Virus record (IMG/VR): IMGVR_UViG_3300045988_090463
Coordinates: 12,472 to 76,471 of that record
From: a virus
DNA: 64,000 nt
Strand: one strand, 5' to 3'
Positions 1 through 64,000 of the stretch are shown one piece after another. The stretch's first letter is position 1, and the number at the start of each line of letters is the position of its first letter. The position numbers and the translations under genes were made by a program. The notes beneath the pieces are model-generated. The model ran no database searches. It had not been told where the DNA came from and worked only from the letters and a program-made list of their open reading frames with translations.

Positions 1-1415
1 TTCTTCTGGATTTCTGCTACAACTGCCTGATACTCTTCGTTTCCAGACACGTCTGGATCCGCAATGCTTTCTAATTCTTTGCTAGTTTTTGAAATTTCGG
101 TCAAAAGGATTGCAATGCTTTTCTTAGATGCCTCAATATTTTTTTCCAGCTGTTCTCTCTTGATTTCGGCTTTTTTCTTTTCCTCTACTGTTTTTTTACC
201 TTCTTCATTGATTTCTCTGAGATTCTGCTGTTTTGCATTCTCGAAATCTGTTTTTTTGTCCAACTCAGCTTTGATTCTCTCCTGCTTTTTCTGTTCGAAT
301 TCTGCTTTAAGTCGTTCCATTTCGTCTGCCGGAAGAACCTGACCACAAGTCGGGCAAATGGCAACCGTAGGGTCGAATTGTTCATTCTGAATATCTTCCA
401 GTTTAGAGCTGTTATCATATTCTGCCGCATACTGTGCTTTATATTTTTTCTGTAACTGCAAAATCATCGACTCAAGGCGTTTTGGATTTTCAGTTTTGGA
501 CAATTCGTTTTCAAGATTACGCAGATGATTTTCTTCTTTCATCTTTTCGATTTGCCTGTCATTTAATAAGGAAACGATTTTTCTCTTTTCTTCCTGTAAT
601 GCTTCTGCTGCATTTGAGACGATTGCATCTCTGGACTTCTTAAGACCTACAATTTCATAGGAAAGTTCATCGTATGCTTTTCCAGAATCACTCAGCCGTT
701 GTTCTTTCTGTCTCAGCTCGCTCAGATGATTTAAAACTTGTCCTCTCTTTTCTTCAAGGACTGTTGCGTCTGGTATTCCTTGTTCCTTTAAGGTATCAAT
801 CTCAACCTTTTTGACGTCAATTTTCTTCTGGATATCTTTTCTGTCTTTGTTGAGTTTTTTCACAACTTCCTCGACAGAATGATTCTTGATGATTTCCGAA
901 ACTTCTGGATTGTCCTGCAATACTTTATCCGCATTGAACCCTGCCATCTTTTCAAGCGTTGCTCTGGCACTTGCTGTTGATTTTCGAAGTTCATTCAGGA
1001 ATACTCTGGCATTGCTGCACATCATAATGGTTTCTGGGTCTGCAATTCTTTTTAAGAAATCTTTGTATTTTGTCTGGTTATAATCGAACCCATCAACCTG
1101 ATATTTTGTGGTGCTGGAAGATTTACCCTTCTTCGTTTCCTTACGGATCATGGTTTCTTCTCCATCAATCAGAAGTGTGAGTTCTCTGGATACGACACCC
1201 TCAACTTCTTCTCCGTCTTCTTTTCTTCTGACATTATTCGGAGATGTACCGTCTGCAAGCTTTCCGGTTAGTATGTCAAAATATGCGTCCATCAACGTTG
1301 TTTTACCCTGGCGATTCTTTCCGAAAACCATCGTTCGTGGTGCAAACTGATACTCCGCAGACTCAAACTTCTTGTAGTTTTCAATATTAAGCTGTTTCAA
1401 TTCTACTGTTTTCAT
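1..1415 (-). CDS. SbcC/Rad50-like AAA ATPase (N-terminal ~471 aa; the rest lies beyond the window start)
   Basis: Own translation from ATG 1415: MKTVELKQLNIENYKKFE.... Walker A GKNRQGKTT, long coiled coil, CPTCG zinc-hook. Open to position 1, so absent from the ORF track. ATGA overlap with the upstream gene. Confidence 0.75.
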   Translation of the reverse strand, partial: MKTVELKQLNIENYKKFESAEYQFAPRTMVFGKNRQGKTTLMDAYFDILTGKLADGTSPNNVRRKEDGEEVEGVVSRELTLLIDGEETMIRKETKKGKSSSTTKYQVDGFDYNQTKYKDFLKRIADPETIMMCSNARVFLNELRKSTASARATLEKMAGFNADKVLQDNPEVSEIIKNHSVEEVVKKLNKDRKDIQKKIDVKKVEIDTLKEQGIPDATVLEEKRGQVLNHLSELRQKEQRLSDSGKAYDELSYEIVGLKKSRDAIVSNAAEALQEEKRKIVSLLNDRQIEKMKEENHLRNLENELSKTENPKRLESMILQLQKKYKAQYAAEYDNSSKLEDIQNEQFDPTVAICPTCGQVLPADEMERLKAEFEQKKQERIKAELDKKTDFENAKQQNLREINEEGKKTVEEKKKAEIKREQLEKNIEASKKSIAILLTEISKTSKELESIADPDVSGNEEYQAVVAEIQK

Positions 1416-2029
1416 GCTGTTTTATCCTCCAACCAATATGCTGAAACTTCATAAGCCGTTCTTTTTTCAACCTCAGTTTCAACTTTTTTTGTGTATTCTC
1501 GGCTCTGTATTCTTCCTTGCAAAAGAATGTTATCTCCAACTTCGCAACCGCCAATATATCTGGCATCTCTTCCCCAGCAAATGCACGGTATGTAGTCAGA
1601 TATTCCATGTGGTCGGTTTACTGCAAGAAGGATATCTGCGATTTCTCTTCCGTTTGGTGTCTTTCTGTATACTGGCGGTTTACAGATAAATCCGTCTAAA
1701 AGAATATTGTTGGTGTGATATGTGCCTTCCTCTGCAAACTTAATTTCTCTTGCGAAAACAAAGAGAATTAATTTACTGTGTTTGTCATCGTGCTTGTTGT
1801 AAGAACGGAACTGTCCGTAAACTTCAACCATTTCTCCGGTATAGTCCTGTGTTACATCAATAAGCCTTTCGGATACCATAACTGGAAGAATATCCTTTGT
1901 ATCGCTCAGTCGTTTTGCCGATACCTGCATTGTGTAAAACTTTTCTCCATATGTTTCATGGCTAAATTCAAACTTGGATTCAATTGTCCCAATCAGTGTT
2001 GCCTGATTGTTTTCTAAAAGTTTATTCAA
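1412..2029 (-). CDS. single-stranded DNA-binding (OB-fold) protein-like
   Basis: 205-aa ORF with an SSB-like GRIQSREYTKK motif. Translationally coupled to the recombination ATPase. Confidence 0.5.
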   Translation of the reverse strand: MNKLLENNQATLIGTIESKFEFSHETYGEKFYTMQVSAKRLSDTKDILPVMVSERLIDVTQDYTGEMVEVYGQFRSYNKHDDKHSKLILFVFAREIKFAEEGTYHTNNILLDGFICKPPVYRKTPNGREIADILLAVNRPHGISDYIPCICWGRDARYIGGCEVGDNILLQGRIQSREYTKKVETEVEKRTAYEVSAYWLEDKTA

Positions 2030-2219
2030 CTCCGTTTACCCACCTTTCTATCTGCATTAAAATAGGAAGGGATATCATTGAAGACACCATTGCGCTTAAG
2101 CAGAACATCTTAAGTACATCCATTTTCGTCATCCACCAGAGTAATAATGCAATCGTGGAAAATGTTCCAACCTGTGCCATCACTCCGATAAAATACATTC
2201 TTTTCCTCATATCCCTCAC
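2022..2219 (-). CDS. hypothetical small hydrophobic protein
   Basis: 65-aa ORF. GTG start overlaps the upstream stop (GTGA). Hydrophobic core. Confidence 0.3.
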   Translation of the reverse strand: MRDMRKRMYFIGVMAQVGTFSTIALLLWWMTKMDVLKMFCLSAMVSSMISLPILMQIERWVNGVE

Positions 2220-2377
2220 TTCTTTCTTTTTGTTGCTGCTGTTGCAAGTAAAGCTACTGATAGTGCTACAACTGCGACTTCCAGACGTTTTGTTTTTGCC
2301 GCTTGATCTGCGATGATTTCGCTTGCAAGGCTCTGATTTGTAGTTACGTTTTCGGTGTGTTTTGTGATTTTAGACAT
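2216..2377 (-). CDS. hypothetical small protein (53 aa, hydrophobic C-tail)
   Basis: Below the ORF-track cutoff. SD AGGAGGG lies 8 nt before ATG 2377. Product is MSKITKHTENV...VAVVALSVALLATAATKRKK. Confidence 0.35.
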   Translation of the reverse strand: MSKITKHTENVTTNQSLASEIIADQAAKTKRLEVAVVALSVALLATAATKRKK

Positions 2378-2507
2378 AAAAAATGCCCTCCTGGTATAAA
2401 TTTTCTTTTCAAATACAGGAAGGTGTGTTATACTTTACCTGTATTTAACTTACCCAATTAAGTTAGATACGTGCTTCGGTTGGTGTTCCTGCACCGCCGA
2501 GGCAACC

Positions 2508-2675
2508 TTAGTCTTTTTTCGGAATGTAGCTGATACCCAAAATTAAATCTACATCTTCTTTATCAATAAGATTTGAATTATCTGCGTTCAGCATTGCTTC
2601 GAGTGCGGCTACTCTCCCTGCCAGAAAAGCAAATTCTTCGCCCATGTTTTCCGGTACATATTCGAACTTACTCAT
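2508..2675 (-). CDS. hypothetical small protein (55 aa)
   Basis: Own translation MSKFEYVPENMGEEFAFLAGRVAALEAML.... ATGA overlap with the stop of the 2672-2929 gene. Confidence 0.35.
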   Translation of the reverse strand: MSKFEYVPENMGEEFAFLAGRVAALEAMLNADNSNLIDKEDVDLILGISYIPKKD

Positions 2676-2929
2676 TTTCCCTCCATTAAAATTTTCTCAA
2701 GATGCTTTTTGACTCTGATGAAATTCTCTTCTTCCTGATAGCCATTTTCCGAAATGTTATACATAACTCCTTTTTGATCGCCATCAAAAAATTCATCGTA
2801 GATACTAACGCTCACAAATCGACCGTGTTCATAATTTGTAACACTGAAATTTACAGTCGTGAGATTTCTTTCCTGCACTTTCCTGCATAACTGATACAGG
2901 GTATCTATTTTTGTATTAAAACCACTCAT
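2672..2929 (-). CDS. hypothetical protein (85 aa)
   Basis: Internal start MSGFNT preceded by AAAGGAG. The longer ORF-track start has no SD. Confidence 0.45.
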   Translation of the reverse strand: MSGFNTKIDTLYQLCRKVQERNLTTVNFSVTNYEHGRFVSVSIYDEFFDGDQKGVMYNISENGYQEEENFIRVKKHLEKILMEGK

Positions 2930-2945
2930 GCTATACTCCTTTCTG

Positions 2946-2954
2946 TGGTATAAT
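2946..2954 (+). promoter_or_regulatory. extended -10 promoter element (TGgTATAAT) for the plus-strand gene at 2980
   Basis: TGgTATAAT lies 26 nt upstream of GGAAGGAGGTG-ATG. Divergent from the minus-strand early genes. Confidence 0.45.
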
Positions 2955-2979
2955 CTTCTATGGGAAGGAGGTGTGACCA

Positions 2980-3201
2980 ATGGATATTAACCAAATTGCT
3001 CATGATCTGGCTGTTGCTAAATTATGTGCTGAATTACCGGGAAATCTGGATAATCCTCATATCTGCCAGAGATACTTCAAATACCGCGCAGAATTTGTTG
3101 ATCTTCTGGATTCCCATGATGAAGATTACTTTCTCAATGAACTTGATAAAGAGAAAGTAAAGAATTTCAAAGCTGTCAAACAGCCTAGCGTCGAGAACTA
3201 A
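2980..3201 (+). CDS. hypothetical protein (73 aa), oppositely oriented inside the early operon
   Basis: Strong SD GGAAGGAGGTG and its own -10 element. A hairpin GGATGTG...CACATCC follows the stop. Confidence 0.5.
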   Translation: MDINQIAHDLAVAKLCAELPGNLDNPHICQRYFKYRAEFVDLLDSHDEDYFLNELDKEKVKNFKAVKQPSVEN

Positions 3202-3410
3202 TTACATTTGTTGGATGTGTTCCGCGTTATTCTTGTGATGTGGAGCACATCCTCCAAAGAAAACTGAACTTTGAAGTCATATTCACCTTCTGTCCAACTA
3301 CACTCCACAATACCTTTTCCTTTAGTTCCAATTTCTTCGTACATTTCGGGCGGCATATGCAATTCTTTGCCATTTCTGAACTTGATAATTGTTTCATCGG
3401 CACTCTTCAC
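3198..3410 (-). CDS. hypothetical protein (~70 aa)
   Basis: GTG start 7 nt after GGAGG, just downstream of the antirepressor stop. The ORF-track start would overlap the upstream gene by 64 nt. Confidence 0.4.
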   Translation of the reverse strand: MKSADETIIKFRNGKELHMPPEMYEEIGTKGKGIVECSWTEGEYDFKVQFSLEDVLHITRITRNTSNKCN

Positions 3411-3421
3411 TTTCACACCTC

Positions 3422-4129
3422 CTACATTGTCATCTGGGCATTGCAGTCGCGAATCATCATCTTTGTGTTGGTACACGGTGTCCATCCTTTGATGTATTCG
3501 ACTGCTTCCTGGTATCTCAATTTCGGAATGTTATTTCTGGCATTTACATCGAAGTAAGTCTTTACATCCCTGTTGCATTCTGCAAATACCTTTTTTCCAA
3601 TTTCATCATAGGCATTGGATTTCTTTCCACCCAGAACCTCGATCACCACCTTGGAAACTAGATCACTGATGTACTTCTGCTGACCGTAATCAATGGTCAT
3701 GGTATTCTCAAGTTTCTCGATTCGCTCCTCATGATCTTGATTCCCCTGAGCCAACAACTGAATCTGCTCTGCTGTGGTCATTGGTTTCTGATAAGAGCCT
3801 GTCTTACGGATTGTTGGGAGGACTTCACTAGTTACCCAGTGTTTAAATCTTTTAGCTGATTCAAGTTTGCTTCCGAAGATTAAAGCGTATAAGCCAGATT
3901 CGTTGATGAGTGCTGTTTGAGTTTTTACCACATTCCCATTTTGGGAATCTGCTTCAAGAACCTTTAAAATTCTGTCTTCTTCTTCAACATGAACTGAAAC
4001 TGCTTTACTCGCATTGGAATATCCAAGTGCTAATGCCACATCTTTTCCAACGAACCAAGGTTCATTGTCAATAGTCACTGTTCGAATTTCTCCGAACTCT
4101 GCTGAATTGAAAATCTGTAATTTGTTCAT
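3422..4129 (-). CDS. phage antirepressor (Bro-N / KilAC-type)
   Basis: N-terminus MNKLQIFNSAEFGEIRTVTIDNEPWFVGKDVALALGY is the classic Bro-N signature. 235 aa. Lies downstream of the cro-like gene. Confidence 0.85.
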   Translation of the reverse strand: MNKLQIFNSAEFGEIRTVTIDNEPWFVGKDVALALGYSNASKAVSVHVEEEDRILKVLEADSQNGNVVKTQTALINESGLYALIFGSKLESAKRFKHWVTSEVLPTIRKTGSYQKPMTTAEQIQLLAQGNQDHEERIEKLENTMTIDYGQQKYISDLVSKVVIEVLGGKKSNAYDEIGKKVFAECNRDVKTYFDVNARNNIPKLRYQEAVEYIKGWTPCTNTKMMIRDCNAQMTM

Positions 4130-4220
4130 ATATCTCCTTTCTGTTGAGTTTGACTTCTTATCTCTTTATAATGTAAGTACAGGCATCGCCATGCCGAGTA
4201 ACTTGAAAGGAGATAAGAAT

Positions 4221-4397
4221 TTGATATTGCTTCCTTACATGGATGGTTTTTACCGCTCTGGTGAAAAAGTATCCGAAACTACTGTTTTCGCTTGTTGTAA
4301 TTGCAATTCCAAAAGAACTGTAAAATCTGGTAAGTCCATCCCTAAGTGTTCAAAATGCAACGATTATACCTATTGGTTTAAAATCGTAACGCTTTGA
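4221..4397 (+). CDS. small zinc-ribbon protein (58 aa)
   Basis: TTG start 7 nt after AAGGAGA. Two Cys pairs: CCNC ... CSKC. Confidence 0.3.
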   Translation: MILLPYMDGFYRSGEKVSETTVFACCNCNSKRTVKSGKSIPKCSKCNDYTYWFKIVTL

Positions 4398-4621
4398 TTA
4401 CTTTCAATATCTGCAAACATTGTTTCTGGGTGATATTCATTCTTTAAATCACTGTTTTCATAATCTATGGATATCACTTGGAAGCAAATGCTTGCACCGT
4501 TTTCGGTATTAAATACTTTTAAGTACTTATTCCCACCTTTTGAAAAGCACATCACTCTTGTTTTGTCAGGAACTCTGATGATTTGTGGCAAGAATAAATG
4601 CTTGATGATTCTTTTTAGCAT
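4370..4621 (-). CDS. hypothetical protein (83 aa)
   Basis: ORF directly downstream of the cro-like gene, with an SD (GGAAGGAGAA). Confidence 0.45.
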   Translation of the reverse strand: MLKRIIKHLFLPQIIRVPDKTRVMCFSKGGNKYLKVFNTENGASICFQVISIDYENSDLKNEYHPETMFADIESNQSVTILNQ

Positions 4622-4642
4622 TATTCTCCTTCCTAATTCAGT

Positions 4643-4846
4643 TTAATTGAATTTATTAGGCACAAAAATAAAATCCATAGGGATTCCAGAAAGTTCACTC
4701 ATTTTTCTAAGCTGAGATAATGTAGGCTCGGTCTTTCCTTTCTCCCAGTTAACCACTGTAGCATTAGAAATACCGAATATTTCAGCCCATTCTTTCTGGT
4801 TGTACCCAGCGTTAACCCGAACTGCTTCTAATGAAATTTTTGGCAT
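4643..4846 (-). CDS. Cro-like XRE-family HTH regulator
   Basis: 67 aa. HTH segment QKEWAEIFGISNATVVNWEKGK. Divergent from the cI-like gene. Confidence 0.8.
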   Translation of the reverse strand: MPKISLEAVRVNAGYNQKEWAEIFGISNATVVNWEKGKTEPTLSQLRKMSELSGIPMDFIFVPNKFN

Positions 4847-4877
4847 TTGCTCATCTCCTTTCTTAACTTCTGGGCTT

Positions 4878-4906
4878 ATTATAATTCATTCTAATTGAAT
4901 TGTCAA
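4878..4906 (-). promoter_or_regulatory. consensus sigma-A promoter for the cro-like/early operon
   Basis: Minus strand reads TTGACA-17 nt-TATAAT. The spacer contains the operator half-site TAATTGAAT. Confidence 0.7.
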
Positions 4907-4911
4907 CACGG

Positions 4912-4932
4912 AAATTCAAAATAATTGAATTT
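4912..4932. promoter_or_regulatory. operator palindrome AAATTCAA-N5-TTGAATTT
   Basis: Perfect 8+8 inverted repeat between the divergent promoters. Related ATTGAATT half-sites sit at 4893-4900, 4936-4943 and 4645-4652. Confidence 0.6.
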
Positions 4933-4936
4933 ACTA

Positions 4937-4965
4937 TTGAATTTAATTTGATTGTGGTGTAAAAT
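4937..4965 (+). promoter_or_regulatory. promoter for the cI-like repressor
   Basis: TTGAAT-17 nt-TAAAAT upstream of AAGGAGG-ATG 4993. The -35 overlaps an operator half-site. Confidence 0.5.
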
Positions 4966-4992
4966 ACTAAGTGTAAGGAGGATAAAATAATA

Positions 4993-5361
4993 ATGACAGA
5001 TGAGGAACAAAAGAGGATATTTTCAAACAACCTTAATAGGTATATTTTGAAAAGCGGGAAGCAACAAAAAGAAGTTGCCGAAGCCATCGGTGCAAACACC
5101 TCTACATTTAATATGTGGTGTAAAGGTAATTCTATGCCGGGCGCCGGAAAGATTAGGGCTTTGGCAGATTATTTCCGTATAGGGATGTCAGACTTAACAG
5201 ATTTGAAAGAGAAGCAAGATCCTGACATTGAATTCGGAGATGTAATTACAAAAATCGAGCAGTCAGACCCTCGTTTCAAAAGAATTATTCTTGAATACGA
5301 TAATCTGCCGCCCGACAAAAAAGATTTGCTATGTGATTTTTTTGAAAAATTCGTTTTTTAA
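4993..5361 (+). CDS. CI-like XRE-family repressor
   Basis: 122 aa. HTH segment KQQKEVAEAIGANTSTFNMWCKG. Divergent from the cro-like gene. Confidence 0.75.
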   Translation: MTDEEQKRIFSNNLNRYILKSGKQQKEVAEAIGANTSTFNMWCKGNSMPGAGKIRALADYFRIGMSDLTDLKEKQDPDIEFGDVITKIEQSDPRFKRIILEYDNLPPDKKDLLCDFFEKFVF

Positions 5362-5483
5362 GATGTAAGGGTGGGAATTATTTTCCTGCCCTTTCTTCGC
5401 TATATACTCTTTTTACGCATCCATAAATGAATTTTATCATTGATTCATTGTGTATCTTCTGTACCATCTCAATAATCTCTTTC

Positions 5484-5909
5484 TTATAATCCATAAATAA
5501 CCCTCCCAATCGAAACTTTACTACAGTATATGTCTGGGCAATGGGAAATATGATTTGAACATTTATTTTTATCATATTTTCCGTAAGTCCAATGAAACAG
5601 GACACATGGATTAATATTCGCCCTTGCAAACTGCCAGAGATAGACCGGAATATTTGTGATTTCAAATATGACCTTTACTTTCACAAATATAAAGTTCGTT
5701 TTTACCGGATTTTCTGTGATTTCTACAATATCGTTCGTTCTTAGAATCTCTTTTATGCTCTGGCTTAAAGTTGAATGCTTGCACATATCATCTGCCAAGC
5801 GGATGAAGCTTTTACGTAAATAATCTTGATTGCACATCGGCAAGTGAATGATGTAGCTTGCAAAGAAGATTACTCCTGCTGTGATCAGCAATCTCTCAAT
5901 CTTCCTCAT
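5484..5909 (-). CDS. hypothetical membrane-anchored protein (moron next to the repressor)
   Basis: 141 aa with an N-terminal TM segment LLITAGVIFFASYIIHL. Isolated minus-strand gene convergent with the cI-like gene. Confidence 0.4.
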   Translation of the reverse strand: MRKIERLLITAGVIFFASYIIHLPMCNQDYLRKSFIRLADDMCKHSTLSQSIKEILRTNDIVEITENPVKTNFIFVKVKVIFEITNIPVYLWQFARANINPCVLFHWTYGKYDKNKCSNHISHCPDIYCSKVSIGRVIYGL

Positions 5910-6094
5910 AATATATACCTCTTTAGTCTATAATTTATGTACTTAGTTATACCACTTTTTGTGCAAATAAACGGGCAAAACGATAAAACTGCATTTTTAA
6001 TGGATAAAAATATGAAAAATATTTCGGTTTTGACTATGCTATTGTCGATTCTTGCGGTATAATATATGCAAATTTTACCAAGGAGGAATGCACC

Positions 6095-6613
6095 ATGAGA
6101 AGAAAACTTATAGTTGCAATGCTGTCAGGAATTTTATGCGCTTGCCCCATAGAAGTCTATGCAGACGCTGAAATGACTCAAGAAGAAACAGACATGAATT
6201 CTTTATCAGAGGAAGAATACAAGAAAAAATGTACCGAAATGTGGTATGAAGATATTACTTTCTCAAAGAAAAGTCTGGAAGGTCAGTTTGTCAAAATAGA
6301 TCTTTACGTTGAAGGCACTGCAACAATAGACCCTTATGATTTAATGATCTCCGACAAGACTGAAAAGTATAATCTTAGCAGTAATTGCAGTCTTGTTGGC
6401 ATTTATTCAAAAGATACCGACAGCTACGGAAGCGGCAATGACGTGGGTATTCTATACTCCAATGATTATGATTTCAAAAATACAGACTATGTTCCAGGGA
6501 CTTACTTGACACTTTATGGGGAAATTATTGATTATGGTATCGACTATTGGAGCGGTCACAATTCAGCGTGGTTTATGCCAAAATATATCGAAAACGTGAG
6601 GGATGTTAAATGA
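6095..6613 (+). CDS. secreted protein / putative lipoprotein
   Basis: Signal peptide MRRKLIVAMLSGILCAC. SD AAGGAGG. 172 aa. Confidence 0.55.
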   Translation: MRRKLIVAMLSGILCACPIEVYADAEMTQEETDMNSLSEEEYKKKCTEMWYEDITFSKKSLEGQFVKIDLYVEGTATIDPYDLMISDKTEKYNLSSNCSLVGIYSKDTDSYGSGNDVGILYSNDYDFKNTDYVPGTYLTLYGEIIDYGIDYWSGHNSAWFMPKYIENVRDVK

Positions 6614-6759
6614 GGAAAAGAAAGAAAATAGATAAAGTGACTCAAAAGATAAAATGCCCTGCTCTTACTTGTCGTAGTGCTAATGTTCAGATCGTTAGTA
6701 AAGGATTGTTCTCCACAAAATACCAATGTAAAAGTTGCGGTCGTATTTTCAAAGGATAA
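6610..6759 (+). CDS. small zinc-ribbon protein (49 aa)
   Basis: ATGA-coupled to the upstream gene. Cys pairs CPALTC ... CKSC. Followed by a terminator. Confidence 0.4.
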   Translation: MRKRKKIDKVTQKIKCPALTCRSANVQIVSKGLFSTKYQCKSCGRIFKG

Positions 6760-6767
6760 ACAGCAAC

Positions 6768-6798
6768 GAGCCGAGGATTTTACTCCCCGGCTCTTTTT
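6768..6798 (+). terminator. rho-independent terminator
   Basis: GAGCCGAGG...CCCCGGCTC stem followed by TTTTT. Confidence 0.6.
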
Positions 6799-7007
6799 AT
6801 GGCAAAACCTGCATTCACGATCACATCTCCTCCCCAGAGTAATCTGGCAGGCTGTACCAACGTATTAAGATGTCGATTTTTTTCGAACTTCTGCTGAACT
6901 ATTTACACATTTCCGTTTCAGTGCTACTATATTACCATAATTAATTGATTAGATGAGGATAATCTGATGAAAGTTGAAGCGTAGGCGATAAACGGAAGGT
7001 GATTACT

Positions 7008-7706
7008 ATGAAAATTGCTATTTGTGACGATTGTGAACTACAGGTTGAGTATTTTAAGCATCGGATTGAACCGTTTTTGAAGCAAAACGGTGACCGGAAT
7101 TATACGATAGACGGTTATTTCAGTGGGGAACCCTTGATAGATGATGTTAAGGACGGAAAATGGTTTGATATGATTGTCTTGGATGTAATACTTAAAAACG
7201 AAAATGGCGTGGATATTGCCAAAGAACTCCGAGAGTGTGGATATAAGGGCAAAATTGCTTTCTGGACAGCTCACAAGGATTTTGTTTTTGATGCGTTGGA
7301 TGTTGAATTTACGCATTATATCATCAAGGGAAATGAACACGGAAGAATGTTTTCTATGATTGACAATACCTTGAGTGATATGAAACACAAGATGCTCACA
7401 ATCAGACACAGAGATTGCATTATAAGGATTCCATTGAACAAAATCGAGTACCTCGAAGCACGGGATAAGCAAGTTTTTGTTCATTGCACGAACGGGATTA
7501 TGCACAGTATGTATGCAACTTTAAAGTCGGTTGAGTCTTACCTTGATAAACGGTTTTTGCGTTGCCATAAGTCATTTGTTGTAAACATGGATTATGTGCA
7601 AAAGCTGGATTCTGATTTTACGATGTTTTCCGGGGATAAAGTGTTGATTCGTAAGAACGGATATGCGGATATTAAAAATCAATATTGGGAATACATTATT
7701 AAGTGA
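7008..7706 (+). CDS. orphan LytTR-family response regulator (REC + LytTR, AgrA/LytR-like)
   Basis: MKIAICDDCE receiver start and the MIVLDVIL acidic pocket. C-terminal LytTR segment is IPLNKIEYLEARDKQVFVHC...FLRCHKSFVVNMDYV. No kinase gene is adjacent. Confidence 0.85.
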   Translation: MKIAICDDCELQVEYFKHRIEPFLKQNGDRNYTIDGYFSGEPLIDDVKDGKWFDMIVLDVILKNENGVDIAKELRECGYKGKIAFWTAHKDFVFDALDVEFTHYIIKGNEHGRMFSMIDNTLSDMKHKMLTIRHRDCIIRIPLNKIEYLEARDKQVFVHCTNGIMHSMYATLKSVESYLDKRFLRCHKSFVVNMDYVQKLDSDFTMFSGDKVLIRKNGYADIKNQYWEYIIK

Positions 7707-7710
7707 AGCA

Positions 7711-7754
7711 AAAGAGATGGTCTGTCAAGGAAGAAACAGACCATCTCTTTTTTT
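7711..7754. terminator. 15-bp stem terminator between the convergent LytTR and endolysin genes
   Basis: AAAGAGATGGTCTGT / ACAGACCATCTCTTT followed by a T-run. Confidence 0.75.
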
Positions 7755-7815
7755 GAGTCCATGCTTAAACTCTGGGGAGGAGTTGAATTATGGTATATTT
7801 ATTATATCACACTTG

Positions 7816-9483
7816 TTACACTTTGCAAATATCTTTTGCAGCCACAAATCCGTAGTACTTGCCTGCAATGCGGACATAGTGCCATGAAACACCGTTTGTT
7901 GCTTTCTGAGTGAAATTCATCACGTCAACAAGGTTGCCTCTCACAAGCTTAGGCCATTTCTTAATAGACGGATAGTTGCCACCGGCCCACGTGCGTACAA
8001 CCGTAGATGCCGCAGATACTTTTCCGACAAAGAGACGCTGCGTCTTGTTCTGCTTATTGGTGATTGTAGTCGGTTTGCTTTTAGCTCTGTCAACTTGCAG
8101 ATACTTAGTTGCCGCCCATCCAATGCCGATTCCAGCAACTTTAATTTTCGTCCACATACCGGATTTCTCGCCGTTAATTTCTACACGATTTCCCTTGTTG
8201 ATCTGTCCGAGAACATATCCGTTCGGTGTCTCGCGGATGTACAGGTCGTCAACCGTGGATGTGGCTGTGCCGGTTGCTTTCCATGTTTCTACAACAGGTT
8301 TCTCTTCTCCCCATGCAATCCAGATATAGCCGTCGATTACCGGATCACTGCGAAGATAGCGTTTATTTCGGCAGGATCCGCCGTTTGCAATGACTCCTGC
8401 TGCACTTGAAGTGTTTCCTTCGTTGGTGTAGATGTACGTATTGCTATAAGAGCGGACAGATCCGATGTGAGAGCCATCACGGAAGATAACAAGTGCTCCA
8501 TCTTTTGGCGTGCTGTGCCATGTACCATTTTTCTTCGCCCAGTTGGTGATTGACACACAGTTGTAAAATCCACCGCCCATGATCTGTAATGCTTTTGTAA
8601 TACCTAAGACTTTCGCCAACTTCCAGAACTGATATACCGCGCACCATGGCTGCCCCTGACATCCCGGCTGCCCCCAAGAATTTACATCACGGGCAAATTT
8701 GGTGTAGTTATTGTATCCGGCATTTTTCTGGAAATCGTCAAGATAAGCGTTTGTGCGTTTTTCCAGATACGGTTTATTGCCGCCATTGTTTGCATAATAA
8801 TCACCGAGTTCTGTGAATTTTTGTAATTTTGTTTTCGCCACTGTCATTGCCTCCTTTTTTGCATATTTTCGAATCATTTCGATGACTTTCTTTTGCCTTG
8901 CCGTATAGTCACCAACCTGATTCGGTCTCGGGTCTGCTGGATCTGTACACAATGCTGCATAAATGGTTTCTGAAGTATAAGGCTTTTTGGTCTTACTCAG
9001 GATCCTCTGTAATGCAGATGCGCCGCCCTGATGAATAATGTTGATGCATTCCATCATGGCATCGTCCGGCATGGTTCCGTATTTCTTCGTGATACTTTCA
9101 GAATATTCGGCAATCTGTTCTTCCATCAGCTCATCCTGACACTTGATACCGAGATTGGAACTGATGATAGAAATGATACATTTCGCTTTTGCGGATGACG
9201 GGGAAATCGCATAGGTAGACCAGTTCTTTTTCAACAGGTCAGATTCAAGCCCCTGAGTGTCCATTTTTTTGAATAGTGCCGGATTTCCTCTCTGTATTTT
9301 CTGCAAGAGTCGTTTGGCTTCACCTGCATACCACTGACCAGCTCCGATAGTAATTGCTTTTTCGTTCGGAGTGTTTGCACCGGCACCAATGAACGCATTG
9401 TAACGTTGTTTTCCATATACCTGTCCGCCGGTTTCGACCGCATATAAGATTTTCCTAAGTACTGCGATATTTTCTTTTAGCAT
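7816..9483 (-). CDS. multidomain endolysin (N-terminal glycosidase-like domain, CHAP-type peptidase, two SH3-like domains)
   Basis: 555 aa. CHAP signature: GQPWCAVYQFW ... GSHIGSV ... NEGNTS. Two C-terminal SH3-like repeats. Last gene of the late region. Confidence 0.8.
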   Translation of the reverse strand: MLKENIAVLRKILYAVETGGQVYGKQRYNAFIGAGANTPNEKAITIGAGQWYAGEAKRLLQKIQRGNPALFKKMDTQGLESDLLKKNWSTYAISPSSAKAKCIISIISSNLGIKCQDELMEEQIAEYSESITKKYGTMPDDAMMECINIIHQGGASALQRILSKTKKPYTSETIYAALCTDPADPRPNQVGDYTARQKKVIEMIRKYAKKEAMTVAKTKLQKFTELGDYYANNGGNKPYLEKRTNAYLDDFQKNAGYNNYTKFARDVNSWGQPGCQGQPWCAVYQFWKLAKVLGITKALQIMGGGFYNCVSITNWAKKNGTWHSTPKDGALVIFRDGSHIGSVRSYSNTYIYTNEGNTSSAAGVIANGGSCRNKRYLRSDPVIDGYIWIAWGEEKPVVETWKATGTATSTVDDLYIRETPNGYVLGQINKGNRVEINGEKSGMWTKIKVAGIGIGWAATKYLQVDRAKSKPTTITNKQNKTQRLFVGKVSAASTVVRTWAGGNYPSIKKWPKLVRGNLVDVMNFTQKATNGVSWHYVRIAGKYYGFVAAKDICKV

Positions 9484-9556
9484 TCTTTTGACCTCTCTTT
9501 CTATTTCAGCTCACTACCTCACACAGAGGTAGACAGCTGTTTCTGTACGTGCCAGT

Positions 9557-10003
9557 TTAAGAAACTTTCGTGAACTGTAAAATATCAAATGTACCAGCGC
9601 CAGAATGACTTTCACTCCAGCAACCAAACCATGCATACAACTTGTTTCCATTAACCTCATATTTGGTGCAGATAAGCCAGCCAGTGCTTCGGCAGATGGG
9701 GATACATATTGCGTCATCACTGACTTTGTTGAATGTGGCCGTTTTTTCACTTGTAATCGAACCAGCGGGCACATCAGCAACTGATATGGTCACAGTATCA
9801 ACCCTCGCCAGTACATATTTCCCTGTCAAATTCGTGTTTAGCAAATTAATTCCCAGCTTCTCTTTCAGCCATGTAATCATATTCGCAACTGTAAGTTTTT
9901 TCAGTGTATTTCCACTAAACGTTCCGACCGGTATCAAATCGGTGTCTGCTAATTCTTCCACACTTGCCAAATTGTTTAATGCATCGGTCTTTAATGATTC
10001 CAT
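9557..10003 (-). CDS. hypothetical protein at the tail-fibre/lysis junction
   Basis: 148-aa ORF with no TM segments, so not a holin. Confidence 0.35.
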   Translation of the reverse strand: MESLKTDALNNLASVEELADTDLIPVGTFSGNTLKKLTVANMITWLKEKLGINLLNTNLTGKYVLARVDTVTISVADVPAGSITSEKTATFNKVSDDAICIPICRSTGWLICTKYEVNGNKLYAWFGCWSESHSGAGTFDILQFTKVS

Positions 10004-10007
10004 GCAA

Positions 10008-13000
10008 TCACTCCTTTCTTATCAACTTTTTAATTTCTTGAATCTCTTGCTTAAGACTATCTATTTCTGTTTTCTGTTTCTTTATCATGGCGAACATAGC
10101 CGGTATCATGATTCTTTCGTTCCAGTTTTCAGTTTTCCCGTTTATATGGTCTACTGCCAGCGGAAAATATTTTTCAACATCTTCTGCAATGAACATTGGA
10201 AATTCAACGCCGTTTCGTTCGTCACTCTCATCAATGTACCCGTCTTTGTATTTTGCCATTCTAGGGCAAATACCATACAGATTTTCGACAAATTCCTTTG
10301 ATAGCTCACCGCCGAGCACTTTATATCTTTTGGATGATGAGCTGAATTTCGAAATCTGATATGTATTCATATTAATATAGGCGTTATATCCGGTTGTTAC
10401 GGTTGGATATTTATAAACGCTACAACCCTCTCGCAGAAGCATCGGTTTATGTATCTCTATATCGTCATTTTTCTTAAATTCTGCAACTCCATTAACAGTC
10501 AAATTATCAAGAGTAGCTTCCCCCTTGTAGCATCTAAAACTATTATAGATAGTTGTATAATAATAATCACTTACAATAGGAGTATATGGATTTGTTTTCG
10601 AATCAATGCCATTAGCCAAGTAAAACTCAATTTGAGATTCTGCCATTATTTCCGTTACATAATAACCGTCTGATTCGTACCAATATATTCCGATATCAAG
10701 ATATGAAAGAATAGCTCCATCCCATTCCGATAATCTCAAGCCATTTTTATTTGGATTAATAAATTTTAGTTCTTTGTTATTTAAATCATCACCATATAAT
10801 AAACCTCTGTTTTCAAGAGAAAGTATCAAATTTCCATTCTTATCATAATTTTTCAGTATACCGTTTCCGTTGTTTACACCGCCCAATGAAAGTTCTCCGC
10901 CGAGTGCTGCACTGAAACTTATGAACAACCTTCCATTTTTGTAATACAACCCATTCCACTTTCCGTCATCGGTAAGGATTTTTACAATTTCCGTTTGCGT
11001 CAGCGCGTCTACATCAAGTACCACTGCAACGCTCTGCATATCGTACATATTTACAGTTCCGCCAGCCTGATACAGTCGGCACCTGATATTTGTAATATCT
11101 CGCGGAATACCTATCGTAGTACCATTTCCATCTGTGATCGTCTGCCCTGTTTCATCGGTCAGGATTGTATACAGGTAATGTTTTACCGTATTTTCATCGG
11201 ACGAACTGGTATATATGGTATTCCATGTAGTGCCATCTGCGGTTTCTTCAACTACAAACCGTCCTGAGTACGGATGTCGCTCTGCTTCGTTGCCATCGCG
11301 ATAGTATGCTTTAAATTCCAGAAAATTCGGACTGATTACTTTGTCTGAACCGCGTTTCAGGACATTGCAAGACGGCTCAAGGATATACGTCCTTCCGGGA
11401 ATCCCCTGTGCACCAGCTTTTATTTTTGATACGGTAAATCTTTTTGCAACTGACAAATTATCAAGATATGTAGCTTTTATATCTATCCATCCATTATCAG
11501 CAGACAATCCGGTAACATTGTATATATGTGTTGCATCACTCCAAGATCCTGTGATACTGTCAGATTTTGTAATCGTATAACTGCAGTCATTTGTGATGTC
11601 TGACGAACCATACATTACCGTAGCTTTGGTAGATACAGTTGGAAAATCTGTAATATTTCCATCGGCATCAGTCGCAATTGTCTGTATGTCATTAGACAGC
11701 TGTAAAGTCATGTTTTGAGCTTTTAATGCAACTTCATCAGAGTATTTCTTGCTCTCCTCTAAATTATCTGCCAAAGCTTCAGATACTGTTTTCGCACCAA
11801 TTAATACGCAATCGCCACTAATATATACTTTTTTAGTATCCATATCTACTTGAAAAAGTAGATTTCCATTGGAATCTTTTACCGTGATTGCGCCAGCGTT
11901 AATCCATTCAGCGTTCACACCAACTGCATTCAGGATTCTGACAATGGTATCGCCGTCAACTGTCATGCCACCATTCCAAGTCTGTCCACCATCGGTAGAT
12001 ACTCCCCATGCTTCCGAGGTCATCTTCCAGATAGCTTTGGATTCTGCCAGAGTTGGTTTGTCATGCAAATAAAAGATTTTGCTTCCATTTTCCTGCGGCT
12101 CAACAGTAGTATAAACTCCTGTTGCTGAATCAATTCTTTTTCCAAATTCTTCAAGAGCTTTTTCTCTCTCGGTTTTTTCCTGCTTAACCATATTTCTTGC
12201 AGCAACAAATGCCTGCGTCGTCTGGGAATATCGGGTGCTGCTATTTTTAGCAGCGCTTTTGGCATTACAAGCTATCTTCTGACCGGATCCCGGTTTCAAT
12301 GTAGTTGTGGTAAGTAGAGATGTGTATATTTTTCCATTTCTATCCACAATAATCAGTGAATCTCCGGCTTCCAGAGCCACATCTGTAGGGCACTCGGATT
12401 CAAATGGTCTAAATCTCATGCCAATGCATTTTTCGGAGATTATTGAAGCAATCGTCTGTCCATCGCCAACACGAATTAATTTATTACCAGAAATTCCAAG
12501 GACATATCCCTCTGTACCAACCATGTAAGTTTGCGGATTATCAGAAGAGGATTCGCTGTATTCAGTTACTTTCACGCCTGTGATTATTACATCTGTATGA
12601 TGCGGTGTAAATCCATAGGTGGTTTCTATTTCAGAAATGTTACCTTTTTCGTCAGTTGCAAAAAGCCTCAGAATCCCATCATTTTCAAGAAGCGTACCAT
12701 TGTCAGCCGACAACACACCATCTGAGTTCGAGAAGTTAAGATTAACGTTGCTTCCGTCCTGTGTTTTTAATACGCCAAGTTCATCAACTGTAAGTTCTTC
12801 TTCATTGACAGAACCGTACCAATTGATGCACAATCTGCCATATTCATCGCATTTCATCCACTGGCAGCCAATCTGCGCAACCCACTGTAGAACCTGGCGA
12901 AATGTTAAAGCTTCGTCATTTGGACGATTTTGCACAATGTAATCATCTCTATAAAAGTTTAAAGTTTGCAAAGTAACTCCACATATCTCGCAGGCATCTC

Positions 13001-13460
13001 GTACAATCTGCCCTCTTGTTGCCGGATACTTCAATTTGCTGTCTGAATAGTTCCGATCAAACTTATGTATATTATCTTCGCATGTAAGGTCTATGGTAAC
13101 TGTTTCATCTTCTGGCTGTTCAACTACTGTTGCTGTGCAAATGCGAATTTTTTCTGTAGTCCCATCATCAAATTCCATACCGACATAGCAGATAACTTCT
13201 GCTCCGTCAAAATCATAATCCGAATATTTCCCATCAAAGTTATTAATGCTCAAGGTCAGCACATTGATGATTGTTGAACCAATATCAAAGCTACTATCCC
13301 CGGACACGGAATCTTCAAACGAGAATCCATTTGCCCACAGATCAGCACTGGCCAGATTAAGAACTGTTCCATCTTTGAGGGTAATATCCGCATATTTGAT
13401 ATACTGCACGTCCATACCAGTATTCACTTTTTCTTTCCATTTGTCTGATAAAATCCTCAT
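10008..13460 (-). CDS. tail tip / receptor-binding protein with C-terminal S74-type intramolecular chaperone
   Basis: 1150 aa downstream of the distal tail gene. The C-terminus FPMFIAEDVEKYFPLAVDH...WNERIMIPAMFAMIKKQ plus a coiled coil is typical of the auto-cleaving chaperone domain. Confidence 0.75.
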   Translation of the reverse strand: MRILSDKWKEKVNTGMDVQYIKYADITLKDGTVLNLASADLWANGFSFEDSVSGDSSFDIGSTIINVLTLSINNFDGKYSDYDFDGAEVICYVGMEFDDGTTEKIRICTATVVEQPEDETVTIDLTCEDNIHKFDRNYSDSKLKYPATRGQIVRDACEICGVTLQTLNFYRDDYIVQNRPNDEALTFRQVLQWVAQIGCQWMKCDEYGRLCINWYGSVNEEELTVDELGVLKTQDGSNVNLNFSNSDGVLSADNGTLLENDGILRLFATDEKGNISEIETTYGFTPHHTDVIITGVKVTEYSESSSDNPQTYMVGTEGYVLGISGNKLIRVGDGQTIASIISEKCIGMRFRPFESECPTDVALEAGDSLIIVDRNGKIYTSLLTTTTLKPGSGQKIACNAKSAAKNSSTRYSQTTQAFVAARNMVKQEKTEREKALEEFGKRIDSATGVYTTVEPQENGSKIFYLHDKPTLAESKAIWKMTSEAWGVSTDGGQTWNGGMTVDGDTIVRILNAVGVNAEWINAGAITVKDSNGNLLFQVDMDTKKVYISGDCVLIGAKTVSEALADNLEESKKYSDEVALKAQNMTLQLSNDIQTIATDADGNITDFPTVSTKATVMYGSSDITNDCSYTITKSDSITGSWSDATHIYNVTGLSADNGWIDIKATYLDNLSVAKRFTVSKIKAGAQGIPGRTYILEPSCNVLKRGSDKVISPNFLEFKAYYRDGNEAERHPYSGRFVVEETADGTTWNTIYTSSSDENTVKHYLYTILTDETGQTITDGNGTTIGIPRDITNIRCRLYQAGGTVNMYDMQSVAVVLDVDALTQTEIVKILTDDGKWNGLYYKNGRLFISFSAALGGELSLGGVNNGNGILKNYDKNGNLILSLENRGLLYGDDLNNKELKFINPNKNGLRLSEWDGAILSYLDIGIYWYESDGYYVTEIMAESQIEFYLANGIDSKTNPYTPIVSDYYYTTIYNSFRCYKGEATLDNLTVNGVAEFKKNDDIEIHKPMLLREGCSVYKYPTVTTGYNAYINMNTYQISKFSSSSKRYKVLGGELSKEFVENLYGICPRMAKYKDGYIDESDERNGVEFPMFIAEDVEKYFPLAVDHINGKTENWNERIMIPAMFAMIKKQKTEIDSLKQEIQEIKKLIRKE

Positions 13461-13463
13461 GTT

Positions 13464-13826
13464 CTACCTCTCAATAACATCAAAACTGATAGATTCAGTC
13501 CTTTGGTTTCCGACCCACCACCATTTAACAGGCGCACTCCTGTCGCCAACATAAAACGTTCTGGTTTCGTATTTTCCAGACATCATATCTGGATATGTAA
13601 TTTGGATGTACTCGGGATTGAACGCTTGGAGAATCTTAGCTGTAGTAGCCCAATCTTTACCGTTCCACTGCAAAGCTAATTTCCTTTTTTGCGCTACCCT
13701 GTTTTTATGCATGACAGAGTCATCAGATCTTCCTGATTTTGCCGCTGATACGTCCTGTAATCCCCATGTGTAGGAAGACGGGCAAGGCATCGAGACATCG
13801 TTTACTTTTAAAAATATTTCTGCCAT
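13464..13826 (-). CDS. distal tail protein-like small tail component
   Basis: Start MAEIFLKV after GAGGTG. Immediately precedes the tail-tip gene (4-nt gap). Confidence 0.5.
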   Translation of the reverse strand: MAEIFLKVNDVSMPCPSSYTWGLQDVSAAKSGRSDDSVMHKNRVAQKRKLALQWNGKDWATTAKILQAFNPEYIQITYPDMMSGKYETRTFYVGDRSAPVKWWWVGNQRTESISFDVIER

Positions 13827-13840
13827 ATAACACCTCATAA

Positions 13841-13872
13841 AAGAAAAAGCACCTTCCCGAAAGAAGATGCTT
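13841..13872 (-). terminator. intrinsic terminator closing the inserted cassette
   Basis: Minus sense AGCAUCUUC...GAAGGUGCU (one G:U pair) followed by UUUUUCUUUU. Confidence 0.65.
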
Positions 13873-13886
13873 AATTACACGAAAAT

Positions 13887-13911
13887 AGCGTCTATCGCTC
13901 TGATAGACGCT
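13887..13911 (-). terminator. 10-bp perfect hairpin followed by AUUUUCG
   Basis: AGCGTCTATC-gctct-GATAGACGCT. Confidence 0.5.
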
Positions 13912-13923
13912 CTATGATTCTTT

Positions 13924-13968
13924 ATTCTATCACATATACAAGGTGAGATTCAGTAAGAAAAAGTTATA
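13924..13968 (-). promoter_or_regulatory. diverged copy (A) of the conserved late-region box plus TGaTAGAAT
   Basis: Minus sense TTTTTCTTACTGAAT-18 nt-TAGAAT. Shares the CTTACTGAAT core with the boxes at 24714 and 36710. Confidence 0.4.
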
Positions 13969-14289
13969 TTAATGTTTCTTTTGGATATCAGAAATGAATC
14001 TTTCGAATTGCTCTTTGCAAAATGTCTCATAATCCGTATTCCTCATAAGAAGTGCCCGATTCTTTAATTCTTTCAGTGCCTGCAAAAACATAGGTACATC
14101 TTTTTCCTTTACTTTGCAGATTACGACAACATAATTTTTCTCTCTGTGTTTGTAGTCCCCGCAGAATTTTACTCGGACTTTATTCTCTATAAAAATCCGA
14201 TCAGCAAGAAATCCCATTGTGTCTATGTAGGCAAATTGTTTGTTCCTGAAAAAATGACTTCTTCCAAGTTCAATATAATTAGTCTGCAT
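13969..14289 (-). CDS. hypothetical protein (106 aa)
   Basis: Start MQTNYIELG after AGAGGT. Last gene of the cassette. Confidence 0.45.
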   Translation of the reverse strand: MQTNYIELGRSHFFRNKQFAYIDTMGFLADRIFIENKVRVKFCGDYKHREKNYVVVICKVKEKDVPMFLQALKELKNRALLMRNTDYETFCKEQFERFISDIQKKH

Positions 14290-14305
14290 TTCTATATACC
14301 TCTTA

Positions 14306-14938
14306 TTAATCCAATAACGTAGTATCAATAATCTGGAAGTTTGCCCTGTGAATATAAAGGGCTTTCCCGTCGATCATAAGTTTTGTCATTTTAGGTAATT
14401 TCTTCGGAATCTTCCAATACACCTCGTCACCAGAATATGCTGTGATAGGTTGTCCGAGTTGCGATTTAATAACTACCACTCGGGATTTTCCAAAATAATT
14501 TTTATATTGGTTTACGATTCCGGCAATATATGTATTTTCATCAATCTTTCCGGTGGATTGACTGTAAATATCTGTCTGTTCAAAATCTACATCCGGTTCC
14601 AATCCGTCTTGCTCGAATATACAGGTGTCTCCGCAGCTCTGAATTTCTTTTCCGTCAATGTTGATGGTAATTACAGACGACATTTCATATCCAGTAATCA
14701 CAGAACCGTCACTGTCGTATGATGTTGTTTTGACCGGATTTCCTTTTACGTTGATTTTGTCCCCGATTGTAGTCATAACCTTTTCACCATAGTTGTCGTA
14801 TGTATGGATGGTATATCCATTTCCAGCAAGATCGCCTTTGATATCATTGAGCGTATCGTCCAACAGAGCACATCCTGTAGCCCCCGTAACGAGGAATAAA
14901 CATAAAATTGCAAGTAGCACATTTTTGAATTTTTTCAT
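14306..14938 (-). CDS. lipoprotein
   Basis: MKKFKNVLLAILCLFLVTGATGC carries a lipobox. Confidence 0.6.
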   Translation of the reverse strand: MKKFKNVLLAILCLFLVTGATGCALLDDTLNDIKGDLAGNGYTIHTYDNYGEKVMTTIGDKINVKGNPVKTTSYDSDGSVITGYEMSSVITINIDGKEIQSCGDTCIFEQDGLEPDVDFEQTDIYSQSTGKIDENTYIAGIVNQYKNYFGKSRVVVIKSQLGQPITAYSGDEVYWKIPKKLPKMTKLMIDGKALYIHRANFQIIDTTLLD

Positions 14939-14939
14939 T

Positions 14940-15269
14940 TTACCACTTCTCCTTTAACTGATTAATTGGTGTTCCAGCTACTCCGGCACTTTCTCCGCTG
15001 TCAGTAGCTTTGAAATACGCACCTTTGATTTGTGGATACATAAATTCGAACATCAAATAATTCGCAGCATCGCAAAGATACTCCGTGTTACCAGTTTTCA
15101 GATATTTTTTGACACACATATCATGAGATTCTATGGCATTTACCAATTTCTCGCCGAAATTATCTTTTGCAGTGCCGTATTTGTAAAAACTGACTTCTAC
15201 TCGATTTTGTCTCAGTTCGTCAAATCTGTCTGAATACTCTGCTGGCATTTCTTTTCCAAGTCTACTCAT
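14940..15269 (-). CDS. hypothetical protein (109 aa)
   Basis: Compact ORF in the cassette. No motif I can name. Confidence 0.45.
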   Translation of the reverse strand: MSRLGKEMPAEYSDRFDELRQNRVEVSFYKYGTAKDNFGEKLVNAIESHDMCVKKYLKTGNTEYLCDAANYLMFEFMYPQIKGAYFKATDSGESAGVAGTPINQLKEKW

Positions 15270-15381
15270 TTCTTTCTCACTTTCTAATTAATTACTGTAT
15301 CGTTTTCCATCTAAAATCCATTTGAAGCATCTATGTGAGGAAATAATCGCCCTCTGTATTTAAAATAGATTTTAGGCTGTT

Positions 15382-15669
15382 TTATTCAATGAATATCTGT
15401 CCTTCATATTTTTCAAATCTGTACTTCTGTGAAATATCTGGATATTTTTCTTTATCAACCAAACTGTAAAACATTTTTTGTGGTCTGGCATATAGTTTTC
15501 TTTCTCCATACAAAGCACGGTAAATTATCAGCGGTTCGTCTGTCTCTGTATGCTTTGCTTCGCCGACAATCTTATACAGGTAATCATTGCTCCGCAAATC
15601 ACTGACGGTTTCTCTCTTGAAATGTTTTACTATGTCCCCCGGTTCAAACAATGGTCTGTCTATTGGCAT
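15382..15669 (-). CDS. DUF1653-like protein
   Basis: The pattern [10 protein letters not shown]...[36 protein letters not shown] matches my recollection of DUF1653. Confidence 0.55.
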
Positions 15670-15673
15670 ATTT

Positions 15674-16702
15674 TCATTCCTCCCGTTTCTGTTTCACGCG
15701 GTTATACAAAATGTTCTGTGTCCTTTCTGTGAAGAACAGCCAGATACGATAATCGCAACCCATACCGTTATTCTTCCCAATGTCAGAGCCGAAATATTCG
15801 TCCATCATGTCCAGATAATACCCCGGCTCATCGTCCTCTTCGACTATTCCGTCTTTCACCATATCCAAGTCAGCATTTCGAATCATACTCAGGAACTGGT
15901 CAAGGTCATTTGCGTAGACTATCGGATGTCGTTCTCCTCGATACTGTTTGAACTTTTCAAAAAACTGTTTGACCAATGCCATAGTCAGGCAGATGTCGTG
16001 GTCTTCCAAAATATCTTCTTTGTCCCCGTACAGAGAATTAAATCCATTGTACAGGATTGTCGGTAGTTCTTCGTCTTTGTAATCGACAGAGCGATTCTTT
16101 TTCGCATGTGCGTACCGTTCCTGCTTCTGCTCTTTCGTTCTAGGTGGTATATTATTAATATTTATATTATTATTAAGAGCAGAAGTCTTTACTCCTTTAC
16201 CAGACGATGGTAAAGTCTTTTCCTCTGCACTTGATAAAGTACAGTCTTTATCTGTATCAGTAATTGATTTATCAGTAGTTGATATATCAGTTCTTTTATT
16301 ATGGGGGTGATGTTCTACCTCTGGGACTTCTAGGGCTAGGGTTTCTATACCTTGAAAAAAAGCCTCTTGATTATTGTTATTGTCAGATACCTCATGCGGA
16401 GTTTCGTAAATGTTATAAATGTACTCAAACTTAGATCGTCCCTCTTCTTTGCAAGGCTTTTTCTTATCCACAATAAGATACCCCGTTGCTTTTAACTCTT
16501 TTATGGTTGATTTCACTGCCGTTTCATTTTCCTTTAAAATTGCACATAACCCGGGAATAGAATAGTTCCAAGAATCCGGTAATGAAAACATTACAGATAA
16601 AAGCCCTTTTGCTTTTAAACTCAAATCCTTATCTCTAAGATGATGATTACTCATCAGCGTGTAATTCTTTGTTTTGTGTACTCTAAATACTGCCATAATC
16701 AC
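15674..16702 (-). CDS. winged-HTH protein of mobile-element initiator/regulator type
   Basis: N-terminus [43 protein letters not shown]. Asn-rich linker. 342 aa. Confidence 0.5.
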
Positions 16703-17421
16703 ACTGCCTCCCTTTCTGAATTATTAAGTGGAATTTCACTGAAATCTCGAAGTATATCTATTCCACTATGAAACAGTTCGGAAGAATCTTCTGTTTTGCA
16801 ATCTTCATTAAGAACCGGATTATTTTCAGCGATAAGTAATATTTCCAAAATGTTTGTATCTGCAATATTGTTCACTGTATAAAACATTACTCGGGTAATT
16901 TTTGCTGAGTTTTTTCGTTCCCTATAAGATGACGTGATTCTTTGCGATAAATCAATTGATTTTCCAATATATAAAATGGTATTGTCTTCGCCAATAAAAG
17001 CGTATATGCCATGAACTTTATACAAATTATCACACAAAAACAGCATTGATTCTATCGGAAAATCTTTACTACACTCAACGACATCTTCATTGTTCTTTTC
17101 TATAATGGATTCTCTCCATAATATCCGTGCATATGCGTCTTTATTTTTTGATATAAAGTCAGATACATCACCATATCGACTATTCTCATCAAATCTTTTG
17201 TATCCATAACAAGCCCGTGAAATTGCATTAGCATAATCAATTTGACGAACACTCGCTTTTTTCCAATTGCATTTTTTATATTCCTCTTCGTGTTCTCTGA
17301 TAAATTCACTGACATCATAATAACTATCGCTTTCACTAAAAGCTGCTTCAATATTCAGCGCATCAGCAATTGCTCTGGCAAATTTTAATTGTCTTGGGGA
17401 AACTAATTTTCGACCGTTCAT
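16699..17421 (-). CDS. GIY-YIG nuclease with a duplicated N-terminal domain
   Basis: GIYAFIGEDNTILYIGKS...R...E motifs. Start MNGRKL follows GGAGG. N-terminal repeat is SPRQLKFARAIADA / SVRQIDYANAISRA. Confidence 0.7.
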   Translation of the reverse strand: MNGRKLVSPRQLKFARAIADALNIEAAFSESDSYYDVSEFIREHEEEYKKCNWKKASVRQIDYANAISRACYGYKRFDENSRYGDVSDFISKNKDAYARILWRESIIEKNNEDVVECSKDFPIESMLFLCDNLYKVHGIYAFIGEDNTILYIGKSIDLSQRITSSYRERKNSAKITRVMFYTVNNIADTNILEILLIAENNPVLNEDCKTEDSSELFHSGIDILRDFSEIPLNNSEREAV

Positions 17422-17479
17422 ATAGATAACCTCCATGTCGTTAATGTGTGACTGCCTTGTAGCCACAGATCCATGATTT

Positions 17480-17541
17480 ATAAAAACAACAGGCAGGTGC
17501 ATCATGGAATTGCACTTGTCCCCCGTCGGGTTAGCCTGTTG
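17480..17541 (-). promoter_or_regulatory. second leader hairpin plus U-tract
   Basis: CAACAGGC...GCCTGTTG followed by TTTTTAT, about 60 nt before the GIY-YIG start. Confidence 0.4.
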
Positions 17542-17553
17542 GTTTTACCAAAC

Positions 17554-17613
17554 AAAAAAGAGCACACCAAAGAATCGTGAGGTTTTTCCCTCGTTTCATC
17601 TTTAGTGTGCTCT
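17554..17613 (-). promoter_or_regulatory. first leader hairpin plus U-tract (attenuator-like)
   Basis: AGAGCACAC...GTGTGCTCT followed by TTTTTTG, about 35 nt downstream of the cassette promoter. Confidence 0.45.
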
Positions 17614-17644
17614 CTTCAACAAATGTAATAACTATTTCTCGTTT

Positions 17645-17673
17645 AGTATATCAAATTCTACCGCAAAAATCAA
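17645..17673 (-). promoter_or_regulatory. near-consensus promoter of the cassette
   Basis: Minus sense TTGATT-17 nt-(TGa)TATACT. The -35 overlaps the tape-measure stop codon. Confidence 0.55.
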
Positions 17674-20600
17674 TATGCCGGGGACGGATTCATACGGTAA
17701 TCTGTATTATTTTGAGCTTTTGTGACAATTCGCGCCAGTTCACGTTCGTTCACCTTGATGCTGTTCATGATGTACTCTGGTGAAGAACCACCAAAGCCCC
17801 CATTGTTCATCAAAGCAGTAACTACTCCACGCTCGACAGCTTCCATGATCTCATCTTTCGTAAGCCCCATGTTGCCGTCATATCCAGACATGATGCTGTC
17901 GGCAATGGATTTCATGGCTTTACGATTTTCCAAAGGAAGAACGGCTTCCTGTCCTGCTTCGCCTACACCAATGACAGATGCATTTTTGAACAAACCACCT
18001 TTTGCATACCAGTTTACACCAGAATCCCATCTGTAGGACATACTATTGCCACTTGCGGATGCACTAGAATTCATGTAGATATGTGGTGTTTTGATATGGA
18101 CAGACTGCAATCCATTTGATAATTCTTGCGCTGCATTTCGACCGACATTGTACAGTCCGTTCAAACTTTTCGATATATTATTGGCAAGTCGAGTGAAATA
18201 TTTTGACATAGCTGGAACTTTGCTGCTGAGAACAGAATCCAGAGTATCAATAATTTGCCCCTTTCCGGTGATACGCTCTGCTGCTTTTTCCCATTTCTTT
18301 GTCATAGTATTATACTGTGATGAAAAATGGGATTCTACAGTTTTCTGCATTTCTCCCAGTTTCAAGTTGGCTGCTTGCTTCATTGAATCAAGGTTTTTGG
18401 AAACCTCTTTTGCAGAACTTCCCCATTGCGTTACAGTTGCCGTAGTGACTCCCTGCGAAGATTCAGTGGCTTTTGAATGAATTGCCTCATAATCGCTCAT
18501 GGCAGTACTCTTCATATGACCAGTAGCTTTTGTTACCGCACCTGCCGCATCATTGAAATCTCTGGTGGTATTCCATCTAATTTCTGATGTTTGCTTAGAC
18601 ACAGATTCTTTTGCGGTCTGAACTGCATCGGGGAATGTTTCTGCAAAAATCTTTGCAACAGATTCCGTATTCAATCCCATTTCTTTTGCGGTTGCCATGA
18701 TGTTTTCATAAGCTCCCTGAGCTGTGCCACTTGCATTAGGCATATCGTATAATGCGGTATTAAGTTGAGTCTGTTGGTCAGAATTTAATCCCAACTGAGT
18801 AGTTAACTTCGGAAGGACTTCTGCCAACTCATCAACAGAGTATTTGCTAAGATTGAGACTACCTGCCATATTCGTTGATTTATCACCTAATGTTTTGATA
18901 GATTCTGATAGAATATCAAACATATCATCCGTGATAAGTCCTTGCTGATACAAAGAAGAAAATGCCTGTTCTGCCTGATCTGATGTCACTCCCATTTCTC
19001 CGAGTTTGTCAATTATCTTCTGAGTTGCCGCAGATTGCTCTTCTGCTGTCATTCCTTCTTTTTCGAGAGATTCTTTCAAGTTCCAAATTTCCGTTGCAGA
19101 ACCAGATATTATGTCGCCACGTTGTTGTAATGTCTGAATGAAATTATCCATGGTATTGCCAAATGTGGTTCCTACTCCATTGCCGCCTTGCATACTTTCT
19201 ACCATACCGGCAATTTTAGAAGTTGCATAAACCGCCGCTGCACCTACACCAACAATTAATCCCGCTGTACCTACCAATGGTCCCAACTCTTTTGCCAGTG
19301 AAGCGAATTTCCCACCAGATGTTCCTGCCGCTTCGCCCAGTCCGTCAAGAACTTGTGTTGCTTCGGATGTTCCTTGTCCAAGAATACTGGATAATTTTTC
19401 GGCAATAATATCAGCGCTTTCTTTTGCCATGATTTTATCACCGATATGACCGATAAGTTTTCCGACAAGTGTTCCGATTCCTGTGATATCTGCGATTTTT
19501 ACAGCAACAAAAGCTGTTGTAAGACCGGCTGTGATCTTTCCGGACAATCCGCTTTCCCACAGTCCAGACATTGCTTCGCCAAATCCGCTTATAAGCAATT
19601 TGGCGGCTGTTGCAAGTAATTTTCCCCATGGAAGTTGCCCGATAAAATCGCCAATGCCTTCTCCAAGCTTTCTGAATGTATTAGGAGTTAATGCATCTGT
19701 CAGGGCATCGCATAAATGGCTAAGGAAGTCTCCGAGAGCCTTTCCATTCTCTTTCCAGTGCATATCGGATATAAATTTGGAAATCCCATCGCCAAGATTT
19801 TTAGTGAAGTCATCCCAATTGAATGTTGCTGTAAAGCTTGCAAGTGCTGTAAATGCGCCGTTTATTCCAGTTGTTAATGCACTAGCAATTTCTGTAAAAT
19901 TAATTTTCTCAAATACGCCATTAAGGGCATTTCCGATATTAATTCCGATTTCGTCATATTTAAGATTTGAAACAAAACCATAGAAAATGTGCCAGCTCTT
20001 CATAAAGTTATTACCAATCAAATTTCCAAGATTAGTCCAGTCAACTTCACGAGAAAGCCCCATGATGCCTTCTGCGAATTTCTTGCCAAGGTTTTTAAAA
20101 TTCGTTCCCTCAAGCAACTGATTGGCTGTATTAACTATTGTATTAATGCCGGCTCCTACTGTACGTCCCATCAAATCCCAGTTGATATTATCAACAAGGC
20201 TGTTGAAAGTCTGGGTGAACGCACTGGTAAATTTAGTGATGTAAGGGCCTACGTTATTCCAGTTAATGAAATCATAAAGCTTTTGCATCCCCCAGTTGAT
20301 GCCGTCAGCCATGATTTTTCCAAGACCTTTCCAGTCTTTTCTTTTAAAGGCATTTACAATGGCATCTGCCATTTCATTTGCCCTGTTGGACATCTTTTTA
20401 AAAGCTTCGTCCCATGCTTTTTGATATGCAGATAAAGCATCATCTAATGCAGCATCAAGCGCTGGAAGATGTGATGCGCCACCGCCAGAGCCAGAAGATG
20501 GATTACTTGTACTACCAGAATCAGAATTGTCATTAAGCTGATTCAGTTGGTCAAACGCAAGGACTGACAATGTTTTTTCGAGTTTTTTTGCGCTGGTATT

Positions 20601-22424
20601 GGCATTGTCAATCGCACCACTGGCATTATCCATATTATCTGCAATATCTCCAGTATCTACAGAAATACCACCAGTAGATGATACAAAGTTTGACAGTTTG
20701 ATTCCAAGCAATTTTGCAATATAAGCAAACATTCTTTGTAATGCGATTACGATTGCATTGATATACGGAAGAACTGTTTGCAGTATAGGAATGAATAAGG
20801 AACCTATTGTTCTACCAAGGGATGCAAAGTTAGCTTGAAGCATACGAATCTGATTTGCCGGTTGATTGATCGTGTTTGATAAATCAGCCCATGCATACTT
20901 AGAGTTGTTCAGCAAGATAATCGTTCTTAGAATCGTTTTATCTGCCTGAGACAAATTCGATATGCTGGTATTAATTCCAAGATTATATAGTTCCTGTTGC
21001 ATGTTGGCATTACGGATATTGATGCCGTACTTGTCCATTGCACGGCTCATACCAGTCAAGCCAGATGCCATGTCCTGCCATACATCCTCGAAGTCCATGT
21101 TTCGTACAGAAGCAAGGTCAGCACCAATCATAGTGAGTGCATTAGACAATTTTAAGGCAGTCTCTGATGTATCGCCCATAGATGATGCCATCTGTGCAAA
21201 TGTTGCCTGATACTGCATTGTCTTTTCTGGGTCAAGTCCAAGACTGGCGGTATTGGTTCTAGTCAGTTCGCCAGTATCTGAAATTTCGAATCCTGTCAGT
21301 TTCTGTGAAAGCTGTTTTGCTCTTTCTTGGAATGAATTTGCATACGCTTCAGCAGATTTTATGCCACTTTTCTTCCATTCGTCAGTGTCGATCCCTTCTG
21401 CCACCTGATTGAATGCAGAGTTGAAGTAGTTCAGCGTCTCTACATAGTTCATTGCGGATTCTACTGGCGATGTCAGAACATCTAATGCTCTTTTTGCGAG
21501 GAAACCTTTGGCGTAAAGAGCACTCAACTTATTTGTTACCGAACTCAGAGGATTTGACAATCTTCTTATTTTTTCGCCAGCTTCAGAAGATGCATTTCCA
21601 ATACCTGCGATTGCAGATACGGCTTTTCCGCCTAAAGAAATAGCTTTTGAAGCAAATTTTTGAAAAGCATTTGTCAGCCCATGGATTACAGTACTTGCTT
21701 TTGAACCTAACGAAGAAAGCGTGTTGAATGAATTCGAAACGCTATTTGTGGCACGCCCTACTTTACTTCCAGACGATGCTAATACTGCAAGTGCTTCTGT
21801 CATTCTTATTGTGCTCGAACTGATATCTGGTGCGCTTTTCATTGCGTCAAAAAACTTCAAAACCTCTTGTGCAAGAGTTGATAATTGACTTGCAGTCTTT
21901 CCAGTTTTATCTCCTGCACTAGCTAATTTTCCAAGAGAAGTAATAAAAGCATTGGTGGATGCTGATACCTCGCTCATAGAGCTTAATTTAGTGGCTGCAT
22001 TATTTAAACCTGTCGCAAGATTCGGAAGTTCCTTTGATACATTGCCGATATACTGTCCTGTACCGGCAAGTTTAGCTATAGCGGTTGTGAACCGGCTAAC
22101 GCTCGGAGAAACATCTGGAATAGCATCAAGTTTCTGCATCTCGGTAAGAATTTCGCCTAATTTCCCTGTATCAAACTGACTAAAATCAGATTTTCCAAGA
22201 CGATTGATAGCGTTTATAGCCGCATTCAATCCATTTGCTTTAAAATTCACACTACCTAAACTTTTTAAAGAATTGGAAAAATTATTTAACCGACTTATGT
22301 CAAGATTTCCAAGGGCAGTGTTTAATGTATCTAATTTTTTTACAAGGTTATTAATAGACCGTACCGCCTGAGTTGTGCTACTGCCTATTTGTATATTGAG
22401 GGTATCTATGGTATTATCGGCCAT
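17670..22424 (-). CDS. tape measure protein
   Basis: 1584 aa, helical and repeat-rich with Gly/Ala-rich TM-like segments. Lies downstream of the chaperone pair. Confidence 0.9.
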   Translation of the reverse strand: MADNTIDTLNIQIGSSTTQAVRSINNLVKKLDTLNTALGNLDISRLNNFSNSLKSLGSVNFKANGLNAAINAINRLGKSDFSQFDTGKLGEILTEMQKLDAIPDVSPSVSRFTTAIAKLAGTGQYIGNVSKELPNLATGLNNAATKLSSMSEVSASTNAFITSLGKLASAGDKTGKTASQLSTLAQEVLKFFDAMKSAPDISSSTIRMTEALAVLASSGSKVGRATNSVSNSFNTLSSLGSKASTVIHGLTNAFQKFASKAISLGGKAVSAIAGIGNASSEAGEKIRRLSNPLSSVTNKLSALYAKGFLAKRALDVLTSPVESAMNYVETLNYFNSAFNQVAEGIDTDEWKKSGIKSAEAYANSFQERAKQLSQKLTGFEISDTGELTRTNTASLGLDPEKTMQYQATFAQMASSMGDTSETALKLSNALTMIGADLASVRNMDFEDVWQDMASGLTGMSRAMDKYGINIRNANMQQELYNLGINTSISNLSQADKTILRTIILLNNSKYAWADLSNTINQPANQIRMLQANFASLGRTIGSLFIPILQTVLPYINAIVIALQRMFAYIAKLLGIKLSNFVSSTGGISVDTGDIADNMDNASGAIDNANTSAKKLEKTLSVLAFDQLNQLNDNSDSGSTSNPSSGSGGGASHLPALDAALDDALSAYQKAWDEAFKKMSNRANEMADAIVNAFKRKDWKGLGKIMADGINWGMQKLYDFINWNNVGPYITKFTSAFTQTFNSLVDNINWDLMGRTVGAGINTIVNTANQLLEGTNFKNLGKKFAEGIMGLSREVDWTNLGNLIGNNFMKSWHIFYGFVSNLKYDEIGINIGNALNGVFEKINFTEIASALTTGINGAFTALASFTATFNWDDFTKNLGDGISKFISDMHWKENGKALGDFLSHLCDALTDALTPNTFRKLGEGIGDFIGQLPWGKLLATAAKLLISGFGEAMSGLWESGLSGKITAGLTTAFVAVKIADITGIGTLVGKLIGHIGDKIMAKESADIIAEKLSSILGQGTSEATQVLDGLGEAAGTSGGKFASLAKELGPLVGTAGLIVGVGAAAVYATSKIAGMVESMQGGNGVGTTFGNTMDNFIQTLQQRGDIISGSATEIWNLKESLEKEGMTAEEQSAATQKIIDKLGEMGVTSDQAEQAFSSLYQQGLITDDMFDILSESIKTLGDKSTNMAGSLNLSKYSVDELAEVLPKLTTQLGLNSDQQTQLNTALYDMPNASGTAQGAYENIMATAKEMGLNTESVAKIFAETFPDAVQTAKESVSKQTSEIRWNTTRDFNDAAGAVTKATGHMKSTAMSDYEAIHSKATESSQGVTTATVTQWGSSAKEVSKNLDSMKQAANLKLGEMQKTVESHFSSQYNTMTKKWEKAAERITGKGQIIDTLDSVLSSKVPAMSKYFTRLANNISKSLNGLYNVGRNAAQELSNGLQSVHIKTPHIYMNSSASASGNSMSYRWDSGVNWYAKGGLFKNASVIGVGEAGQEAVLPLENRKAMKSIADSIMSGYDGNMGLTKDEIMEAVERGVVTALMNNGGFGGSSPEYIMNSIKVNERELARIVTKAQNNTDYRMNPSPAY

Positions 22425-22444
22425 TAAAGCACCTCCTTTTAATC

Positions 22445-22486
22445 AAAAAAATAAAGGGCAGACAAGACTTTTAATCCTGCCTGCCC
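22445..22486 (-). terminator. hairpin plus U-run overlapping the end of the chaperone ORF, just upstream of the tape measure
   Basis: Minus sense GGGCAGGCA...UGUCUGCCC (one G:U pair) followed by UUUAUUUUUUU. Confidence 0.5.
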
Positions 22487-22833
22487 TCGTCATTATTACC
22501 ATGATTCAACTCAAAATTTGCTTGCATGAGTTGCAATGTCATGAGCAACCTGTCACGTTGCCGTTTCTTTTCTGCTTCAGAAAGATTCTCTTCATCCTCT
22601 TGCTTTTGCTTTTCAGCTGTTTGTGAAAATGGCTCTTTAAGGTATTCAGCCTTTGACTTTTTACCAATAAGCACATTTGCAACCGCAGTCTGAACTGCAC
22701 ACATTGTGTACATGTTGAACTGCCATGCTTCTGCATCTGATACTTTACGTTTCAAGTTGTAGGCTTCCATGTATGGTTCTAAATCATATGGTGTGGAATC
22801 CCAAAACTTTTCCTCAGAAACGCCAATAGACAA
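22471..22833 (-). CDS. tail assembly chaperone, frameshift-extension (T-like) ORF
   Basis: Its frame is open upstream to 22968 and lies at -1 relative to the G-like ORF. Confidence 0.6.
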   Translation of the reverse strand: MSIGVSEEKFWDSTPYDLEPYMEAYNLKRKVSDAEAWQFNMYTMCAVQTAVANVLIGKKSKAEYLKEPFSQTAEKQKQEDEENLSEAEKKRQRDRLLMTLQLMQANFELNHGNNDEGRQD

Positions 22834-22874
22834 ATAAAGTGGAAGTAGCTTTTTATGGACTACTTCAGGAAAGC

Positions 22875-23297
22875 TCAGCTCTTCTTCTTGTGATCCTGCG
22901 GAGTCTTCGGAAGTTTCTTTTCTTCCTCCGATTTCTCCTCCATTGCTTTTACCATTCCGGATAAAAAACCGTTCTTCTCAAGCTCCTTGCTTGCTTTTTC
23001 AAATAAAATGAATCCATTCTGAGGATTTTCCTCTGTGGATTCATCTTCGTAATCATCCAGAAGGTCACATACCTTTTCATATGCAACTTTCTTTTCCTCT
23101 TCGGTTTCATACCCAAATTCATCTTTGTGTTTTCTTTGCAGTCCTGCCAGAATCAGTTCTGGAAGCATTTTAATCATATCTTTCGGATTATTGATTGCCC
23201 CCATAGAAGACACCTGTGTAAGAATGTCCGACTGAGTAAGCACTCCGTATCCGAATTTTACTTTGTATGTTTTATCATTTACTGAGAAACTAAACAT
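22875..23297 (-). CDS. tail assembly chaperone (G-like)
   Basis: 140 aa, acidic C-terminus. Lies between the major tail and tape measure genes. Confidence 0.65.
   Translation of the reverse strand: MFSFSVNDKTYKVKFGYGVLTQSDILTQVSSMGAINNPKDMIKMLPELILAGLQRKHKDEFGYETEEEKKVAYEKVCDLLDDYEDESTEENPQNGFILFEKASKELEKNGFLSGMVKAMEEKSEEEKKLPKTPQDHKKKS
22962..22968 (-). promoter_or_regulatory. -1 programmed frameshift slippery heptamer T_TTT_TTA
   Basis: In the zero frame GG[T TTT TTA] (codons 110-112 of the G-like ORF). The -1 frame is open from there to 22471. Confidence 0.6.
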
Positions 23298-23321
23298 GAA
23301 TTATCCTCCCTGATCTACATC

Positions 23322-23801
23322 TTATTCAGCAGCCGCTGTCGGCTCAATTTTGGTATCCAGTCCCTTATATGTATTGATGATAAGAGAAATAGACATGGTT
23401 GCTGCTTCGTTCTGTGCAATTTCTGGCATTGGAATTTCGCGACCGCATTCCGCAATAACAAAGAATGCGTCGGACATATCCGGGAACGACACCTGAAACC
23501 AGGTTGCCAGTCCTGTAGTTTTTGCAGTCTTAGAATCTTCGTACAGTTTTTTAATCTGTTTAACAGATTTGTCTGGATCCATGATGAATTCAATTTCCCA
23601 TGTACCACCAGTATCCTGTCTACCAGCTGCATACTGAGTTATATAATCTTCCAGCGCAGAAACGTCAATCTGTTCTGTGTCAAGAGAAATACCGCCGATG
23701 GAAGAGGGTTCTTCCAGCTGTGTGAATTTGGTAGGTTTTGTGTCTTTCACGGTTTCAACGGCATATGAAAATTTCACACCAAGTGTAGTTAATCGTGCCA
23801 T
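23322..23801 (-). CDS. major tail protein
   Basis: 159 aa. Strong SD. Lies upstream of the chaperone pair. Confidence 0.65.
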   Translation of the reverse strand: MARLTTLGVKFSYAVETVKDTKPTKFTQLEEPSSIGGISLDTEQIDVSALEDYITQYAAGRQDTGGTWEIEFIMDPDKSVKQIKKLYEDSKTAKTTGLATWFQVSFPDMSDAFFVIAECGREIPMPEIAQNEAATMSISLIINTYKGLDTKIEPTAAAE

Positions 23802-23842
23802 TATTCGGCTCCTTTCTGCCTTTCGGCTATAAATTATTACAA

Positions 23843-23865
23843 TAAAAAAGAGCCTTAATGGCTCT
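23843..23865 (-). terminator. hairpin AGAGCC-AUUAA-GGCUCU plus UUUUUU upstream of the major tail gene
   Basis: Seen directly in the sequence. Confidence 0.5.
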
Positions 23866-23913
23866 GGTTCTAGTACGTAACCCTGTACCGGGAGATAAAA
23901 GGATCACCTCCTT

Positions 23914-24207
23914 CTAGTCTTCTTTGCTTGCCTGCTTTACGATCTGATTTACATAATTACTAAGTCCTGCAACGAGGATTCCCTGTGTGATTGCGGTAAA
24001 AATTGCCATTGCGATTTCCTGCGCGCCAGATATAGCGCATGTAGCAATAACATAAATTCCACAAATCAGAATGCCTAAAGCACCAAGGATTGCCGGGATA
24101 TATTTGTCCGGTATGACTTCGGACTTTTTAATACCCATTCCGATAAAGTACAGTACAACCGCAACAATAAGAAGTTCCGGTTTCACGTAATTCATAATCT
24201 GCTCCAT
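23914..24207 (-). CDS. holin-like membrane protein (three TM segments)
   Basis: 97 aa. KPELLIVAVVLYFIGMGIKK...IPAILGALGILICGIYV...ITQGILVAGLSNYVNQIVKQ with a charged C-terminus. Confidence 0.55.
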   Translation of the reverse strand: MEQIMNYVKPELLIVAVVLYFIGMGIKKSEVIPDKYIPAILGALGILICGIYVIATCAISGAQEIAMAIFTAITQGILVAGLSNYVNQIVKQASKED

Positions 24208-24224
24208 ATTTTCTCACTCCTTTC

Positions 24225-24626
24225 CTAGAGTAATGTACCGGTATAAATCCGGCTATATCTGCTAACAACACGTTTTATGCTGTTATCAGCATTATTCTGT
24301 CTTACAGGCCCGTATATCCTACGAAACCCCATGTCAACCATGGCCTTGTGGCTGGCATCGTCAATTTCATATACTTTTGAAGAAGCTTTTGAACCAGTCG
24401 CATAGGATTCTGATTGGAAAGATGGTGTTGTCGCGCACTCATCCCCCTCAAGATTGCCACGTGATGTTGGATTTCCAAGCAAGAACAAACGTGCGTAAAC
24501 CCTTTTGTTTGAAGCTATCGTCTGACTTTCGTCATTAGAAAAGTTCCCTTTTCCTATAACGGGTTCAATAGTTGTTTTCCATCGTTCAAATACGTCTGAA
24601 ACTGGATTTTTCACTACATCTGGCAT
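24225..24626 (-). CDS. hypothetical neck/tail-completion protein
   Basis: Start MPDVVKN after AAGGTGGTG. The ORF-track N-terminal extension covers the terminator and box. Confidence 0.35.
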   Translation of the reverse strand: MPDVVKNPVSDVFERWKTTIEPVIGKGNFSNDESQTIASNKRVYARLFLLGNPTSRGNLEGDECATTPSFQSESYATGSKASSKVYEIDDASHKAMVDMGFRRIYGPVRQNNADNSIKRVVSRYSRIYTGTLL

Positions 24627-24652
24627 CTCTGTCACCACCTTGTTTTGAGCAT

Positions 24653-24684
24653 AGAAAAAGCACCCACCATTCCGGTAGATGCTT
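24653..24684 (-). terminator. hairpin plus U-tract downstream of box B
   Basis: Minus sense AGCAUCUACC-GGAAU-GGUGGGUGCU (two G:U pairs) followed by UUUUU. Confidence 0.6.
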
Positions 24685-24695
24685 TTATATCTTAC

Positions 24696-24739
24696 AGTAT
24701 ACATAAAACAGACGTTATATTCAGTAAGAAAAGGTGTTA
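24696..24739 (-). promoter_or_regulatory. conserved late-region box B plus TGTATACT
   Basis: The 26-nt box at 24714-24739 is identical to 36710-36735. The extended -10-like element lies 13 nt beyond it. Confidence 0.5.
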
Positions 24740-24744
24740 TGTTT

Positions 24745-25263
24745 TTATGCAGAAAACACTTCTTTTGCTATTCTGCGGATATTTTGCATAATTTCTACGC
24801 TTGCTTTGTACACGGGCATTGTAGCCTCCGTACCGTAAGAACGTACCCATTCGCCAGAATCAGAGACATATACCCACGATTCATTTTCTCCTTTACCCTG
24901 TCCGTAAGAACCAATAGTATATCCAAATTCTTCTCCTTTTGGATGGGGGCTTGTTCCTGCCGGAGTGTTGTACGAAATACCTGCACCGAATTCTATGAAT
25001 AAAAGCCCAGAACCCTCGCACACAAGAGTTGCCTGCGCGTAATTTCCGAACCTGTTGATTTTGATGTAGGTATTGTGGTTTTTATCAGAATCTCCCTGTG
25101 CCAACATAATATTTTCGTCTATGACAGGAATTCCCAATTCGCAAAGTCTTTTAAGAAATACTTCATTTTTATCGCGAAGGCTGTTTTGATATGCTTTCAA
25201 CTCTTTGATTGCATTTCCAATAGATTTTTGACTCAGATTGCATTTGATTACTCGTCCGCTCAT
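24745..25263 (-). CDS. neck / head-tail joining protein (HK97 gp10-like position)
   Basis: 172 aa. Call rests on position. Overlaps the upstream gene by 4 nt. Confidence 0.4.
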   Translation of the reverse strand: MSGRVIKCNLSQKSIGNAIKELKAYQNSLRDKNEVFLKRLCELGIPVIDENIMLAQGDSDKNHNTYIKINRFGNYAQATLVCEGSGLLFIEFGAGISYNTPAGTSPHPKGEEFGYTIGSYGQGKGENESWVYVSDSGEWVRSYGTEATMPVYKASVEIMQNIRRIAKEVFSA

Positions 25264-25646
25264 TCTTCTGCACCTATCTTTTTAATTCCATATCTAGCCA
25301 GATTTCCTCTTTGCGTATCAAGAATTTTCTTCAAACGGTAATCTGGCGGTGTTGTAGGAATACCATCTTCCAGAACCAGATTTCCCAATGTGTCAACCTG
25401 TGGCACGGTATCAATCCAAAATACATCTCCCTCTTGCGGATGAAAAGAACGGTTAAAGGAAGTAATGTATCTGTCGTAATCCGGCACGATTCCTGCCGAT
25501 ATTTCCTCTGGTGTTCCTGCGGTAGATGATACAGAAAACTTAAAGCTTTGCGGTTGACTGTATGTCGGTACGGTATCTATTCCCTCAAGTGTTTCGGTTA
25601 CTCTTGACCAGTACACGGTCTGTTTCTGTCTTTTTAATCCTCTCAT
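25260..25646 (-). CDS. head-closure / head-tail adaptor protein
   Basis: Start MRGLKRQKQTVYW. Call rests on position. Confidence 0.4.
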   Translation of the reverse strand: MRGLKRQKQTVYWSRVTETLEGIDTVPTYSQPQSFKFSVSSTAGTPEEISAGIVPDYDRYITSFNRSFHPQEGDVFWIDTVPQVDTLGNLVLEDGIPTTPPDYRLKKILDTQRGNLARYGIKKIGAEE

Positions 25647-25795
25647 AATACTTTCTCCAATGCAAAAAAAGGAGAACATTTCTGCTCTCTCCTAAATGGT
25701 TGATTGTTTATTTTATTTCAGTTTCGCTCTGCATTTCTTCAGATTTATCCATATCAGAATCTGCATTGTGGTTCGCTACATTTAGCCCTCTTTAG

Positions 25796-27649
25796 TTAAT
25801 ACCAATATCCTAACGCCTTGCCTTTGTCATAGACAGCTTTTGCTACTATTTGATAGTACCAGTAATTCCCATGAACAGAATCACTTCTTAAGCAAGATGG
25901 AATAGTGCCTTTTTCAATAAGTGCCTTATCATCTTCCGAAGGGGTGATGTTTGCACCGATGCTGTTTGCGTAAGCAATTCCATTTTTACAGATATAATCT
26001 CTTATATTCAAATAATTAGCACCAAATTCAGCATAAAATTCTTGTTCTCTGACAGCATTTCCACTTGATGTTCCTGTTGGTAACGATATCACAATATGTT
26101 TTTCATTACACATAGATTTTGCTCTATCTTTTGCACTTCCTTGCGTGATGTATTTACCATCATGCAATGGTGCATCATTCTGCCCCATCCAAATGATTTT
26201 GATAGCATTATCAAACTCTTTGTAGGCATTAGTTATGATTGGAGTTCTACAAACAAGAGTTTTTTCTTCTCCATTTTCTTTTCGTGTAAAGTAATAAGCA
26301 AATGTAGAACCTTGCACTGTTTCTCCTGTATCGGGGTCTGACTGTCCACTTGAAATTAAGGTTCTTGTAATTTTTCCTTCGATGCCGCCAATAGATACAG
26401 GATTTACTCCACTATGGACATCATCAACTGCAATGTTGTAAGAAAGGTTATCTTTGAGATAAGTCCATGCGTTTACAGTATTATCCCAAAAATAATCCTG
26501 TTCCTGTCCATGTAAGTAAATCCTTACTGCTGTAATCTCCGCTGGAATTGTAAATGGTTCTGCACAAATTTCATTGTGCCCGCTTCTAGCGGAAATCATC
26601 CAAGATGGTTCACCGCCAACACCTAAATTGATAACCGGTTTGTTTAACATTCTGCTTAATATACTCGGGTATGAAGTGTCTTTATTTACATCACTACTCG
26701 GTTTTCCTCTGTCACTTCCAGTACCTTGTGTTAGTGAATCACCCCAACACACAATTTTTTCTTCTTTAAGATTTTCCTCTGATTGCAAATAAAGTATTTC
26801 AATACTATTATCAGATATAATATTTATACCATCAAAATTATTTAATAGACCACCAACACCGTGTTGAACATCACCAACGAACGAACTATAGCCAGTAGAT
26901 ATATTTTCTTTATTTACGAAGATGTTATACCACTCTATTGCAGAATCTATTAATACAGTACCGTTTAAATTTGCATAAAACATAAATACTAAATAGGTGT
27001 CTGAATTTAAAATGAGCTTTGTCACCGAGCTTTGTTTATCCATCGAAAGCTGAATACTTGAATATTGATTGTGCGTTATATTACCATCCTTATCGCATAA
27101 AGATATATAAATAAATCCTATGTTTCCTGTTGCAGATCCGCTTAATAGTTTAAATGAAGAACCACACATATACGTCCCGGCCTTTAAAAATATAGGTTTA
27201 GACGTTATTTGTTTAAACTTTTCACCTGCTTTCACGGTAGCACTTAATTTATCTTTCACAGCAGTTATATTTGATAATGATGCTGAAAAACCTTGTATGC
27301 CAACATCTGCGATACAAGGAAACATATTTTTATAATAAGACATGACACGACTGTCTGTTTCGCTGTTCCATTTTATTTTAGATAATGGTTTCAAATTATT
27401 AAAATCAGAGCCATTGTTCCTGTATAATGTACTGAATGAACCAACAAAGTCGTTTAATTCACCTATGTCTTCCTTTAGTGAATCAGTTTCTGTCTTTACT
27501 TCCTTAAATTTGTCCCCTACTACTTTGGAGTCGGCAAATGCTCCCTCGACGCTCAAAGTTTTATCTGCGATAGGCTTGTCTGCTAAGCCTGGATACCCAA
27601 TTGGAATATCTCCGTTTTGAGTATGGATTTTTAAAATTGATCCTGCCAT
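25796..27649 (-). CDS. fibre-like protein with an SGNH/GDSL hydrolase domain
   Basis: N-terminal fibre motif KTLSVEGAFADSKVVGDKF. GDSL block IVCWGDSLTQGTGS. 617 aa. Confidence 0.7.
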   Translation of the reverse strand: MAGSILKIHTQNGDIPIGYPGLADKPIADKTLSVEGAFADSKVVGDKFKEVKTETDSLKEDIGELNDFVGSFSTLYRNNGSDFNNLKPLSKIKWNSETDSRVMSYYKNMFPCIADVGIQGFSASLSNITAVKDKLSATVKAGEKFKQITSKPIFLKAGTYMCGSSFKLLSGSATGNIGFIYISLCDKDGNITHNQYSSIQLSMDKQSSVTKLILNSDTYLVFMFYANLNGTVLIDSAIEWYNIFVNKENISTGYSSFVGDVQHGVGGLLNNFDGINIISDNSIEILYLQSEENLKEEKIVCWGDSLTQGTGSDRGKPSSDVNKDTSYPSILSRMLNKPVINLGVGGEPSWMISARSGHNEICAEPFTIPAEITAVRIYLHGQEQDYFWDNTVNAWTYLKDNLSYNIAVDDVHSGVNPVSIGGIEGKITRTLISSGQSDPDTGETVQGSTFAYYFTRKENGEEKTLVCRTPIITNAYKEFDNAIKIIWMGQNDAPLHDGKYITQGSAKDRAKSMCNEKHIVISLPTGTSSGNAVREQEFYAEFGANYLNIRDYICKNGIAYANSIGANITPSEDDKALIEKGTIPSCLRSDSVHGNYWYYQIVAKAVYDKGKALGYWY

Positions 27650-27659
27650 GAACTACCTC

Positions 27660-27992
27660 CTAAAAAATAAGTACACCATCATCATTTACAGTTGGCAAAA
27701 TAGGGTTTTCATTCAAATAATCAGATATAATTTCTTTTACCTGTTCTTCCGTGATGTCACCGATTGACCCAAGTGAATCCCATGAGGTTCCATTCCACAC
27801 AACATTCATTCCTGCGCCACCGTAAATTGATTTTTGCTCAATATTGTACATATCGCCAACAGACGGACTCAAAGGAAGTAGATCGGATGTCACTACACTG
27901 CCTTTGTATAGAATTGGATATTTTAACTTATTTTCCATATTGCTTACTTTACTAAGCAAAAGTGCGTATACTTTTTTTGCTGTTAATGCCAT
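27660..27992 (-). CDS. small fibre-associated protein
   Basis: Motif VGDMYNIE...GMNVVWNGTSWDSLG. Confidence 0.4.
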   Translation of the reverse strand: MALTAKKVYALLLSKVSNMENKLKYPILYKGSVVTSDLLPLSPSVGDMYNIEQKSIYGGAGMNVVWNGTSWDSLGSIGDITEEQVKEIISDYLNENPILPTVNDDGVLIF

Positions 27993-27996
27993 GTAA

Positions 27997-28245
27997 TCAG
28001 CCTCCTAATTTGTACCATGTATCAGTTGGTTTGTGATATTCGTATAATTCGGACGTATCAAGACATAATGCTGATGAACCGCTTTGTACGTAATGTGGAA
28101 GTTTCGCCACGTCCTTTGACAGCCCTTCATAATCACGAACCATACCTCTTGCATCCGTACACACCCAACTGCCTAAATCCGGCAACTCGTCGCCAGGATT
28201 ATACTTGATGCCGTCGAAAATAACTGTGTTTTCTGCTTTTGCCAT
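27997..28245 (-). CDS. hypothetical protein (82 aa)
   Basis: Abuts both neighbours. Confidence 0.4.
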   Translation of the reverse strand: MAKAENTVIFDGIKYNPGDELPDLGSWVCTDARGMVRDYEGLSKDVAKLPHYVQSGSSALCLDTSELYEYHKPTDTWYKLGG

Positions 28246-28632
28246 CTATGCAATCATCCTTTCTGCCCCAACAGGAGCTACATAAGTGAATTTGTTCCCT
28301 AATATATCTCTGGCTGTACCAATGACAAATTGTCCGTAGTCTGCCAGAATATTGCACACAAATTCCTCTGCATCCACCCAGTATTGCTTCTTGACCATGT
28401 GGTGAAGTTCTGGTAACAGACCGTAGCTGAACATCACGCAATGCCCTAATTCATGGATAAACACACGGTTCAGAAGTTCCCCATATAGATTATTTGCAAT
28501 CGAAATTGTCATTGTGGAATAATCCGATACCGCAAGTGTTCTCTGCCCTGTACGGTCAATCAGAACATCATCATGGGGAGAAACAAAGTGAACTTTCCAT
28601 AAGTCCCCATTCATGTAAAATTGTCTTAGCAT
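28246..28632 (-). CDS. HExxH zinc metallopeptidase-like protein
   Basis: FIHELGHCVMF motif. 128 aa. Confidence 0.55.
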   Translation of the reverse strand: MLRQFYMNGDLWKVHFVSPHDDVLIDRTGQRTLAVSDYSTMTISIANNLYGELLNRVFIHELGHCVMFSYGLLPELHHMVKKQYWVDAEEFVCNILADYGQFVIGTARDILGNKFTYVAPVGAERMIA

Positions 28633-28710
28633 GGTTTATCACCATCCTTTTCTCAAATAAAAAGTCCCTGTCACATTTCTGTAACAAGGACTAAATTTAA
28701 TTCTTATTTG

Positions 28711-29337
28711 TTAATTCATCTGCTGTATCAGACGAGTTAAGTCAGTTTTCATCGACTGCCTGAGTGTTGCGTCTGCATCTGACCACATCTCTGTAAGATT
28801 ACGGATAATGTCAGATGTATACTCTTTCATGGAATCATCCATTTTTCTCTTAGATTCTGTATCATTGGAATCATGGTAATGCCTGCGATTCTCACTGTAT
28901 CTGTCATAGCTTTCGCCATATCTGGACTGCTTATGGTTCATTCCATCCATTCTCATATCACTACGATCTGGATGATAACCCATGCGGTACATATTACGTT
29001 CAAACTCTGGATTGTTCAGATACTCTTCCATCCAGTCATCATCTTCCATGTACAAATATGGTTTATATCCCATACGACTTCCTTTGCCTTTCGGGGCAAA
29101 TCTTCCATTGGAATAACGATACCTGTCATATCCCATGCGTCCAAGATACTTTTCTTCCTGTTCACATTCGTCCATAGCTTCTACGATTCTGTAATCCTTA
29201 TCTGCACAAATCGCACACTTTACGGATTCCATGCAGTCTTTCAAATCGTCCCAGTCTTGAGCGCTGAGATTATCAAAGCCATGTGTTTTGGCTTTTTCCA
29301 TAGCCCATTTTCCCATTTCCATTGCAACTTTATGCAT
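28711..29337 (-). CDS. low-complexity Tyr/Arg/Asp/Met-rich protein with three RMGY repeats
   Basis: GRMGYDRYRY, SRMGYKPYLY and YRMGYHPDRS. 208 aa. Confidence 0.5.
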   Translation of the reverse strand: MHKVAMEMGKWAMEKAKTHGFDNLSAQDWDDLKDCMESVKCAICADKDYRIVEAMDECEQEEKYLGRMGYDRYRYSNGRFAPKGKGSRMGYKPYLYMEDDDWMEEYLNNPEFERNMYRMGYHPDRSDMRMDGMNHKQSRYGESYDRYSENRRHYHDSNDTESKRKMDDSMKEYTSDIIRNLTEMWSDADATLRQSMKTDLTRLIQQMN

Positions 29338-29762
29338 TACAGTGCCCCCTTTCTAACAGCCTGTGTAACAGGTGCTTCTGTCGTTGGGGCTGTACCATTA
29401 ATTGCTGTCAAATTGTTGCTCGGACTACAAGCCGGATTTCCTAACATCTTGAATACTCCGCCAGTTGCACTTGTAGCTACTCTGGTTGCGTACTTCGTTC
29501 TGGTTCTTATTCCACAAGCCGTAATCTGTGCACAGCAACGATTCTCTAGCGGATACAAAGTTGTTCCTGTTCCTATCTGAATCATTACCGGAGCAGTAAT
29601 TGTAGTGGCTTCTGGTATACTTTGTGCAACAACAATACAATATTTCTCTCCATTGTTGTAACTGCCTGCTGGGAGTGTGATTACAAGATTACCTCCTGTA
29701 AACGCAACAGCTTGGCTTATTACAAGACGGTTGCAGAGCTTACAAACATTTTTACAACTCAT
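29337..29762 (-). CDS. Cys-rich protein (141 aa)
   Basis: Start MSCKNVCKLCNRL. Further Cys residues at RCCAQITAC. Confidence 0.45.
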   Translation of the reverse strand: MSCKNVCKLCNRLVISQAVAFTGGNLVITLPAGSYNNGEKYCIVVAQSIPEATTITAPVMIQIGTGTTLYPLENRCCAQITACGIRTRTKYATRVATSATGGVFKMLGNPACSPSNNLTAINGTAPTTEAPVTQAVRKGAL

Positions 29763-29840
29763 ATTTCTACCTCTCAATCAAAATAAGAGGTGAGCCGTAA
29801 CCCACCTCTTAGAATTAGTCAACCTCTAAGGGTGAGTTAC

Positions 29841-30650
29841 TTAGCAACAACCGTTGCCATATGTATTACATCCTGCGTATGCATATGGAGCTGGAACCTG
29901 GAATGCAGGAATCGGAGCCGGGTTGATTGCATTGATTAATCTCTGAGCCTGTGCGTACATCTCTGTTGTAAGCAATGCGGACTGACGATCCTGAGATGCA
30001 GCACGTTTCAGATCAGAGTTCTCTGCCTGTAATGTTGCAATCTTATCGTTAGTCAGGAAGTCAAGGATTGCTCTTGTGTTGCTGTTCTGGTTTTCCAGAA
30101 GGTCTCTGGTGTTGTTGTTCATTGTGTTCTGGAGAGCACAAGTGTTGGTAGCAAGGTTGTAGTTGATACCCTGTATAGCTTCTCTTGTTTCACAGCAACA
30201 GTTTGCTAACTGAGACTGTAATGCGTTGGTATTCTGCATACCGGCTACAGTATCAGCATTGATAGCCTGCTGAACGCCGTTGAAGCCTTGAAGCATTCCG
30301 ACATTCATGCCATTAAAGCCACTCTGCATGGTATTGTTAAGAGAATATGTGCTGTCACAGATACCCTGCTGAATACCTCTGATACCATTCTGAATATCAT
30401 TAAGGGCGAATTCCTCATTAATATCTGAACGGGTAGCCCATCCTTGGAAGCCGGCACCGTTCGCACCGTTTCCACCATTGCCACCGAAGCCGCCGCCCCA
30501 GCCGCCAAAACCTCCCCATCCAAAGATAGCAAAGATCAAGACAAGCCAGATAAGTGAAAAGCCATCACCGCCCCACATATCATTGGCGCGATTATTAGAG
30601 CCTGTAGCGGCAGCAATGTCGCTAAGACTGTAATTAGAACCATTCATCAT
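29841..30650 (-). CDS. membrane-anchored Gly-rich / Asn-Gln-rich protein with a Cys-rich C-terminus
   Basis: TM segment FSLIWLVLIFAIFGW, then GGFGGWGGGFGGNGGNGANGAG, a long N/Q helical region, and an end at AGCNTYGNGCC. Confidence 0.5.
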   Translation of the reverse strand: MMNGSNYSLSDIAAATGSNNRANDMWGGDGFSLIWLVLIFAIFGWGGFGGWGGGFGGNGGNGANGAGFQGWATRSDINEEFALNDIQNGIRGIQQGICDSTYSLNNTMQSGFNGMNVGMLQGFNGVQQAINADTVAGMQNTNALQSQLANCCCETREAIQGINYNLATNTCALQNTMNNNTRDLLENQNSNTRAILDFLTNDKIATLQAENSDLKRAASQDRQSALLTTEMYAQAQRLINAINPAPIPAFQVPAPYAYAGCNTYGNGCC

Positions 30651-30746
30651 GTTTTTAGTCTCCTTAAATATTATTTACAATAGGAGACATCCGCGGCTGT
30701 CGTCCCAAATTGTAGCGATTTTTAATCACCCAATTATGGGGAAGTG

Positions 30747-30992
30747 TTATAATCCAAGGAATTTCTGGATAATTCCATCTGGAGATAAATGTTTTTCATT
30801 GAATACATTTTGTTGTATTTGATGTAGCTGGTCTGCATCACCTTTTTTATATAAATCCAAAGCATTTTTCAATGTTGGATTGTTTCCTGCAAATTTACTC
30901 ATGTCGTTCATCATGTTGTCAACACTTCCGAACCTCTGAGAAATCATTTTCTCGAATTGCTTTTTCATCATAGCGTTTGGGCTGAAATTCAT
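30747..30992 (-). CDS. hypothetical protein (81 aa)
   Basis: 4-nt overlap with the upstream gene. Confidence 0.45.
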   Translation of the reverse strand: MNFSPNAMMKKQFEKMISQRFGSVDNMMNDMSKFAGNNPTLKNALDLYKKGDADQLHQIQQNVFNEKHLSPDGIIQKFLGL

Positions 30993-31495
30993 CTCTGCTT
31001 ACCTCCGTTCTGCTGTTTTGCAGGCTCCGATGTTCCCGATATAAATGTCGGAAACATGTCTTTGATTCCAGAAATTTCAGCACATACATCGTTTCGAAGC
31101 TGATTAATCATAGCAACTAGATCAACCTGCTTTGGTTCTTCCTGTTGCTGCTCTGCTTCTGGATTGACAAGTCGGTAAACAAAAATTTTGCTTCTTCCGT
31201 CTGCTTGTAATTGTTTTCTGTAGACTTCTGTACCATCTGTTTTTGGATAATAAACAGGATTTCCAGACATATCTACATCTTTTGCTTTTACAGTATCAAT
31301 GCCATCAACCATCTGCCCTTGAAGCATCGGCATTTGCTGCATTTGTTGTACAGGCTGCTGCATCTGCATTTGTCCATATGGCATTGCCTGTTGATAGTTA
31401 TTCTGTAATTGTGCCAACCTGTCTTGATACGGCTGTATTTGTCCGTAAGGGTTGCTCATCATTGGCTGTTGCGGATAATACGGATAACCTGCCAT
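30989..31495 (-). CDS. protein with a Q/P/M/Y-rich prion-like N-terminus
   Basis: Start MAGYPYYPQQPMMSNPYGQIQPYQ after AGGAGG. Confidence 0.5.
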   Translation of the reverse strand: MAGYPYYPQQPMMSNPYGQIQPYQDRLAQLQNNYQQAMPYGQMQMQQPVQQMQQMPMLQGQMVDGIDTVKAKDVDMSGNPVYYPKTDGTEVYRKQLQADGRSKIFVYRLVNPEAEQQQEEPKQVDLVAMINQLRNDVCAEISGIKDMFPTFISGTSEPAKQQNGGKQR

Positions 31496-31650
31496 AATCT
31501 GTTCCTCCTGTCCGGGATTCAAGAATCATATCCATATCATCTATAGAACGATGCTTTTCCCATATGCCCTCGTAAGGGTTTCTTAATATAATCATTACGT
31601 TTTCTCCTATGATTATATTATATAGGAAGGAACGCTGTATTTGAACGTCA

Positions 31651-31905
31651 CTATTTCGCCACATTTCCGCCATTATACAAAGAAAAGCCCCGAATATACA
31701 TCGGGGCAACTTTGGCAATTTTTTGCTTTATTTTTTTATTGATTCGGTCTATGGTTCTGGGACTGTATTCCATTAATTCAGATGCTTCCAATAATGTTTT
31801 TTCGTCATAAGCCCGTAATCGAAATAATTTTTCTTCGCGTGAATCAAAACCTGCTTCTTGCAAGTAAAATTTTCTTTCATCTTCTGAAAAATCTGCATAA
31901 TTCAT
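31651..31905 (-). CDS. small sigma-region-4 / LuxR-GerE-like HTH protein
   Basis: The pattern SREEKLFRLRAYDEKTLLEASELMEYSPRTIDRINKKIKQKI. Confidence 0.5.
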   Translation of the reverse strand: MNYADFSEDERKFYLQEAGFDSREEKLFRLRAYDEKTLLEASELMEYSPRTIDRINKKIKQKIAKVAPMYIRGFSLYNGGNVAK

Positions 31906-31944
31906 ATAACTCCACCGTCCTCCCTTACAAGTGGAATCAATTTG

Positions 31945-32256
31945 TTACATAGGAAATACACCGCTCAACATAAATCCTACAACTGCTCCCACGACTGCCG
32001 TTATAATGCATACAATAATAGTGTCATAACGTTTGCCAGGGACTGCCATGAGGATTTTTAAATTGTTGTTCATTTCATCGACTGTTTCTTTAATATGATC
32101 TAAGTCATTGCTATACAGGGCGGTCTTCTGTTCGAGCTTATTAATTCTTGAATAAAATTCTTTGTGCCTTTCAGACTGCTTTTCCTGCATATCATGAATA
32201 CTTTTTTCAATTTCTTCGAAGCGGTGATTGTTAAAGCACTCATGTTCACATCCCAT
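31945..32256 (-). CDS. XhlA-like protein (coiled coil plus C-terminal TM)
   Basis: 103 aa. Heptad region, then IIVCIITAVVGAVVGFMLSGVF. Same architecture as PBSX XhlA. Confidence 0.55.
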   Translation of the reverse strand: MGCEHECFNNHRFEEIEKSIHDMQEKQSERHKEFYSRINKLEQKTALYSNDLDHIKETVDEMNNNLKILMAVPGKRYDTIIVCIITAVVGAVVGFMLSGVFPM

Positions 32257-32367
32257 CGCTTTTCCTTTCTTTCACTCCCTATAAGATTTTTTGCTCTTTC
32301 CCTACTTTAATGAGCAACCCTGCAATGTACCGGGAGGAAAAACACATTGCGTTCCATCCCATCTTTT

Positions 32368-32694
32368 TTAACTCAAACTTCCAGCAAAAGGAAAAACACC
32401 ATGATTAATATAAATTTCGGTTTCAGATTCCCAACTTCTATTTACAGAAGATTCAGAATGTGATTCTTGGAACTCAGCCCCCTGCTTCACAAGAAAATAG
32501 AGGGCTAAATCAAATATGCAATCATAGCATTTTTCCATGTCACTATCTATTTTTTCATTTGTATAACTTAAAGGATAGTTTCTCTTATTCTTGAACGAAC
32601 GAATTGCCCGTTTTACGGCAAGAGAAATCATTTCAGGTGGTTCTGTGTCATCGGTCAGATAGTTTGCCAAATCGTTTATAAGCTCTTCGTTCAT
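32368..32694 (-). CDS. head-tail connector (gp6-like) protein
   Basis: 108 aa. Lies downstream of the capsid gene. Typical N-terminus is LINDLANYL..D. Confidence 0.55.
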   Translation of the reverse strand: MNEELINDLANYLTDDTEPPEMISLAVKRAIRSFKNKRNYPLSYTNEKIDSDMEKCYDCIFDLALYFLVKQGAEFQESHSESSVNRSWESETEIYINHGVFPFAGSLS

Positions 32695-32704
32695 CCAAAA
32701 TCAC

Positions 32705-32809
32705 CTACCCTTGCTGAACTAATATTTCAGAAATGATACCAGCCTTATTTGTTGAGGTCAGGGCATAGCCATTATCACTTGCAAGCTGTCTTAACTGTGG
32801 TACAGTCAT
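32705..32809 (-). CDS. 34-aa SAP/HeH (Rho_N-like) mini-ORF
   Basis: Product MTVPQLRQLASDNGYALTSTNKAGIISEILVQQG. Its frame is open upstream into the capsid gene 3' end. Confidence 0.3.
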   Translation of the reverse strand: MTVPQLRQLASDNGYALTSTNKAGIISEILVQQG

Positions 32810-32907
32810 ATTAGACAGCTCACTTTCTGTGTATTTATGTGTTGGTTCTTTGACTTTAACACTTGCTACAGACGGTGATTGGCTGTTCTCATTGAGACTA
32901 TGCCCGC

Positions 32908-33945
32908 TTATTCCCCCGCTTTGGTACCGATTACGATACCGCCGTTAGCTTTTGGTGCAACAGGAACGAACATGCCGGATGCTTTTGTCCATACTGCAAC
33001 TGGATCCTGTGTAGCCCACATGGAAAGTGTTACGAAAGAACGATTTTCTTCCTGAATGAACTGTCTGTATTCAAGTTCCTCTGGTGTAACACCCCAGAGT
33101 CCGGTACCGAAAGAACCATTTGCTTCGGATTCGTACAGGGTAAATACATCTTCCTTGAAGTATCTGCCGGTTTTCAGCGTTCCATCTGCTTTTCTGTATC
33201 TGAATTTTTCATCACAGCGATCAATAGTAAAACCATATTCCTGCATGATGAGATTTACAAGTTCCTGCTTTGTCAGGAGTCGTTTGTTTGCTGCTCCCAG
33301 AACCGCTGTCTGCATAGCAGTGTTATTTCTCATGTAGTTAATCATCTTGAGGGATGTAAGTGCTTTGTTTACAACAAAACCGTTGTCCTCTGCGACTGCT
33401 ACCATCTTCTGAATGTCGCCCATGATGTCCGCATCTGGTTTAGACCAGTCCGTAAGAGCGACCTTTGCACCAGTCGGTACGCCGTAATCAATATTCAGAT
33501 CTACATTGTTCTCTTTGACTTTTACGGCACCTGTAGAAAGGAACTGTCCTTTCATAACATTCGCTCTGGCAACAACACCTTCAAAAAGGTTAGCTGCATC
33601 ATCAAATACAAAGTTTTTCAGTGCTTCATTATCCGGCACACCGTTTTCAATTGCCTGCTGTAATCTTTCGGACTGATTGATTTTTCTCTTAATAAAGAGT
33701 TTTTCAGTCAGAACTTTTTCGAAGCCCGGTCTTGTTCCGATTTCTGCTTCAGTATCAAGCGCATGAACGAATGCCACTTCTGGCAGTCTCTGTCCAGCCA
33801 TAAGTCTGTAGTATTCAGCTTTCAGGTACTGAGTTTTAACATCTGGAAAAATGGTATCAAGGATACCAGGTCTTTTAACACTGAAATCCTGAGAGAAGTT
33901 AAGTCTTTCTTCCTGTGTAATTGATTCTAATACATTAAATGGCAT
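32908..33945 (-). CDS. major capsid protein (lambda gpE-type)
   Basis: 345 aa. Follows a gpD-like gene and the scaffold. Confidence 0.8.
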   Translation of the reverse strand: MPFNVLESITQEERLNFSQDFSVKRPGILDTIFPDVKTQYLKAEYYRLMAGQRLPEVAFVHALDTEAEIGTRPGFEKVLTEKLFIKRKINQSERLQQAIENGVPDNEALKNFVFDDAANLFEGVVARANVMKGQFLSTGAVKVKENNVDLNIDYGVPTGAKVALTDWSKPDADIMGDIQKMVAVAEDNGFVVNKALTSLKMINYMRNNTAMQTAVLGAANKRLLTKQELVNLIMQEYGFTIDRCDEKFRYRKADGTLKTGRYFKEDVFTLYESEANGSFGTGLWGVTPEELEYRQFIQEENRSFVTLSMWATQDPVAVWTKASGMFVPVAPKANGGIVIGTKAGE

Positions 33946-33958
33946 CTGTTATACCTCC

Positions 33959-34303
33959 TTAAAATTCTGGGTCTGTAGTGGTTACGAAAACAATTCCCGC
34001 TTTTTCAAGTTCTGCCTTTGCGGTAGTATCGACTACTGCCGGAAGTCTCTTTTCAAGAACACGTCCTGCAACAATTACGGAAATTGGTCTCTTTACATCG
34101 TCTGTCATATCAACCTCTTCAAATACGATTCCTTTTGCACCGGTTGCATTTGTCGGATATACAGAACCTGCTTTGATGATCTTCTTAGTTCCAACGGTTT
34201 CAGCATTTGTCTGTTCTGCTGTATAGGTTTTAAGTACCAGTCCTACCTCGGATTCGAGGATATTAGGTGTGGATTCGTACTGCTCTGTTTTCATAAAAGC
34301 CAT
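33959..34303 (-). CDS. head decoration protein (gpD-like position)
   Basis: 114 aa. Lies between the scaffold and capsid genes. Confidence 0.55.
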   Translation of the reverse strand: MAFMKTEQYESTPNILESEVGLVLKTYTAEQTNAETVGTKKIIKAGSVYPTNATGAKGIVFEEVDMTDDVKRPISVIVAGRVLEKRLPAVVDTTAKAELEKAGIVFVTTTDPEF

Positions 34304-34326
34304 AATCTAAATCTCCTTTACTTGAA

Positions 34327-34968
34327 TTAAATATTTACCGGTGCGTTATCGTCCGCCGGTTTGATTTCTGGGTTCATTCTTGCTGAGTACGCTTTTGCAT
34401 ATTCAGATGCATCACTTTTCTTTGTCTCGTTACTGTCGCCAGCTCCACCACCCGGATTAGGCGTGTTTTCAAGGGCTTCTTTTTCCCATGCAGCTTTTGC
34501 AGTATCGAGAGTTGTTTTATTTACTTCGGAAATTCCATCAACAAAAGTCTGTGCTTCTTTGAGTGCATCTTCTTCATTCATATTGGAAAATGCTTTGATT
34601 GCTCCTGCGTAGGCATCACCTTGCATTCCTGCATTAGCAAAAATGGAAGTGATTTTTCCTGTCAGTGCTTCTCTCTGGGAAGTTGCAAGTGCGGATTCAA
34701 GGTCAGAAATTCTTTTCTCGTTTGCAGCTTTTTCTTTCTGACGTTCAAGTTCTGCTTTTTCTGCATCAGTCATGTTTTGCTGTTTCAGCTCATCAAGTTC
34801 TTTTTGCAGTGCTTCTGCCTTATCAGCTTTTTCTTTAAGGGAAGTGTTTTTGTCTTTTTCCTTTTTTACTTCTCCTGTGACGGAATCAAGATATTTGGTC
34901 ACCTGTTCATCAGATGGTTCCTCAATTCCCATACCGATAAGTACTTGTTTTGCCTGTTCTCTTGTCAT
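34327..34968 (-). CDS. scaffolding protein
   Basis: Start MTREQAKQ after AAAGGAG. Coiled coil, rich in E/K/A. Confidence 0.7.
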   Translation of the reverse strand: MTREQAKQVLIGMGIEEPSDEQVTKYLDSVTGEVKKEKDKNTSLKEKADKAEALQKELDELKQQNMTDAEKAELERQKEKAANEKRISDLESALATSQREALTGKITSIFANAGMQGDAYAGAIKAFSNMNEEDALKEAQTFVDGISEVNKTTLDTAKAAWEKEALENTPNPGGGAGDSNETKKSDASEYAKAYSARMNPEIKPADDNAPVNI

Positions 34969-35073
34969 GAAATCTCCTTTCTTCCAGACCAACACACTTT
35001 GTTCACACGGTTCGCTCCGCACATGATCTGTGCCCGATTTGCGCTCACGGGCTGTTGCAATATTTTTGAGTAT

Positions 35074-35106
35074 TAAAAAAGGAATCTCAGTTTTCCAAGA
35101 TTCCTT
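35074..35106 (-). terminator. terminator after the portal gene
   Basis: AAGGAAUCU...AGAUUCCUU followed by UUUUUA. Confidence 0.6.
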
Positions 35107-35128
35107 AAATAATTAATGTAAAAATCGT

Positions 35129-36616
35129 CTATTCTTCACCAGTGGAAGAAATTGTTGCTGATTGATTTTGAATTGATTTCTGACTAAAATCTTTAATCAA
35201 TTCTTGTGCTTTCTTCATTTCTGCGTCTGGGTTTGCCAGTTCGGGATAAACAGTTCCAAGATATGGTAAGCTCATTTCATATACCTTTTGCGGATCGCTG
35301 AATAATCCACAAGTAATCAATGCAATAAGCGGGTGAATTTTATTCTTGAACAGATAATCAAGTGCCTGTGCTTTAACAAGCATGTTATCTGTTGGGTTTC
35401 TGGTGATTTTGACATCAAAATCTCTGGTAGAAATCTTGACATCATTGGAGGTTTTGCGAATGATGTTGAGAATAATTCTGACAGAAGCTTTTTCGGCTTC
35501 TTTTGTGAATGCTTCAACAAGTTTGGCATCTCGCTCTGCAAAATCCCATCCATTACGTAAATATACAGCATTACCAGTATCACCACCGGTGTTGCTCTGG
35601 CGGTTTGGCATTGCTTCTACAATCAGCATATTATTGTAAATGTCGTCTTTAGCAACTTGGCTCTCCGACTGGTTTAATTCCGCAGTCATCAAGTCAACAT
35701 CTGACTGAACACCGTTTCCAGCATCTTTTACAGATATTGCTCCTAGCTTGACCATTTTCAAAAATTCATTCTCGTCAACTTCACAGTTTTTGAATTTCAT
35801 AAATGCTTGAACAAACTGTTCAACACCGTTTAATCTATCCGACTGATACTTGTTGATCGCATCAAATGCTGTAATTGCAATTTCGACATCAGATAGCCGG
35901 TCATGGTTGTTTGGATACTCGATAATTGGGATTCCGCCAAAGCCATTAATGCCGCTGACGGTTACTTGTCCGTTCTTTATCTTGAAATATTGATTTGAAG
36001 AATAGCAAAGATAATATTGCTGATTCTCTTCATCTTTCAATATTTGAACAGATAGCATTGCTTTTCCTGTGTTTCTGGAATAAACAATATAAACATCTCC
36101 CGGATACGGAATAAAAATTCTAAATGGTGGTAAATCACGGTCTTTTGTCCAATCGTCTTCTCGTAGAATTGCTTTGTATGCAGTTCCTACGGCACTCTGG
36201 TATATTCCAAGCTGAATATTTCGGGCATCCGCATTTGCTTCGTCCAGATAATCATTCAGCAGGTCGACCTGCTCATTTATCTTTTTATCTGCTTTTTTCT
36301 TTTTGCAGACATATTGAATAGGTTCTCCATATATTTGTCCTGCCTTAAACTTGACAACTTCCAGAGCGTGATTTTCGACAACTCTGTTATTTACTTCCGG
36401 TCTCACAAGCTTTTCCCGATATAAGATTGGTTGGTCGCCTTTGTAGTACCGATAAAGATAATTAATCATCATTCTGTTTCGATTATGTGTGCCAATCGTA
36501 TCAGATAGAACTTGAACAACATTTTCGGTAGTAATTTGAGCTACGCCAGTGTAGGCAGTTTTTCTGCCAAAATCGCCTTGGCATAGGTCAACAAAATTGC
36601 TTTTGTTTCTTCCCAC
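35129..36616 (-). CDS. portal protein
   Basis: 495 aa. GTG start 8 nt after AGGAGG. Lies between the terL region and the scaffold. Confidence 0.8.
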   Translation of the reverse strand: MGRNKSNFVDLCQGDFGRKTAYTGVAQITTENVVQVLSDTIGTHNRNRMMINYLYRYYKGDQPILYREKLVRPEVNNRVVENHALEVVKFKAGQIYGEPIQYVCKKKKADKKINEQVDLLNDYLDEANADARNIQLGIYQSAVGTAYKAILREDDWTKDRDLPPFRIFIPYPGDVYIVYSRNTGKAMLSVQILKDEENQQYYLCYSSNQYFKIKNGQVTVSGINGFGGIPIIEYPNNHDRLSDVEIAITAFDAINKYQSDRLNGVEQFVQAFMKFKNCEVDENEFLKMVKLGAISVKDAGNGVQSDVDLMTAELNQSESQVAKDDIYNNMLIVEAMPNRQSNTGGDTGNAVYLRNGWDFAERDAKLVEAFTKEAEKASVRIILNIIRKTSNDVKISTRDFDVKITRNPTDNMLVKAQALDYLFKNKIHPLIALITCGLFSDPQKVYEMSLPYLGTVYPELANPDAEMKKAQELIKDFSQKSIQNQSATISSTGEE

Positions 36617-36642
36617 TGCCTATACCTCCTATTTTTAGACAT

Positions 36643-36673
36643 GAAAAAAGCACCGAGTTTTCACCCGATGCTT
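36643..36673 (-). terminator. hairpin plus U-tract downstream of box C
   Basis: Minus sense AGCAUCGGG...CUCGGUGCU (two G:U pairs) followed by UUUUUU. Confidence 0.6.
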
Positions 36674-36691
36674 TATACATTTTCATCATAT

Positions 36692-36735
36692 ATTATACAT
36701 AATTGGAAAGTTATATTCAGTAAGAAAAGGTGTTA
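36692..36735 (-). promoter_or_regulatory. conserved late-region box C plus TGTATAAT
   Basis: The 26-nt box at 36710-36735 is identical to 24714-24739. It starts at the stop codon of the sigma-like gene. Confidence 0.5.
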
Positions 36736-37155
36736 ACTTTTGAAATTAAGCATTTCTTTTACGTAATTTACTGCTTTCCCGTGGAATTGTTTAATATATT
36801 CTTCATTGTATTCCATTTCATCTGCAATGACAGTTAGCTTTTTTCCCTCTACGTATCGTTTATACAAAAAATTATAATACTGGGGATTTTTTACAGACTC
36901 TATAATATCTATAAGTTTCTGTTTTTTCTCCATAAGCTCCACCACATTGTCAGCTAGTTCTCGCTGCGCATCCACCAATTTTGCAATTGTATCGCCTATT
37001 TTATCTTGGCTTCCAGAAGTCTGAACACGTTCAATGCCATACGTCGAAGCACTAATGCTAGTAGCAAGCAATTTCAAGTGTTCGATTTCTTCCAGTTTGT
37101 TATTTATAATTTTTTCGTATCGTTGAATTTGATTCAGATACTCCTTTATATCCAT
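36733..37155 (-). CDS. sigma-region-4 / ArpU-RinA-like putative late transcription regulator
   Basis: Start MDIKEY after GGAAGGAG. Coiled-coil N-terminus. C-terminus YKRYVEGKKLTVIADEMEYNEEYIKQFHGKAVNYV. Unusual position between terL and the portal gene. Confidence 0.5.
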   Translation of the reverse strand: MDIKEYLNQIQRYEKIINNKLEEIEHLKLLATSISASTYGIERVQTSGSQDKIGDTIAKLVDAQRELADNVVELMEKKQKLIDIIESVKNPQYYNFLYKRYVEGKKLTVIADEMEYNEEYIKQFHGKAVNYVKEMLNFKS

Positions 37156-37156
37156 G

Positions 37157-38851
37157 CTATCTCCTTCCCCACATAAAATTCTTAGTTGCTGTAACTTCTG
37201 CAAATCGTTTTTGAGTCAGAGTTATCATAAGTTGTGTAACACCATCTGGTGCATCGTCGTGATCGTTGTCGCCAATATACACAAAAGTGGTCAACTGTTC
37301 CATTGCTTTTGAATATTCCTTGTTTTGGTATTTAGGTGCCAGAAATATGAATCTTCTTTTAACATCTCCAGAGTACTGATTGATTTTTTCTTTTTTAGCT
37401 TGCTTTGATGGAGCTTTTGTGCTGGTAGTGCTACAAGCATATCCATGTTCTTTTAGTCTTCCGCTGACATAATAAGCATACATATCGCCACCATTGTTAG
37501 CTTCGAAATTGATAGATTGGATCTCATTTCCCATAATTCTTCCGACAACCAGTGGAAGTGTGACTTCCTTCGGACCTGTATTAAAAATCCAGTCATAAAT
37601 GTATACATCTCCGTTTTCAAATTCCGCACCAACCGGCATGGACAAACTATCACCACCGCCCCACGCAACGTCACAAGCAGATACGTTCTTTACAAATCCG
37701 CCCTCTGGAAGAATTCCATTGTAATATCTTAGTTCATCTTCTGCGAACATGATTCCTTCACGCAAGAATGGTTTCTGTTGATATTTAGCCTCCCATTCGT
37801 TAGCATCAAGTCTGGCTTTCATATCTACATAATACTTCGTAGAAAAACCAACTCCATAATCATATTCAAAGTTTGATTCACCATCGTCATTCAAGGCAGG
37901 AATCTTACGGAACCGATACAATGGATTATCTCGATTGAGTTTTTCAATTTTGCCTAATGGGTCGTACAGATTCCATCTTGTTCCAACCATCAACTCTCTT
38001 GCCCCATCAATTTTACGGTCAACCATTTTGTTCAGATACTCTTGATAGGTATTCTCCAAACGAGTAGGGCTTAAAGAATGTTGCCTGTCTCGAACAAGGT
38101 CATCTACATACAAATATCCATCAGACGAAATATCAACAGCACCCGTCCATGTTCCCTCGATACCGCGACAAGTCATTGTGGCGAATCGGTCTGGCTTGTC
38201 CAAATTTATCTCAAAATCATCGGCACTTTGCTTTTGCAATTTTGATTTTGGAAATATCTCACTGTAAGTGTATTCTTGTGTGCTTATGAGATTCAGAAGC
38301 TCACCATAGAAACCCTTGGCCAGTTTTCCAGAGTGACCGCCCATTGCATTGTGGCTGTTTGGTCGTCTTCCCATTATCCACGACATAAAAAATATGCACA
38401 TAGTACTCTTACCAACACGACTTGGTAACGATAGACCGTAAAATTCAATTATCCTATCTTCCAAATCCTGTAAATCTTGAGCGACTACTTGGAGTGTTTT
38501 CTTTCTTGGGATATAAAACTTTTTGCTGTCCGGTCTATTCTTCTCCATGTATAACAAATAACTCTCGAACGCCCATGGGGCTTCCAACAATAAATACTGC
38601 CAGTAAATATCATCAAAATTACCGCTTCCAGTCAGTGCCGCGTTTCTTGCCGCAGTTGTATGAGCGTATCGACTGACTTTCATTGCCATATTCCGTGCAT
38701 CTGGATTATCCTTGAAAGGAAGGTCAATATTCATATTTAAAAGTAAATCAAGGCAGTCTTTCTGGTTTTGATAGACCGTCATATCGCCATTAATGATTTG
38801 ATTTAAAATTGCCCGATACCATTCAAGCGAGCCTTCTGTGAATTTTTGCAT
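37157..38851 (-). CDS. terL: terminase large subunit
   Basis: 564 aa. Walker A PSRVGKST. Acidic nuclease-domain motifs. Lies upstream of the portal gene. Confidence 0.85.
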   Translation of the reverse strand: MQKFTEGSLEWYRAILNQIINGDMTVYQNQKDCLDLLLNMNIDLPFKDNPDARNMAMKVSRYAHTTAARNAALTGSGNFDDIYWQYLLLEAPWAFESYLLYMEKNRPDSKKFYIPRKKTLQVVAQDLQDLEDRIIEFYGLSLPSRVGKSTMCIFFMSWIMGRRPNSHNAMGGHSGKLAKGFYGELLNLISTQEYTYSEIFPKSKLQKQSADDFEINLDKPDRFATMTCRGIEGTWTGAVDISSDGYLYVDDLVRDRQHSLSPTRLENTYQEYLNKMVDRKIDGARELMVGTRWNLYDPLGKIEKLNRDNPLYRFRKIPALNDDGESNFEYDYGVGFSTKYYVDMKARLDANEWEAKYQQKPFLREGIMFAEDELRYYNGILPEGGFVKNVSACDVAWGGGDSLSMPVGAEFENGDVYIYDWIFNTGPKEVTLPLVVGRIMGNEIQSINFEANNGGDMYAYYVSGRLKEHGYACSTTSTKAPSKQAKKEKINQYSGDVKRRFIFLAPKYQNKEYSKAMEQLTTFVYIGDNDHDDAPDGVTQLMITLTQKRFAEVTATKNFMWGRR

Positions 38852-38898
38852 AAAAATAGAGCCAGACCTCCTTTCTTTTTAGGATTTAGTCTGGCTCT
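38852..38898 (-). terminator. 10-bp hairpin plus AUUUUU ending at the terL start codon
   Basis: AGAGCCAGAC / GTCTGGCTCT. The only SD (GGAGG) lies in the loop, 15 nt from the ATG. Confidence 0.55.
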
Positions 38899-38925
38899 CA
38901 TGTGGCTCTTTGACTGATTTATTTA

Positions 38926-39879
38926 TTATTCAGCATTCTCATCGGCTGTCATATCTCTTGTATCTACGATGGTAGGAGTGTTACTTCCCTGAATCTTCGG
39001 AACTTCACCATTCCATTTATCAATTTTCTGTTTTTCAATCAGTTCAGGAGTAAGTGATTCTGCAATTTTTCTATTTGCTTCCGCTTCGGCTTCAGCTTTA
39101 ATCTTAATAGCTTCAGATTTGCCTTCTGCATCAATTTTGGCTTGTTCTGCCTGAATAGCTGCTTTTTCTTTTTCCTGTTCAGCAGCAATCAGTGCAACTT
39201 CTTTATCTTTATCGGCTTGTACTTTGGCTGTTTTAGCTTCAATATTGGCCAATTCAAGCTCTTGCTGTGCATTTACTTTCTTTTGGATTGCAGCTTGTGT
39301 TTCATCATCAGTGGAAATAGAAGTAAAGTTTACTGTATCAATAATGATTCCGTATGGTTCAAACTTCCGTTTAAGATATTCGTCAAGTGCTTCATTCAGT
39401 TCCTGACGCTTATCACCGAAAACATCTGTTACTGGATACTTCGCAGTTACTTCCTGCGTCCAGGCTTTCATTTTCGGCTTGATAAAAGTATTTTTTACAG
39501 ATTCCCCAGATTGACCTTTGAACTGAGTAAATACATCAGTTACTCTACTCTGATCGAATTTATACGAAAATTCCAAATCAACTAAAAGAGATTTGCCATC
39601 TGCCGTTGGTGTCTTGAAACTTTCGTCTTTTGGAGAATCGCCTTTATCTTCCGATGTAAGATAAGATTGTTCGATTCCAACAGAATACAGTGAAGTTTTT
39701 ACTGTAGGTGAAATCAAATGCCATCCCTGCGTAAGTACGTTATTGGAGATTCCCCCGTTCATTTTGTACTCGACCGCAATGTAACCGGCTGGAACCTTTA
39801 CACTACACTTTGCAACGCATATAAGTCCTGCAATGATCACAACAGCTAATCCAATTCCACCTAAAAGTCCTTTTTTCAT
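38926..39879 (-). CDS. SPFH / band-7 (prohibitin-stomatin) family membrane protein
   Basis: N-terminal TM segment, an SPFH core, and an A/E/K-rich coiled-coil tail. Confidence 0.75.
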   Translation of the reverse strand: MKKGLLGGIGLAVVIIAGLICVAKCSVKVPAGYIAVEYKMNGGISNNVLTQGWHLISPTVKTSLYSVGIEQSYLTSEDKGDSPKDESFKTPTADGKSLLVDLEFSYKFDQSRVTDVFTQFKGQSGESVKNTFIKPKMKAWTQEVTAKYPVTDVFGDKRQELNEALDEYLKRKFEPYGIIIDTVNFTSISTDDETQAAIQKKVNAQQELELANIEAKTAKVQADKDKEVALIAAEQEKEKAAIQAEQAKIDAEGKSEAIKIKAEAEAEANRKIAESLTPELIEKQKIDKWNGEVPKIQGSNTPTIVDTRDMTADENAE

Positions 39880-40040
39880 TCTTTGTCCTCCTCATTTTGA
39901 CTTTCATCTTTATTTAGCTCATCAATAGCATTTCTGCCAATGTGATTCAATAATTTACCTAGCGGTTGAAATAATTTGTAAAGTAGAAACCATACTGCTA
40001 CTGCTCCACATATCACTAGAAATATAAATACTGGATTCAT
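39876..40040 (-). CDS. small TM protein coupled to the SPFH gene
   Basis: Product MNPVFIFLVICGAVAVWFLLYKLF. ATGA overlaps on both sides. Confidence 0.45.
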   Translation of the reverse strand: MNPVFIFLVICGAVAVWFLLYKLFQPLGKLLNHIGRNAIDELNKDESQNEEDKE

Positions 40041-40627
40041 AAATTCCCCTTTACTGGCCATTCAAAGCCAAAATCTGAACGTTTGATTTTGCATTGTGGG
40101 CTTCCGTCTTTCCAGAAAACTAATCCTTCTATCTCGTGTTCAGAAAGATATTTCTTGATTCCCTCGAATGTTCTTTCGACTTCAACGATTTCTTTGCCGT
40201 GTTTTATCAAGGCATCGTAATCATCATTATACGGATTGCCATGAAAATGTTTTCCGTAAGCTTCATATGTGCCATCCGGCAATTTAAGACCTTGATTTGT
40301 CCACATTGAAGTTACATAATATGCTTCTACAAACCACTTATCAGACGGATTATTCTCATCAACCTTTACCCATCCCGGCCAATGACCTGTAATGGAATCT
40401 GGCTCACAACAAGGGATAAATCCCTCTGGTGGTATTTTACCTTTCTTGCAGTCGTATCGTTTATAAAATTTTCCGTCAATTACTGCACAACAAGAGCCGT
40501 CATATTTAACTGTTGCAATTCCTTCTTCTTCAAGCACCCATTCCATACCTGGATGCACTTTTGGAAGAACCTTTACAACCTTATGGTCTTTAAATTCTCG
40601 CTCAAATAATGTTGGTATCTTTTTCAT
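40037..40627 (-). CDS. minimal ATP-dependent RNA/DNA ligase-like nucleotidyltransferase
   Basis: Motif I VKYDGS, motif IV EGLVFW, motif V CKIKRSDF. 196 aa with no OB domain. Confidence 0.6.
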   Translation of the reverse strand: MKKIPTLFEREFKDHKVVKVLPKVHPGMEWVLEEEGIATVKYDGSCCAVIDGKFYKRYDCKKGKIPPEGFIPCCEPDSITGHWPGWVKVDENNPSDKWFVEAYYVTSMWTNQGLKLPDGTYEAYGKHFHGNPYNDDYDALIKHGKEIVEVERTFEGIKKYLSEHEIEGLVFWKDGSPQCKIKRSDFGFEWPVKGNL

Positions 40628-40631
40628 TTAC

Positions 40632-40952
40632 TCACCTCACAATACTTCTAAGTGAATCCCACCACTCATCTTTTTCTTCTATATCTTCTTCTCGTTTATA
40701 TTGAATTTTTATTTTATATAGTCCAGAATCAGATACGTGTGGCTCAACATGTAAGAATTTGAATTTCTTTTTAAGATATCCTATTTCAAAAACACATTCT
40801 TTTGGAAAAACAGTATAAAGTGTGACAAATTCTACAAAAATAATTCTCTTATCTTTTTCATGGTACACATCAATATTTGCCAACGCATCGACAACTTTTT
40901 TGTCTTTAGCAAAAATCTTTATTGGAAAATTTACTACAAAATATTTGCTCAT
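40632..40952 (-). CDS. hypothetical protein (106 aa)
   Basis: ORF with an SD, in the operon. Confidence 0.45.
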   Translation of the reverse strand: MSKYFVVNFPIKIFAKDKKVVDALANIDVYHEKDKRIIFVEFVTLYTVFPKECVFEIGYLKKKFKFLHVEPHVSDSGLYKIKIQYKREEDIEEKDEWWDSLRSIVR

Positions 40953-40961
40953 ACATTAACC

Positions 40962-41138
40962 TCAATCTGGAATACCTAATTGTTTGTAAGTAAATACCGC
41001 TGTATATTTCTTTCCGCATTTGCAGCAAGTTTCTGTAATAGTGCAAGTTTTTTCTTTGTCATTGCATTTTGATTCTGTATCCGAACTTTTGAACTTGCAT
41101 CCACCTGTCAGAATACATTTAATCTGTTTTGTGTTCAT
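40962..41138 (-). CDS. small Cys-rich protein
   Basis: Start MNTKQIKC after AAGGAG. Confidence 0.4.
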   Translation of the reverse strand: MNTKQIKCILTGGCKFKSSDTESKCNDKEKTCTITETCCKCGKKYTAVFTYKQLGIPD

Positions 41139-41379
41139 CTTGTTCTCCTTGCAAAACTTTTCTGATGCAATCCTCAACAAGTATAAAGTCTTTATATGAC
41201 ATACGCATCTCGCAATTGTAAAAATGCTTTCCAATTTCATTTACAATTAATTTATAAATTCTAAACTTGGTTTCTTCCGAAAGTTCGTCAAGTTCCACAG
41301 GTTTAGTCTTTTGAAGTTCTTCCGCATCGCTGCCGTCTGTTTCAATTTTTGAACACGCGCAATCATAACAAGTACTCAT
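41119..41379 (-). CDS. hypothetical protein (86 aa)
   Basis: ORF in the operon. Confidence 0.4.
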   Translation of the reverse strand: MSTCYDCACSKIETDGSDAEELQKTKPVELDELSEETKFRIYKLIVNEIGKHFYNCEMRMSYKDFILVEDCIRKVLQGEQDEHKTD

Positions 41380-41609
41380 ACATTCACCTCAAACTCTTTC
41401 TTGCAGTTGCTACCCTTGCATTTCAATTTAAGATGCCGAATTTTTGTCTCTGGGCTAATTAGAAGTGCTTTCTTCTCGCAAAAAGGACAACAATACCACA
41501 GTTTGCCATTGATATTCTTTATTAATGCCCGTCCGTCCCACGGCTCAGGTGGATTCATTGCCTGAGAGAAATCTATTCCCTCTGATTCAAATGCTGATTT
41601 GATGCTCAC
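41376..41609 (-). CDS. zinc-ribbon protein (Mu Com-like pattern)
   Basis: CCPFC...LKCKGSNCKKEFEV. Confidence 0.4.
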   Translation of the reverse strand: MSIKSAFESEGIDFSQAMNPPEPWDGRALIKNINGKLWYCCPFCEKKALLISPETKIRHLKLKCKGSNCKKEFEVNV

Positions 41610-41878
41610 TTAAATCTCCTATTCTTTTTATGCTTAATGCCTTTACGTTTCCGTTTAAGATAAATTCTCATTTTACTTCTTACGTTCTTGCTGAATTGAT
41701 TGTTGAATTTTCTTTTTCTCTTTCTTCCGGCAATCTGTCTTATTTTGTGCTTTCCATGCATTTTAAGATAATTGTTGTTATACGAAGCAATGCATGTTTT
41801 AAACGCTCCTGAAGAAAAATATAGGATTTGAGCGACTCCTATCCAAGGGCTGCTAAGTAAATATGCATTATCTTTCAT
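41606..41878 (-). CDS. basic protein with an NNYLKMHG...AGRKRKRK tail
   Basis: Shares its C-terminal motif with the upstream paralog. Confidence 0.4.
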   Translation of the reverse strand: MKDNAYLLSSPWIGVAQILYFSSGAFKTCIASYNNNYLKMHGKHKIRQIAGRKRKRKFNNQFSKNVRSKMRIYLKRKRKGIKHKKNRRFK

Positions 41879-42302
41879 GCTTCCTCACTCCTTTGCGTCC
41901 TGCAACTCTGCGTGCTACAGGTATTCCATGCATTCTCAGATAATTATTTGATACGTCATATTCTCCATTGGCTTCAATCCCGTAAATCAATGTCTTGTTT
42001 TGTTCCACATCATAGAACGGTTCTTCCAATATTAGTTTTTTGGTTGTTACTTTCACGCAACCATTTTTATATCGTAAAGCATCAACAAGCATCTGTTCGT
42101 TCGATTGTTGCGTAAATTCATTATTAAAAAAAGCTCTCTGTTTGCATATAATATGTGCAGCACCAGAAAAAGATAGTCCTTTTTTCGACAGTCTTTTAAT
42201 TGTTTCAATTCTTCCTCTTGTGCAAATCGGAAACTCCCATTTATTAAGCGAAACCGATTCTTTGATTTTTATCACTCCATCTTTTGTCTTAAACTCTTCC
42301 AT
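41868..42302 (-). CDS. hypothetical protein with an NNYLRMHG...AGRKGVRK tail
   Basis: 144 aa. Shares the paralogous motif. Confidence 0.45.
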   Translation of the reverse strand: MEEFKTKDGVIKIKESVSLNKWEFPICTRGRIETIKRLSKKGLSFSGAAHIICKQRAFFNNEFTQQSNEQMLVDALRYKNGCVKVTTKKLILEEPFYDVEQNKTLIYGIEANGEYDVSNNYLRMHGIPVARRVAGRKGVRKHER

Positions 42303-42436
42303 ATCATCTCACCCCATGAACCTTTCTTAGATTTGCATATCGGTCAACTATTACGTCCAATGCTGTTTGAAGCTGATTGATTGTGATGCAATCGGACTGA
42401 TGCTGATCACTGTACCATTGTTTACTGTGCTCCGTA

Positions 42437-42628
42437 TCAGATTAGAGAAGATATCAGTGGCAATTGCGTATCCCAAACGCCTTTTATAACTTCTCTGGTT
42501 TGCAACTCATTTGTATATGCCATAACAATCGAATTGGCTTTTTCGAGTTTTTTTTCGAGTTCTTTGTTTTTGACTGCAAGTCTTTTATTTTCCTTTTCCA
42601 ATTCCAAAATTGTTTTGTTTTTCAACAC
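42437..42628 (-). CDS. small coiled-coil protein
   Basis: 63-aa ORF. Confidence 0.35.
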   Translation of the reverse strand: MLKNKTILELEKENKRLAVKNKELEKKLEKANSIVMAYTNELQTREVIKGVWDTQLPLISSLI

Positions 42629-42650
42629 CGTTCACCTGAAATTCATTCCA

Positions 42651-42917
42651 CTAAAATTTTGTAAACATTTCCATATCGTAATTGTTACGGATATAATCTA
42701 CACAGTCGCACAGTTTCTTACGCAAAACTAAATCTTCTGCGATATCTGGATGAATCACATACAGTAAACAACTTCCCTTTTTTCCGTCCTCTTGAAACTT
42801 CTTCCAGTCAAACATCATTGTGAACAATGGAATCCTCGTGAGATTTTTTGTCTTGTGTTTTATGTAAAGATTGCAGAGTTTCTTAATCATGGTATCTTCT
42901 CCTATCTTGTAGACCAC
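42651..42917 (-). CDS. hypothetical protein (88 aa)
   Basis: ORF in the operon. Confidence 0.4.
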   Translation of the reverse strand: MVYKIGEDTMIKKLCNLYIKHKTKNLTRIPLFTMMFDWKKFQEDGKKGSCLLYVIHPDIAEDLVLRKKLCDCVDYIRNNYDMEMFTKF

Positions 42918-43111
42918 GTAACTATTTTATTCTTGCACTGTGGGCATATGATATATTTCTGCTTACGTCCACGTTCAGATGGCATATTTGTAGAAAGCAT
43001 CTTTTCTATGCATTCTTCTTTAACATCTTCTTTTTCATCGTACTGCAACACTGCTCCGCATTTTCCGCAATTTATTCTTTTTAATGTTCCGGGAACTAAA
43101 ATTTTAATCAT
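42902..43111 (-). CDS. zinc-ribbon protein
   Basis: CGKC ... CPQC. Confidence 0.45.
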   Translation of the reverse strand: MIKILVPGTLKRINCGKCGAVLQYDEKEDVKEECIEKMLSTNMPSERGRKQKYIICPQCKNKIVTWSTR

Positions 43112-43117
43112 TTTATA

Positions 43118-43402
43118 TCACCATATTCCTCTATCATTATCTAATTCTCCAAGAATGTTAGGTTGACAATCTTTTTTGTCAAGTAATGTGACCTTTGCGT
43201 TATAAATCGTCTTAATCCTATCAGATTCGAGAAAAAATTCACTATTAAATTCAGTTTTGCAGTTTGTACAAATCCATTCTGCATCAGTTCTCAAACCTGC
43301 AGCATCTACGTCGCCACCAAAGATATCCGCTCCTGTATTGATTACTACTCCTCCGCAAAATGGACATTTACGTTTGTCTCGTAACGATAAATTATTTTCC
43401 AT
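43118..43402 (-). CDS. zinc-ribbon protein
   Basis: CPFCGG ... CTNC. Confidence 0.45.
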   Translation of the reverse strand: MENNLSLRDKRKCPFCGGVVINTGADIFGGDVDAAGLRTDAEWICTNCKTEFNSEFFLESDRIKTIYNAKVTLLDKKDCQPNILGELDNDRGIW

Positions 43403-43406
43403 AATT

Positions 43407-43574
43407 TTATTTTTCCTTGCCCTCCCTGTGCTTTATCTGACACTTGATCATCTTTGCTATATTCTCACGTTCCTGTTTTATTCCATGTCCCTGTCGAAAC
43501 AACTCGCATTCGAGAATATTTCCGCACTTGGAACATTCATCGTTGATTTCTTTGCCTGCTATTCGCATTTCCAT
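43407..43574 (-). CDS. small Cys-containing protein (55 aa)
   Basis: Own translation MEMRIAGKEINDECSKCGN.... Below the ORF-track cutoff. Confidence 0.3.
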   Translation of the reverse strand: MEMRIAGKEINDECSKCGNILECELFRQGHGIKQERENIAKMIKCQIKHREGKEK

Positions 43575-43834
43575 CCATCCTGTACCATTTTAGGCTTGTA
43601 TATTTTCTCGGTGTATCCCTCGCCGTTACATAAGTCGCAAGTAACTTCTATTTCTTTGTAATCATCGCAACACTCCCAGTATTGTGCACGATTTACTCTT
43701 TTGATAGTAGTTCCACTTCCGCCGCACTTCGGGCATCTATGAATTTTATTTCCTTGTATTAGACTTACAAGACCATTAAGAGTCGTTTCTCCACCGTATA
43801 CATTTCTCAGACGTATCGCTTCATGAATTTTCAT
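43559..43834 (-). CDS. DnaJ-type zinc-finger protein
   Basis: CPKCGGSG ... CDLCNGEG. Confidence 0.45.
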   Translation of the reverse strand: MKIHEAIRLRNVYGGETTLNGLVSLIQGNKIHRCPKCGGSGTTIKRVNRAQYWECCDDYKEIEVTCDLCNGEGYTEKIYKPKMVQDGWKCE

Positions 43835-43967
43835 TATTTACACCCTCCCAACATTCACAACTATCATCAAGACATCTAAAGTCTGCACAATATTCACTGT
43901 CACCATTGAAACAAACCCATGTGAAGTCATCATGTCTTCTGCAATTCTTACAACATTTTTCTTCCAT
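43821..43967 (-). CDS. small Cys-rich protein (48 aa)
   Basis: Own translation MEEKCCKNCRRHDDFTWVCFNGDSEYCADFRC.... Confidence 0.3.
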   Translation of the reverse strand: MEEKCCKNCRRHDDFTWVCFNGDSEYCADFRCLDDSCECWEGVNNENS

Positions 43968-43989
43968 AAGCCACATCCTTAAACAAAAA

Positions 43990-44042
43990 TTCCAGTACAC
44001 GGACTTGAACCGTAACTAGCCACCCAACGTGGAGTACTGGAA
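43990..44042 (-). ncRNA. tRNA-like element lacking an anticodon arm
   Basis: 8-bp acceptor TTCCAGTA/TACTGGAA, a CCAC-GTTGG-GTGG arm and a T-arm TACGG-TTCAAGT-CCGTG. Only 53 nt. Confidence 0.3.
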
Positions 44043-44079
44043 ACCATTCATAGAAAGGTAAGATAAAAATGAAATCCTT

Positions 44080-44100
44080 CCAATGATTGCAGTTCATTGG
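44080..44100 (-). ncRNA. free anticodon-stem-loop-like hairpin (7-bp stem, loop ACUGCAA)
   Basis: CCAATGA-ACTGCAA-TCATTGG, 2 nt after the tRNA-Ser 3' end. Confidence 0.3.
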
Positions 44101-44102
44101 AA

Positions 44103-44185
44103 CGGTGCATCCGTGATTCGAACACGGACAACATTTCTGTTGGAAGACTTAGCAAGTCTCTCTGTTACCATTACAGCAATGCACC
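44103..44185 (-). tRNA. tRNA-Ser (GCU), type II
   Basis: Hand-folded: acceptor GGTGCAT/ATGCACC, D-arm CTGT-AATGGTA-ACAG, anticodon loop TTGCTAA, long variable arm CAACA-GAAA-TGTTG, T-arm CCGTG-TTCGAAT-CACGG. Confidence 0.8.
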
Positions 44186-44263
44186 ACTTAACTAACCAAA
44201 TCTGATTTTATTGTATCGTCAAAAAATCAAAAAAAACGGTGGGAACCTTATTCGCAAGAGCTA

Positions 44264-44288
44264 CGCCCACAAGTGGAATCGAACCACT
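44264..44288 (-). ncRNA. orphan tRNA 3' fragment (T-arm plus 3' acceptor strand) fused to a terminator hairpin
   Basis: AGTGG-TTCGATT-CCACT then TGTGGGCG. No matching 5' acceptor strand within 300 nt. GTGGG...CCCAC followed by T8. Confidence 0.3.
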
Positions 44289-44521
44289 ACGCTGCACCTA
44301 ACTCGCTCCGTATGTTTTATATAAGAAAACCAGAAAGAAAACCACTTCTCTATCCTGCTATACACTGTTTGGAAGAACCATTTCAAGCACGTTCACTTAT
44401 TGACTACTAGAGGAAATTCACTTTGCCGATAAGTAATACATACTCGGAACTCGGCCAACATTCTGCCATGTATTACCCTGTGCTTTTCCTACCACCAAAC
44501 TTTCAGTCTCCAAACAGTGAA

Positions 44522-44605
44522 TGGGAGAAGATGGAGTCGAACCATCCGAACCACAATGGCAACAGATTTACAGTCTGCCCCGCTACCTCTACGGAATATT
44601 CTCCC
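44522..44605 (-). tRNA. tRNA-Tyr (GUA), type II
   Basis: Acceptor GGGAGAA/TTCTCCC, anticodon arm GCAGA-CTGTAAA-TCTGT, long variable arm, T-arm GATGG-TTCGACT-CCATC. The D-arm is slightly irregular. Confidence 0.75.
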
Positions 44606-44919
44606 AAAACCCGGATTCCCGGGTTAGCAATATGTTTATCGTGTTATGCTTTCCACTAGGCTGTTTTATGCTGTGTCAGTCACACAGAGTTGTTTCGGAT
44701 ATTATTATGCCTTTTTGGGCTATTTTATGCTTCTTGAAAACTCCCTTGTCATCAATGCGCGCTTGTGATGGCTTATTGAAACTAAGAAACATTCATCGGA
44801 CGGGAAATCAGATCAAGCACAAGCCTATGCCGTTACATATCTTTGCTCATTCTGATTCACATACGCTCATCCGAAAGTTTTTTCTGCCCATAAAACGGAT
44901 GGGCAGCATATGGAAGAAA

Positions 44920-44992
44920 TGGAAATTCTGAGATTCGAACTCAGGACTTCCCGGTTATGAGCCGGGCGTTCTAACCACTGAACTAAATTTCC
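44920..44992 (-). tRNA. tRNA with a CAU anticodon (elongator Met or Ile2)
   Basis: Acceptor GGAAATT/AATTTCC with a G1-C72 pair, D-arm GTTC-AGTGGTTA-GAAC, anticodon arm CCCGG-CTCATAA-CCGGG, T-arm CTGAG-TTCGAAT-CTCAG. Confidence 0.85.
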
Positions 44993-45214
44993 TGAGTAGA
45001 AAATATTACCAGCACCTCAAAGCCATATTTTCTACTGTTGCGATTCTTTGCCACCAGTCGCAACAAAGGCTCCCTTTTTTGGTTTTGCTGTCACCTATAC
45101 GGGAATCCCATCCGGGACGTTTGAAGCCCCTTTAGGCAGCTCCGTTGAGCTAGATGGGTATCGGAGGGTCTATGTGAAATAAACCATTGCCAGGTACATG
45201 CGCAACCCGACAAA

Positions 45215-45286
45215 TGGGGCTAGTGGGATTCGAACCCGCGAATACAGCAGTCAAAGTGCTGTGCCTTACCACTTGGCGATAGCCCT
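45215..45286 (-). tRNA. tRNA-Gln (UUG)
   Basis: TCGCCAAGTGGTAAGGCA D-region, anticodon arm CAGCA-CTTTGAC-TGCTG, T-loop TTCGAAT. A1:C72 and one C:A mismatch in the T-stem. Confidence 0.7.
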
Positions 45287-45565
45287 AAAATCTTTCTCCC
45301 ACTCCGCACCATTACAAAAGCAGGAGAAAGAATTGTGTGTGATATAATTACTATTTCTGCAATGCAAACAATATATATGTGGAGAAAATCGAATTTAATA
45401 TAATCGACTACAGAAATTTTTTTACACTAAGTTGGATGTAAAGAATATTTGCTTGCGTACCGCTCCACAATCGGGCAAGCGTATCCTTCCGGTTTGATTA
45501 TAGGTTTAACCCGTTCTATGATAAAAAACGGAATAATCCTCGCAGGAAATGCTAAAAGCATATTT

Positions 45566-45745
45566 TTACCTCGCTGTGCAGATTAATATGGTATTCAGAA
45601 TGAGTCCTAATTCCAACACTGTAAAGAAGAAAGTAGAAAACATCGGTATTTTCTTCTCACTAATTTGCGTCATGAGGAATGCAGTTAACGTTGTGAATAC
45701 TATTATGTTAATCGCTACTGCAATGATCGTTAATGGTAATCTCAT
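45566..45745 (-). CDS. small two-TM membrane protein (59 aa)
   Basis: Own translation MRLPLTIIAVAINIIVFTTLTAFLM.... SD GGAGAGG. ATGA coupling. Preferred over the plus-strand ORF 45549-45764. Confidence 0.45.
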   Translation of the reverse strand: MRLPLTIIAVAINIIVFTTLTAFLMTQISEKKIPMFSTFFFTVLELGLILNTILICTAR

Positions 45746-46125
45746 TTTTCCTCTCCAATCATAAAATTAAGTATCTTCTCTGCGATTTCTTCTTCCGGCT
45801 CAAATGGTAATCCACAGTAATTGTAATGCTCTAAGGCCGATTTTAGGCTTGCTTTGAATCCACGGTAAATTTCCCCGTGTTGTAACAGTTCATGCCTTAA
45901 AACTGAAACTGCATCAGTAATTGATTGAGAAGTGAAACTAATTTGTGCCAAGCACTCCATTTCAATATCCGGCTCTGCCACCATCTCGAATACAAATGTC
46001 GGAAGCTCGTCAACAGCAACATGGAAATCAACAGACTTTACTCTTGGGACTTCATGTCCGTCAATAAAGCACTGTGTCCCCATCCAGTTATACGGACTCG
46101 GATTTATAATTTTCACAACAGGCAT
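45742..46125 (-). CDS. hypothetical protein (127 aa)
   Basis: Start MPVVKI after AGGGGA. Confidence 0.45.
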   Translation of the reverse strand: MPVVKIINPSPYNWMGTQCFIDGHEVPRVKSVDFHVAVDELPTFVFEMVAEPDIEMECLAQISFTSQSITDAVSVLRHELLQHGEIYRGFKASLKSALEHYNYCGLPFEPEEEIAEKILNFMIGEEK

Positions 46126-46456
46126 CTTTGCATCCCCTTTCCTGTGCTTTGCAATACGCCAGAAGATGTTCTGCAATCTCCTGAAGCTGATTTGAGTCGT
46201 ATTTCGGGCAAGTTAATGGTCCTTTATCCCCTAAGTCAACACTTACTTCGGCATTAATCAGCATCGTTGCTACATCAATCGGTTTATCTGGAAGCATTAA
46301 ATCGTCCTGATTCTTCTTGCCACCGATAACGCATTCGATTCTGTCGGCTCTTACCATTGTGTAATTTTTTATTTTATTAAAATCCGGTTTTTCGTCCGTT
46401 AAGATTGCTTTTCCATTCTCAGTGTATACATAATAAACTTTCTTGTTACTATTCAT
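46088..46456 (-). CDS. hypothetical protein (122 aa)
   Basis: ORF in the operon. Confidence 0.45.
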   Translation of the reverse strand: MNSNKKVYYVYTENGKAILTDEKPDFNKIKNYTMVRADRIECVIGGKKNQDDLMLPDKPIDVATMLINAEVSVDLGDKGPLTCPKYDSNQLQEIAEHLLAYCKAQERGCKDACCENYKSESV

Positions 46457-46899
46457 GCTTCCTCTACCTCCCCAAAATATTTCTTGTATAATTCATAATC
46501 GTTTTTGCCGATTAGGGCTTTAACTGTGAGTTCTTGTTCTATGCGAAGATTACTATACGTAAAGATTGTTTTCAAAACCTGTATACAATAACTTCCAACA
46601 TCAGTGATTATTCCGCTTTCGGTCTCGATTCTCTCTTCAGCTGAGAACCAATGCCTATTCGAAGTTAAGAAATAAACCCTTTGCGTGCTTACTCCAAACG
46701 ATATATGTTCCAAGCTTGATTCGTCCGTAAAAACCTTTTTTGCAGATTCTGTATCGTACAACATTTCATTTTCAAGAACAGCTTTCTTGTGATGATATTC
46801 ATATACATTGTCATGCATTAAAGGTTTTTCAAGCGGATGCACGTCAAATTCTCCAGAAAAGCCTTTTTTATATTTAAAAAAATTTTTGAATATCGACAT
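46453..46899 (-). CDS. hypothetical protein (148 aa)
   Basis: Start MSIFKNFF after GGAAGAGG. Confidence 0.45.
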   Translation of the reverse strand: MSIFKNFFKYKKGFSGEFDVHPLEKPLMHDNVYEYHHKKAVLENEMLYDTESAKKVFTDESSLEHISFGVSTQRVYFLTSNRHWFSAEERIETESGIITDVGSYCIQVLKTIFTYSNLRIEQELTVKALIGKNDYELYKKYFGEVEEA

Positions 46900-46903
46900 T
46901 TGC

Positions 46904-47059
46904 CTACCTCTTCCGAAAATATTCTGCCAGGGCTTCACGAGTGATCTGTGACACGCTCTTGCCGGTTCGGTTCTTCTCAGCTATGAGTTTTCGTTCTAGC
47001 TGGTACGGAATACGAATTCTGATTGATTCGCCCTGAGGATTGCTATAGGTTTTTCTCAT
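46904..47059 (-). CDS. ribbon-helix-helix protein (51 aa), paralog 2
   Basis: Own translation MRKTYSNPQGESIRIRIPYQLERKLIAEKNRTGKSVSQITREALAEYF. Confidence 0.5.
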   Translation of the reverse strand: MRKTYSNPQGESIRIRIPYQLERKLIAEKNRTGKSVSQITREALAEYFRKR

Positions 47060-47063
47060 ATTG

Positions 47064-48230
47064 TCACACCGCCTTTCTCGGACGGCCTTTCGCCATTTTA
47101 GGAGTATTCAATGCTTCTTCTACAGTCATGCCTTTTTGATTATGCCTATAATTAAATGTTTCTACAGAAATTCCGTATTGCTTACAAATATCAGATTTCG
47201 GTACCATTTCCCCTCCGAACAAAATCATCGCCGTCTTTTTCTTGTTTTTTCGTTTCTTCCATTCGGAAGGAGGTCTTTTATTTTTCTGTTGTTCAACATT
47301 AGTAATCCATCGGCAATTGTTGGGTTCATAATTTCCGTTTACGTCTATTCTGTCAATCGTGCATTCTCCAAACGGAGCATTTTCATCATATCCATGTTTA
47401 TAGGCCCATTCTTTGAATATCGAATAGTCATGCCATTCATCGCATAATTTAATTCCACGTCCGCCATAATTGTAATAGTTAGAAGCAGTAATGGACTCGC
47501 ATCTTCGCTTTATATCCTGCCACACATGATACAGGCGATCATTACTTCCACCATGGGTTCGGCTAGAATCACTATGACGACATCCACAACTTTTTACCAT
47601 CCCTGAAACTAATTCAATCGGTCTTACGTTCTTAATATTCCCGCAATCACACCGGCATTTAAACCTTTTAATTTCACCAGGATCATTTATTCCTATCACC
47701 GTTAGGAAACCAAAATGTTTCCCGATATAAGTTCCATCGTATTTAATATTCGAAAAATGTTTATGGCACTTCTGATCTTTCCACTTCCCTGCATGCATCA
47801 TGCTAAAAGAAACATCTTTAAATGCTCCGCATTCTCTACAAACCATACGAATCTTAATAGGATTCTGTTCTATTATTTTTGAAGCAGTGTAATCTCCATA
47901 CTGTTTCCCTATTTCGGATTCAAGTAGGTCTTTTTTAATTTTTCGAGATTTTTCAAGCTCTGCATTTCGTCTTTTCTTTCGACATTTAGGACATGCCTTT
48001 ATAAGTTCACTCCATTTATTTCTGCCTTTTATCATTCCTCTCTGGATTTCATTTCCGCATGTAACGCATTTAAGTTTAACTACTCTGGCTTTAGTATATG
48101 GATTGTATGAAATATCAATAATTTTGTAGTCACCATTTACTGTGCCAATACGCTTTTGATAATATTCAATCATTTGAGAAATATTTTCTTTGCTAATTCC
48201 GTATGAAACTAACTCTTCTACGCTGTTCAT
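47064..48230 (-). CDS. multi-zinc-ribbon protein with a C-terminal HNH-like / AP2-like DNA-binding module
   Basis: Several CxxC pairs. C-terminal RLYHVWQDIKRRC...YGGRGIKLCDEW...TIDRIDVNGNYEPNNCRWIT..EQQKN. Confidence 0.45.
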   Translation of the reverse strand: MNSVEELVSYGISKENISQMIEYYQKRIGTVNGDYKIIDISYNPYTKARVVKLKCVTCGNEIQRGMIKGRNKWSELIKACPKCRKKRRNAELEKSRKIKKDLLESEIGKQYGDYTASKIIEQNPIKIRMVCRECGAFKDVSFSMMHAGKWKDQKCHKHFSNIKYDGTYIGKHFGFLTVIGINDPGEIKRFKCRCDCGNIKNVRPIELVSGMVKSCGCRHSDSSRTHGGSNDRLYHVWQDIKRRCESITASNYYNYGGRGIKLCDEWHDYSIFKEWAYKHGYDENAPFGECTIDRIDVNGNYEPNNCRWITNVEQQKNKRPPSEWKKRKNKKKTAMILFGGEMVPKSDICKQYGISVETFNYRHNQKGMTVEEALNTPKMAKGRPRKAV

Positions 48231-48244
48231 CTTCGGACACTCCT

Positions 48245-48400
48245 TTAACTTAACTTCTGAGTTATTAAATTTCGAATGATTTGTGAAATACTCAGCCCTG
48301 TTTGAAATGATTCCCTTTCAAGTTTTGCTCTCATATCATCAGTGATACGAATACGAATTGATTCACCTTTGGGATTGTTAGTTGGTCTTCCTTTTGGCAT
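48245..48400 (-). CDS. ribbon-helix-helix protein (51 aa), paralog 1
   Basis: Start MPKGRPTNNPKGESIRIRITDDMRAKLE after AAGGAG. Shares GESIRIRI with the ORF at 46904-47059. Confidence 0.5.
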   Translation of the reverse strand: MPKGRPTNNPKGESIRIRITDDMRAKLERESFQTGLSISQIIRNLITQKLS

Positions 48401-48485
48401 ATTGCATCTCCTTATTATGTAGGACAAAAGTAATAAATCAGATTTACTCAGAGCACTCATTAGGCCGTTCGGGGCATCCATATAC

Positions 48486-48592
48486 ACCCCCCTCCCGGGT
48501 CTGTCTCTGGTGACGCTGACCGGGCAACCCTTTGCCCCATGGGTTCCCGTTGTCCCGGTCTAAACGCTGCTTTTCGGATGCCTTCGGCAGTG
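48486..48592. other. GC-rich element with nested and mutually exclusive helices
   Basis: Helices CCCGGGTC/GACCGGG, GGGCAA/TTGCCC, ACCGGG/CCCGGT and AACCC/GGGTT, plus TGCC-TTCG-GGCA. Embedded in a 399-nt AT-rich gap. Confidence 0.35.
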
Positions 48593-48799
48593 ATCAAGGA
48601 AATTATAATGCATATCAATTTTCAGAATATTACATCTATTTAATAAACACTTGTTTTTTAAATAGACTGCTATACATCATGCACAAATTCAACTGTTATA
48701 TATGTGCATATTTACTAAATACTGCCATGTCTACCGCTTTTCGGCCTGTTTGTTCGTCATCTGCGTACATTTCAACGATCTTGTGTACGTTCCACGCTG

Positions 48800-49408
48800 T
48801 TATAACTCCGGCTTTTCCATCTCTGGAAGCTCCAGAACATCCTTGTACTTGTCTGCGATCTGCTGCGCTGTCTGCTGTGGTATACCCTGTTGCTGTCCTA
48901 CTTGTACTGGTGCTGTCTCAGCCATTCCGTAAGCTGCTTTTGCAACGAATATCAAGTTGGCATTTGTGCCGGCCTGATTATTGAGCCGGTTAATCGTGCA
49001 ATTCTTGCAAATATCGAACCATTTTTTTACCGTGTCGCCATGTGGCGAGGCGGTTCTGTATTGCCCATTCATCCAACATGTAAAAGTTCTACGTTCTATT
49101 CCCACTAAAAAGCTAAATACTTCTAACGTCGGTAGCACTCCATATCTAGTGCATATTCTGACATATATATTAAATATACTGTCTAACAGTTCTATGTTAT
49201 TATTACTAGGTTTCTGTATTTTATCGGCTATATAAAAAATCATATCTACGAAACTATCAGCAATAACAGATCTATATTCTTTCTGTGTATCATAATCTTC
49301 TGGCGATACCTGTAATACAGTGCTTATATATTCGTCCACAAGTCTATATATATCACTCTCATATACTTCAATTCCCTGATCTGTTATAACTGTATTATTA
49401 TTCTTCAC
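48800..49408 (-). CDS. terS: terminase small subunit-like protein
   Basis: The pattern YGVLPTLEVFSFLVGIERRTFTCWM...NANLIFVAKAAYGMAE resembles Terminase_2-type small subunits. First gene after the late-type promoter. Confidence 0.55.
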   Translation of the reverse strand: MKNNNTVITDQGIEVYESDIYRLVDEYISTVLQVSPEDYDTQKEYRSVIADSFVDMIFYIADKIQKPSNNNIELLDSIFNIYVRICTRYGVLPTLEVFSFLVGIERRTFTCWMNGQYRTASPHGDTVKKWFDICKNCTINRLNNQAGTNANLIFVAKAAYGMAETAPVQVGQQQGIPQQTAQQIADKYKDVLELPEMEKPEL

Positions 49409-49454
49409 TGTATCACCTCGCTTTATAACGTTAATCTATAAAAACATTGCAAAT

Positions 49455-49508
49455 AAAAAAGCACAGAAAAACATGTGAGCCATTGTTTCGGCTCCTGTTA
49501 TCCTGTGC
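49455..49508 (-). terminator. promoter-proximal hairpin plus U6 upstream of terS
   Basis: GCACAG...CTGTGC with inner GAGCC/GGCTC, followed by TTTTTTAT. Confidence 0.4.
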
Positions 49509-49551
49509 AAAATGCGTTAAAAATATATTCCGTTTTCGTGTCTATTAACAG

Positions 49552-49580
49552 TATTAACATACAAGTTGTTATTCTGTCAA
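49552..49580 (-). promoter_or_regulatory. late-type promoter TTGACA-17 nt-TTAATA
   Basis: Minus sense TTGACAGAATAACAACTTGTATGTTAATA, about 45 nt upstream of the hairpin. Confidence 0.5.
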
Positions 49581-49715
49581 CTATTTTTTAAAATTTCTAG
49601 TTAATCTCATATAACACCATATACTATATCTATGTATATTATTATACTATATCTCTATATACTGTATATAATTATATATAATAATTATTATTAATCAACT
49701 CTAACCTTAGGGAAT

Positions 49716-49894
49716 CTATGGAGGGATAATAAAAGATATTAACATACAGTAGTGTACTGGTAATCTATTAATATATAATATATATATCCCTATTAGGCAC
49801 ATAAAAAGCCAGACCTTCCGGCGCTGATCCGACATGATCTGGCTGCAAATTATCGTTATTTTTTTCGCGTCAGCTGCTCCAACTATCCCTCCAT
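49716..49894. repeat. 11-bp perfect inverted repeat ATGGAGGGATA / TATCCCTCCAT flanking an AT-rich core
   Basis: Arms at 49718-49728 and 49884-49894. TATA-rich direct repeats lie at 49600-49690. Confidence 0.5.
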
Positions 49895-49975
49895 GAGTTC
49901 CCCGCGGCCGTCGTTGGTGTGAGTATAGCGCACTATCGAATCGAAAGTCAAGTGCAAAAAAAATAAATTTTCCTC

Positions 49976-50005
49976 TTGACAACTTCGTGCGTACTGTGTT
50001 ATATG
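49976..50005 (+). promoter_or_regulatory. consensus plus-strand promoter with an A-tract UP element
   Basis: TTGACA-17/18 nt-TGtTATAT(G), preceded by GCAAAAAAAATAAATTTT. Confidence 0.6.
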
Positions 50006-50011
50006 TGTTAT

Positions 50012-50151
50012 AACAGCTTTGGCGGTTGGCTGTTAATGGGCGTATATTATGCGCTATCTCTCCAAAAGCCGCCATAAGTATGCTATTCAATTTATTGAAT
50101 GCATTTCTATGAGAGAGTAACCAACGTTCGTTGTTGGTTACTCTTTTTTTG
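50012..50151 (+). ncRNA. candidate ~140-nt small RNA
   Basis: Bounded by the promoter at 49976 and a perfect 12-bp terminator. No SD-preceded ORF. Internal helices AACAGC/GCTGTT, TGGCGG/CCGCCA and ATTCAA/TTGAAT. Confidence 0.4.
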
Positions 50152-50328
50152 TTCTTCTCTATACAATTTTCTTTCGTTCAATAGTTTTTGCAAGTCGCAA
50201 TTGCAGCCACGCCGAATGTCCACTTCGTATCTTCTAATTTGCAACTGTTTTTTTCTGCAATAATCTGAACATACATTCGAAGACGTGCCATTCCAAAAAG
50301 ATTTTCCACAATATCTGCAAATTTTTAT
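50107..50328 (-). CDS. zinc-ribbon protein ORF lacking a canonical start (ATA/ATT start or TAA read-through)
   Basis: In frame after the TAA of the upstream gene: K-I-K-I-CRYCGKSFWNGTSSNVCSDYCRKK.... GGAGG lies 8 nt before the ATA. Confidence 0.3.
   Translation of the reverse strand: MKICRYCGKSFWNGTSSNVCSDYCRKKQLQIRRYEVDIRRGCNCDLQKLLNERKLYREEQKKSNQQRTLVTLS
50114..50151 (+). terminator. rho-independent terminator (plus sense only)
   Basis: AGAGTAACCAAC-gttcgtt-GTTGGTTACTCT followed by T7. Confidence 0.75.
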
Positions 50329-50331
50329 TTT

Positions 50332-50643
50332 TTAATCCTCCCATTTTGTTTTCTTTCCAAGACCATGAATATATTTTTCGGTTGCTTCTATAAGTTCCAC
50401 GTTAGTACATCCAAGCCCGGCCATGTAATCATTTCCAGGATTGCAATGATTTTCGCAAAAATCAACTATCTCAGACCAATTACCAGTTTGATAATATGCA
50501 ATCTCTTCGCCGCCATCGTATTCTATCTGGATGTTATACCAACACGGAGTTTCTGTAATTCTGTAGATCACATCTTGATTGTCCTTTTTCAAACTTTTAA
50601 ATTTGTTCTCAAGCCACTCGATTGAGTTATATTTTATTGCCAT
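50332..50643 (-). CDS. hypothetical protein (103 aa)
   Basis: ORF driven by the promoter/operator copy at 50700-50728. Confidence 0.5.
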   Translation of the reverse strand: MAIKYNSIEWLENKFKSLKKDNQDVIYRITETPCWYNIQIEYDGGEEIAYYQTGNWSEIVDFCENHCNPGNDYMAGLGCTNVELIEATEKYIHGLGKKTKWED

Positions 50644-50699
50644 GTTCTTTTCTCTCCTTTTCTCTGTGAAGTTTTTAGTTGCTTTCTTTAACTGTCTTT

Positions 50700-50728
50700 A
50701 TTATAGCACTTATTAAACTATGCGTCAA
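50700..50728 (-). promoter_or_regulatory. promoter TTGACG-17 nt-TATAAT containing operator copy 1
   Basis: TTATTAAACTATGCGTCAA at 50710-50728, identical to 50985-51003. Confidence 0.6.
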
Positions 50729-50749
50729 GTATTTTATTGAACTATTCTA

Positions 50750-50944
50750 TTATTTTTTCATTCTTTCTATCTCTTTCTGGATGCACTCCAGGACAAACGC
50801 CGACATTTTTACGCCTTTGAGTTCGGCTGCTCTTTTTACGTCTTCCTTGGTTCCCTTTGGTGCCATTACTGTTATACGGTCGTACTTGTCTTTTTGATAT
50901 TGTGCAATATATGAAAGTTCCTTTTCTTTCTCTTTAAATGCCAT
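50750..50944 (-). CDS. Arc/CopG-type ribbon-helix-helix regulator
   Basis: 64 aa. KYDRITVMAPKGTKEDVKRAAELKGVKMSAFVLECIQKEI. Flanked by the repeated operator. Confidence 0.6.
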   Translation of the reverse strand: MAFKEKEKELSYIAQYQKDKYDRITVMAPKGTKEDVKRAAELKGVKMSAFVLECIQKEIERMKK

Positions 50945-50974
50945 TTATTAGCCCTCCTGTTATTGTTTGCTTTG

Positions 50975-51003
50975 ATTATATCATTTATTAAACTATGCGT
51001 CAA
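50975..51003 (-). promoter_or_regulatory. RHH-gene promoter TTGACG-17 nt-TATAAT containing operator copy 2
   Basis: The 19-nt repeat spans the -35 and the spacer. Confidence 0.6.
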
Positions 51004-51083
51004 TCGGCTGTGGGTTTTTATTTCGATATTTTTTTATTTCCTATTATATGTGCAGAAAAACACTATTTTAAAAATAATATATT

Positions 51084-51128
51084 TTATTAAACTATGCTAT
51101 TGACACTATTATTAAACTATGCTAATAT
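51084..51128 (+). promoter_or_regulatory. plus-strand promoter TTGACA-17 nt-TAATAT flanked and overlapped by operator copies 3 and 4
   Basis: TTATTAAACTATGC at 51084-51097 and 51109-51122. Confidence 0.6.
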
Positions 51129-51239
51129 ATAACCATCAACAGAGAACAAAAAAAGCCCGGCAGACTTCCAAACCAAACCGGGCACCAATCAAAAAAAAGA
51201 AAGGTAACCCCATTATAACAGGGGCAAAGGTGAAAAGCA

Positions 51240-51611
51240 ATGGCAAAGAGAGAGCTTATGAAAAGAATCGAGAATGAAAAAACAAAATCAGCATGGAAAA
51301 AAGGTGTTAAAAATTACGCTTTGGACTTAGTGGATGGTTTGGAACTTGACGAACTCCCAGAAACTTGGGAAGAATTAAAAGCATTATTGTTAAACGGTGC
51401 AGACGGTTGGTTGCAGTATAGTTGGGGTGGTTGTGCTCTTATCTACGATGCGGATATTGCAAAAGCCCTTTGCACTCCGTCAGAACTCAAAAAGACACGC
51501 AACGGCGAACGCAAACCAAACAGTGGCGAAGAATGGTTGGGCGTTCAGGGGAGAGCGCTGTTCCAGGCTTCAAGGCTGATTCATTCTTGTTATAGATTTG
51601 CGGAGATGTAA
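51240..51611 (+). CDS. hypothetical protein (123 aa)
   Basis: First gene of the plus-strand operon. Confidence 0.5.
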   Translation: MAKRELMKRIENEKTKSAWKKGVKNYALDLVDGLELDELPETWEELKALLLNGADGWLQYSWGGCALIYDADIAKALCTPSELKKTRNGERKPNSGEEWLGVQGRALFQASRLIHSCYRFAEM

Positions 51612-51721
51612 GCCATGAAAAATACGCCTATTTCCAGTGAGAAAATCATGGATAGCGTAAGCGTACCGGGGAGCATTTCCCCGGCGGTCTTTTAACAAAA
51701 ATTCAAGGAGGATAAGAAAAC

Positions 51722-51925
51722 ATGATAAAAATTGATATGTGGTACAACGACAAAAAGGAACAGGCAACCGGGCTCGATATTTGGTTTAATGATCTTGGGT
51801 GTTTTTACTCTGGGAATATCACAATTTTTGATAAAATAGTCGGAGATTATTACGCCGACAGCGTGCAAGAAATTTGTGAAGCGTTCCCACATCTGAAAGA
51901 AAAAATAAACGCTTGTTTGAACTAA
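51722..51925 (+). CDS. hypothetical protein (67 aa)
   Basis: SD AAGGAGG. Confidence 0.5.
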   Translation: MIKIDMWYNDKKEQATGLDIWFNDLGCFYSGNITIFDKIVGDYYADSVQEICEAFPHLKEKINACLN

Positions 51926-51939
51926 ATAAAATAATTTCG

Positions 51940-51966
51940 GGCGGGGCTTTCCCGCCTGTTTTTCTA
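51940..51966 (+). terminator. rho-independent terminator
   Basis: GGCGGG-gcttt-CCCGCC followed by TGTTTTT. Confidence 0.65.
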
Positions 51967-51984
51967 AATACGGAGGGGTTAAGA

Positions 51985-52363
51985 ATGAATAAAACAATTA
52001 TATCTTTTGCAAAAAAAATACAATATGCAATATACAGAAGTAAATTTTATGTACGGTTTGACGGGGTATAGATTCGATTTTGGTTTAAACGATTATAATA
52101 CAATGAGCTGGTGTAAGTCTATGTTATCCAAACATAAAAACTTAGTTGTAGAATCTAACATTTATACAATGTGCGTAACGGTCTATAATCGCCAGGAAAA
52201 AGAAAAAGCATGTGCTTTTTATGAACTGGTAAAAAAGTTGCATGATATTTTTAACTTAGAATATCACGAAACGAAGGACGGCAGCCGGGCATATAATAAA
52301 GTTGTTGACTTTGTGTTGTTGCATCCGGAATACAAAAAAGCTTTTGACAGCATTTATAATTAA
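51985..52363 (+). CDS. hypothetical protein split by a frame change in an A8 run
   Basis: A strong SD (GGAGGGG) serves ATG 51985, which stops after 28 codons. The 118-aa ORF (52007-52363) has no SD and lies in the +1 frame. The switch point is A8 at 52011-52018. Confidence 0.4.
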
Positions 52364-52451
52364 TTTTTTTACCGCTTCCCGGTATCCAGTCCGGCGGTAC
52401 GTTCATGACGTGCAAGCGGTTTCCTTTGCTTTGTCTAATGCCCTTTATTTG

Positions 52452-52815
52452 CCTTTTAACGGCTTATATCTGCATTATGGTATATTTTACCGTTTACGGC
52501 TGCAAAATTGTTTCTAGGCAGTTTTACGCAATCAGCCAAAAGGATTGACGGCAAAATATAACAGGCGTATTATGTTTATATATGTCAATGTGGATAACTG
52601 CCGACTTAGATTCTGTCCAGTTTATGCAGCTGTTGCCGGTTTCGTTATCCTTGTAAGCGTCTATTTGGCGTTTTACGGCCGTTTATATGATTACATGTGT
52701 ATTTATCAACTGTAATTATTGAATTGATTCTAGATGCATTTACGGGCTTTATAATGGCATCCAGTTATTATATCGTACTTTATTTAATTGTCTTATAATG
52801 TTTTAACGTTGTATT
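52452..52815. repeat. iteron-like repeats TTTA(A/C)GG(C/G)..TTATAT (five or more copies) plus the pair AATTGATT(C/T)TAGA(T/C)GCA
   Basis: Copies near 52452, 52486, 52667, 52736 and 52798. The second motif occurs at 52720-52738 and 52873-52891. They lie inside an ~830-bp non-coding block. Confidence 0.5.
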
Positions 52816-53294
52816 TTGATTTTTAAGCTGCTTTATATCGTCACTCGATAAAGTATAGGCTTATGACGTTAGAATTGATTTTAGACGCAATTATGCAATT
52901 AATTACAATGTTTCTAGTATGATCGTGTGCATCGGATGGCGGCATGTTTTGCCGCGGATATATTCCTTGATGCATCATCACTTTACTATGAAGTCTCACG
53001 AGTGCTAATTTTCACAGACATTCAAAAAGACCCGAAGCATGGATTTTGAACGAAAAAAATCATTTTTCCATGGATACGGGTCGTTTTATATTTTTTATTT
53101 ATTTGTAATTTTGTACAAATATTTTTATAGCATCTATTCTGGGACTGTGGAAAATGTAAAATTATTTCAATTTATTTAGATGATCTACTTTACCAGTGCT
53201 TCTTTTCTTCTTTATTGCGGTTCCGATTTTCATCTTCTGTTCTCGTTCTTCCTGTTTTCTGGTCTTCGATTTCTTTCTCAATGAGTTTCCAGTA

Positions 53295-53972
53295 CTATAC
53301 CCCATATTTTCCCTCCTTATCCTTGATCTTCTGACTTCTGGTCTTGAAATTGATGATTTCCACGTCTGTATTGAGTTCAGGTGGTATTTTCCCTACAACG
53401 ATAACTCGAAGCGGTTCTATGTGTCTTTCCATTTCTTTAAAGCCTATACAGAATTCTTCTCTGGATGCTCTGGATTTAATTCTTCCATTGGTGCAACATG
53501 CTACGGTGCTTCTTTTTGGCACACCATCAAAAGCCCAGTCATAGCAATACTCTGGCGGTATACTTACGTTCGGAATAACTTTAATTCCGTTCATGCTGAG
53601 ATAATGAGACAATGCATGATTACGGTACTTCTGCCAGATATTCATTGCAAATGGCATTCCATTCTCTCCTACTGCCATAGAAAAGTCAGGGCCTATCACG
53701 CTATGGAAACATTTTAAATGTTCTAGGTATCTGTCTGGATTATTCCAAATTTTTTCAAATTCGTAGTCGTGGATGTAGAAATTCACTGTCAGCTTGCGGT
53801 GATTCTTAATCTTCGGACTGAAGCTATCCTTGAAATCAACCGTATCTTCTCCCGGATGTCCTGCGTATCTATCTAACATCGGTATCTGATATTTTCCGTC
53901 CAGTTCTGCTCCTATAATCATGTATTCTCTCATTACATCATATGCGGTATGACTATCTCCTAATACTTTCAT
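53295..53972 (-). CDS. DUF4417-like protein
   Basis: The pattern FYIHDYEFEKIWNNPDRYLEHL...VIGPDFS...WQKYRNHALSHYLSMNGIKVIPNVS. Confidence 0.5.
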   Translation of the reverse strand: MKVLGDSHTAYDVMREYMIIGAELDGKYQIPMLDRYAGHPGEDTVDFKDSFSPKIKNHRKLTVNFYIHDYEFEKIWNNPDRYLEHLKCFHSVIGPDFSMAVGENGMPFAMNIWQKYRNHALSHYLSMNGIKVIPNVSIPPEYCYDWAFDGVPKRSTVACCTNGRIKSRASREEFCIGFKEMERHIEPLRVIVVGKIPPELNTDVEIINFKTRSQKIKDKEGKYGV

Positions 53973-53998
53973 GCTTCGTTCCTCAATCATTATTACTG

Positions 53999-54012
53999 TG
54001 GTTTCGCTCCTT
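53999..54012. repeat. left arm of a perfect 14-bp inverted repeat (TGGTTTCGCTCCTT)
   Basis: Exact reverse complement of 55787-55800. Lies 24 bp beyond the recombinase stop. Confidence 0.7.
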
Positions 54013-54035
54013 AAAATTTACTCTTTAGTAATTAA

Positions 54036-55769
54036 TCAAAAAGCAAAGAAATATGTGTATTTTACGGGCTCTTTGTGTCCCGGAAAGCTGCGTAAAGCTC
54101 TGTAAAATGTAGTGCTTCGTTCCGTGAATATGGGGTTAAATAAGTTCACCGAACAACGCATACTTTTTCCGCTAACAAATGACATTTCTGTCGTAATTCC
54201 ATCTTTCAAATAAAATACCAGCTTTGCTTCTTTTTCTCCTATTGGATTAACAACTATTTTTTTCAAAAAACTGTCTACAACTGTCTTGGTTATGTCGTCC
54301 GGGCCGATTCCATCAAGCTGTTTTATGGAATGTGCAATTGCTCTGATTTGGTTTTCTATCGGAACAATATCATCCTGTATGGTTGACAGTTTTTCAATTT
54401 GCTTCTTGTATTCTTCAATTTGAGCTTCTAGTTTTTGACTCTTTTCAATGAATACAGCATCACTAATAGCTCCGTCCAGATTGTATTCCAGTAGCTTATC
54501 ACTTTTTCGTTCAGCGACATTTATTTGCTTTTCGAGTCTTTTAATTTCAGTTGATGCGTCTGCCTGGTTCATGGATGAATGATATATTTTAATGAACTTT
54601 TCGGCAATTTGTTCAATATCACCAGAAGATTCACAAATTAATTTCGCAATAACTTCTCGAAGTTCTCCGTCATCGATGTAAAAAGAATCACAGCTTGCAG
54701 CGCCTTCTTTTATTTTCTTACTGCAAACCCATTTAACATCTTCTTTTCCTCGAAGTGTTCTTTGTTTAAGCCAATATGATGCGCCGTCATTTCCACAAAT
54801 AAGCATCCCTGTGAACACATTTTCACTCTTTTTGATAGATGTTCTACGGGTTTTTACAATCTCGCCACGTGCATCAATATATTCGTTTGCTTTTTTCCAC
54901 ACTTCTTCGTCAACGATTTGCGGAACATGGCTTCCATCATCTTTAAACATCACCCATTCTGATTCTGGAAGAAACTCCTGCTTTTTGGTGAACATATCAA
55001 CAATCTTAACTTTACCACCGGCATAATATCCTTTATACTTTGGGTTTCTTATAATGTGGCGAATAACATTTCTGTCGATTTTACCGCCTTTGTAATTGCG
55101 ATAGCCCATGTTGTATAATTTTTTTTCTAATTGAGGCGTTGTCCATTCGCCGGATGCATAGTCTTCAAAAATCATTCTAACCATTTGAGCTTCAGATTCA
55201 TTTATTGTGAGTTTTCCGTCTTTTTTGTCGTACCCGTAAATCCTAGAGTTTCCAAGGACAACCCCATTTTTAATAGATTGCTTGTGTCCAAATTTAACAC
55301 GGTTAGAAAGCTTTCGGACTTCATCCTGTGCGACGCCAGCCATGATTGTCAATCGAAGTTCACTGTCTTCATCAATGGTGTTGATGTTGTCATTCTGAAA
55401 CCACACGCATACGCCCCAAGAAAGCATTTGCCTGGTATACTGGATACTGTCAAGTGTATTTCTGGCAAAACGCGTGATCTCTTTTGTGATAAGCATATCA
55501 AATTTCCCGTTCTTTGCATCTTCAAGCATTTCTTTGAACTGCTCACGATGTTTGGTTTGTATGCCAGATATGCCATTATCAATATATCCTTTAGCAAACT
55601 TCCAGTTTCTATTGCTTTTAATGAATTCTTTATAATACTGGGTTTGGTGTTCAATGGATACCTGCTGATCTTCGGAATCTGTACTTACACGAGCATAAAA
55701 AGCAACTCGTAAATTCAAATCATAAATAGAACGGGTTCTTAGTCTTTCTCTTGTATGGTATATGTTCAT
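54036..55769 (-). CDS. large serine recombinase (integrase)
   Basis: 577 aa. Catalytic block RVAFYARVSTD...FDMLITKEITRFARN. Recombinase, zinc-ribbon and coiled-coil C-terminal region. Confidence 0.9.
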   Translation of the reverse strand: MNIYHTRERLRTRSIYDLNLRVAFYARVSTDSEDQQVSIEHQTQYYKEFIKSNRNWKFAKGYIDNGISGIQTKHREQFKEMLEDAKNGKFDMLITKEITRFARNTLDSIQYTRQMLSWGVCVWFQNDNINTIDEDSELRLTIMAGVAQDEVRKLSNRVKFGHKQSIKNGVVLGNSRIYGYDKKDGKLTINESEAQMVRMIFEDYASGEWTTPQLEKKLYNMGYRNYKGGKIDRNVIRHIIRNPKYKGYYAGGKVKIVDMFTKKQEFLPESEWVMFKDDGSHVPQIVDEEVWKKANEYIDARGEIVKTRRTSIKKSENVFTGMLICGNDGASYWLKQRTLRGKEDVKWVCSKKIKEGAASCDSFYIDDGELREVIAKLICESSGDIEQIAEKFIKIYHSSMNQADASTEIKRLEKQINVAERKSDKLLEYNLDGAISDAVFIEKSQKLEAQIEEYKKQIEKLSTIQDDIVPIENQIRAIAHSIKQLDGIGPDDITKTVVDSFLKKIVVNPIGEKEAKLVFYLKDGITTEMSFVSGKSMRCSVNLFNPIFTERSTTFYRALRSFPGHKEPVKYTYFFAF

Positions 55770-55786
55770 TTCGATTCTCCTTCAAA

Positions 55787-55835
55787 AAGGAGCGAAACCA
55801 TTTATATTATACTCCATACAATGATTTCGCTCAAT
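55787..55835. promoter_or_regulatory. candidate recombination site (imperfect ~43-bp palindrome) including the right arm of the 14-bp inverted repeat
   Basis: GAGCGAAACCATT...(centre near 55811)...AATGATTTCGCTC. Lies 18 bp upstream of the recombinase start. Confidence 0.4.
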
Positions 55836-55840
55836 GCTTT

Positions 55841-55948
55841 TTAACATTTATTTATTTGCGTGATGATTTTTGTATATACTTCTCGACTTATTATACCTTC
55901 ATCATATAATCGCTTATTTATAATCAGCATGACTATCTTATCAGTCAC
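55841..55948 (-). CDS. small protein (35 aa) upstream of the recombinase
   Basis: GTG start 6 nt after GGAGGGA. Product VTDKIVMLIINKRLYDEGIISREVYTKIITQINKC. Confidence 0.3.
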   Translation of the reverse strand: MTDKIVMLIINKRLYDEGIISREVYTKIITQINKC

Positions 55949-55960
55949 ATGACATCCCTC

Positions 55961-56179
55961 CTAATTCACAAAATCAAAAATATTCATCTGTCCTTGTATT
56001 TCTTCTATTTCATCTTTTGTAAAAAATTTGCAGGCTGTCCATTTTGGATTCCAGTCAGCATCCAGTTCGTAATTTAAGCATTTGCATCTTTTAACGTTTT
56101 TAAACATCGCGCATTCAAAGCATTGATGTTCATAGTTCGTACCGCCCGAACGTTTGTACATTTCGCTGATTCTTCTCAT
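55961..56179 (-). CDS. hypothetical Cys-containing protein (72 aa)
   Basis: Start MRRISEMY is ATGA-coupled to the upstream ORF. Confidence 0.4.
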   Translation of the reverse strand: MRRISEMYKRSGGTNYEHQCFECAMFKNVKRCKCLNYELDADWNPKWTACKFFTKDEIEEIQGQMNIFDFVN

Positions 56180-56355
56180 AGGCTGATGTCCTTCCATAAT
56201 TCCGGGCATCTGGCAAAGTCATGCTCGCATTCTGTATATATGATGCATTTGTGGCAATCATGCCTACCAATTTGCTTTGCGTATTGTCGTATTACTTTCC
56301 TACATATAAGTACAAGTTCTGGCGTGATATCTAACTTTTCGTCTTTGCCCTCCAT
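56176..56355 (-). CDS. small Cys/His-rich protein (59 aa)
   Basis: Own translation MEGKDEKLDITPELVLICRKV...HDCHKCIIYTECEHDFARCP. Confidence 0.3.
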   Translation of the reverse strand: MEGKDEKLDITPELVLICRKVIRQYAKQIGRHDCHKCIIYTECEHDFARCPELWKDISL

Positions 56356-56591
56356 ACTTTTCTCCTTTTCTTTGTTGCTGCATATTCAAATTTGCCTTCT
56401 TTTACGCAATCTCTTGGGTCGCATCCTCGACTATGACCGACCATAAAAATATAATCGCACGTTTGCATTTTCCCTGATGTGCCGTTTGATTTCGGATAGA
56501 ACCTGCAATCTGCGCATTGACGATTAGTCAAATTCTGAATTTCTTGTGGTGTCATTTTTTTCCACGGTTTACGCTTGTTTTCCATTTTCAC
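56331..56591 (-). CDS. hypothetical Cys-rich protein (86 aa)
   Basis: ORF in the operon. Confidence 0.4.
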   Translation of the reverse strand: MKMENKRKPWKKMTPQEIQNLTNRQCADCRFYPKSNGTSGKMQTCDYIFMVGHSRGCDPRDCVKEGKFEYAATKKRRKVWRAKTKS

Positions 56592-57426
56592 CGCCTTGAA
56601 TCTTTTTGATAAGTTCCTGCTTCATTGCATCCGCTATGTGTTCCCTGACTGATTCTTCAGGAAAAGGGATTTCCAATGATCGCTCTAAAATTCTGTTCGT
56701 AATGCGGTCATCATATTTCAATCGGGAAATAGGATAATTACTGGTGAAAATTGTGGTTTTCTTGTCCACATACCGACCATTGATGATTCCGTAGAATTTT
56801 TCATTAATCCAATCTTTCCCAGATTCCGCACCAAAATCGTCAATAATCAAAATATCCGCATAAGTCAAATCACTAATCAGCTTATTCTCTGCGTTTTTTC
56901 CTCGTTCTCCCCATGTTGACTTTATCTCATCAAGAATTTTTAGGGATGTTGTGAATTTTACCGATTTCTGATACTTTTCTATCATCTCATTTGCCATGCT
57001 GCATACAAGTCTTGTCTTTCCAGAACCTTTAGTATTTGAATATATGTACAGCCCAATTCCCTGTTTCTGCATCTGTTGGATATTTTCAATCCAATATTTA
57101 ACAGCTTTTGCCGCCTGTATGAATATTTCCTTACTTTCTGGAAGTTGATACACGCTACTTTTCATATTTGAAAATCTGCATTCTTTGTACATATCCGGCA
57201 TTTCAGCAAATTGCAGCTGGTTCTGCAAGATCATCTTCTTTCTGATTCCGCAATGGCATTCTTCACAATATGGAACGCCGTTATCGTCCCTTGACCATAT
57301 CCAACCAGAACCGCCACAATCATGACAATCAGTCTGCAAATGGAGTGTCTGAGATTTTGCTTCCTCCGCATTGTTCAAATGGGATAAGCGGTTTGACATG
57401 TCTTTGAGCTGTTCTAGTGGTTCCAT
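56569..57426 (-). CDS. DnaC/IstB-like helicase-loader ATPase with an N-terminal zinc motif
   Basis: Walker A NTKGSGKTRL, Walker B ILIIDDFG, N-terminal CHDCGGSG...CEECHC. Confidence 0.8.
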   Translation of the reverse strand: MEPLEQLKDMSNRLSHLNNAEEAKSQTLHLQTDCHDCGGSGWIWSRDDNGVPYCEECHCGIRKKMILQNQLQFAEMPDMYKECRFSNMKSSVYQLPESKEIFIQAAKAVKYWIENIQQMQKQGIGLYIYSNTKGSGKTRLVCSMANEMIEKYQKSVKFTTSLKILDEIKSTWGERGKNAENKLISDLTYADILIIDDFGAESGKDWINEKFYGIINGRYVDKKTTIFTSNYPISRLKYDDRITNRILERSLEIPFPEESVREHIADAMKQELIKKIQGGENGKQA

Positions 57427-58213
57427 GTTGCCCCTCCTTGTTGTAGTTTCCTTCTAACGTCTTAAGAAAATTATTTGGTTTTACAAACCAGTCAAAAGTA
57501 ATCGTCCAGCCATTTTTATTTTCGCCTCTCAGGAAGTCACTGTTGCGGATATTGTCTATAGCTTTTAAGATATCGTCCATACCGTACTCTCTTATTCGTC
57601 CTTTGAGAAGCTGGTATCTTTTGGAGGATTGTTTAATATCTCTTATCGGATTGATGCCAACTTCCTGTAATTTGTTCCATTCCTCGATGACACGTCGGAC
57701 ATCAGTCTGACATATAGTATCTTTAGATACTATTAATTTATTATCTTTCTCTTTATCTATATCTTTATCTGTACATTGACATGGTTGACATGTCAATGAC
57801 ATGTCAATGACATCTTTTGACATCTCTTCTCTCTTTCTTGCTCTGGATTCTCTTTTTTTGATTCTGTTATATTCTTTTAATTCTGAAAGTTTATCAGTTG
57901 ACTGCCATTTTTCCCATGCAGATAAACAAATAAAATCATCTACAATTTCGATCATTCCGAATTTTTCAAATGTAGCTAACCCAAGTCTTATTGTATTTAT
58001 ATCCATCTTGAATTCTTCTGCCAACATTTCATCTGTGTATGGTATTTCCTTCGTGAAAAATACAAATCCATCATCGTTTGAATTTCCGGCAAGGCACATA
58101 AGGAAAATCCACATTAATGCAATTGTATCTCCATCTGGAAGTGTTCTTATCTGTTTGATTTTTCTGTTATCTGGCAATCCCGTTGATAATTTTATCCATT
58201 TTACATCCGCCAT
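57329..58213 (-). CDS. phage replisome organizer / DnaD-like initiator
   Basis: N-terminus MADVKWIKLSTGLPDNRKIKQIRTLPDGDTIALMWIFLMCLAG is typical of the replisome-organizer N-domain. Lies upstream of the loader. Confidence 0.75.
   Translation of the reverse strand: MADVKWIKLSTGLPDNRKIKQIRTLPDGDTIALMWIFLMCLAGNSNDDGFVFFTKEIPYTDEMLAEEFKMDINTIRLGLATFEKFGMIEIVDDFICLSAWEKWQSTDKLSELKEYNRIKKRESRARKREEMSKDVIDMSLTCQPCQCTDKDIDKEKDNKLIVSKDTICQTDVRRVIEEWNKLQEVGINPIRDIKQSSKRYQLLKGRIREYGMDDILKAIDNIRNSDFLRGENKNGWTITFDWFVKPNNFLKTLEGNYNKEGQHGTTRTAQRHVKPLIPFEQCGGSKISDTPFAD
57774..57826. repeat. origin-type iterons inside the organizer gene (5x TGACAT, 12-bp palindrome TTGACATGTCAA)
   Basis: TGACAT at 57777, 57786, 57797, 57808 and 57818. 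AT-rich CTTTATCT repeats lie just beside them. Confidence 0.6.
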
Positions 58214-58552
58214 TCATCTCACCTCTTTATTTGCTTCTCTGTGTTTGTCGCAGCTGTCATCATCTTCCTCACCTTTCCTTACAATCAATCCTCCACAATA
58301 TGGACAAAATGTATAATCCAGTCGATTGAGTGGCTTTCCGCAGCTACACCATGCTTTTACGGTCCATGATTTATAGTAGTCTGGCATGGCATCAAGTTTA
58401 TCCTTGTCAAGTACTTCCACTTTTACAATTTTCCCGTGCTTTGAATATTCTATTCGTGCATCTTCTTTCCCGTCAGAATATCCATGACTGTATGCACTGT
58501 TCAGCTGATATTCAATGGATTTGACAGCGTTATCTAAATACTTATAAGCCAT
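58214..58552 (-). CDS. hypothetical protein with a C-terminal zinc ribbon
   Basis: CSCG...CPYCGG. Confidence 0.45.
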   Translation of the reverse strand: MAYKYLDNAVKSIEYQLNSAYSHGYSDGKEDARIEYSKHGKIVKVEVLDKDKLDAMPDYYKSWTVKAWCSCGKPLNRLDYTFCPYCGGLIVRKGEEDDDSCDKHREANKEVR

Positions 58553-58994
58553 TCTTCATCTCCTCCAGCTTCTTCTCAGCTTCTTCACGGGTTAGGAACC
58601 ATGTTTTCCCGTATTCTACGTCAACGCAAATTACATTCGGGGCATGAATACTGTCTTTATCACACTGTACGAACCACCCTCTTTGTGAAAATACAATGCT
58701 GTAAACTTTTTGATGATACACTCTGTTATTTGCTTTATATCCATTCAGGACATTTAAATTATAATTTGTTTTGCTCGGAATCTTATAAATATCGTCACCG
58801 ATTTTAACTGGCAATTTCACAAGCAAGCCCTGCTCTTCTAAGTCTTCGTAATCAGCAAGTTTTTTAATCATATTCTCTACTGTTTTACAATTTCCTGCAC
58901 CCTGTGAGCAGCTATCGCAATATTCGCCACACTCAAGCTCTCGTTTTTCGTTATATGTGATACTACCATCTTCCCATTTTGTTAATCTCTCCAT
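58542..58994 (-). CDS. hypothetical protein (150 aa)
   Basis: ORF in the operon. Confidence 0.45.
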   Translation of the reverse strand: MERLTKWEDGSITYNEKRELECGEYCDSCSQGAGNCKTVENMIKKLADYEDLEEQGLLVKLPVKIGDDIYKIPSKTNYNLNVLNGYKANNRVYHQKVYSIVFSQRGWFVQCDKDSIHAPNVICVDVEYGKTWFLTREEAEKKLEEMKNGL

Positions 58995-59006
58995 CTACTT
59001 CACCTC

Positions 59007-59228
59007 TTAAAAAGACATATCTTCTAAATGCTCATAAATTTTATACGGAATAAAACAAATTGTCATAAGTACAAATCTTAATATTATTATCGGAATCTCT
59101 GCCAGCATGCACAATATGCACCAAATACATGCCAGTTTATTTCTTCTCCACCATTCCACTGGTTTTATTGAAACATTTCCATCCGTATCTCTTAATGCTT
59201 CAAAGGCAATTTTGCTAATTTTTATCAT
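59007..59228 (-). CDS. small membrane protein (73 aa)
   Basis: Two hydrophobic segments. Confidence 0.4.
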   Translation of the reverse strand: MIKISKIAFEALRDTDGNVSIKPVEWWRRNKLACIWCILCMLAEIPIIILRFVLMTICFIPYKIYEHLEDMSF

Positions 59229-59783
59229 CTACTTCACCTCTTTCAGCTTCTCAACTGCCAGTTTCAAAGATTCTACAAACTCATCATTCAACGCTGTGCG
59301 ATCTGGATTCTCAATGAATTTTTCAATATCTTCAATTGCTTTCTCTTCGGGTGTACAAATTGTGGATTTTCCTGATTTCGCAATTTCAAGAAGTTCGTCA
59401 ACATTACCTTCCCAAGTATCGATAAGACATAAAGTTTTGTTACATTTAGTATTCTTTCTGTTTAATACACATTCTGAACAGTTACGTCCATTGCAATTGT
59501 CCAGAGCTATAATGCATTCAACAAATTCTCTCGCAGTCATTTCTTTTGTTCCGAGTATTTCCGAGGTTTCGTAGAAAGCATTAATCTCTGCTCCGATACG
59601 TGCGCTGTACACCACATCTTTGTCGTTATAAAATTTTAAAATATCTGGGAAATGTTGTCCCGGTAATGGCTCACAATGGTCTTCCTTGTGCCAATGAAAA
59701 CCCTGCTTCTCAGCTTCTTTGAGAAGCATTTCGTTTTCTTCTTTTGTTCTAACCAAAATACATGTATTTCTTAAATCAATCAT
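59229..59783 (-). CDS. hypothetical protein (184 aa)
   Basis: Start MIDLRN after GGGAGGA. Confidence 0.45.
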   Translation of the reverse strand: MIDLRNTCILVRTKEENEMLLKEAEKQGFHWHKEDHCEPLPGQHFPDILKFYNDKDVVYSARIGAEINAFYETSEILGTKEMTAREFVECIIALDNCNGRNCSECVLNRKNTKCNKTLCLIDTWEGNVDELLEIAKSGKSTICTPEEKAIEDIEKFIENPDRTALNDEFVESLKLAVEKLKEVK

Positions 59784-60081
59784 CTGCGTTTCCTCCCGTA
59801 ATTGCATCAATGCAATTATTCCAACCTGCTTTTATACTGTTCCAGTGATCTGTTAAAGCTACTCCGGTCATTTTCTCCGGCAATGGCTTCAATGGACACC
59901 AATCAGGTCTTGATTTGCTTTCGTAATCATAATGTTCTTCTGTCATCAGAATTACATCATAATCTAAACAATCAGCTAATTCACAGCATCCCTCATATTC
60001 AAGATTTCCACAATATTCAGTTCCGAACGGGCAGCCTTAACAATTTTCTGGCGTGTCAATCACTAATACTGATTTACTCAT
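59776..60081 (-). pseudogene. ORF interrupted by one in-frame TAA (codon 15)
   Basis: MSKSVLVIDTPENC-TAA-GCPFGTEYCGNLEYEGCC.... ATGA-coupled at its start and coupled to the next gene at its end. Confidence 0.5.
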
Positions 60082-60311
60082 TCAACTCCACCGCCTTTCA
60101 CAATTTCAACTGCTTCATTCAGACATTGGGCTGTATACCAATCGTCACCCGATTCTGAAACTTTATCTTCGATTAACATTTCCAACTGTTGAACAACTTC
60201 ATCTACATCAAAAGCTGTCGGCTGTTCGTCAATAACTGCACCTATTGCAAAATCCATATCCGAATTTCCAAGAGAGTCAATTATTTTGTCTGCATCAATC
60301 AGTCTGCTCAT
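60078..60311 (-). CDS. hypothetical acidic protein (77 aa)
   Basis: ORF in the operon. Confidence 0.45.
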   Translation of the reverse strand: MSRLIDADKIIDSLGNSDMDFAIGAVIDEQPTAFDVDEVVQQLEMLIEDKVSESGDDWYTAQCLNEAVEIVKGGGVE

Positions 60312-60314
60312 ATT

Positions 60315-60695
60315 CTATTCTCCTAACTGTTCTAAAATTTCTTTTGCAATTTTATTACTTTCCTGCATGGAAATTCCCCATCCATTATATTTTCTGTGGC
60401 ATTCATCACAGTTCCATTCACCATTATCACTTTCTTTAATTTCGCTATTGAATCTGCAATTATCGCAATACATATGATCGAGAGTGCCGTAAATGATGTT
60501 TGTAATATCGTCTTGTTTACTATTAGCATCGTCTACGTGCTTCTGTCTGTTTAAATATTCAAATACTCCCAGCTCATTTTTTCCGACCCATTTAATCCAT
60601 GCACCGCAATCCCTGCAATACAATCCTGTATTATTCCTAACTTTCTTGACAAAAAGGTTTTTACTATTGCACTTTGGGCATCTATATTCTTTCAT
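60315..60695 (-). CDS. double zinc-ribbon protein
   Basis: CPKC...CRDC and CDNC...CDEC. Confidence 0.5.
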   Translation of the reverse strand: MKEYRCPKCNSKNLFVKKVRNNTGLYCRDCGAWIKWVGKNELGVFEYLNRQKHVDDANSKQDDITNIIYGTLDHMYCDNCRFNSEIKESDNGEWNCDECHRKYNGWGISMQESNKIAKEILEQLGE

Positions 60696-61009
60696 CTTTC
60701 ATCCTCCCACACTCCCAACAACCGCATTCTCTCATACAGTACAGCGACGGTCTTGCGTCTGTATCCGTAGAAGTCTTTCGGGTTCATTGGGATATATCTT
60801 TCTTTGCTGATTTTCCTGTAACTTTTCCGGTGTAGGATATTCTCGATAACCATATCCGCTATCACCGTGTTTTTCGGGCAAGCTGACAAGGCGGTACCGG
60901 AAAGCAGGTATCCGTACTCTGCCGGGAAGTCTTTCAGCATCGTATTCAGTTTTTCAATATCCTCAGCCGGAATACCGTAGTCTTTCAGCTTCTTATTCCT
61001 TGTCAGCAT
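60692..61009 (-). CDS. sigma-region-4 / RinA-ArpU-like putative transcription regulator
   Basis: Start MLTRNKK after AAAGGAG. C-terminus SYRKISKERYIPMNPKDFYGYRRKTVAVLYERMRLLG. Confidence 0.4.
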   Translation of the reverse strand: MLTRNKKLKDYGIPAEDIEKLNTMLKDFPAEYGYLLSGTALSACPKNTVIADMVIENILHRKSYRKISKERYIPMNPKDFYGYRRKTVAVLYERMRLLGVWEDER

Positions 61010-61022
61010 ACTGTTCTCCTTT

Positions 61023-61931
61023 CTATCCTGTATAATCTTCAAACTTTCTTACACTTTCAAACGTAGCTCTCATATTTACCCATCGTTGTAATCTTCTAAC
61101 AGAATCGGTAGGTTTTGTGTTTTGCTTATCAAAAATCATTACGTAAGGCCAATACCCTAAATCCCGAAGTGTATATACTCTTTCCAAATCCTGTTCAAAT
61201 GTGGTATTGAAATTTGTCAGCACATATACAGACATTTTTCTGCGATCCCACCCAGTTATTTTCTTAAACATTTGAAATTTCGGGATAATTATGCCTTTGT
61301 CTTCATATCTGTCCCACGCAAAATGAATCTGTTTTATTTTCATTTGCTTAATGTAATTTGCCTTTTCTTCGGTCATAATCCGAATATCGCAGCCTTGTGA
61401 AAAATCTATATATGCTTTGCTGTCTATTAACTGTTCAGATAGACTTTTCCATTCTGTACAAGCGAACATGTTTGGGTCAAGCAAGACTATATTCTTTTGA
61501 CCATTCCAAAATTCTAATAAATCTGCTACTTTACAGCTTTTCTTTCCTTCTTTATCTTTTACGATACAGAAATCGCACCCTCTAGGGCATCCTCTTGTAA
61601 GAAAACCATAAGCGGTATTTTTGCATAATTCTGGGTAAAGACTATAATCAGGATAAATGTGTTCAATTTCATCCGGTAATGACTCCCCACCAGACGGATA
61701 CTCATATCCCGTGCCACCTTTTATGATTTTTGTTGCACATACAGGATGCGGATAATCTGGCGTAAACGTAAATACCTTGCTCATATACACCTTATCTGGT
61801 GGATTTATCCATGCTGTCAATGGGTCGTACCATTCTACTGAGTCACCTTTTCCCTTATGCCATGCCGATATTTTCATCAATGGCAGATTTGGAAAATTAT
61901 GACCATCAACATCTATAAGTTGTATTTTCAT
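61023..61931 (-). CDS. radical SAM protein (B12-binding-like N-domain plus a CxxxCxxC core)
   Basis: TRGCPRGCDFC motif near residue 117 of 302. Confidence 0.7.
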   Translation of the reverse strand: MKIQLIDVDGHNFPNLPLMKISAWHKGKGDSVEWYDPLTAWINPPDKVYMSKVFTFTPDYPHPVCATKIIKGGTGYEYPSGGESLPDEIEHIYPDYSLYPELCKNTAYGFLTRGCPRGCDFCIVKDKEGKKSCKVADLLEFWNGQKNIVLLDPNMFACTEWKSLSEQLIDSKAYIDFSQGCDIRIMTEEKANYIKQMKIKQIHFAWDRYEDKGIIIPKFQMFKKITGWDRRKMSVYVLTNFNTTFEQDLERVYTLRDLGYWPYVMIFDKQNTKPTDSVRRLQRWVNMRATFESVRKFEDYTG

Positions 61932-61941
61932 AGCTTCCTTT

Positions 61942-62043
61942 CTAATCGTCTGGGTGGTGTTTATCGTACATGATCGCTGCGCATACAAGACCAGTCACTC
62001 CGAATATGATTCCAAGGACGAATCCTAGCAAAAATGTAATCAT
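61942..62043 (-). CDS. 33-aa TM peptide
   Basis: Product MITFLLGFVLGIIFGVTGLVCAAIMYDKHHPDD. ATGA coupling. Confidence 0.3.
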   Translation of the reverse strand: MITFLLGFVLGIIFGVTGLVCAAIMYDKHHPDD

Positions 62044-62375
62044 ACTTCCACCTCCGAATCTTCTGGCATCTGAAAGACCATATTCTTTTTAAATTTTTTT
62101 ACAAGTTCTTTTAAACCATTGACGTGAATATCGTTTGATTCTACAATTGCTCGATGTCCTGTAAATCCTGTCAAAAAAGTACAAGTAATTTTGTATTCTT
62201 CATAGGCCTCCTGAATCATATCCAGTACTTTCATGGCTTTTTCTCTGGTGGAATAATGACCAATTGGGCACACGCAATCCGTTATATTAAACCCTTGTGC
62301 ACATTCCCAGAATCGCAGCTCTCGTGTATTGTTAAGACTGATCAATCGGCTTTTATCCTGACTTCTGATTAACAT
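62040..62375 (-). CDS. hypothetical protein (111 aa)
   Basis: ORF in the operon. Confidence 0.45.
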   Translation of the reverse strand: MLIRSQDKSRLISLNNTRELRFWECAQGFNITDCVCPIGHYSTREKAMKVLDMIQEAYEEYKITCTFLTGFTGHRAIVESNDIHVNGLKELVKKFKKNMVFQMPEDSEVEV

Positions 62376-62569
62376 TTTGCGTCCTCCTTATCTTTCTCAC
62401 AGAATCCTCTGTGTTCATGCACTGAATACTCGATTCCACAACTCCGTTTCATGTATGTGAGTTTTTCTCCTGTCAATTCGCATTTGTGTTTTCTTGTATT
62501 CAGATACTCACAGGTTCCGTCACAGTAGCTCATTTTCATCCTCACTTTCCCCATGTAAACAACTGACAC
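62369..62569 (-). CDS. small Cys-rich protein (66 aa)
   Basis: ORF in the operon. Confidence 0.4.
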   Translation of the reverse strand: MSVVYMGKVRMKMSYCDGTCEYLNTRKHKCELTGEKLTYMKRSCGIEYSVHEHRGFCEKDKEDAKC

Positions 62570-62573
62570 GCTA

Positions 62574-63857
62574 TCAATTTAGATTTACGTTCATTTTTCT
62601 TGCTATAGTTTCTATAACTGTCACTGTTACGCCGTTTCCTGCCTGCTTGTATAACTGGCTGTCAGAATTTACGAACTGTGCTTTTTCAAAATAATTATCA
62701 GACCAACCTTGCAGCCTAAAGCATTCTTTTGGGGTTAATTTTCTGATTGCTATGTAGCATTGGTATTTTTCGTACCAGACTGCATACACAATTAATTCAT
62801 CGGAAACTTTCACAAATATGCCTTGATTGCAACTCGTATCTAATCTTTTTGTTGCTTCTTCAACCTCAATCGCAATTCCGTGCCGGTCCTGTCCTGTCAG
62901 TGTGAACATCGGTTCTCCATCTTCTTTGAATCTTCGTCCATTTTGACGTTTCTCTGCCCGATCTGGTGTGAGAACTGGAATTGCAACTCCGCTTACTTCA
63001 GCTTTATGATTTGCGATTTCTTTGTTGTATCTGGCTTGTAAGCACCTTGCCTTATTGGTTAACTCTGTTTTTTTATAACTTAAATCAATAAAACATGGCA
63101 ACGCTACATGATGTCCTCTTCCACCACCTTGTCCAGTATCAAGAGCCTCGGTAATTCCATCAGATCCAAACACTTGCGTATTTCTTCTATATCCGTTTTT
63201 ATGTGCAATTATTTGAATACTATTTTTTCCACCTGCTCCTTCGACAGGAAATATTTTTGCGGTACTTCTCCCTCTAAGATGTCCGATAATAAAACATCTT
63301 TCCCGGTTTTGCGGCACTTCGTAATCTTTGGAGTTGAGCACTTGCCATTCTGCATCATACCCCCCCTGTTCCATTTCAATGAGCAGTCTGGCGAAATCCC
63401 ATCCTCCATTAACACTAAGCAGATTTTTAACGTTCTCAATGAAAAGGTAAGTGGGTTTATCTTCTTCTTTGAGCTGCCCGATAAGGTACATAACTCTGAA
63501 AAACAGGCTTGAACGGTTTCCTTGAAATCCGGCTTGCTTTCCTGCAACTGAGATATCTTGACAGGGGAATCCGAAGCACCAACAGTCAGCTTTTGGAATG
63601 TCTCCGGCATACACTCTTCGAATGTCATTTGCGTACCATTCTCCATTTCTGTATTCCTCCTTTAATATTTCTTTTTGTCTTTTCTTGATAGGAATATCTT
63701 CCAATGCCTTTCGCTGCTCCTCTGTCAATAAGTGCATTGAGATGTAACTCGCAGTAGCAAATTTATCGAATTCGCAAAAACCAACGCATTCATGCCCCGC
63801 TAATTCCATTCCCCTGCGAAATCCTCCGATTCCTGCGAAAAAATCTATAAATTTCAT
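62574..63857 (-). CDS. DNA (cytosine-5)-methyltransferase
   Basis: Motif I FAGIGG, motif IV GFPCQDIS, ENVKNL and QNRER. Confidence 0.9.
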   Translation of the reverse strand: MKFIDFFAGIGGFRRGMELAGHECVGFCEFDKFATASYISMHLLTEEQRKALEDIPIKKRQKEILKEEYRNGEWYANDIRRVYAGDIPKADCWCFGFPCQDISVAGKQAGFQGNRSSLFFRVMYLIGQLKEEDKPTYLFIENVKNLLSVNGGWDFARLLIEMEQGGYDAEWQVLNSKDYEVPQNRERCFIIGHLRGRSTAKIFPVEGAGGKNSIQIIAHKNGYRRNTQVFGSDGITEALDTGQGGGRGHHVALPCFIDLSYKKTELTNKARCLQARYNKEIANHKAEVSGVAIPVLTPDRAEKRQNGRRFKEDGEPMFTLTGQDRHGIAIEVEEATKRLDTSCNQGIFVKVSDELIVYAVWYEKYQCYIAIRKLTPKECFRLQGWSDNYFEKAQFVNSDSQLYKQAGNGVTVTVIETIARKMNVNLN

Positions 63858-64000
63858 TTTAAACTCCCATCTTCTTAACCAGATTCTTATTCAATCCCTC
63901 TTAACATCAAGCTTAATTTACTGTAACAAGGGCAAATTCTTGTATGATCGAAAATATCTTCCAGTAAAACGCAATGTGGAAAAAGCTGTTTTACCTCATA

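Follow-up and report, generated by a model that had tools for sequence, protein, structure and literature searches.

A LytTR-family response regulator without a kinase in the lysogeny module of human-gut phages: a predicted reader of host phosphorylation

The phage analysed here, one of a family of temperate phages that are common in the human gut, encodes an orphan response regulator (RR) that combines an intact receiver domain with a LytTR DNA-binding domain and lies inside the lysogeny module, and through it the prophage is probably wired to read a phosphorylation signal of its host. On balance we favour the reading that the RR is a kinase-less switch, phosphorylated by the host, which would act on genes of the lysogeny module and repress its own expression. 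The window, by which we mean the whole 64,000-nucleotide stretch that was analysed, represents about 64 kb of a phage of about 78-81 kb, some 15 kb of which falls outside it; labels such as L001 and L254 denote the individual loci that were compared with the window.

The RR is a protein of 232 amino acids encoded on the plus strand at 7008..7706, with the ATG at 7008 as its start codon; an in-frame GTG is also present at 6999. It matches the Pfam families Response_reg (PF00072, 4e-10, residues 3-118) and LytTR (PF04397, 1.2e-17, residues 137-222) and thus has both the receiver and the DNA-binding domain of a LytTR-family response regulator, as an earlier note on this DNA had described it. In PHROG it belongs to phrog_8810 (9e-36), a family annotated as "unknown function", and its sequence matches in the PDB are 3D6W and AgrA 3BS1. 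The AlphaFold model (pLDDT 88.5) has a ComE-like fold: its best structural match is full-length ComE (4CBV, E 1.4e-14), and comparison with the LytTR domain of AgrA gives a TM score of 0.83 with an rmsd of 1.5-2.0. The phospho-acceptor pocket, on which the earlier note had staked its reading, is complete in the alignment with CheY and AgrA, as D7, D8, D59, T87 and K107 of the RR correspond to D12, D13, D57, T87 and K109 of CheY. This pocket is retained in 32 of 33 distinct phage RRs, at identities down to 50%, and its retention without a kinase argues for selection on phosphorylation. In the lineage L010 the RR carries D8S and D59E, so that phosphorylation is no universal requirement; L256 and L149 have frameshifted RR genes.

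A classical two-component system, in which kinase and regulator are adjacent or on the same element, was not found in the window. No open reading frame of at least 190 amino acids in the window contains a histidine kinase Pfam domain, and an HMM for AgrC-type kinases gave no matches either in the window or across 91 loci of related phages (1.41 Mb). The RR therefore stands without a cognate histidine kinase, as had been claimed; because the window covers part of the phage, this holds for the window and for the RR neighbourhoods of its relatives rather than for the whole genome. Among cellular homologues an AgrC-like kinase is adjacent in about 68 of 78 loci. The closest cellular relatives of the RR (33-37% identity) have hybrid kinases and Hpt phosphorelay proteins, and not AgrC-type kinases, as their neighbours. 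The label of an AgrA-type regulator of peptide quorum sensing, which the earlier note had attached to the protein, is not supported by this comparison: the RR scores 42.6 bits against the NCBIfam AgrA equivalog NF046049 (cut-off 400) and 53.8 bits against the LytR model NF010684 (cut-off 375), no agrB, agrD or agrC gene is present in the 64-kb window, and the RR does not qualify as an AgrA orthologue.

The clade to which the RR belongs is specific to phages, and its genomic position is always the same. The RR is conserved at 50-100% identity in hundreds of contigs, and the phage family that carries it is represented by hundreds of human-gut virome contigs; one relative is a B. fusiformis prophage. 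In the window it lies, as previously placed, between the cI-like repressor gene (4993..5361, plus strand) and the end of the late region, where the final gene of the late operon encodes an endolysin with Pfam CHAP and SH3_3 domains (7816..9483, minus strand). The RR gene has its own terminator, a perfect 16-bp hairpin at 7710..7751 whose 16-nt arms are 100% complementary and are followed by a T-run; it is bidirectional and is common to the RR and the convergent endolysin gene. Across phages with CHAP/SH3, GH25, Amidase_2 and ELLD lysins the RR sits between cI and the endolysin or integrase, and the cI proteins are unrelated among phages that share this position. Since the position is conserved while the neighbouring genes differ, a link to lysogeny control or to functions expressed in the lysogen is plausible. 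The repressor of the window has 122 amino acids, consisting of an HTH domain and a short helical C-terminal tail; it matches HTH_3 and HTH_26 only in Pfam, with no S24 self-cleavage domain there, the RstR family in NCBIfam (7e-6) and transcriptional regulator and repressor families in PHROG. To its left, the leftward early operon begins with a Cro-like HTH gene (4643..4846, minus strand, Pfam HTH_3 1.8e-11) behind a perfect TTGACA-17-TATAAT promoter (4906 to 4878, minus strand). Between the divergent Cro-side and cI-side promoters, repeat search and promoter scan found two palindromic operators, AATTCAnnnTAATTGAATT, at 4883..4931; these are the genetic switch and not LytTR sites.

Candidate sites for the RR were found only by cross-locus comparison; a generic search for 9-mers repeated at 19-23 bp produced no convincing candidate in its vicinity. 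Direct repeat 1, GATAAA-N15-GATAAA with a period of 21 bp, is at 5982..6008, and direct repeat 2, GATGAA-N15-GATAAA, is at 6966..6992 (both given on the plus strand), 16 nt ahead of the RR start codon. The exact pattern GATRAA-N15-GATAAA occurs three times in the 64 kb, against 0.09 expected and in none of 100 shuffles, and repeats 1 and 2 are its only intergenic copies; they flank the cassette. The third copy (16247-16273) lies in coding sequence with no -10 element at the right distance and is treated as chance, the excess of one-mismatch repeats consists mostly of GAT/GAA codon runs within genes, and a near-match at the cI start (4981-5007) was rejected for lack of an associated -10 element. 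Among related loci the cores of the repeats are invariant and the spacer is variable. For nine of ten sites in five diverged loci, a leftward extended -10 element without a -35 follows after 27-28 nt; read on the minus strand, these sites have the form TTTATC-N15-TTYATC, then 27-28 nt, then TGnTAnnn(T/C/A). This architecture of repeat and -10 element is present in 70 of 72 loci with the window-type RR clade and in none of the RR-less, 50-60% clade or cellular loci (about 3 Mb in total). L001 and L002 lack the repeats although the LytTR domain of their RR is nearly identical to that of the window, and they look like recombinants carrying the leader of the other clade.

Several lines of comparison point to the RR as the protein that would bind these repeats. 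The cI proteins are only 13-20% identical among loci with identical repeats, so cI is not the binder, and this divergence of cI leaves the RR as the one DNA-binding protein found together with the repeats. A second RR clade, of the L003 type, has a distinct but canonical repeat at the equivalent place (ATTTCGCCA / ATTTTGCCA; 9 bp, spacer 12 bp), and a leftward TGCTATAAT follows 24 nt further on, which means that the site varies along with the regulator; in the 50-55% clade most members have a single clear half-site. Published LytTR promoters have two 9-bp repeats 12 bp apart (11-13), 4-11 bp upstream of the -35 position, the hdrRM promoter has an extended -10, and the sequence of the LytTR repeat itself is little conserved (PMC6193735). 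In period and in distance to the promoter the candidate repeats resemble LytTR sites, and their layout appears to match that of published LytTR-activated promoters; the half-site core TTTATC, of only 6-7 bp, does not fit the classical LytTR consensus. The places at which LytTR sites had been proposed turned out to be occupied by other elements: the palindromic cI/Cro-type operators around 4850-5000, AT-rich repeats with a 23-bp period (49600-49700) within 49500-50000, and at 50700-51130 repressor-type operators, four copies of ATTAAACTATGC in the spacers of or beside near-consensus promoters.

Each repeat is associated with a predicted leftward promoter, whose start site is derived from the -10 element alone. 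P_L1 has the extended -10 TGGTATAAC (5946..5954, minus strand) and no -35, with a start that would lie near 5939; its distance to repeat 1 is 27-28 nt in the window, L254, L011 and L006 despite differing intervening sequence. Repeat 1 thus lies at about -43 to -69 of P_L1 and about -62 to -88 of the cargo promoter. P_L2 has the extended -10 TGGTAATAT (6929..6937, minus strand); in L010 its distance to the repeat remains 27 nt, even though there is an indel of about 20 nt with respect to the -10 on the plus strand. The RR's own promoter, P_RR, was found by promoter scan as TTTACA-17-TACTAT preceded by TG (6902..6930, plus strand) and is conserved in all clades; its -10 is overlapped by that of P_L2 by 2 nt. 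Repeat 2 is at about -44 to -70 of P_L2 and about +29 to +55 of P_RR. An inverted repeat upstream of P_RR, TCGAA-N4-TTCGA, is unique in the window.

Leftward of P_L2 lies a conserved non-coding sequence (6768..6922, minus strand) that would give a putative RR-dependent RNA of about 155 nt. Its sequence is conserved in the window, L254, L011, L006 and L010, and its folding energy is -51.3 kcal/mol, against -36.9 +/- 4.0 in shuffles (z -3.6); it has no Rfam family, and covariation support for it is weak. It would end at a terminator hairpin with a 10-bp stem (seven GC pairs) at 6768..6793, which closes the cargo operon on the plus strand, where the T-run lies, and the putative RNA on the minus strand. 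A possible micro-ORF of 14 amino acids on this RNA, MIVNAGFAIKRAGE, has synonymous-only differences in L254, is frameshifted in L011 and has no start codon in L010.

The operon behind P_L1 has two genes. The first encodes a small single-pass membrane protein (5484..5909, minus strand; 141 amino acids, 110-118 in relatives), which is conserved in L001, L011, L013, L177 and L254 and has no Pfam or PHROG family. The last is a conserved small ORF of 38 amino acids, MDYKKEII... (5378..5494, minus strand), convergent with cI; it has 26 sequence variants with an invariant N-terminus in 94 loci, and 27 small-protein clusters in a library of 1.8 billion proteins. Its profile can be aligned to the C-terminal 35 amino acids of the cI family (E 3.4e-4 in hhalign, with a probability of 38%). 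Both genes are also present in RR-less phages such as L177, where they stand behind an apparently strong ordinary promoter, and for this reason the membrane protein is unlikely to serve the RR as inhibitor or sensor in the manner of LytTR Regulatory Systems (LRS). In L254-L257 a module of an Arc-like RHH protein and an AntA/ORF6C antirepressor is inserted in this leftward operon.

On the plus strand, between the repeats, lies a cargo cassette with a promoter of its own (-10 TATAAT at 6058..6063, with a -35-like TTGACT 22 bp from it), and GGTATAAT and AAGGAGGAA are conserved upstream of every cargo type. The cargo of the window is a beta-rich protein of 172 amino acids (6095..6613, plus strand) with homologues only in related phages; it has no match in Pfam, NCBIfam or PHROG and no similarity to other cargo types, and its model (pLDDT 63) has weak OB-fold hints and no significant fold matches. 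It had been called a secreted protein or lipoprotein: the N-terminal signal sequence is there, and since cleavage could follow VYA, "secreted" is the safer wording. The zinc-ribbon mini-gene described as coupled to it (6610..6759, plus strand) does overlap it by ATGA and encodes a protein of 49 amino acids with a CX4C...CX2C motif; the two genes co-occur in L006, L098 and L143. The pair is, however, no fixed partner of the RR. At least five unrelated cargo types, each with a signal peptide or transmembrane segment, stand behind the one promoter-RBS cassette in near-identical phages, including this pair, a zinc-ribbon-TM-DUF4352 protein, a 275-amino-acid secreted protein and Big_2 proteins, and the RR is retained in clades without any cargo (L001, L003). 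In the related Ruminococcus gnavus phage phiRg507T2_2 the equivalent slot is taken up by genes for a beta-sandwich protein, a zinc-finger protein and an integrase. With its autonomous promoter and terminator and its variable content, the cassette is of the moron or lysogenic-conversion kind.

Taken together, the arrangement suggests how the switch may work, and we infer as follows which way it regulates, what phosphorylates it and what its physiological output is. The prophage would make the RR from P_RR, and a host histidine kinase, an Hpt protein or acetyl phosphate would phosphorylate D59. The active RR would occupy both direct repeats and turn on the two leftward promoters, so that P_L1 would yield the small membrane protein and the 38-amino-acid protein adjoining the repressor gene, and P_L2 the structured RNA. 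Bound to repeat 2 in its own leader, the RR would silence P_RR, both through the overlap of the -10 elements and through a roadblock at the repeat (+29 to +55). The cargo cassette, which shares repeat 1, would probably be co-regulated, and the outcome would be a toggle inside the lysogeny module that depends on a host signal.

How far such a toggle reaches is a matter on which readings differ. The RR might only tune envelope proteins of the lysogen, namely the cargo and the membrane protein, to the state of the host, for superinfection exclusion or surface modification as these proteins may provide, and have no part in the choice between lysis and lysogeny. We take this as possible but rather doubtful: five or more swappable cargoes behind one cassette are a typical arms-race pattern, moron and Sie genes classically sit between cI and integrase or lysin, where phiRg507T2_2 has the three genes named above, and repeat 1 is flanked by the cargo promoter and P_L1; yet the RR is kept in the cargo-less clades, and the canonical geometry of repeat and -10 fits the leftward promoters, whereas the cargo promoter is 46-49 nt off. 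A stronger version of the host-phosphorylated switch would have the phosphorylated RR activate P_L1 so that the 38-amino-acid MDYKK protein acts as an antirepressor, mimicking the C-terminal oligomerisation tail of cI and leading to SOS-independent lysis; SinI, which acts on SinR, is a small antirepressor of this type. By analogy this would be the logic of VqmA-Qtip and the TF-smORF modules with a two-component input, and such modules with a divergent small antirepressor are documented (PMC10432266). The repressor has no S24 autocleavage domain, so that induction needs an antirepressor; the small ORF adjoins cI in all clades; its profile lines up exactly with the final 35 residues of that repressor's family; and an antirepressor module stands in the same leftward operon of L254-L257. 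We hold this version only tentatively and think it unlikely, since the hhalign probability is low and short helical peptides readily align, the apparently strong promoter of both genes in RR-less L177 is hard to square with a lysis trigger unless it is repressed, and the small ORF is second in an operon and not a free-standing divergent gene.

The remaining readings look away from the phage module or deny the RR a function. An orphan RR with an intact pocket must meet host phosphodonors, and Lachnospiraceae genomes have many LytTR systems, so the RR could act mainly on host promoters or drain phosphoryl groups from the host, as a regulator or a decoy; the two well-placed, cognate-looking sites within the phage module, with which the RR co-occurs in 70 of 72 loci, make this improbable. 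Very improbable, in our judgement, is that the repeats are bound by another factor or are mere promoter furniture and the RR is a functionless passenger: the shortness of the half-site, the missing repeats in L001 and L002 and the frameshifted RR genes in L256 and L149 would fit, but the RR is conserved in hundreds of contigs with its pocket intact in nearly all variants, no other DNA-binding protein co-occurs with the repeats, the cI proteins differing, and the other RR clade carries its own matching repeat. The host-phosphorylated, self-repressing switch is the reading we retain. In its most far-reaching form, the RR of abundant Lachnospiraceae phages of the human gut would tap a host phosphorelay to turn on a SinI-like mini-antirepressor and an RNAIII-like RNA and turn itself off, giving SOS-independent induction alongside a swappable superinfection-exclusion cassette; as a whole we consider this scenario quite unlikely.

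Comparison with known systems helps to place the RR. Like ComE of Streptococcus pneumoniae and AgrA of Staphylococcus aureus, it has the REC-LytTR architecture, the fold and the conserved Asp pocket, and direct repeats of 21-bp period, here candidate sites, stand just upstream of promoters without a -35; a promoter that diverges from the RR gene and would give a transcript for a small RNA or peptide is reminiscent of agr P2/P3 and RNAIII. In contrast, identity to ComE and AgrA is only 15-22%, the AgrA-type repeat is ACAGTTAAG against the phage half-site TTTATC, the repeat in the RR leader predicts negative rather than positive autoregulation, and the RR is phage-encoded, inside a lysogeny module, with none of the cognate kinase, peptide and exporter genes. 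The phage phiCDHM1 likewise bears components of a Firmicute signalling pathway, and as it carries agrB/D/C and no regulator (Hargreaves 2014, PMC4124054), the phage studied here, with a regulator only, is its mirror image. Homologues of LytTR in phages are mentioned in passing (PMC4124054; review PMC11945551), and our literature searches turned up no work devoted to a response regulator of the LytTR family encoded by a phage.

The LytTR Regulatory Systems HdrRM and BrsRM (PMC6193735) likewise combine a LytTR regulator and a small membrane protein, and their promoters show an extended -10 and 9-bp repeats spaced by 12 bp, but their regulators have no receiver domain and share an operon with the membrane inhibitor, whereas the phage RR has a receiver and the membrane protein is divergent and also present in RR-less L177; the phage RR is not a system of the HdrRM type. 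A similar layout is that of the TF-smORF modules for phage induction, among them VqmA(Phi)-Qtip of VP882 (Silpe et al. 2023, PMC10432266), in which a phage factor that requires a host-derived signal stands next to a divergent gene for a small protein, close to a non-cleavable cI, and, as in the output proposed here, the repressor is inactivated non-proteolytically. The window has this layout of a factor beside a divergent smORF with a non-self-cleaving cI. It differs in that the factor is a two-component response regulator, a class with no mention in that paper (PMC10432266), that the hosts are Gram-positive gut anaerobes, and that the small ORF is second in a two-gene operon and also found in phages that lack the regulator. 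In L001 and L003 the RR and this leftward operon diverge directly from each other; in the window the cargo separates them. Moron and superinfection-exclusion cassettes of the Ltp and Sie2009 type sit between repressor and integrase. The cargo cassette resembles them in where it lies within the lysogeny module, in having a promoter and terminator of its own, and in its rapidly exchanged envelope products; unlike them it is tied to a dedicated regulator that is signal-responsive and has cognate-looking sites, and it showed no homology to Ltp or Sie proteins.

To our knowledge, most known routes of prophage induction run via DNA damage, and the signal-sensing routes we know of, VqmA-Qtip, LuxR/XRE-smORF and arbitrium, rely on one-component receptors. 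The retention of a receiver-domain RR throughout a phage family, with no kinase beside it, implies a direct reading of the phosphorylation state of the host, and the system can be seen as a variant of phage-encoded signal-responsive regulators. What is new here is a phage-specific RR clade at a constant position, together with two promoters predicted to be controlled by matching repeats. The promoter-RBS cassette with its interchangeable envelope proteins marks a hotspot of phage-phage or phage-host conflict that can be mined for exclusion functions. The parts of the model, namely the regulator, two short sites, four promoters, a 38-amino-acid protein and a small RNA, are few enough for reconstruction with reporters, and the phage family would thus be a testable model of how gut prophages couple their behaviour to host signalling.

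The window is a temperate siphophage-like genome almost throughout, with genes mostly on the minus strand. It encodes an SPP1-type portal (35129-36616), a major capsid protein (32908-33945), a tape-measure candidate chosen by size and position (a 1584-aa ORF, 17670-22424), a replisome organiser with a DnaC-like loader (56.5-58.2 kb), a C5 methylase among the replication and DNA genes and, far from the cI module, a large serine recombinase (54036-55769). A 564-aa ORF without a Pfam match (37157-38851) may by its position be the large terminase; an SPFH/Band-7 protein adjoins it (38926-39879). Four tRNA genes (Ser, Tyr, Met, Gln) cluster at 44102-45287. The tail module also holds non-structural genes at 14306-17541 (DUF5052, an HTH_36 replication-initiator-like protein of phrog_4707 and a GIY-YIG nuclease) and, at 17471-17541, an int-alpA RNA motif (RF02996, 52 bits), which together suggest an inserted mobile element.

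The lysogeny switch (4.6-5.4 kb) comprises a Cro-like HTH gene (4643-4846, minus strand) preceded by a perfect TTGACA-17-TATAAT promoter, two palindromic operators and a 122-aa cI-like HTH gene (4993-5361, plus strand), in whose product a domain search found no S24 domain. Also on the plus strand are the genes for a 172-aa signal-peptide protein (6095-6613) and a 49-aa zinc ribbon ATGA-coupled to it (6610-6759), followed by a terminator (6768-6793), and the response regulator (RR) gene (7008-7706), which lies between cI and a convergent CHAP+SH3 endolysin (7816-9483). The earlier note had placed the RR gene between the cI-like repressor and the end of the late region, with its own terminator, and both points are confirmed: the terminator is a perfect 16-bp hairpin (7710-7751), and the gene has its own promoter as well (P_RR, 6902-6930). 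A TCGAA-N4-TTCGA inverted repeat (6872-6887), the only one in the window, lies immediately upstream of the P_RR -35 and is kept in three related loci (L006, L010, L011).

The RR matches the Pfam families LytTR (1.2e-17) and Response_reg (4e-10), and its sequence matches in the PDB are LytTR domains (3D6W, AgrA) and receiver domains. Its AlphaFold model, built from 16 sequences (pLDDT 88.5), best matches full-length ComE (4CBV, E 1.4e-14), and the AgrA LytTR domain compares with it at TM 0.83. In alignment with CheY and AgrA the catalytic positions are filled by D7, D8, D59, T87 and K107, so the phospho-acceptor pocket on which the earlier proposal depended is intact. The label of AgrA type had to be dropped: the AgrA and LytR equivalog models give 43-54 bits against cut-offs of 375-400, and judged by these sequence models the RR is an orthologue of neither. 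It belongs to phrog_8810, labelled 'unknown function'.

The RR clade is phage-specific, fixed in position and kinase-less. A protein search returned relatives at 93, 86, 75, 59 and 51% identity, the next being at 32% or less. Scores of IMG/VR contigs of 42-84 kb (and one of 120 kb) carry an identical or near-identical RR, and a second set of roughly 22-46 kb carries one at 53-55%; among 185,579 species genomes the only close matches were a 5.5-kb MAG contig and a Blautia fusiformis prophage (51%), the rest reaching at most 37%. In every phage context examined the RR shares the strand of cI and lies between it and the convergent lysin, a position unchanged despite differing lysins (CHAP/SH3, GH25, Amidase_2 or ELLD); the cI proteins of RR-bearing phages share only 13-20% identity. 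The gene order in B. fusiformis is cI, RR, a zinc-ribbon-TM-OB protein, a tyrosine integrase and host DNA, and in the RR-less R. gnavus phage phiRg507T2_2 the slot is occupied by a beta-sandwich protein, a zinc-finger protein and an integrase. Where the window phage has the RR, both relatives have a tyrosine integrase, within the slot or beside it.

An HMM of nine AgrC-like kinases that adjoin cellular RR homologues, with visible H, N and G boxes, found a kinase beside the RR homologue in about 68 of 78 cellular loci and beside that of an unrelated gut phage, NatCom_29429. It found none at E<=10 in the window and 91 loci of the clade (1.41 Mb), which bears out, for those loci and for a window beyond which about 15 kb of the phage genome extends, the claim that there is no cognate histidine kinase. 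NatCom_29429, a Ruminococcus phage (PV036441, L253, 74 kb), encodes a complete LytTR response regulator and AgrC-like GHKL kinase pair (4998-7078; kinase HATPase_c_5, 4e-20), followed by a tiny ORF. Because 32 of the 33 distinct phage RRs retain the whole five-residue pocket though the clade is without a kinase, the simplest reading is that the RR would be phosphorylated by a donor that the phage does not encode. The nearest cellular relatives (33-37%) have Cache/PAS hybrid kinases and Hpt proteins as neighbours instead of kinases of AgrC type, so the input may come through a phosphorelay and not from a peptide sensor. The exceptional RR, that of L010 (9749-10447, 59% identity), has D8S, D59E at the phospho-acceptor and degenerate repeats, and may be a phosphorylation-independent variant; RR genes are frameshifted in two contigs (L256, 5872-6569; L149, 2821-3503).

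Cross-locus comparison revealed candidate sites for the RR in the form of a direct repeat, GAT(A/G)AA-N15-GATAAA, with a 21-bp period. Three exact copies are present in the window against 0.09 expected (0/100 shuffles), at 5982-6008 (repeat 1) and 6966-6992 (repeat 2), both on the plus strand, and within a tail-region ORF. Repeats 1 and 2 both occur in nearly every related locus with an RR at 75-100% identity, and in the viral-contig scan one repeat invariably stops 16 nt short of the RR start codon; the cores are invariant across loci and the 15-nt spacers variable. On the minus strand each site takes the form TTTATC-N15-TT(T/C)ATC, followed after 27-28 nt by an extended -10 (TGGTATAAC, TGGTATAAA, TGGTAATAT, TGATAGTAT, TGCTAAAAT, TGATACAAT) with no -35, a geometry found at 9 of 10 sites across five diverged loci. 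The distance is kept in L010 though an indel of ~20 nt has shifted the plus-strand -10, and the intragenic third repeat has no extended -10 at the matching distance. Given the 27-28 nt, the repeats lie ~5-8 bp upstream of the would-be -35 position, in agreement with experimentally defined LytTR promoters, in which two 9-bp repeats with a 12-bp spacer lie 4-11 bp upstream of the -35; of these, the hdrRM promoter has an extended -10, and LytTR repeat sequence is poorly conserved (PMC6193735). The architecture of repeat and -10 occurs in 70 of 72 loci carrying the window's RR clade, and about 3 Mb of RR-less, other-clade and cellular loci lack it. In a second RR clade (L003 type, 51%) this position is taken by another repeat, of canonical form (ATTTCGCCA-12 nt-ATTTTGCCA), with a leftward TGCTATAAT 24 nt downstream of it. 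The cI protein was ruled out as the binder, since identical repeats accompany unrelated cI proteins.

Repeat 1 is paired with the putative leftward promoter P_L1 (-10 at 5951-5946, minus strand), from which a single-pass membrane protein (5909-5484) and a 38-aa ORF, MDYKKEII... (5494-5378), would be read on the minus strand as far as a hairpin common to the cI 3' end. The MDYKK ORF, with 26 variants in 94 loci and 27 clusters in a library of 1.8 billion proteins, is on sequence grounds a genuine family. In hhalign its profile aligns with the cI family exactly along the 35 C-terminal residues of cI (E 3.4e-4, probability 38%), a weak hint at mimicry of the repressor tail as in SinI/SinR. In L254-L257 the leftward operon has received an insertion of an Arc-like RHH gene and an AntA/ORF6C antirepressor, which bring their own promoter and operators; the L254 insert (8710-9800; Arc-like gene of 58 aa) separates the P_L1 block from the membrane-protein gene and has a TTGACA-17-TAATAT promoter and GCTAGCAAC direct repeats.

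The -10 of the second putative leftward promoter, P_L2 (6934-6929, minus strand), overlaps that of P_RR by 2 nt. P_L2 would read a conserved non-coding stretch ending at the 6768-6793 hairpin, and the predicted RNA of ~155 nt has a folding energy of -51.3 kcal/mol where shuffles give -36.9 +/- 4.0 (z -3.6), with weak covariation and no match to an Rfam family. A 14-aa micro-ORF candidate on this RNA (MIVNAGFAIKRAGE, ~6794-6838, minus strand) follows a GGAGG; its differences in L254 are synonymous, and it is frameshifted in L011. As repeat 2 lies at +29 to +55 of P_RR, its occupancy should repress that promoter; it should also activate P_L2.

A conserved cassette starts with repeat 1, takes in GGTATAAT and extends to the AAGGAGGAA ribosome site; near-identical phages differ in the genes downstream of it. 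This cargo is the 172-aa protein with the zinc ribbon, the same two with a Big_2 protein, a zinc-ribbon-TM-DUF4352 protein (420-442 aa), a secreted protein of 275 aa (its gene split in one contig by a ~2.1-kb insert, L150 5183-7271) or a Big_2 protein of 335 aa, all envelope-directed and mutually unrelated in sequence. The secreted protein and zinc ribbon previously noted upstream of the RR are thus both present, but as one of several interchangeable cargoes. No family was found for the 172-aa protein, and its model is low-confidence and beta-rich. In position and turnover the cargoes fit superinfection-exclusion or surface-modifying morons. Their co-regulation through repeat 1 is possible and, because the cargo -10 lies 46-49 nt from it, one repeat period beyond the P_L1 spacing, not evident.

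Elsewhere, three near-consensus sigma-70 promoters (TTGAC(A/G)-17-TATAAT or TAATAT) with an identical spacer, accompanied by four copies of ATTAAACTATGC, enclose a 64-aa Arc/RHH-like gene (50750-50944, minus strand) at 50711-51122. The arrangement resembles a repressor-operator set in its own right, belonging to an immI-like or early region. An AT-rich block (49601-49690), upstream of a minus-strand ORF (48800-49408), holds two copies of TATACTATATCT at a 23-bp period and nested inverted repeats; a GC-richer stretch without a credible ORF (49800-50100) adjoins it. A pac or ori region is one possible identity for the block or its neighbourhood, an RNA gene another.

The mechanism with the best support runs in three steps: the prophage would make the RR, a host phosphodonor would activate it, and the active RR would bind its predicted sites, repeats 1 and 2, turning on the leftward operon beside cI and the leftward RNA and, by the same binding, shutting itself off. 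Against it stand the shortness of the repeat core, the same LytTR domain without repeats in L001 and L002, and the part of the phage genome outside the window. Its output might be induction via a mini-antirepressor, which we consider rather unlikely; the membrane-protein and MDYKK genes also occur in RR-less phages (L177, L195) behind an ordinary strong promoter, which argues against a pure lysis trigger. That it regulates envelope functions of the lysogen and nothing else is a tentative possibility, and host-directed action or a passenger gene is less likely.

Phage LytTR homologues have been mentioned in passing only (PMC4124054, PMC11945551), and our literature searches turned up no study of a phage-encoded response regulator. 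The phage phiCDHM1 is the mirror case, having agrBDC and no regulator. Modules of a phage transcription factor and a small-ORF antirepressor, such as VqmA-Qtip, were described in a paper that contains no response regulator (PMC10432266); the host-phosphorylated RR mechanism would extend their logic to a two-component input and to Gram-positive gut phages.

Follow-up and report, generated by a model that had tools for sequence, protein, structure and literature searches.

In the Gram-positive plasmids pT181 and pIP501, the rep genes are under countertranscript or leader control, and in phage P1 one set of C4 RNA targets overlies the next gene's ribosome-binding site. Morons, of which gene 15 of HK97 is a lambdoid example lying within the tail operon, are defined by having their own promoter and terminator (PMC3594210). 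The 'beads on a string' nucleases carry repeated N-terminal domains followed by a C-terminal nuclease domain, and RepA_N domains fused to homing-type nucleases are known from phage-satellite conflict (PMC10448857).

The locus described here lies in a 64,000-nucleotide stretch (the window) of the IMG/VR virus record IMGVR_UViG_3300045988_090463. This gut-bacterium phage belongs to a family of ~80-kb temperate siphoviruses, for which the nearest named proteins are those of Blautia obeum. We propose, as the probable though by no means certain reading, that it carries here an accessory island of moron-like, hypervariable character, the core of which is an RNA-controlled Rep-like gene that was invaded by a GIY-YIG gene. 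All features below are on the minus strand.

An accessory island between two tail genes

Six genes (17421–13969) are bounded by the stop codon of the tape-measure gene (TMP) at 17670 and the start of a DUF6711 tail gene at 13826, with the ORF content and coordinates given in the initial annotation. Its view that extra DNA splits TMP from the distal tail gene is borne out, since the two are adjacent, 7–51 bp apart, in the distant relatives L064–L067, L070, L071, L073 and L074. The downstream gene indeed follows TMP, but 'distal tail' or Dit is a positional label only, DUF6711 and phrog_1194 both being without known function. Among the 74 loci from related phage contigs that we compared, ~35 gene arrangements occur, and the identical six-gene set is found in one of the 73 other loci. 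Empty TMP–DUF6711 sites exist in distant relatives. These empty sites, together with the highly variable gene content, support the view that the block is dispensable, and by annotation it is non-structural, as first suggested.

The suggestion of a moron-type module is supported: the block has its own predicted promoter, backed by conservation across relatives, and terminator-like hairpins near its end, and it is dispensable and, by annotation, non-structural, which fits the moron definition (PMC3594210). Like the lambdoid morons, it is extra DNA separating tail genes that lie side by side in relatives, with promoter and terminator, non-structural cargo and a somewhat different composition; the shift is mild (GC 36.3%, against 39.6% in the late region). 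Unlike them, it is multi-gene and hypervariable, has a leader RNA with Rep-like and nuclease genes where morons have a single membrane or exclusion protein, and has its 3' hairpins placed after a second promoter-like element.

The leader contains an int-alpA RNA

Of the two 'hairpin plus U-tract' elements initially assigned to the leader, the first, hp1, stands, but the second (17541–17480) is a three-way-junction RNA that matches int-alpA. The match to Rfam RF02996 is full-length (52.2 bits, E 6e-8; gathering score 35.8), and relatives score 45–57 bits. The RNA (17541–17470) has a closing stem, P1 (17541–17534 paired with 17494–17487), around the hairpins P2 (17530–17521) and P3 (17515–17497). 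The closing stem has a 5' extension, UUUGGUAAAACC (17552–17541), which is also the direct repeat flanking extra-first-gene inserts in relatives. The P3 loop UCCAUGAU (17508–17501) pairs in a predicted pseudoknot with site 1, AUCAUGGA (17477–17470), just past the closing stem. A further predicted hairpin, P4 (17467–17447), shows compensatory changes among variants and is followed by site 2, CAUGGAGG (17437–17430), which shares 6 nt of complementarity with the P3 loop and overlaps GGAGG, the Shine-Dalgarno of the first gene's ribosome-binding site. The leader as a whole folds far better than shuffled sequences (z = -4.9). The initial annotation did not identify the leader as int-alpA.

Covariation supports this fold. 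In the int-alpA alignment 95% of cells are paired, seven pairs change on both sides, and the observed covariation score is reached by none of 500 shuffles; the compensatory changes fall in three helices and the pseudoknot. The P3 loop covaries with both sites, jointly in six of six sequence classes. For loop and site 1, cognate combinations form 7–8 Watson-Crick base pairs and non-cognate ones 3–6. Complementarity to site 2 is short (5–7 nt, and 4 nt in L085).

The leader is probably an on/off switch for translation of the first gene. It would act in cis: with the P3 loop held by site 1 as a decoy, in the pseudoknot, the ribosome-binding site would stay free, and with the loop on site 2 the Shine-Dalgarno would be covered and translation blocked. 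The mechanism would be analogous to that of the immunity RNAs C4 (P1) and CI (P4), and an excised or terminated int-alpA RNA may likewise act in trans on matching leaders; Rfam files int-alpA as an sRNA gene, not as a cis element.

The likeness to the C4 and CI RNAs of P1/P7 and P4 (RF01695; target family c4-a1b1) lies in an RNA embedded in the leader, a closing stem around two hairpins, a second-hairpin loop complementary to repeated targets in the same transcript, and loop and target classes that vary between close relatives; moreover, the operon controlled in P4 contains a replication gene, going by the P4 gene layout. There is, however, no match in sequence or covariance model (the C4 model gives 74.9 bits for P4 and nothing in this window at E up to 5). 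Furthermore, C4 has two antisense loops and int-alpA one, the int-alpA closing stem is short (8 bp), and both its targets lie downstream. With pT181 and pIP501 the locus shares a structured leader with terminator-like elements ahead of an initiator-like gene, but complementarity here is on the same strand, and a search of the leader for an antisense promoter found none.

We also used a wider set of phage contigs carrying one exact 18-mer variant of the motif (~100 unrelated contigs among the matches listed), whose gene statistics represent a biased sample because only that 18-mer and the matches listed define it. Of 98 distinct cases among the matches listed, 91 have a start codon 68–89 nt past the motif. 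The family described here has a distance of ~100 nt, with the extra hairpin P4 in between, and so departs from the usual geometry of the switch. Loop and Shine-Dalgarno were complementary over at least 5 nt in 90% of cognate and 19% of non-cognate combinations, a background raised by the purine-rich region, and for loop and site 1 the values were 71% and 7% (again among the matches listed). The genes that follow are mainly Rep-initiator-like (DUF1376 at least 13, HTH_36 at least 8, DUF927 at least 2, DnaT at least 1) or homing-type nucleases (HNH_3 at least 9, HNH at least 6, and also NUMOD, GIY-YIG, T5orf172, EndoVII and LAGLIDADG), all among the matches listed; these are the kinds of the first two island genes.

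The Rep-like gene and the nuclease gene

The module at the core of the island consists of a Rep-like gene of the winged-helix type with int-alpA ahead of it. In this window the leader is separated from the Rep-like gene by the GIY-YIG gene (16699–17421), whose 240-aa product has a tandem N-terminal repeat domain and a C-terminal catalytic domain, as initially read. The protein matches PF01541 (E 9e-6) and is UvrC/Cho-like, and its two repeats, each of ~45 aa, share 37% identity (E 3e-9). From the sequence, its true start is likely ATG 17421, with GGAGG 8 nt upstream. The Rep-like gene (15674–16702) encodes 342 aa, with an N-terminal winged helix, a disordered linker and a helical C-terminal domain. 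The initial assignment as a winged-helix Rep-like protein agrees with an HTH_36 match and the PHROG 'replication initiation protein' (1.5e-19). A fold search with a structure model of mediocre quality (pLDDT 63.8) gave RctB, DnaB and RepA matches that were not significant (best E 0.028). The putative assignment draws on gene neighbourhood and on the names of the PHROG matches.

The behaviour of the nuclease gene supports a free-standing homing-type element: it occurs in 7 of 74 loci, and other loci have HNH or different GIY-YIG genes instead. Homing-type nuclease genes have entered the locus repeatedly, in some relatives bringing their own int-alpA copy. Two copies are present in 14 loci, one upstream of a nuclease gene and one upstream of the Rep-like gene, and the variant ahead of nuclease genes keeps the fold and lacks the U-tract. 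The resemblance to free-standing homing endonuclease genes extends to a GIY-YIG or HNH gene at a mosaic boundary, presence/absence polymorphism, and linkage to the flanking allele, as co-conversion would give. The domain order is that of the 'beads on a string' nucleases, but the repeats are not the zinc-finger types given there (PMC10448857). A further difference is the link between the insertion site and a structured leader RNA; cleavage and homing are putative here. The homing-type character of the nuclease was well seen in the initial annotation, but spread of the whole block by it does not agree with the independent assortment of the modules.

Two other roles for this gene pair are conceivable, both of them unlikely. 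First, it might be a counter-weapon against competing phages or satellites, in which the Rep-like protein recognises a rival's origin and blocks it or cuts it with the nuclease, by analogy Odn, the origin-directed nuclease of phage ICP1, divided over two proteins. The RepA_N fusions cited above are a precedent. In agreement with this, alleles of the N-terminal, interchangeable domain are swapped against a C-terminal domain that is kept, recombination recurring at a breakpoint at 16257; in the cluster c34 allele (L043) an HNH domain, the only part tested by profile, apparently replaces the winged helix, the C-terminal likeness being judged by eye. The nuclease stop overlaps the Rep-like GTG start by 4 nt (GTGA), DnaD-like and DnaC-like replication genes are already present in the phage, and Rha, AntA and ORF6N regulators sit in relatives' version of the island. 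On the other hand, most loci have the Rep-like gene without a nuclease gene, no target element was identified, PADLOC recognised no defence system in the block (which also tells against the defence cargo initially considered), and the evidence fits a plain selfish nuclease adjoining a replication gene equally.

Second, the module could be a second working replication module, an initiator with the origin inside its own gene, RNA-controlled like plasmid rep genes. The PHROG match points this way, as do N-terminal-domain homologues at the initiator position of replication/recombination modules in other phages, the frequent position of int-alpA upstream of DUF1376/YdaU, DnaT and DUF927 genes (among the matches listed), and a 15-nt tandem repeat inside the gene (16255–16291), at the breakpoint. 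But this repeat has 2.5 copies and lies in the coding linker, the island has no helicase-loader or primase partner, the fold matches are not significant, and empty-site relatives manage without it.

A conserved frame around exchangeable cargo

The reading as an accessory island is supported by the way the locus varies. A conserved frame, composed of promoter P1, hp1 and int-alpA at the 5' end and promoter-like element P2 and two hairpins at the 3' end, encloses modules that are exchanged by recombination; the leader and 3' region stay 96–100% identical while the cargo varies. The Rep-like gene (38 loci) is the commonest cargo gene, followed by a 109-aa ORF (14940–15269; 37 loci). Between them lies the DUF1653 gene initially recognised (15382–15669; 95 aa, 8.5e-19, 27 loci). 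The predicted lipoprotein (14306–14938; 210 aa, 11 loci) is confirmed as DUF5052 (8e-74), with a lipobox, LVTGATGC, read directly from the sequence; an 858-bp deletion in many relatives removed this gene and the 5' part of the next ORF. That last ORF (13969–14283) encodes 104 aa from its likely true start, ATG 14283, or 119 aa from an upstream TTG. Family searches gave no match for it or for the 109-aa ORF.

The initial annotation's suggestion, a discrete mobile element (satellite, transposon or homing cassette) that entered as a whole in a single event, is very improbable. Empty sites in distant relatives, the nuclease gene, and a direct repeat, TTTGGTAAAA, flanking extra-first-gene inserts in relatives would suit it. 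However, the block contains no integrase or transposase and has no terminal repeats at its ends, its parts assort independently, the exact six-gene set recurs just once, and its ends are conserved phage-backbone signals that persist even in cargo-free loci (L054 type).

Predicted promoters and hairpins of the frame

Promoter P1 (17673–17645) has the proposed -35 TTGATT (17673–17668) overlapping the TMP stop TGA (17672–17670), a TG (17653–17652) and, at a spacing of 17, a -10 TATACT (17650–17645). A single match of this type does not exceed chance (24 found, 18.6 expected), but the -35, TGn and -10 positions are constant across seven versions with differing spacer sequences. Transcription from this predicted promoter would be independent of the late operon. 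The inverted repeat I5, hp1 (17616–17546), begins ~20 nt past the predicted transcription start as a long imperfect hairpin (17616–17556) followed by a U-tract, with compensatory stem changes among versions; termination there may occur, as may expression in lysogens, judging from sequence features.

It is hardly credible that the leader hairpins serve the TMP unit as ordinary terminators and that the int-alpA match is functionless: U-rich tracts follow both elements, a TMP–DUF6711 hairpin exists even in empty-site relatives and such hairpins abound in the late region, but the full-length Rfam match, the compensatory changes, the fold retained without a U-tract, and the recurrence of the motif immediately ahead of genes, with second copies within the island among them, argue otherwise.

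At the 3' end, hairpins T3 (13911–13887) and T4 (13872–13847) show compensatory changes in L061, and the U-tract of T4 lies directly next to the DUF6711 ribosome-binding site (gene start ATG 13826). The two closing terminators initially described are present as terminator-like hairpins but are not a special barrier, since similar ones punctuate the late operon throughout (31 in the late region, 13.1 expected), and late transcription must pass them. Ahead of these hairpins stands P2 (TACTGAAT-N15-TGATAGAAT, 13955–13924), absent from the initial annotation. It points toward the distal tail genes, is unique in the window (0.01 expected) and is kept in four otherwise divergent versions of the 3' end.

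A fixed frame with exchangeable genes

The window covers most of a siphovirus-type genome, which reads on the minus strand and whose closest named proteins come from Blautia obeum; a megablast search of GenBank phages with the region gave no match. The minus-strand gene list starts with a methylase and a radical-SAM protein, and includes a DnaD-like replication protein (57329–58213) with a DnaC-like replication protein listed beside it, a serine integrase (54036–55769), a tRNA cluster and, after it, the terminase, portal, major head and tail proteins. The tape-measure gene (17670–22424) is followed by the cassette of six minus-strand genes (17421–13969), by the DUF6711 tail gene (ATG at 13826), and by genes for a tail protein of 1150 aa, an endolysin-like product and an anti-repressor. 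The four tRNA genes (Ser, Tyr, Met and Gln) and the nearby gene of a 388-aa HNH endonuclease occupy 44102–45287 and 47064–48230, upstream of the packaging genes.

ORF calls and family searches agree with the initial annotation on all six cassette genes and their families. The first encodes a GIY-YIG nuclease with an internal N-terminal duplication (37% identity), and the second an HTH_36 protein of the PHROG category 'replication initiation protein' (hereafter Rep-like). These are followed by a DUF1653 protein and an orphan ORF of 109 aa, then by a DUF5052 lipoprotein and an orphan ORF of 104–119 aa. A low-threshold Pfam search found no match for the two orphan ORFs, four of the cassette proteins gave nothing significant against PDB sequences, and literature searches on int-alpA, DUF5052, DUF1653, DUF6711 and DUF6017 gave nothing informative. 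The 112-nt intergenic region between the DUF1653 gene and the 109-aa ORF (15270–15381) contains a 16-nt inverted repeat (15311–15326 and 15360–15375); it is a module junction and is 99% conserved where both neighbours are shared.

Eighty IMG/VR loci were collected via the DUF6711 protein, and the interval between the tape-measure gene and DUF6711 was measurable in 74. The presence or absence of the exact block in relatives, a check called for at the outset, turned out as follows: the six-gene set recurs in a single locus, L009, and distant relatives (DUF6711 ~60–68% identical) are empty, with only a small hairpin between the two flanking genes. The gap is 7–51 bp in loci L064–L067, L070, L071, L073 and L074. 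Close relatives, whose DUF6711 is 97–99% identical, have intervals of 1.7–3.8 kb in ~35 different arrangements. Among them the 5' frame, consisting of the tape-measure end, a promoter, the hairpin hp1 and a leader, is conserved, as are the 3' 130 bp (96–98% identical).

Between these ends the genes occupy slots. The optional first slot is taken by a GIY-YIG nuclease of one of two kinds, an HNH protein, Rha with a partner, a small HTH protein, or an acidic secreted protein, and the direct repeat TTTGGTAAAA flanks extra first genes in relatives. The core slot holds a gene for 340–410 aa, which is Rep-like in 38 loci and another winged-helix protein in 18; judged by eye, the C-terminal stretch of the latter resembles that of the Rep-like protein, and so does that of the protein occupying this slot in one relative (L043), which has 401 aa and an HNH domain at its N terminus. 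The small-gene slots contain the 109-aa ORF, DUF5052, the last ORF, and DUF1653 or a substitute for it. In many relatives a deletion of 858 bp, showing microhomology, has taken out DUF5052 together with the 5' portion of the last ORF. Five cargo-free loci (L054, L056, L057, L058 and L059) keep the promoter, the hairpin, a second promoter-like element and the hairpins T3 and T4; in the L054 type the genes are replaced by ~820 bp of AT-rich DNA (~7175–7989 in L054), in which neither strand has a convincing ORF and nothing matches Rfam. In the more divergent phage L086 (7400–14650) the island at this junction measures 6.8 kb and contains HTH_36, Big_2, ORF6N, AntA/ORF6C and HNH genes, of which two run in the opposite direction.

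Because its ends are conserved while its slots vary, with a mosaic gene and a deletion, the island is, on these sequence comparisons, a recombination hotspot within a fixed frame and not a single insert. It offers a natural, heavily sampled site where an abundant gut-phage family swaps genes within a fixed regulatory frame, midway through the tail operon, and is useful for understanding phage mosaicism. Phage engineering could benefit from a junction at which inserted cargo is tolerated.

Two pairs of loci differ in the adjoining gene: ORF calling divides the tape measure into two parts of 524 and 1086 aa, ~250 bp apart, in L081 and L083 (4231–9317), and gives one ORF in L082 and L084. The split may reflect an insertion, an intron or a frameshift.

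Signals of the frame and the nature of the island

The promoter-like site at 17673–17645 (P1) and the two closing hairpins at 13911–13847 (T3 and T4) are present in the sequence as initially described. The putative P1 keeps its -35, TGn and -10 spacing in seven versions with unrelated spacers (those given being TGATATACT, TGGTAATAT, TGGTATAAT, TGTTATTAT and TGATATAAT), and its -35 overlaps the tape-measure stop codon. The stem of hp1 is preserved through compensatory changes, and T3 and T4 show such changes as well. A promoter-like element P2, TACTGAAT-N15-TGATAGAAT (13955–13924), occurs once in the window and is conserved in four divergent versions; T3 and T4 follow it, and in one version it leads straight into the DUF6711 ribosome-binding site.

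What kind of element would such an island be? Morons, as defined by Hendrix and Juhala (PMC3594210), are recognized by position, own signals, composition and expression in the prophage. The genes on either side of the island adjoin each other in related phages, and, given the conservation of P1 and the compensatory changes in T3 and T4, the island appears to have its own promoter and terminator. Its base composition deviates weakly, at 36.3% GC vs 39.6% for the late region; the GIY-YIG gene, at 32.9%, and the last ORF, at 33.7%, are the only outliers. The moron-like character proposed in the initial annotation is thereby retained, as is the homing-type nuclease discussed below; the two further proposals, a self-contained mobile cassette and defence cargo, are not. 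A mobile cassette disagrees with the ~35 arrangements inside one frame; neither a recombinase nor terminal repeats were found, with no integrase or transposase domain in the cassette by family searches and no terminal direct or inverted repeats at the block ends. The search for terminal repeats and iterons turned up nothing except a 15-nt repeat, present in 2.5 copies within the Rep-like gene. Defence cargo has no evidence in the PADLOC search, where five cassette proteins lacked a match and the GIY-YIG domain was marginal to PDC-S14 (E 1e-3).

The nuclease and the Rep-like protein

The catalytic domain of the GIY-YIG protein matches PF01541 at 26.4 bits (cut-off 22.6) and shows UvrC/Cho-type matches, those in NCBIfam being UvrC-type only; the GIY...YIG, Arg, Glu and Asn residues can be read directly. 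The gene is present in 7 of the 74 loci, with HNH, another GIY-YIG or no nuclease gene at the same place elsewhere. Homing-type nucleases are found at exchange boundaries and carry repeated DNA-binding modules (PMC10448857). The nuclease genes of the island fit both the boundary position and the repeated modules, and we regard the GIY-YIG protein, as judged from its sequence, as a nuclease of the homing type.

The Rep-like protein matches HTH_36 at 29.5 bits and PHROG initiator families at 1e-19 to 1e-8. Foldseek comparison of its AlphaFold model (mean pLDDT 63.8) with the PDB agreed with a winged helix. The best fold matches were RctB domain 1, the primosome protein DnaB and a Rep–DNA complex, all non-significant (E >=0.028); the C-terminal domain was not placed by this approach, and the family profile found nothing significant among PDB sequences. 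The family is very large (12,736 clusters at 50% identity), and its members occupy initiator positions in other phages; gene neighbourhood in two of these, L089 and L090, supports the initiator assignment. The protein is unrelated to the phage's own DnaD-like protein. The gene itself is a mosaic in which the N-terminal DNA-binding domain swaps at 16257, and the 15-nt tandem repeat (16255–16291, 90% matches) lies in the linker at this recurrent breakpoint.

The int-alpA leader

We consider the leader, a known orphan RNA motif, the most interesting content of the region. Its second hairpin, which had been read as a hairpin plus U-tract, is indeed a structured element; its identity is instead a full-length match to int-alpA (RF02996; model positions 1–71 of 71, 52.2 bits vs a gathering score of 35.8, E 6e-8 over the whole window). 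The leader is far more stable than shuffled sequence (z = -4.9), and variants in relatives score 45–57 bits. Among 19 distinct variants, 95.1% of the cells at 16 pairs are paired and seven pairs are changed on both sides; the covariation score was reached by none of 500 shuffles, and slid controls were 25–47% paired. Thus, three helices are backed by compensatory changes. The sequence UGGUAAAAC upstream of the motif was considered as its own -10 box and rejected for the window's phage family: it lies directly against the closing stem.

In addition to the Rfam helices, the P3 loop is predicted to pair with a site 8–14 nt past the closing stem (site 1). A second stretch complementary to this loop, site 2, overlaps the Shine–Dalgarno sequence of the first gene. 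In the window the loop is UCCAUGAU, site 1 is AUCAUGGA, and site 2 is gaCAUGGAGGuuaucuauAUG, with CAUGGA within CAUGGAGG. The window's family contains four loop/site 1 classes (CCATGAT/ATCATGG, CCGTAAT/ATTACGG, CCTTGAT/ATCAAGG and ATGCCTTG/CAAGGCAT), and two further classes come from L085 and L086; the int-alpA-like element of the latter falls under the Rfam gathering score, and its loop CCUCCAA pairs with UUGGAGG. Loop and site 1 share 7–8 Watson–Crick pairs when cognate and 3–6 when non-cognate. Site 2 covaries with the loop too, giving a three-way covariation of loop, site 1 and site 2 across six classes. In 14 related loci int-alpA is present twice, upstream of a nuclease gene and again upstream of the Rep-like gene.

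Between site 1 and site 2 sits a further hairpin, P4. In the window (hairpin at 17447–17467) and in the leaders of L011, L015 and L003, its loops carry sequences complementary to P3 loops of other int-alpA classes: CAAGGCA in the window matches the loop TGCCTTG of the nuclease-associated class, TCATGG in L011 matches the window's P3 loop, and ATTACGG in L015 matches the L011 loop. This cross-complementarity could be a relic of tandem units or a means of cross-class regulation.

int-alpA in other phages and a possible riboregulator

An exact 18-mer from one common int-alpA variant was found in at least 120 viral contigs from many environments, and the distinct cases were analysed; being an exact-word search, this gives a biased sample, and the figures hold among the matches listed. 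Within these, the downstream start codon lies 68–89 nt past the motif in 91 of 98 distinct cases. Complementarity of at least 5 nt between loop and site 1 was present in 71% of cognate vs 7% of non-cognate combinations, and between loop and Shine–Dalgarno sequence in 90% vs 19%, again among the matches listed. Here, outside the window's family, a -10-like hexamer often precedes the closing stem by 4–7 nt, so that int-alpA would usually form the 5' end of the mRNA.

The main groups of downstream genes among the matches listed are initiator-like (DUF1376/YdaU 13, HTH_36 8, DUF927 2, DnaT 1) and homing-nuclease-like (HNH_3 9, HNH 6, HNH_5 3, together with NUMOD3/4, GIY-YIG, T5orf172, EndoVII and LAGLIDADG types), and they correspond to the first two genes of the window's cassette. 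L085 likewise has the motif before a Rep-like gene, in a different genomic context; a tRNA lies ~330 nt upstream there (L085, 1352–1438). In three other phages (L092, L101 and L108) int-alpA immediately follows the 3' end of a tRNA gene (...GGTTCGAATCC...), where tRNA processing would create its 5' end.

No description of int-alpA function was found in the searchable literature. The comparative data point towards a switch, in which the leader would act through loop, decoy and ribosome-binding site ahead of replication and nuclease genes. A close parallel lies in the C4/CI immunity RNAs: int-alpA has the same architecture and the same logic of a loop with repeated targets, one of them at a ribosome-binding site. 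This is a functional analogy, not membership. The C4 model (RF01695), which finds the P4 CI RNA at 74.9 bits, gave no match in 13700–17800 at E up to 5, and phage P4 has no int-alpA, so the idea that int-alpA belongs to the P4 CI family was rejected.

Having drawn this parallel, we would extend it tentatively. Each combination of a hairpin loop with its two cognate targets would represent a 'specificity class', and the classes would be interchangeable. They would govern the expression of replication-initiator genes in cis and perhaps also in trans, between phages resident in one host; the six loop/target classes, which occur among near-identical phages, would then be incompatibility or immunity types. 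Homing nucleases that parasitise initiator genes would come under the same class control, and rep gene, leader RNA and nuclease gene would together make the island a selfish unit within the tail operon. That int-alpA is a widespread phage riboregulator acting like the C4/CI immunity RNAs, with the specificity classes and the selfish unit included, is in our judgement a rather doubtful proposal when all parts are taken jointly. The proposed switch itself gives a concrete, testable mechanism for int-alpA, in which a leader at a fixed distance from the start codon, with a loop that covaries with decoy and ribosome-binding site, would be placed preferentially before replication-initiator and homing-nuclease genes. 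If confirmed, it would tie phage replication control to RNA-based specificity classes and to the sites at which selfish nucleases home.

Hairpins of the late region

Terminator-like hairpins are not confined to the island. The late region has 31 of them vs 13.1 expected, most being strong, intergenic and on the coding strand, and late transcription must therefore cope with such hairpins generally. The excess suggests that late transcription resists terminators, or that the hairpins act in RNA processing or stability. The structural-gene region at 20001–40000 on the minus strand is rich in them, with examples at 36674, 35106, 31707, 29811, 28692, 25689, 23865 and 22488.

Follow-up and report, generated by a model that had tools for sequence, protein, structure and literature searches.

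A conserved, portable gene cassette centred on a predicted membrane-anchored, Cys-rich coiled-coil protein of gut viruses

Genes and non-coding elements of the block

The window analyzed here is the whole 64,000-nucleotide stretch of virus record IMGVR_UViG_3300045988_090463 (positions 12,472 to 76,471 of that record). Its sequence contains eight minus-strand ORFs at 28246-32256. The earlier note on this DNA had described a run of odd ORFs there, and all eight of them are present together with every peptide that it quoted: YPYYPQQPMMSNPYGQIQPYQ and WGGFGGWGGGFGGNGGNG, the GCNTYGNGCC end, MSCKNVCKLC...RCCAQITAC, three RMGY repeats and HELGH. The genes and non-coding elements of the block, followed by the variable slot downstream, are:

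31945..32256, minus strand: XhlA-like small membrane protein (103 aa), first cassette gene; N-terminal coiled coil, C-terminal hydrophobic segment
31651..31905, minus strand: sigma-70 region-4-like HTH protein (84 aa), from profile matches
31687..31707, minus strand: terminator-like hairpin with U tract, overlapping the 3' end of the HTH ORF
31617..31645, minus strand: TTCAAA-17-TATAAT, a sigma-70-like promoter match by consensus only, ahead of the Q/P-rich gene
30989..31495, minus strand: QP protein (168 aa from ATG 31495); phrog_21718 at 1.7e-17
30747..30992, minus strand: S81 (81 aa), small, Met/Asn/Gln-rich, directly before G
30651..30746, minus strand: S81-G intergenic region, nearly invariant
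29841..30650, minus strand: G269, hallmark protein of the cassette; phrog_16490 at 1.5e-65
29778..29840, minus strand: G-CYS spacer, almost invariant, with a terminator-like hairpin at 29784-29811
29337..29762, minus strand: cys146 (141 aa), beta-rich and basic, with an N-terminal CxxxCxxC and a CC motif
28711..29337, minus strand: RMGY208, helical ends around an Arg/Tyr/Asp/Met-rich centre
28663..28692, minus strand: strong terminator-like hairpin (13-bp stem and U tract) after RMGY208; MFE -32.1 kcal/mol, z = -7.8
28246..28632, minus strand: HExxH128, small gluzincin-type metallopeptidase-like protein with HELGH and a downstream Glu; phrog_1233 at 4e-9
25796..28245, minus strand: variable slot with p82, p110 and a 617-aa tail-fibre-like SGNH/GDSL esterase-domain protein (SGNH617), outside the conserved module

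By tblastn, every ORF of the block was recovered in 76-81 of the 81 loci picked by similarity to G269, and in 57-60 of the 61 loci picked independently via the portal protein; thus, these are genuine genes and not chance ORFs. The true start of the QP gene is likely ATG 31495, with AGGAGG 7 nt upstream, and that of cys146 is likely ATG 29762.

The XhlA-like protein matches phrog_937 'hemolysin' (XhlA type) at 6.5e-12 and reaches a KD19 value of 2.71 at residues 79-97; in many relatives, an XhlA-like or BhlA-like TM/coiled-coil gene precedes the HTH gene. The HTH protein matches TIGR02937 at 8.3e-7 (below the cut-off of that model), PF04545 weakly (0.005) and phrog_36 at 2.8e-5, and its positional homologue in bajarodcaudo virus 5 clears the PF04545 cut-off. 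Members of this family sit upstream of the core in many loci, and the protein is a putative activator of the cassette or of late genes. QP consists of a Q/P/Y/M-rich N-terminus, a small domain conserved in the alignment of relatives and then a helix; it has no Pfam or PDB match, and S81 matches no PHROG or Pfam family. In the alignment of RMGY208 with its relatives, the motif NGRFAPKG is conserved and R74, G78 and R79 are invariant. Members of the RMGY208 family were found in 92 loci, where the HExxH gene accompanies them; in one very common prophage, its slot holds a DUF7841 protein that shares the GR[FY]AP[KR] motif.

The HExxH motif and the downstream Glu of HExxH128 are conserved in the alignment of relatives, and its best PDB matches are the minigluzincin MJ1213 (E 0.011), WLM and IrrE. 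Minigluzincins, WLM and IrrE/ImmA share with it this pair of features in a protein of ~110-130 aa; however, the E-values are only 0.01-0.2, no Pfam model matches and, unlike in ImmA/IrrE systems, a repressor is neither fused to it nor encoded next to it. In crAss-like and Bacteroides phages, HExxH or 'PolyVal' peptidases occupy the equivalent relative position.

Profile searches against PHROG, Pfam and PDB gave no homology-based functional anchor for QP, S81, G, CYS or RMGY. As far as their sequences tell, the cassette proteins match no known virion, lysis or spore protein.

The non-coding elements are conserved to different degrees. In the hairpin that overlaps the HTH ORF, the stem and U tract are nearly invariant among 52 unique relatives and the loop is variable; the stem of the hairpin after RMGY208 is likewise conserved among relatives. 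The promoter match agrees with the consensus at 10/12 positions, its -10 region being shared by 80% or more of the relatives, unlike the poorly conserved remainder. Most columns of the S81-G intergenic region are at least 95% conserved (33 unique sequences), and nucleotide identity among the loci chosen by G peaks there at 0.985; its folding z is -2.7, and it has no Rfam match. The G-CYS spacer (MFE -35.5 kcal/mol, z = -6) has predicted alternative pairings able to sequester the ribosome-binding site of the next gene. Behind G, diverse loci again have a hairpin with a U tract, z being below -2 in 21/33.

Conservation and genomic placement of the cassette

Comparison of the related loci revealed several features of the block: (i) the order XhlA-like TM protein, sigma-r4 HTH, Q/P-rich protein, Met/Asn-rich small protein, G269, small beta protein, R/Y-rich protein and HExxH protein is found, co-directional, in more than 150 loci, (ii) this order is unchanged across loci whose G proteins are just 23-60% identical, and (iii) the orientation is always that of the flanking late genes. 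Iterated HMMs applied to 166 loci detected G in 166, QP in 153 (always directly upstream of S81/G), S81 in 129, CYS in 120 (adjoining G in each) and the J family in 35, in constant order. The head of the cassette is usually an XhlA/BhlA-type membrane protein plus a sigma-r4-like HTH, and there are two alternative tails: the R/Y-rich protein with the HExxH peptidase, as in the window, and small helical proteins with a ferritin-like protein in other loci.

In the family of ~80 kb gut phages to which the window belongs, the block is almost always kept. Median identities among the portal-selected relatives are 92.6% for G, 92.3% for CYS, 95% for S81, 94% for the capsid protein and 87.6% for the portal itself; the conservation of G269, cys146 and S81 equals that of the major capsid protein. 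Directly downstream, p82, p110 and SGNH617 were found in only 31, 34 and 11 of the 81 G-selected loci, respectively, and the SGNH protein is missing from 61/61 portal-selected loci; the proteins of this slot have PHROG tail or tail-fibre matches and GDSL Pfam matches.

The block is one functional cassette rather than a chance run of odd genes, as the earlier note had proposed in calling it a block with its own small HTH regulator: it is strongly syntenic in relatives and includes an HTH of the sigma-r4 type. Profile searches also agreed with the claim that it contains no canonical virion component, no member matching a head, neck or ejection family. The described insertion between connector and neck genes is true of the position in the window, but the cassette lies elsewhere in most other phages; moreover, Pfam, PHROG and PDB gave no match for the flanking genes at 32368-32694 and 25679-24745, and the labels 'gp6-like connector' and 'head-closure/neck' come from position alone, between the capsid gene and the tail-tube gene.

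Outside this family, the cassette mostly closes the late operon, behind fibre or lysis genes, or else stands beside recombination genes. In bajarodcaudo virus 5 and in the very common prophage it lies 3' of the holin and endolysin genes, in the latter at the prophage edge. It follows the receptor-binding protein gene in Dulem virus 36, lateral tail-fibre genes in T1- and T5-like phages and RecT/RusA genes in Bacteroides phage C3_41T2LP; in C. perfringens phages it adjoins Gam/RecT genes, and both there and in the Bacteroides phage it stands outside the structural module. Cultured carriers include C3_41T2LP, the C. perfringens phages CPD1 and HMD-PC1 and the T1-like coliphage KarlJaspers (gene bas06_0034). 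In a crAss-like phage it is placed between the small terminase and capsid genes, with a holin and an L,D-carboxypeptidase 1.5 kb upstream. Endolysin or amidase families account for 17/150 upstream neighbours. Most hosts are Clostridia; in a Lachnospira isolate, one related element interrupts sigG.

Morons and lysogenic-conversion cassettes are similarly portable, often stand at a prophage edge behind lysis genes, and have their own small regulator and terminator-like hairpins. Unlike them, the present cassette has eight genes in fixed order, is conserved at capsid level in one phage family and also occurs in apparently virulent phages (crAss-like, T1- and T5-like).

G269 and the small beta protein

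G269 has a single N-terminal hydrophobic segment (~residues 31-45), a Gly/Trp/Phe-rich linker and a long N/Q-rich helix, followed by a Pro-rich and Cys-rich C-terminal end; the CCC at 151-153 is invariant. The AF2 model predicts a helix of ~120 residues (124-218 and 220-242, pLDDT 73-89; 58 for the whole model). The family comprises 3,068 clusters at 50% identity, with no Pfam match and no names, and reaches crAss-like, T1/T5-like and archaeal viruses. Its hosts include non-sporulating Bacteroides, E. coli and Salmonella and, via viruses, Methanomassiliicoccales, and its motifs are kept across Gram-positive, Gram-negative and archaeal hosts of very different envelopes. Of 110 diverse G proteins, 95% have the hydrophobic segment (KD15 above 1.6); in an enterobacterial homologue it is weakly hydrophobic and Gly/Ala-rich (KD15 1.45). 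Since the K+R count rises from 0.5 ahead of the segment to 2.1 behind it, a cytoplasmic C-terminal domain is weakly favoured. In the T5-like phage SuperGirl, the G-like gene is fragmented.

Public records label the crAss-like G homologues 'spike protein/glycoprotein', a name that stems from influenza HA2 and other class I viral fusion proteins. In these, too, a long N/Q-rich helix comes after a hydrophobic segment rich in Gly; however, the best profile E-value of 0.15 is not significant, and G has neither a C-terminal anchor nor a fold match. The likeness is compositional and not a matter of family membership.

The cys146 family has at least 4,787 clusters at 90% identity. The protein lacks a signal peptide, its AF2 model is all-beta with a pLDDT of only 50, and neither PDB and Pfam searches nor fold comparison gave a match. 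A protein with an exosporium-type BclA_C domain (PF18573, best E 2e-7; top PDB matches BclA) takes this slot behind G in 35 related loci. A BclA-like nature of cys146 itself was not supported by profile, hhalign or fold comparisons, the hhalign probability against the BclA_C family being 9%.

Possible functions of the cassette

Our preferred reading, with a probability of about 0.35, is that the cassette encodes a late-made, membrane-anchored, non-virion stalk-and-knob assembly. The hydrophobic segment of G269 would insert in the host cytoplasmic membrane, and its helix would oligomerise into a coiled-coil stalk of ~17 nm. At its Cys-rich tip, with the CCC and the C-terminal Cys cluster, a disulfide or a bound metal may link the stalk to the small beta protein, itself Cys-bearing, which would be cys146 in the window and a trimeric BclA_C/C1q-like knob in other phages; we infer this contact solely from adjacency and shared Cys content. 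S81, which is Met-rich, and QP could be helper or matrix proteins, the HExxH protein may process some component, the HTH may drive expression, and the G-CYS hairpins may set the G:CYS ratio.

The stalk-and-knob part is suggested by the long helix of G and by the alternation of BclA_C with CYS after it, and the regulatory part by the terminator-like hairpins and nearly invariant spacers around G. A non-virion role is favoured because the hydrophobic segment is so widespread in the family, the cassette changes its place from genome to genome and is also met in non-structural regions, the G-like gene of SuperGirl has decayed, and endolysin/amidase genes recur upstream. Against the assembly as a whole stand the low overall confidence of both AF2 models, the weak segment of the enterobacterial homologue and the lack of a demonstrable relation between cys146 and BclA_C; moreover, since the topology of G is ambiguous and cys146 has no signal peptide, the G-CYS complex is possibly wholly cytoplasmic.

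The capsid-level conservation, the position among head/neck genes in the window and the crAss-like phage, and the repeated adjacency to fibre genes suit a virion fibre equally well. G would then form a trimeric coiled-coil fibre on head, neck or tail, with cys146 or the BclA_C-like protein as distal knob, QP and S81 as assembly chaperones and the HExxH protein acting in maturation. BclA_C/C1q-type domains are typical trimeric tips, the single long helix of G fits, the window cassette adjoins a tail-fibre-like SGNH protein, and hairpins like those after G and RMGY lie behind abundant structural genes. We nevertheless regard such a fibre as a less probable, if serious, alternative, given the membrane-grade segment in nearly all G proteins, the decayed G-like gene, the match to no PHROG head or tail family, and the cassettes placed by recombination genes or at the prophage edge.

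A role as lysis accessory, somewhat less probable again, would make the cassette a holin-endolysin extension in which the XhlA-like protein and G time or complete envelope disruption, G being an i-spanin-type coiled coil or membrane-active. Among the upstream neighbours that could be identified, XhlA/BhlA-type genes and endolysins are the most frequent, and the holin and L,D-carboxypeptidase genes of the crAss-like phage are close by. PBSX-type lysis cassettes (xhlA-xhlB-xlyA) also begin with a small XhlA-like gene whose product has a C-terminal membrane segment, and in many relatives our cassette directly follows holin and endolysin genes; however, the holin (23914-24207) and endolysin-like (7816-9483) genes of the window are distant, and the other seven genes, some encoding apparently cytoplasmic proteins, have no counterpart in known lysis cassettes. 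Rz-type i-spanins combine a membrane segment at the N-terminus with an extended coiled coil and with Cys residues at functional positions. G resembles lambda Rz in these three respects, but it is unrelated in sequence, 2-3 times richer in Cys, provided with a Gly-rich linker and not accompanied by a partner lipoprotein gene. Furthermore, most hosts, being Gram-positive, have no outer membrane, G is apart from lysis genes in T1-like phages, and its motifs persist across very different envelopes.

A sporulation-specific role, in which the proteins mimic or join coat or exosporium layers of spore-forming hosts, is unlikely. The spore-coat or exosporium likeness pointed out earlier holds in so far as compositions are rich in Cys, Tyr, Gln and Gly, BclA_C proteins fill the slot after G in 35 relatives, some variants have a ferritin-like protein, Clostridia are the main hosts and one element interrupts sigG; it fails in that cys146 is not demonstrably BclA-like and no window protein matches Cot, GerQ, CotJ or GerE models. 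The BclA nap filament of the exosporium in the Bacillus cereus group has a collagen-like stalk, a trimeric C1q/TNF-like BclA_C knob and a Cys-rich basal layer anchor. The proposed assembly shares its stalk-plus-knob logic and Cys-rich partners, whereas the stalk would be an alpha-helical coiled coil instead of a collagen repeat and would belong to a polypeptide of its own, one that has a membrane segment. The hosts speak against the suggested sporulation-interfering module: G, a beta protein and an HExxH protein occur together in crAss-like and Bacteroides phages of non-sporulating hosts, and G also in enterobacterial phages and Methanomassiliicoccales viruses.

That unrelated morons or decayed genes piled up at a head/neck recombination hot spot is highly improbable, since the hypervariable region directly downstream and the further insertions in the structural module of the window phage are outweighed by the constant gene order, the capsid-level conservation and the nearly invariant spacers.

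The comparison has shown that QP, S81, G and a small beta protein form the core of a conserved, co-directional and portable gene module, at whose centre is a predicted membrane-anchored, Cys-rich coiled-coil protein found in thousands of gut viruses. If it builds a membrane-anchored stalk-and-knob assembly, the cassette would remodel the envelope of the infected cell, and this may serve egress or exclusion.

Genomic context of the cassette

All genes around the block of eight flagged ORFs (28246-32256) are located on the minus strand, and every peptide quoted in the earlier note was found in minus-strand ORFs. In the order of transcription, the block encodes xhlA103, hth84, QP177, S81, G269, cys146, RMGY208, and HExxH128, and it is surrounded by the following genes:

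35129-36616, minus strand, portal (SPP1_portal, 5e-72), first in transcription order
minus strand, scaffold-like gene and then a 114-aa head protein, between portal and capsid
32908-33945, minus strand, major capsid protein (Phage_cap_E)
minus strand, 108-aa ORF between the capsid gene and the eight flagged ORFs
minus strand, 3' of the block, two small ORFs and then a 617-aa tail-fibre-like SGNH/GDSL protein
minus strand, three ORFs of 139, 172, and 159 aa between the SGNH/GDSL protein and the holin
23914-24207, minus strand, holin, between the neck-like genes and the tail-tube gene
minus strand, tail-tube protein and then tape measure, downstream of the holin
7816-9483, minus strand, endolysin-like gene (555 aa), at the far end of the tail module

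The block had been described as inserted between connector and neck genes. Its position agrees with this description, whereas the connector and head-closure/neck identities of the flanking 108-aa and 139-aa ORFs are positional assignments, as neither ORF has a Pfam, PHROG, or PDB match.

Several other features of the window were observed. Lysis-type genes are scattered and comprise the holin gene (23914-24207), the endolysin-like gene (7816-9483), and the XhlA-like gene of the cassette (31945-32256). The 617-aa tail-fibre-like protein (25796-27649, minus strand) carries a C-terminal SGNH/GDSL esterase domain and occupies a hypervariable slot between head and neck genes. A small unlisted ORF flanked by the capsid gene and the 108-aa ORF (32705-32809, minus strand) encodes MTVPQLRQLASDNGYALTSTNKAGIISEILVQQG, which on visual inspection resembles a Rho-N/HeH-type motif. 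Directly 3' of the tape-measure gene, at 15674-17505 (minus strand), lie two genes that are probably a mobile insertion inside the tail module; one is replication-initiator/DnaD-like (342 aa) and the other endonuclease-like (268 aa). Four tRNA genes (Ser-GCT, Tyr-GTA, Met-CAT, and Gln-TTG) are clustered at 44102-45287 (minus strand).

Conservation of the cassette

More than 600 relatives of G269 were found in IMG/VR, mostly on gut contigs of ~80 kb, and a genome scan with the family alignment revealed 80 further loci (23-94% identity), mostly in Lachnospiraceae, Oscillospiraceae, and other Clostridia. Iterated HMMs run on six-frame ORFs of 166 loci detected the G269 family (G) in 166/166, QP in 153/166, S81 in 129/166, and the cys146 family (CYS) in 120/166. 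The loci share one co-directional order: an XhlA-like or BhlA-like TM protein, HTH, QP, S81, G, and a small beta protein. Two alternative tails follow, (i) variant A with RMGY and HExxH, as in the window, and (ii) variant B with small helical proteins and a ferritin-like protein, the latter identified by PDB profile search (E 2.4e-4). This constant order in relatives and the presence of a small sigma-r4-like HTH protein bear out the proposal of a discrete novel module with its own regulator. The cassette is a real, conserved, portable, and very widespread set of eight genes with the core QP-S81-G-beta protein. We found no description of it or of its families in the literature. In C. perfringens phage CPD1, a 207-aa HNH/AP2-like gene (locus L083, 5630-6253) lies between S81 and G; it is not present in phage HMD-PC1, and its homologue in the window is found at ~47157-47726.

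Since loci chosen by G similarity give biased estimates of conservation, we used 80 portal-selected loci for this purpose. The block occupies the same place in 57-60 of the 61 loci that reach far enough. At a portal identity of 87.6%, median identities were 95% for S81, 94% for capsid, 92.6% for G, 92.3% for CYS, 88% for RMGY, 87% for both HExxH and HTH, 80% for QP, 75% for the XhlA-like protein, and 73% for scaffold. The G family is among the best-conserved genes of this abundant ~80 kb human-gut phage family. The three ORFs 3' of the block are variable among the portal-selected loci, and the 617-aa SGNH protein was found in 0/61 of them.

Functional assignment of the eight proteins

The cassette has no relationship to proteins known from virions, lysis, or spores. 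PHROG matches of its products are limited to unknown-function, 'hemolysin', regulator, and peptidase families, and PDB profile searches for head, neck, connector, and ejection families were negative. QP177, S81, G269, cys146, and RMGY208 either match unknown-function PHROGs only or lack matches altogether, and searches of Pfam, PHROGs, and NCBIfam linked none of the five to a model for head, neck, ejection, lysis, or spore-coat proteins. Spore-coat models (CotY/Z, GerQ, CotJ, and GerE; Pfam and NCBIfam) were not matched by any block protein at E up to 0.1. A GerQ-like impression given by the QP protein was supported by neither Pfam nor PDB.

The remaining three proteins have at least partial assignments. 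The 103-aa xhlA103 protein matches phrog_937 (6.5e-12) and phrog_1193 (6e-8), both labelled 'hemolysin' (XhlA type), and does not match Pfam XhlA at E < 0.1. Weak Pfam matches of coiled-coil type at residues 10-70 and a C-terminal hydrophobic segment (hydrophobicity score KD19 of 2.71 at residues 79-97) give it the XhlA-type architecture of a small protein with a coiled coil and a single C-terminal membrane segment. Adjacency of the XhlA-like gene to holin or endolysin genes is absent in the window and present in several relatives. For hth84, the matches to TIGR02937 (8.3e-7, 28.8 bits) and PF04545 (16.7 bits) are below the respective cut-offs of 42.9 and 24.1, and SigF/SigG matches are weak only (E 0.03-0.09); the positional HTH homologue in bajarodcaudo virus 5 (26.7 bits) passes the PF04545 cut-off. 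In the alignment of the HExxH128 family, H60, E61, and H64 are invariant and E90 is nearly so, which agrees with the gluzincin-type pattern of HExxH and a third-ligand Glu 20-35 residues downstream. HExxH128 has no Pfam match, and in PDB it comes closest to minigluzincin MJ1213 (E 0.011), WLM (0.06), and IrrE (0.17).

Homology of RMGY208 to the 131-aa helical protein of variant B was rejected (hhalign probability 0.2%). The motif GR[FY]AP[KR], possibly a docking motif, occurs at residues ~70-85 of RMGY208 (window 29100-29130) and twice in a DUF7841-domain protein (L252, 10271-11065) that occupies the RMGY208-equivalent slot in a common prophage. Ferritin-like proteins of variant B have R/M/G-rich tails of similar composition without the exact motif.

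Architecture of G269 and the adjacent beta protein

Among 110 diverse G members, 95% have a hydrophobic segment near residue 31 (median KD15 2.1), followed by a median of 12 Cys; Lys makes up ~1% of residues. The counts of K+R, 0.5 before the segment and 2.1 after it, weakly favour a cytoplasmic C-terminal domain. The AF2 model of G269 (68-sequence alignment) has an overall pLDDT of 57.7, with one continuous helix at 124-218 and 220-242 (pLDDT 73-89) after a disordered Gly-rich linker. Invariant positions of the family include CCC151-153, an ASQ..Q motif, and the terminal Cys. A Foldseek search with the G269 model against BFVD was empty. The hydrophobic segment (31-45), helix (124-242), and 8 Cys of G269 resemble an Rz-like i-spanin in architecture only; however, an ORF for the partner o-spanin lipoprotein is absent in or beside G, relatives are found mostly in Clostridia, and most hosts have no outer membrane. 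An HA2-like class I fusion glycoprotein, or 'spike', was rejected (best HA2 E 0.15, no Foldseek match).

The slot after G is filled by CYS or, in 35 loci lacking CYS, by a second ~140-aa family (J), without overlap between the two. The J family is BclA_C: 10/27 members match PF18573 (best E 2e-7), and its top PDB matches are B. anthracis BclA chains. By comparison, 0/29 CYS members match BclA_C, and PDB profile search with the cys146 family yielded no BclA. Homology between CYS and J could not be demonstrated (hhalign probability 9%, no Pfam/PDB match). The AF2 model of cys146 (50-sequence alignment, pLDDT 50) gave nothing usable in Foldseek against PDB.

Regulatory features

Three terminator-like hairpins were identified in the block:

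31707-31687, minus strand, within the 3' end of hth84
29811-29784, minus strand, after G
28692-28663, minus strand, after RMGY208

The S81-G (30651-30746) and G-CYS (29778-29840) spacers are almost invariant among 33-42 unique relatives. Nearly every column of these spacers flanking G269 is >=95% identical, a conservation above that of any nearby coding sequence. The very stable fold of the G-CYS spacer (z = -6) is predicted to alternate between mutually exclusive pairings, a terminator-like hairpin and a structure sequestering the cys146 ribosome-binding site; CYS expression may be coupled to G translation. A hairpin with a U tract follows G in diverse loci, 21/33 of them with z < -2, and a sigma-70-like promoter match (consensus match only) precedes QP. 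Rfam yielded no match in the block, including both spacers. A tentative 'small hairpin plus UGAUU' spacer motif was discarded, having 13 matches versus 10.45 in shuffled sequences and merging with ordinary hairpin-plus-U-tract terminators.

Distribution of the G family

An exhaustive profile search yielded 3,068 G clusters at 50% identity, 1,702 of them at E up to 1e-10, and nearly all are stand-alone proteins of 200-300 aa. At 90% identity, there are at least 7,954 clusters of G and at least 4,787 of CYS; among the matches listed, no homologue of either carries a Pfam domain or an informative name. A CYS profile search with alignment A1 gave 69-96% identity in the best 120 matches. The plasmid collection had two weak G matches only.

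The family is by no means confined to phages of Clostridia. In a crAss-like phage, the protein labelled 'spike protein/glycoprotein' is a G member over its full length (HMM E 1.5e-54, phrog_16490), and the genes after it encode a beta protein with Cys residues, a small R/Y/E-rich protein, and an HExxH protein. In Bacteroides phage C3_41T2LP, RecT/RusA genes precede G, four hypothetical genes, and a 'PolyVal metallopeptidase'. Viruses of Methanomassiliicoccales also have the family. A distant branch, phrog_9288 (HMM E 2.9e-8), keeps the CCC and the C-terminal Cys and is found in 220 records of enterobacterial phages (T1-, Seuratvirus-, and T5-like); its gene lies directly 3' of lateral tail-fibre genes in both records examined in full, and the G-like gene is fragmented in T5-like phage SuperGirl.

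The 41- and 34-aa G-like fragments of SuperGirl (L249, 4459-4738) are labelled 'tail fiber protein'. Other labels on G members, including those of KarlJaspers (L167, 3695-4396) and cr116_1 (L166, 4866-5762), are 'putative sugar-binding protein', 'spike protein/glycoprotein', and 'outer capsid protein/viral fiber'. Non-significant HA2 profile matches explain the 'spike' labels, and the annotations of G members in public records seem to have arisen artefactually, from similarity in coiled coils or composition.

The position of the cassette varies between genomes. In bajarodcaudo virus 5, it closes the late operon, behind holin and endolysin genes, with all eight parts in the order seen here and the TM/coiled-coil protein and sigma-r4 HTH among them; in a very common prophage, it follows Amidase_3 and holin and reaches the prophage edge; in Dulem virus 36, it follows a receptor-binding protein gene; and in C. 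perfringens phages CPD1 and HMD-PC1, it lies 3' of lysis genes and an antirepressor, immediately 5' of Gam/RecT. Endolysin/amidase PHROGs are the commonest identifiable class of upstream neighbours (17/150 ORFs from ~50 diverse loci). A moron, as an autonomous accessory cassette, would be expected to have its own promoter and terminator and a variable position; here the position varies and terminator-like hairpins are present, and the putative promoter is a consensus match only.

In Lachnospira intestinalis CLA-AA-H89B (L087, NZ_JBBMFS010000001.1), the host sigG is split by an element that carries a related cassette (8386-9184). The interrupted gene retains SigG model positions 97-257, with stop codons directly upstream, and adjoins ylmC/ymxH; the cassette begins ~270 bp from the break. 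This element is reminiscent of skin-type intervening elements, its target being the gene of a sporulation sigma factor.

Possible functions of the cassette

We propose, with a probability of roughly one in three, that G forms a membrane-anchored coiled-coil stalk acting at the envelope late in infection. In this scheme, G would anchor in the membrane and build the stalk, to which the small beta protein would be attached via Cys or metal; the remaining genes would provide helpers, a peptidase, and a regulator, and the assembly would work outside the virion.

The main rival, a virion fibre, is doubtful. Capsid-level conservation of the cassette proteins and repeated adjacency to fibre genes favour such a role, but the hydrophobic segment of G, the non-structural locations of the cassette, and the decay of the G-like gene in a T5-like phage argue against it. 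A purely lysis-accessory role fits the upstream neighbours; however, it is improbable given the dispersal of lysis genes in the window and conservation across very different envelopes. A sporulation-specific role is very improbable, being contradicted by the host range of the G family. The interpretation given in the earlier note is supported in part; the 'sporulation-interfering' module suggested there is unlikely as a general function. The exosporium flavour noted there survives as a genuine, if indirect, echo, in BclA_C in the equivalent slot of relatives and the related element in sigG; the cys146 family of the window could not be connected to BclA_C.

A bolder extension of the envelope-stalk proposal, which we consider rather unlikely, is an unrecognised but widely shared viral machine comprising a membrane-anchored, Cys/metal-cross-linked coiled-coil stalk topped by a small beta knob of trimeric form; helpers of its own and a peptidase for maturation would take part in its assembly. 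By analogy, such a stalk-and-knob machine would resemble the exosporium nap. It might be displayed on infected cells or particles of viruses of Clostridia, Bacteroidota, enterobacteria, and gut methanogens as a shared answer to some problem particular to the gut, for example exclusion, adhesion, or egress.

The cassette is directly testable because cultured carriers exist, namely T1-like coliphage KarlJaspers (E. coli K-12), C. perfringens phages CPD1 and HMD-PC1, and Bacteroides phage C3_41T2LP. If the products form a virion fibre, the misleading labels 'spike glycoprotein', 'sugar-binding protein', and 'tail fiber protein' would be corrected; if the stalk-and-knob reading at the envelope is true, the cassette would represent a new class of late phage function. 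A fixed eight-gene cassette with no assignable function, found in phages of Gram-positive and Gram-negative hosts and in archaeal viruses, is a sizeable piece of viral dark matter.
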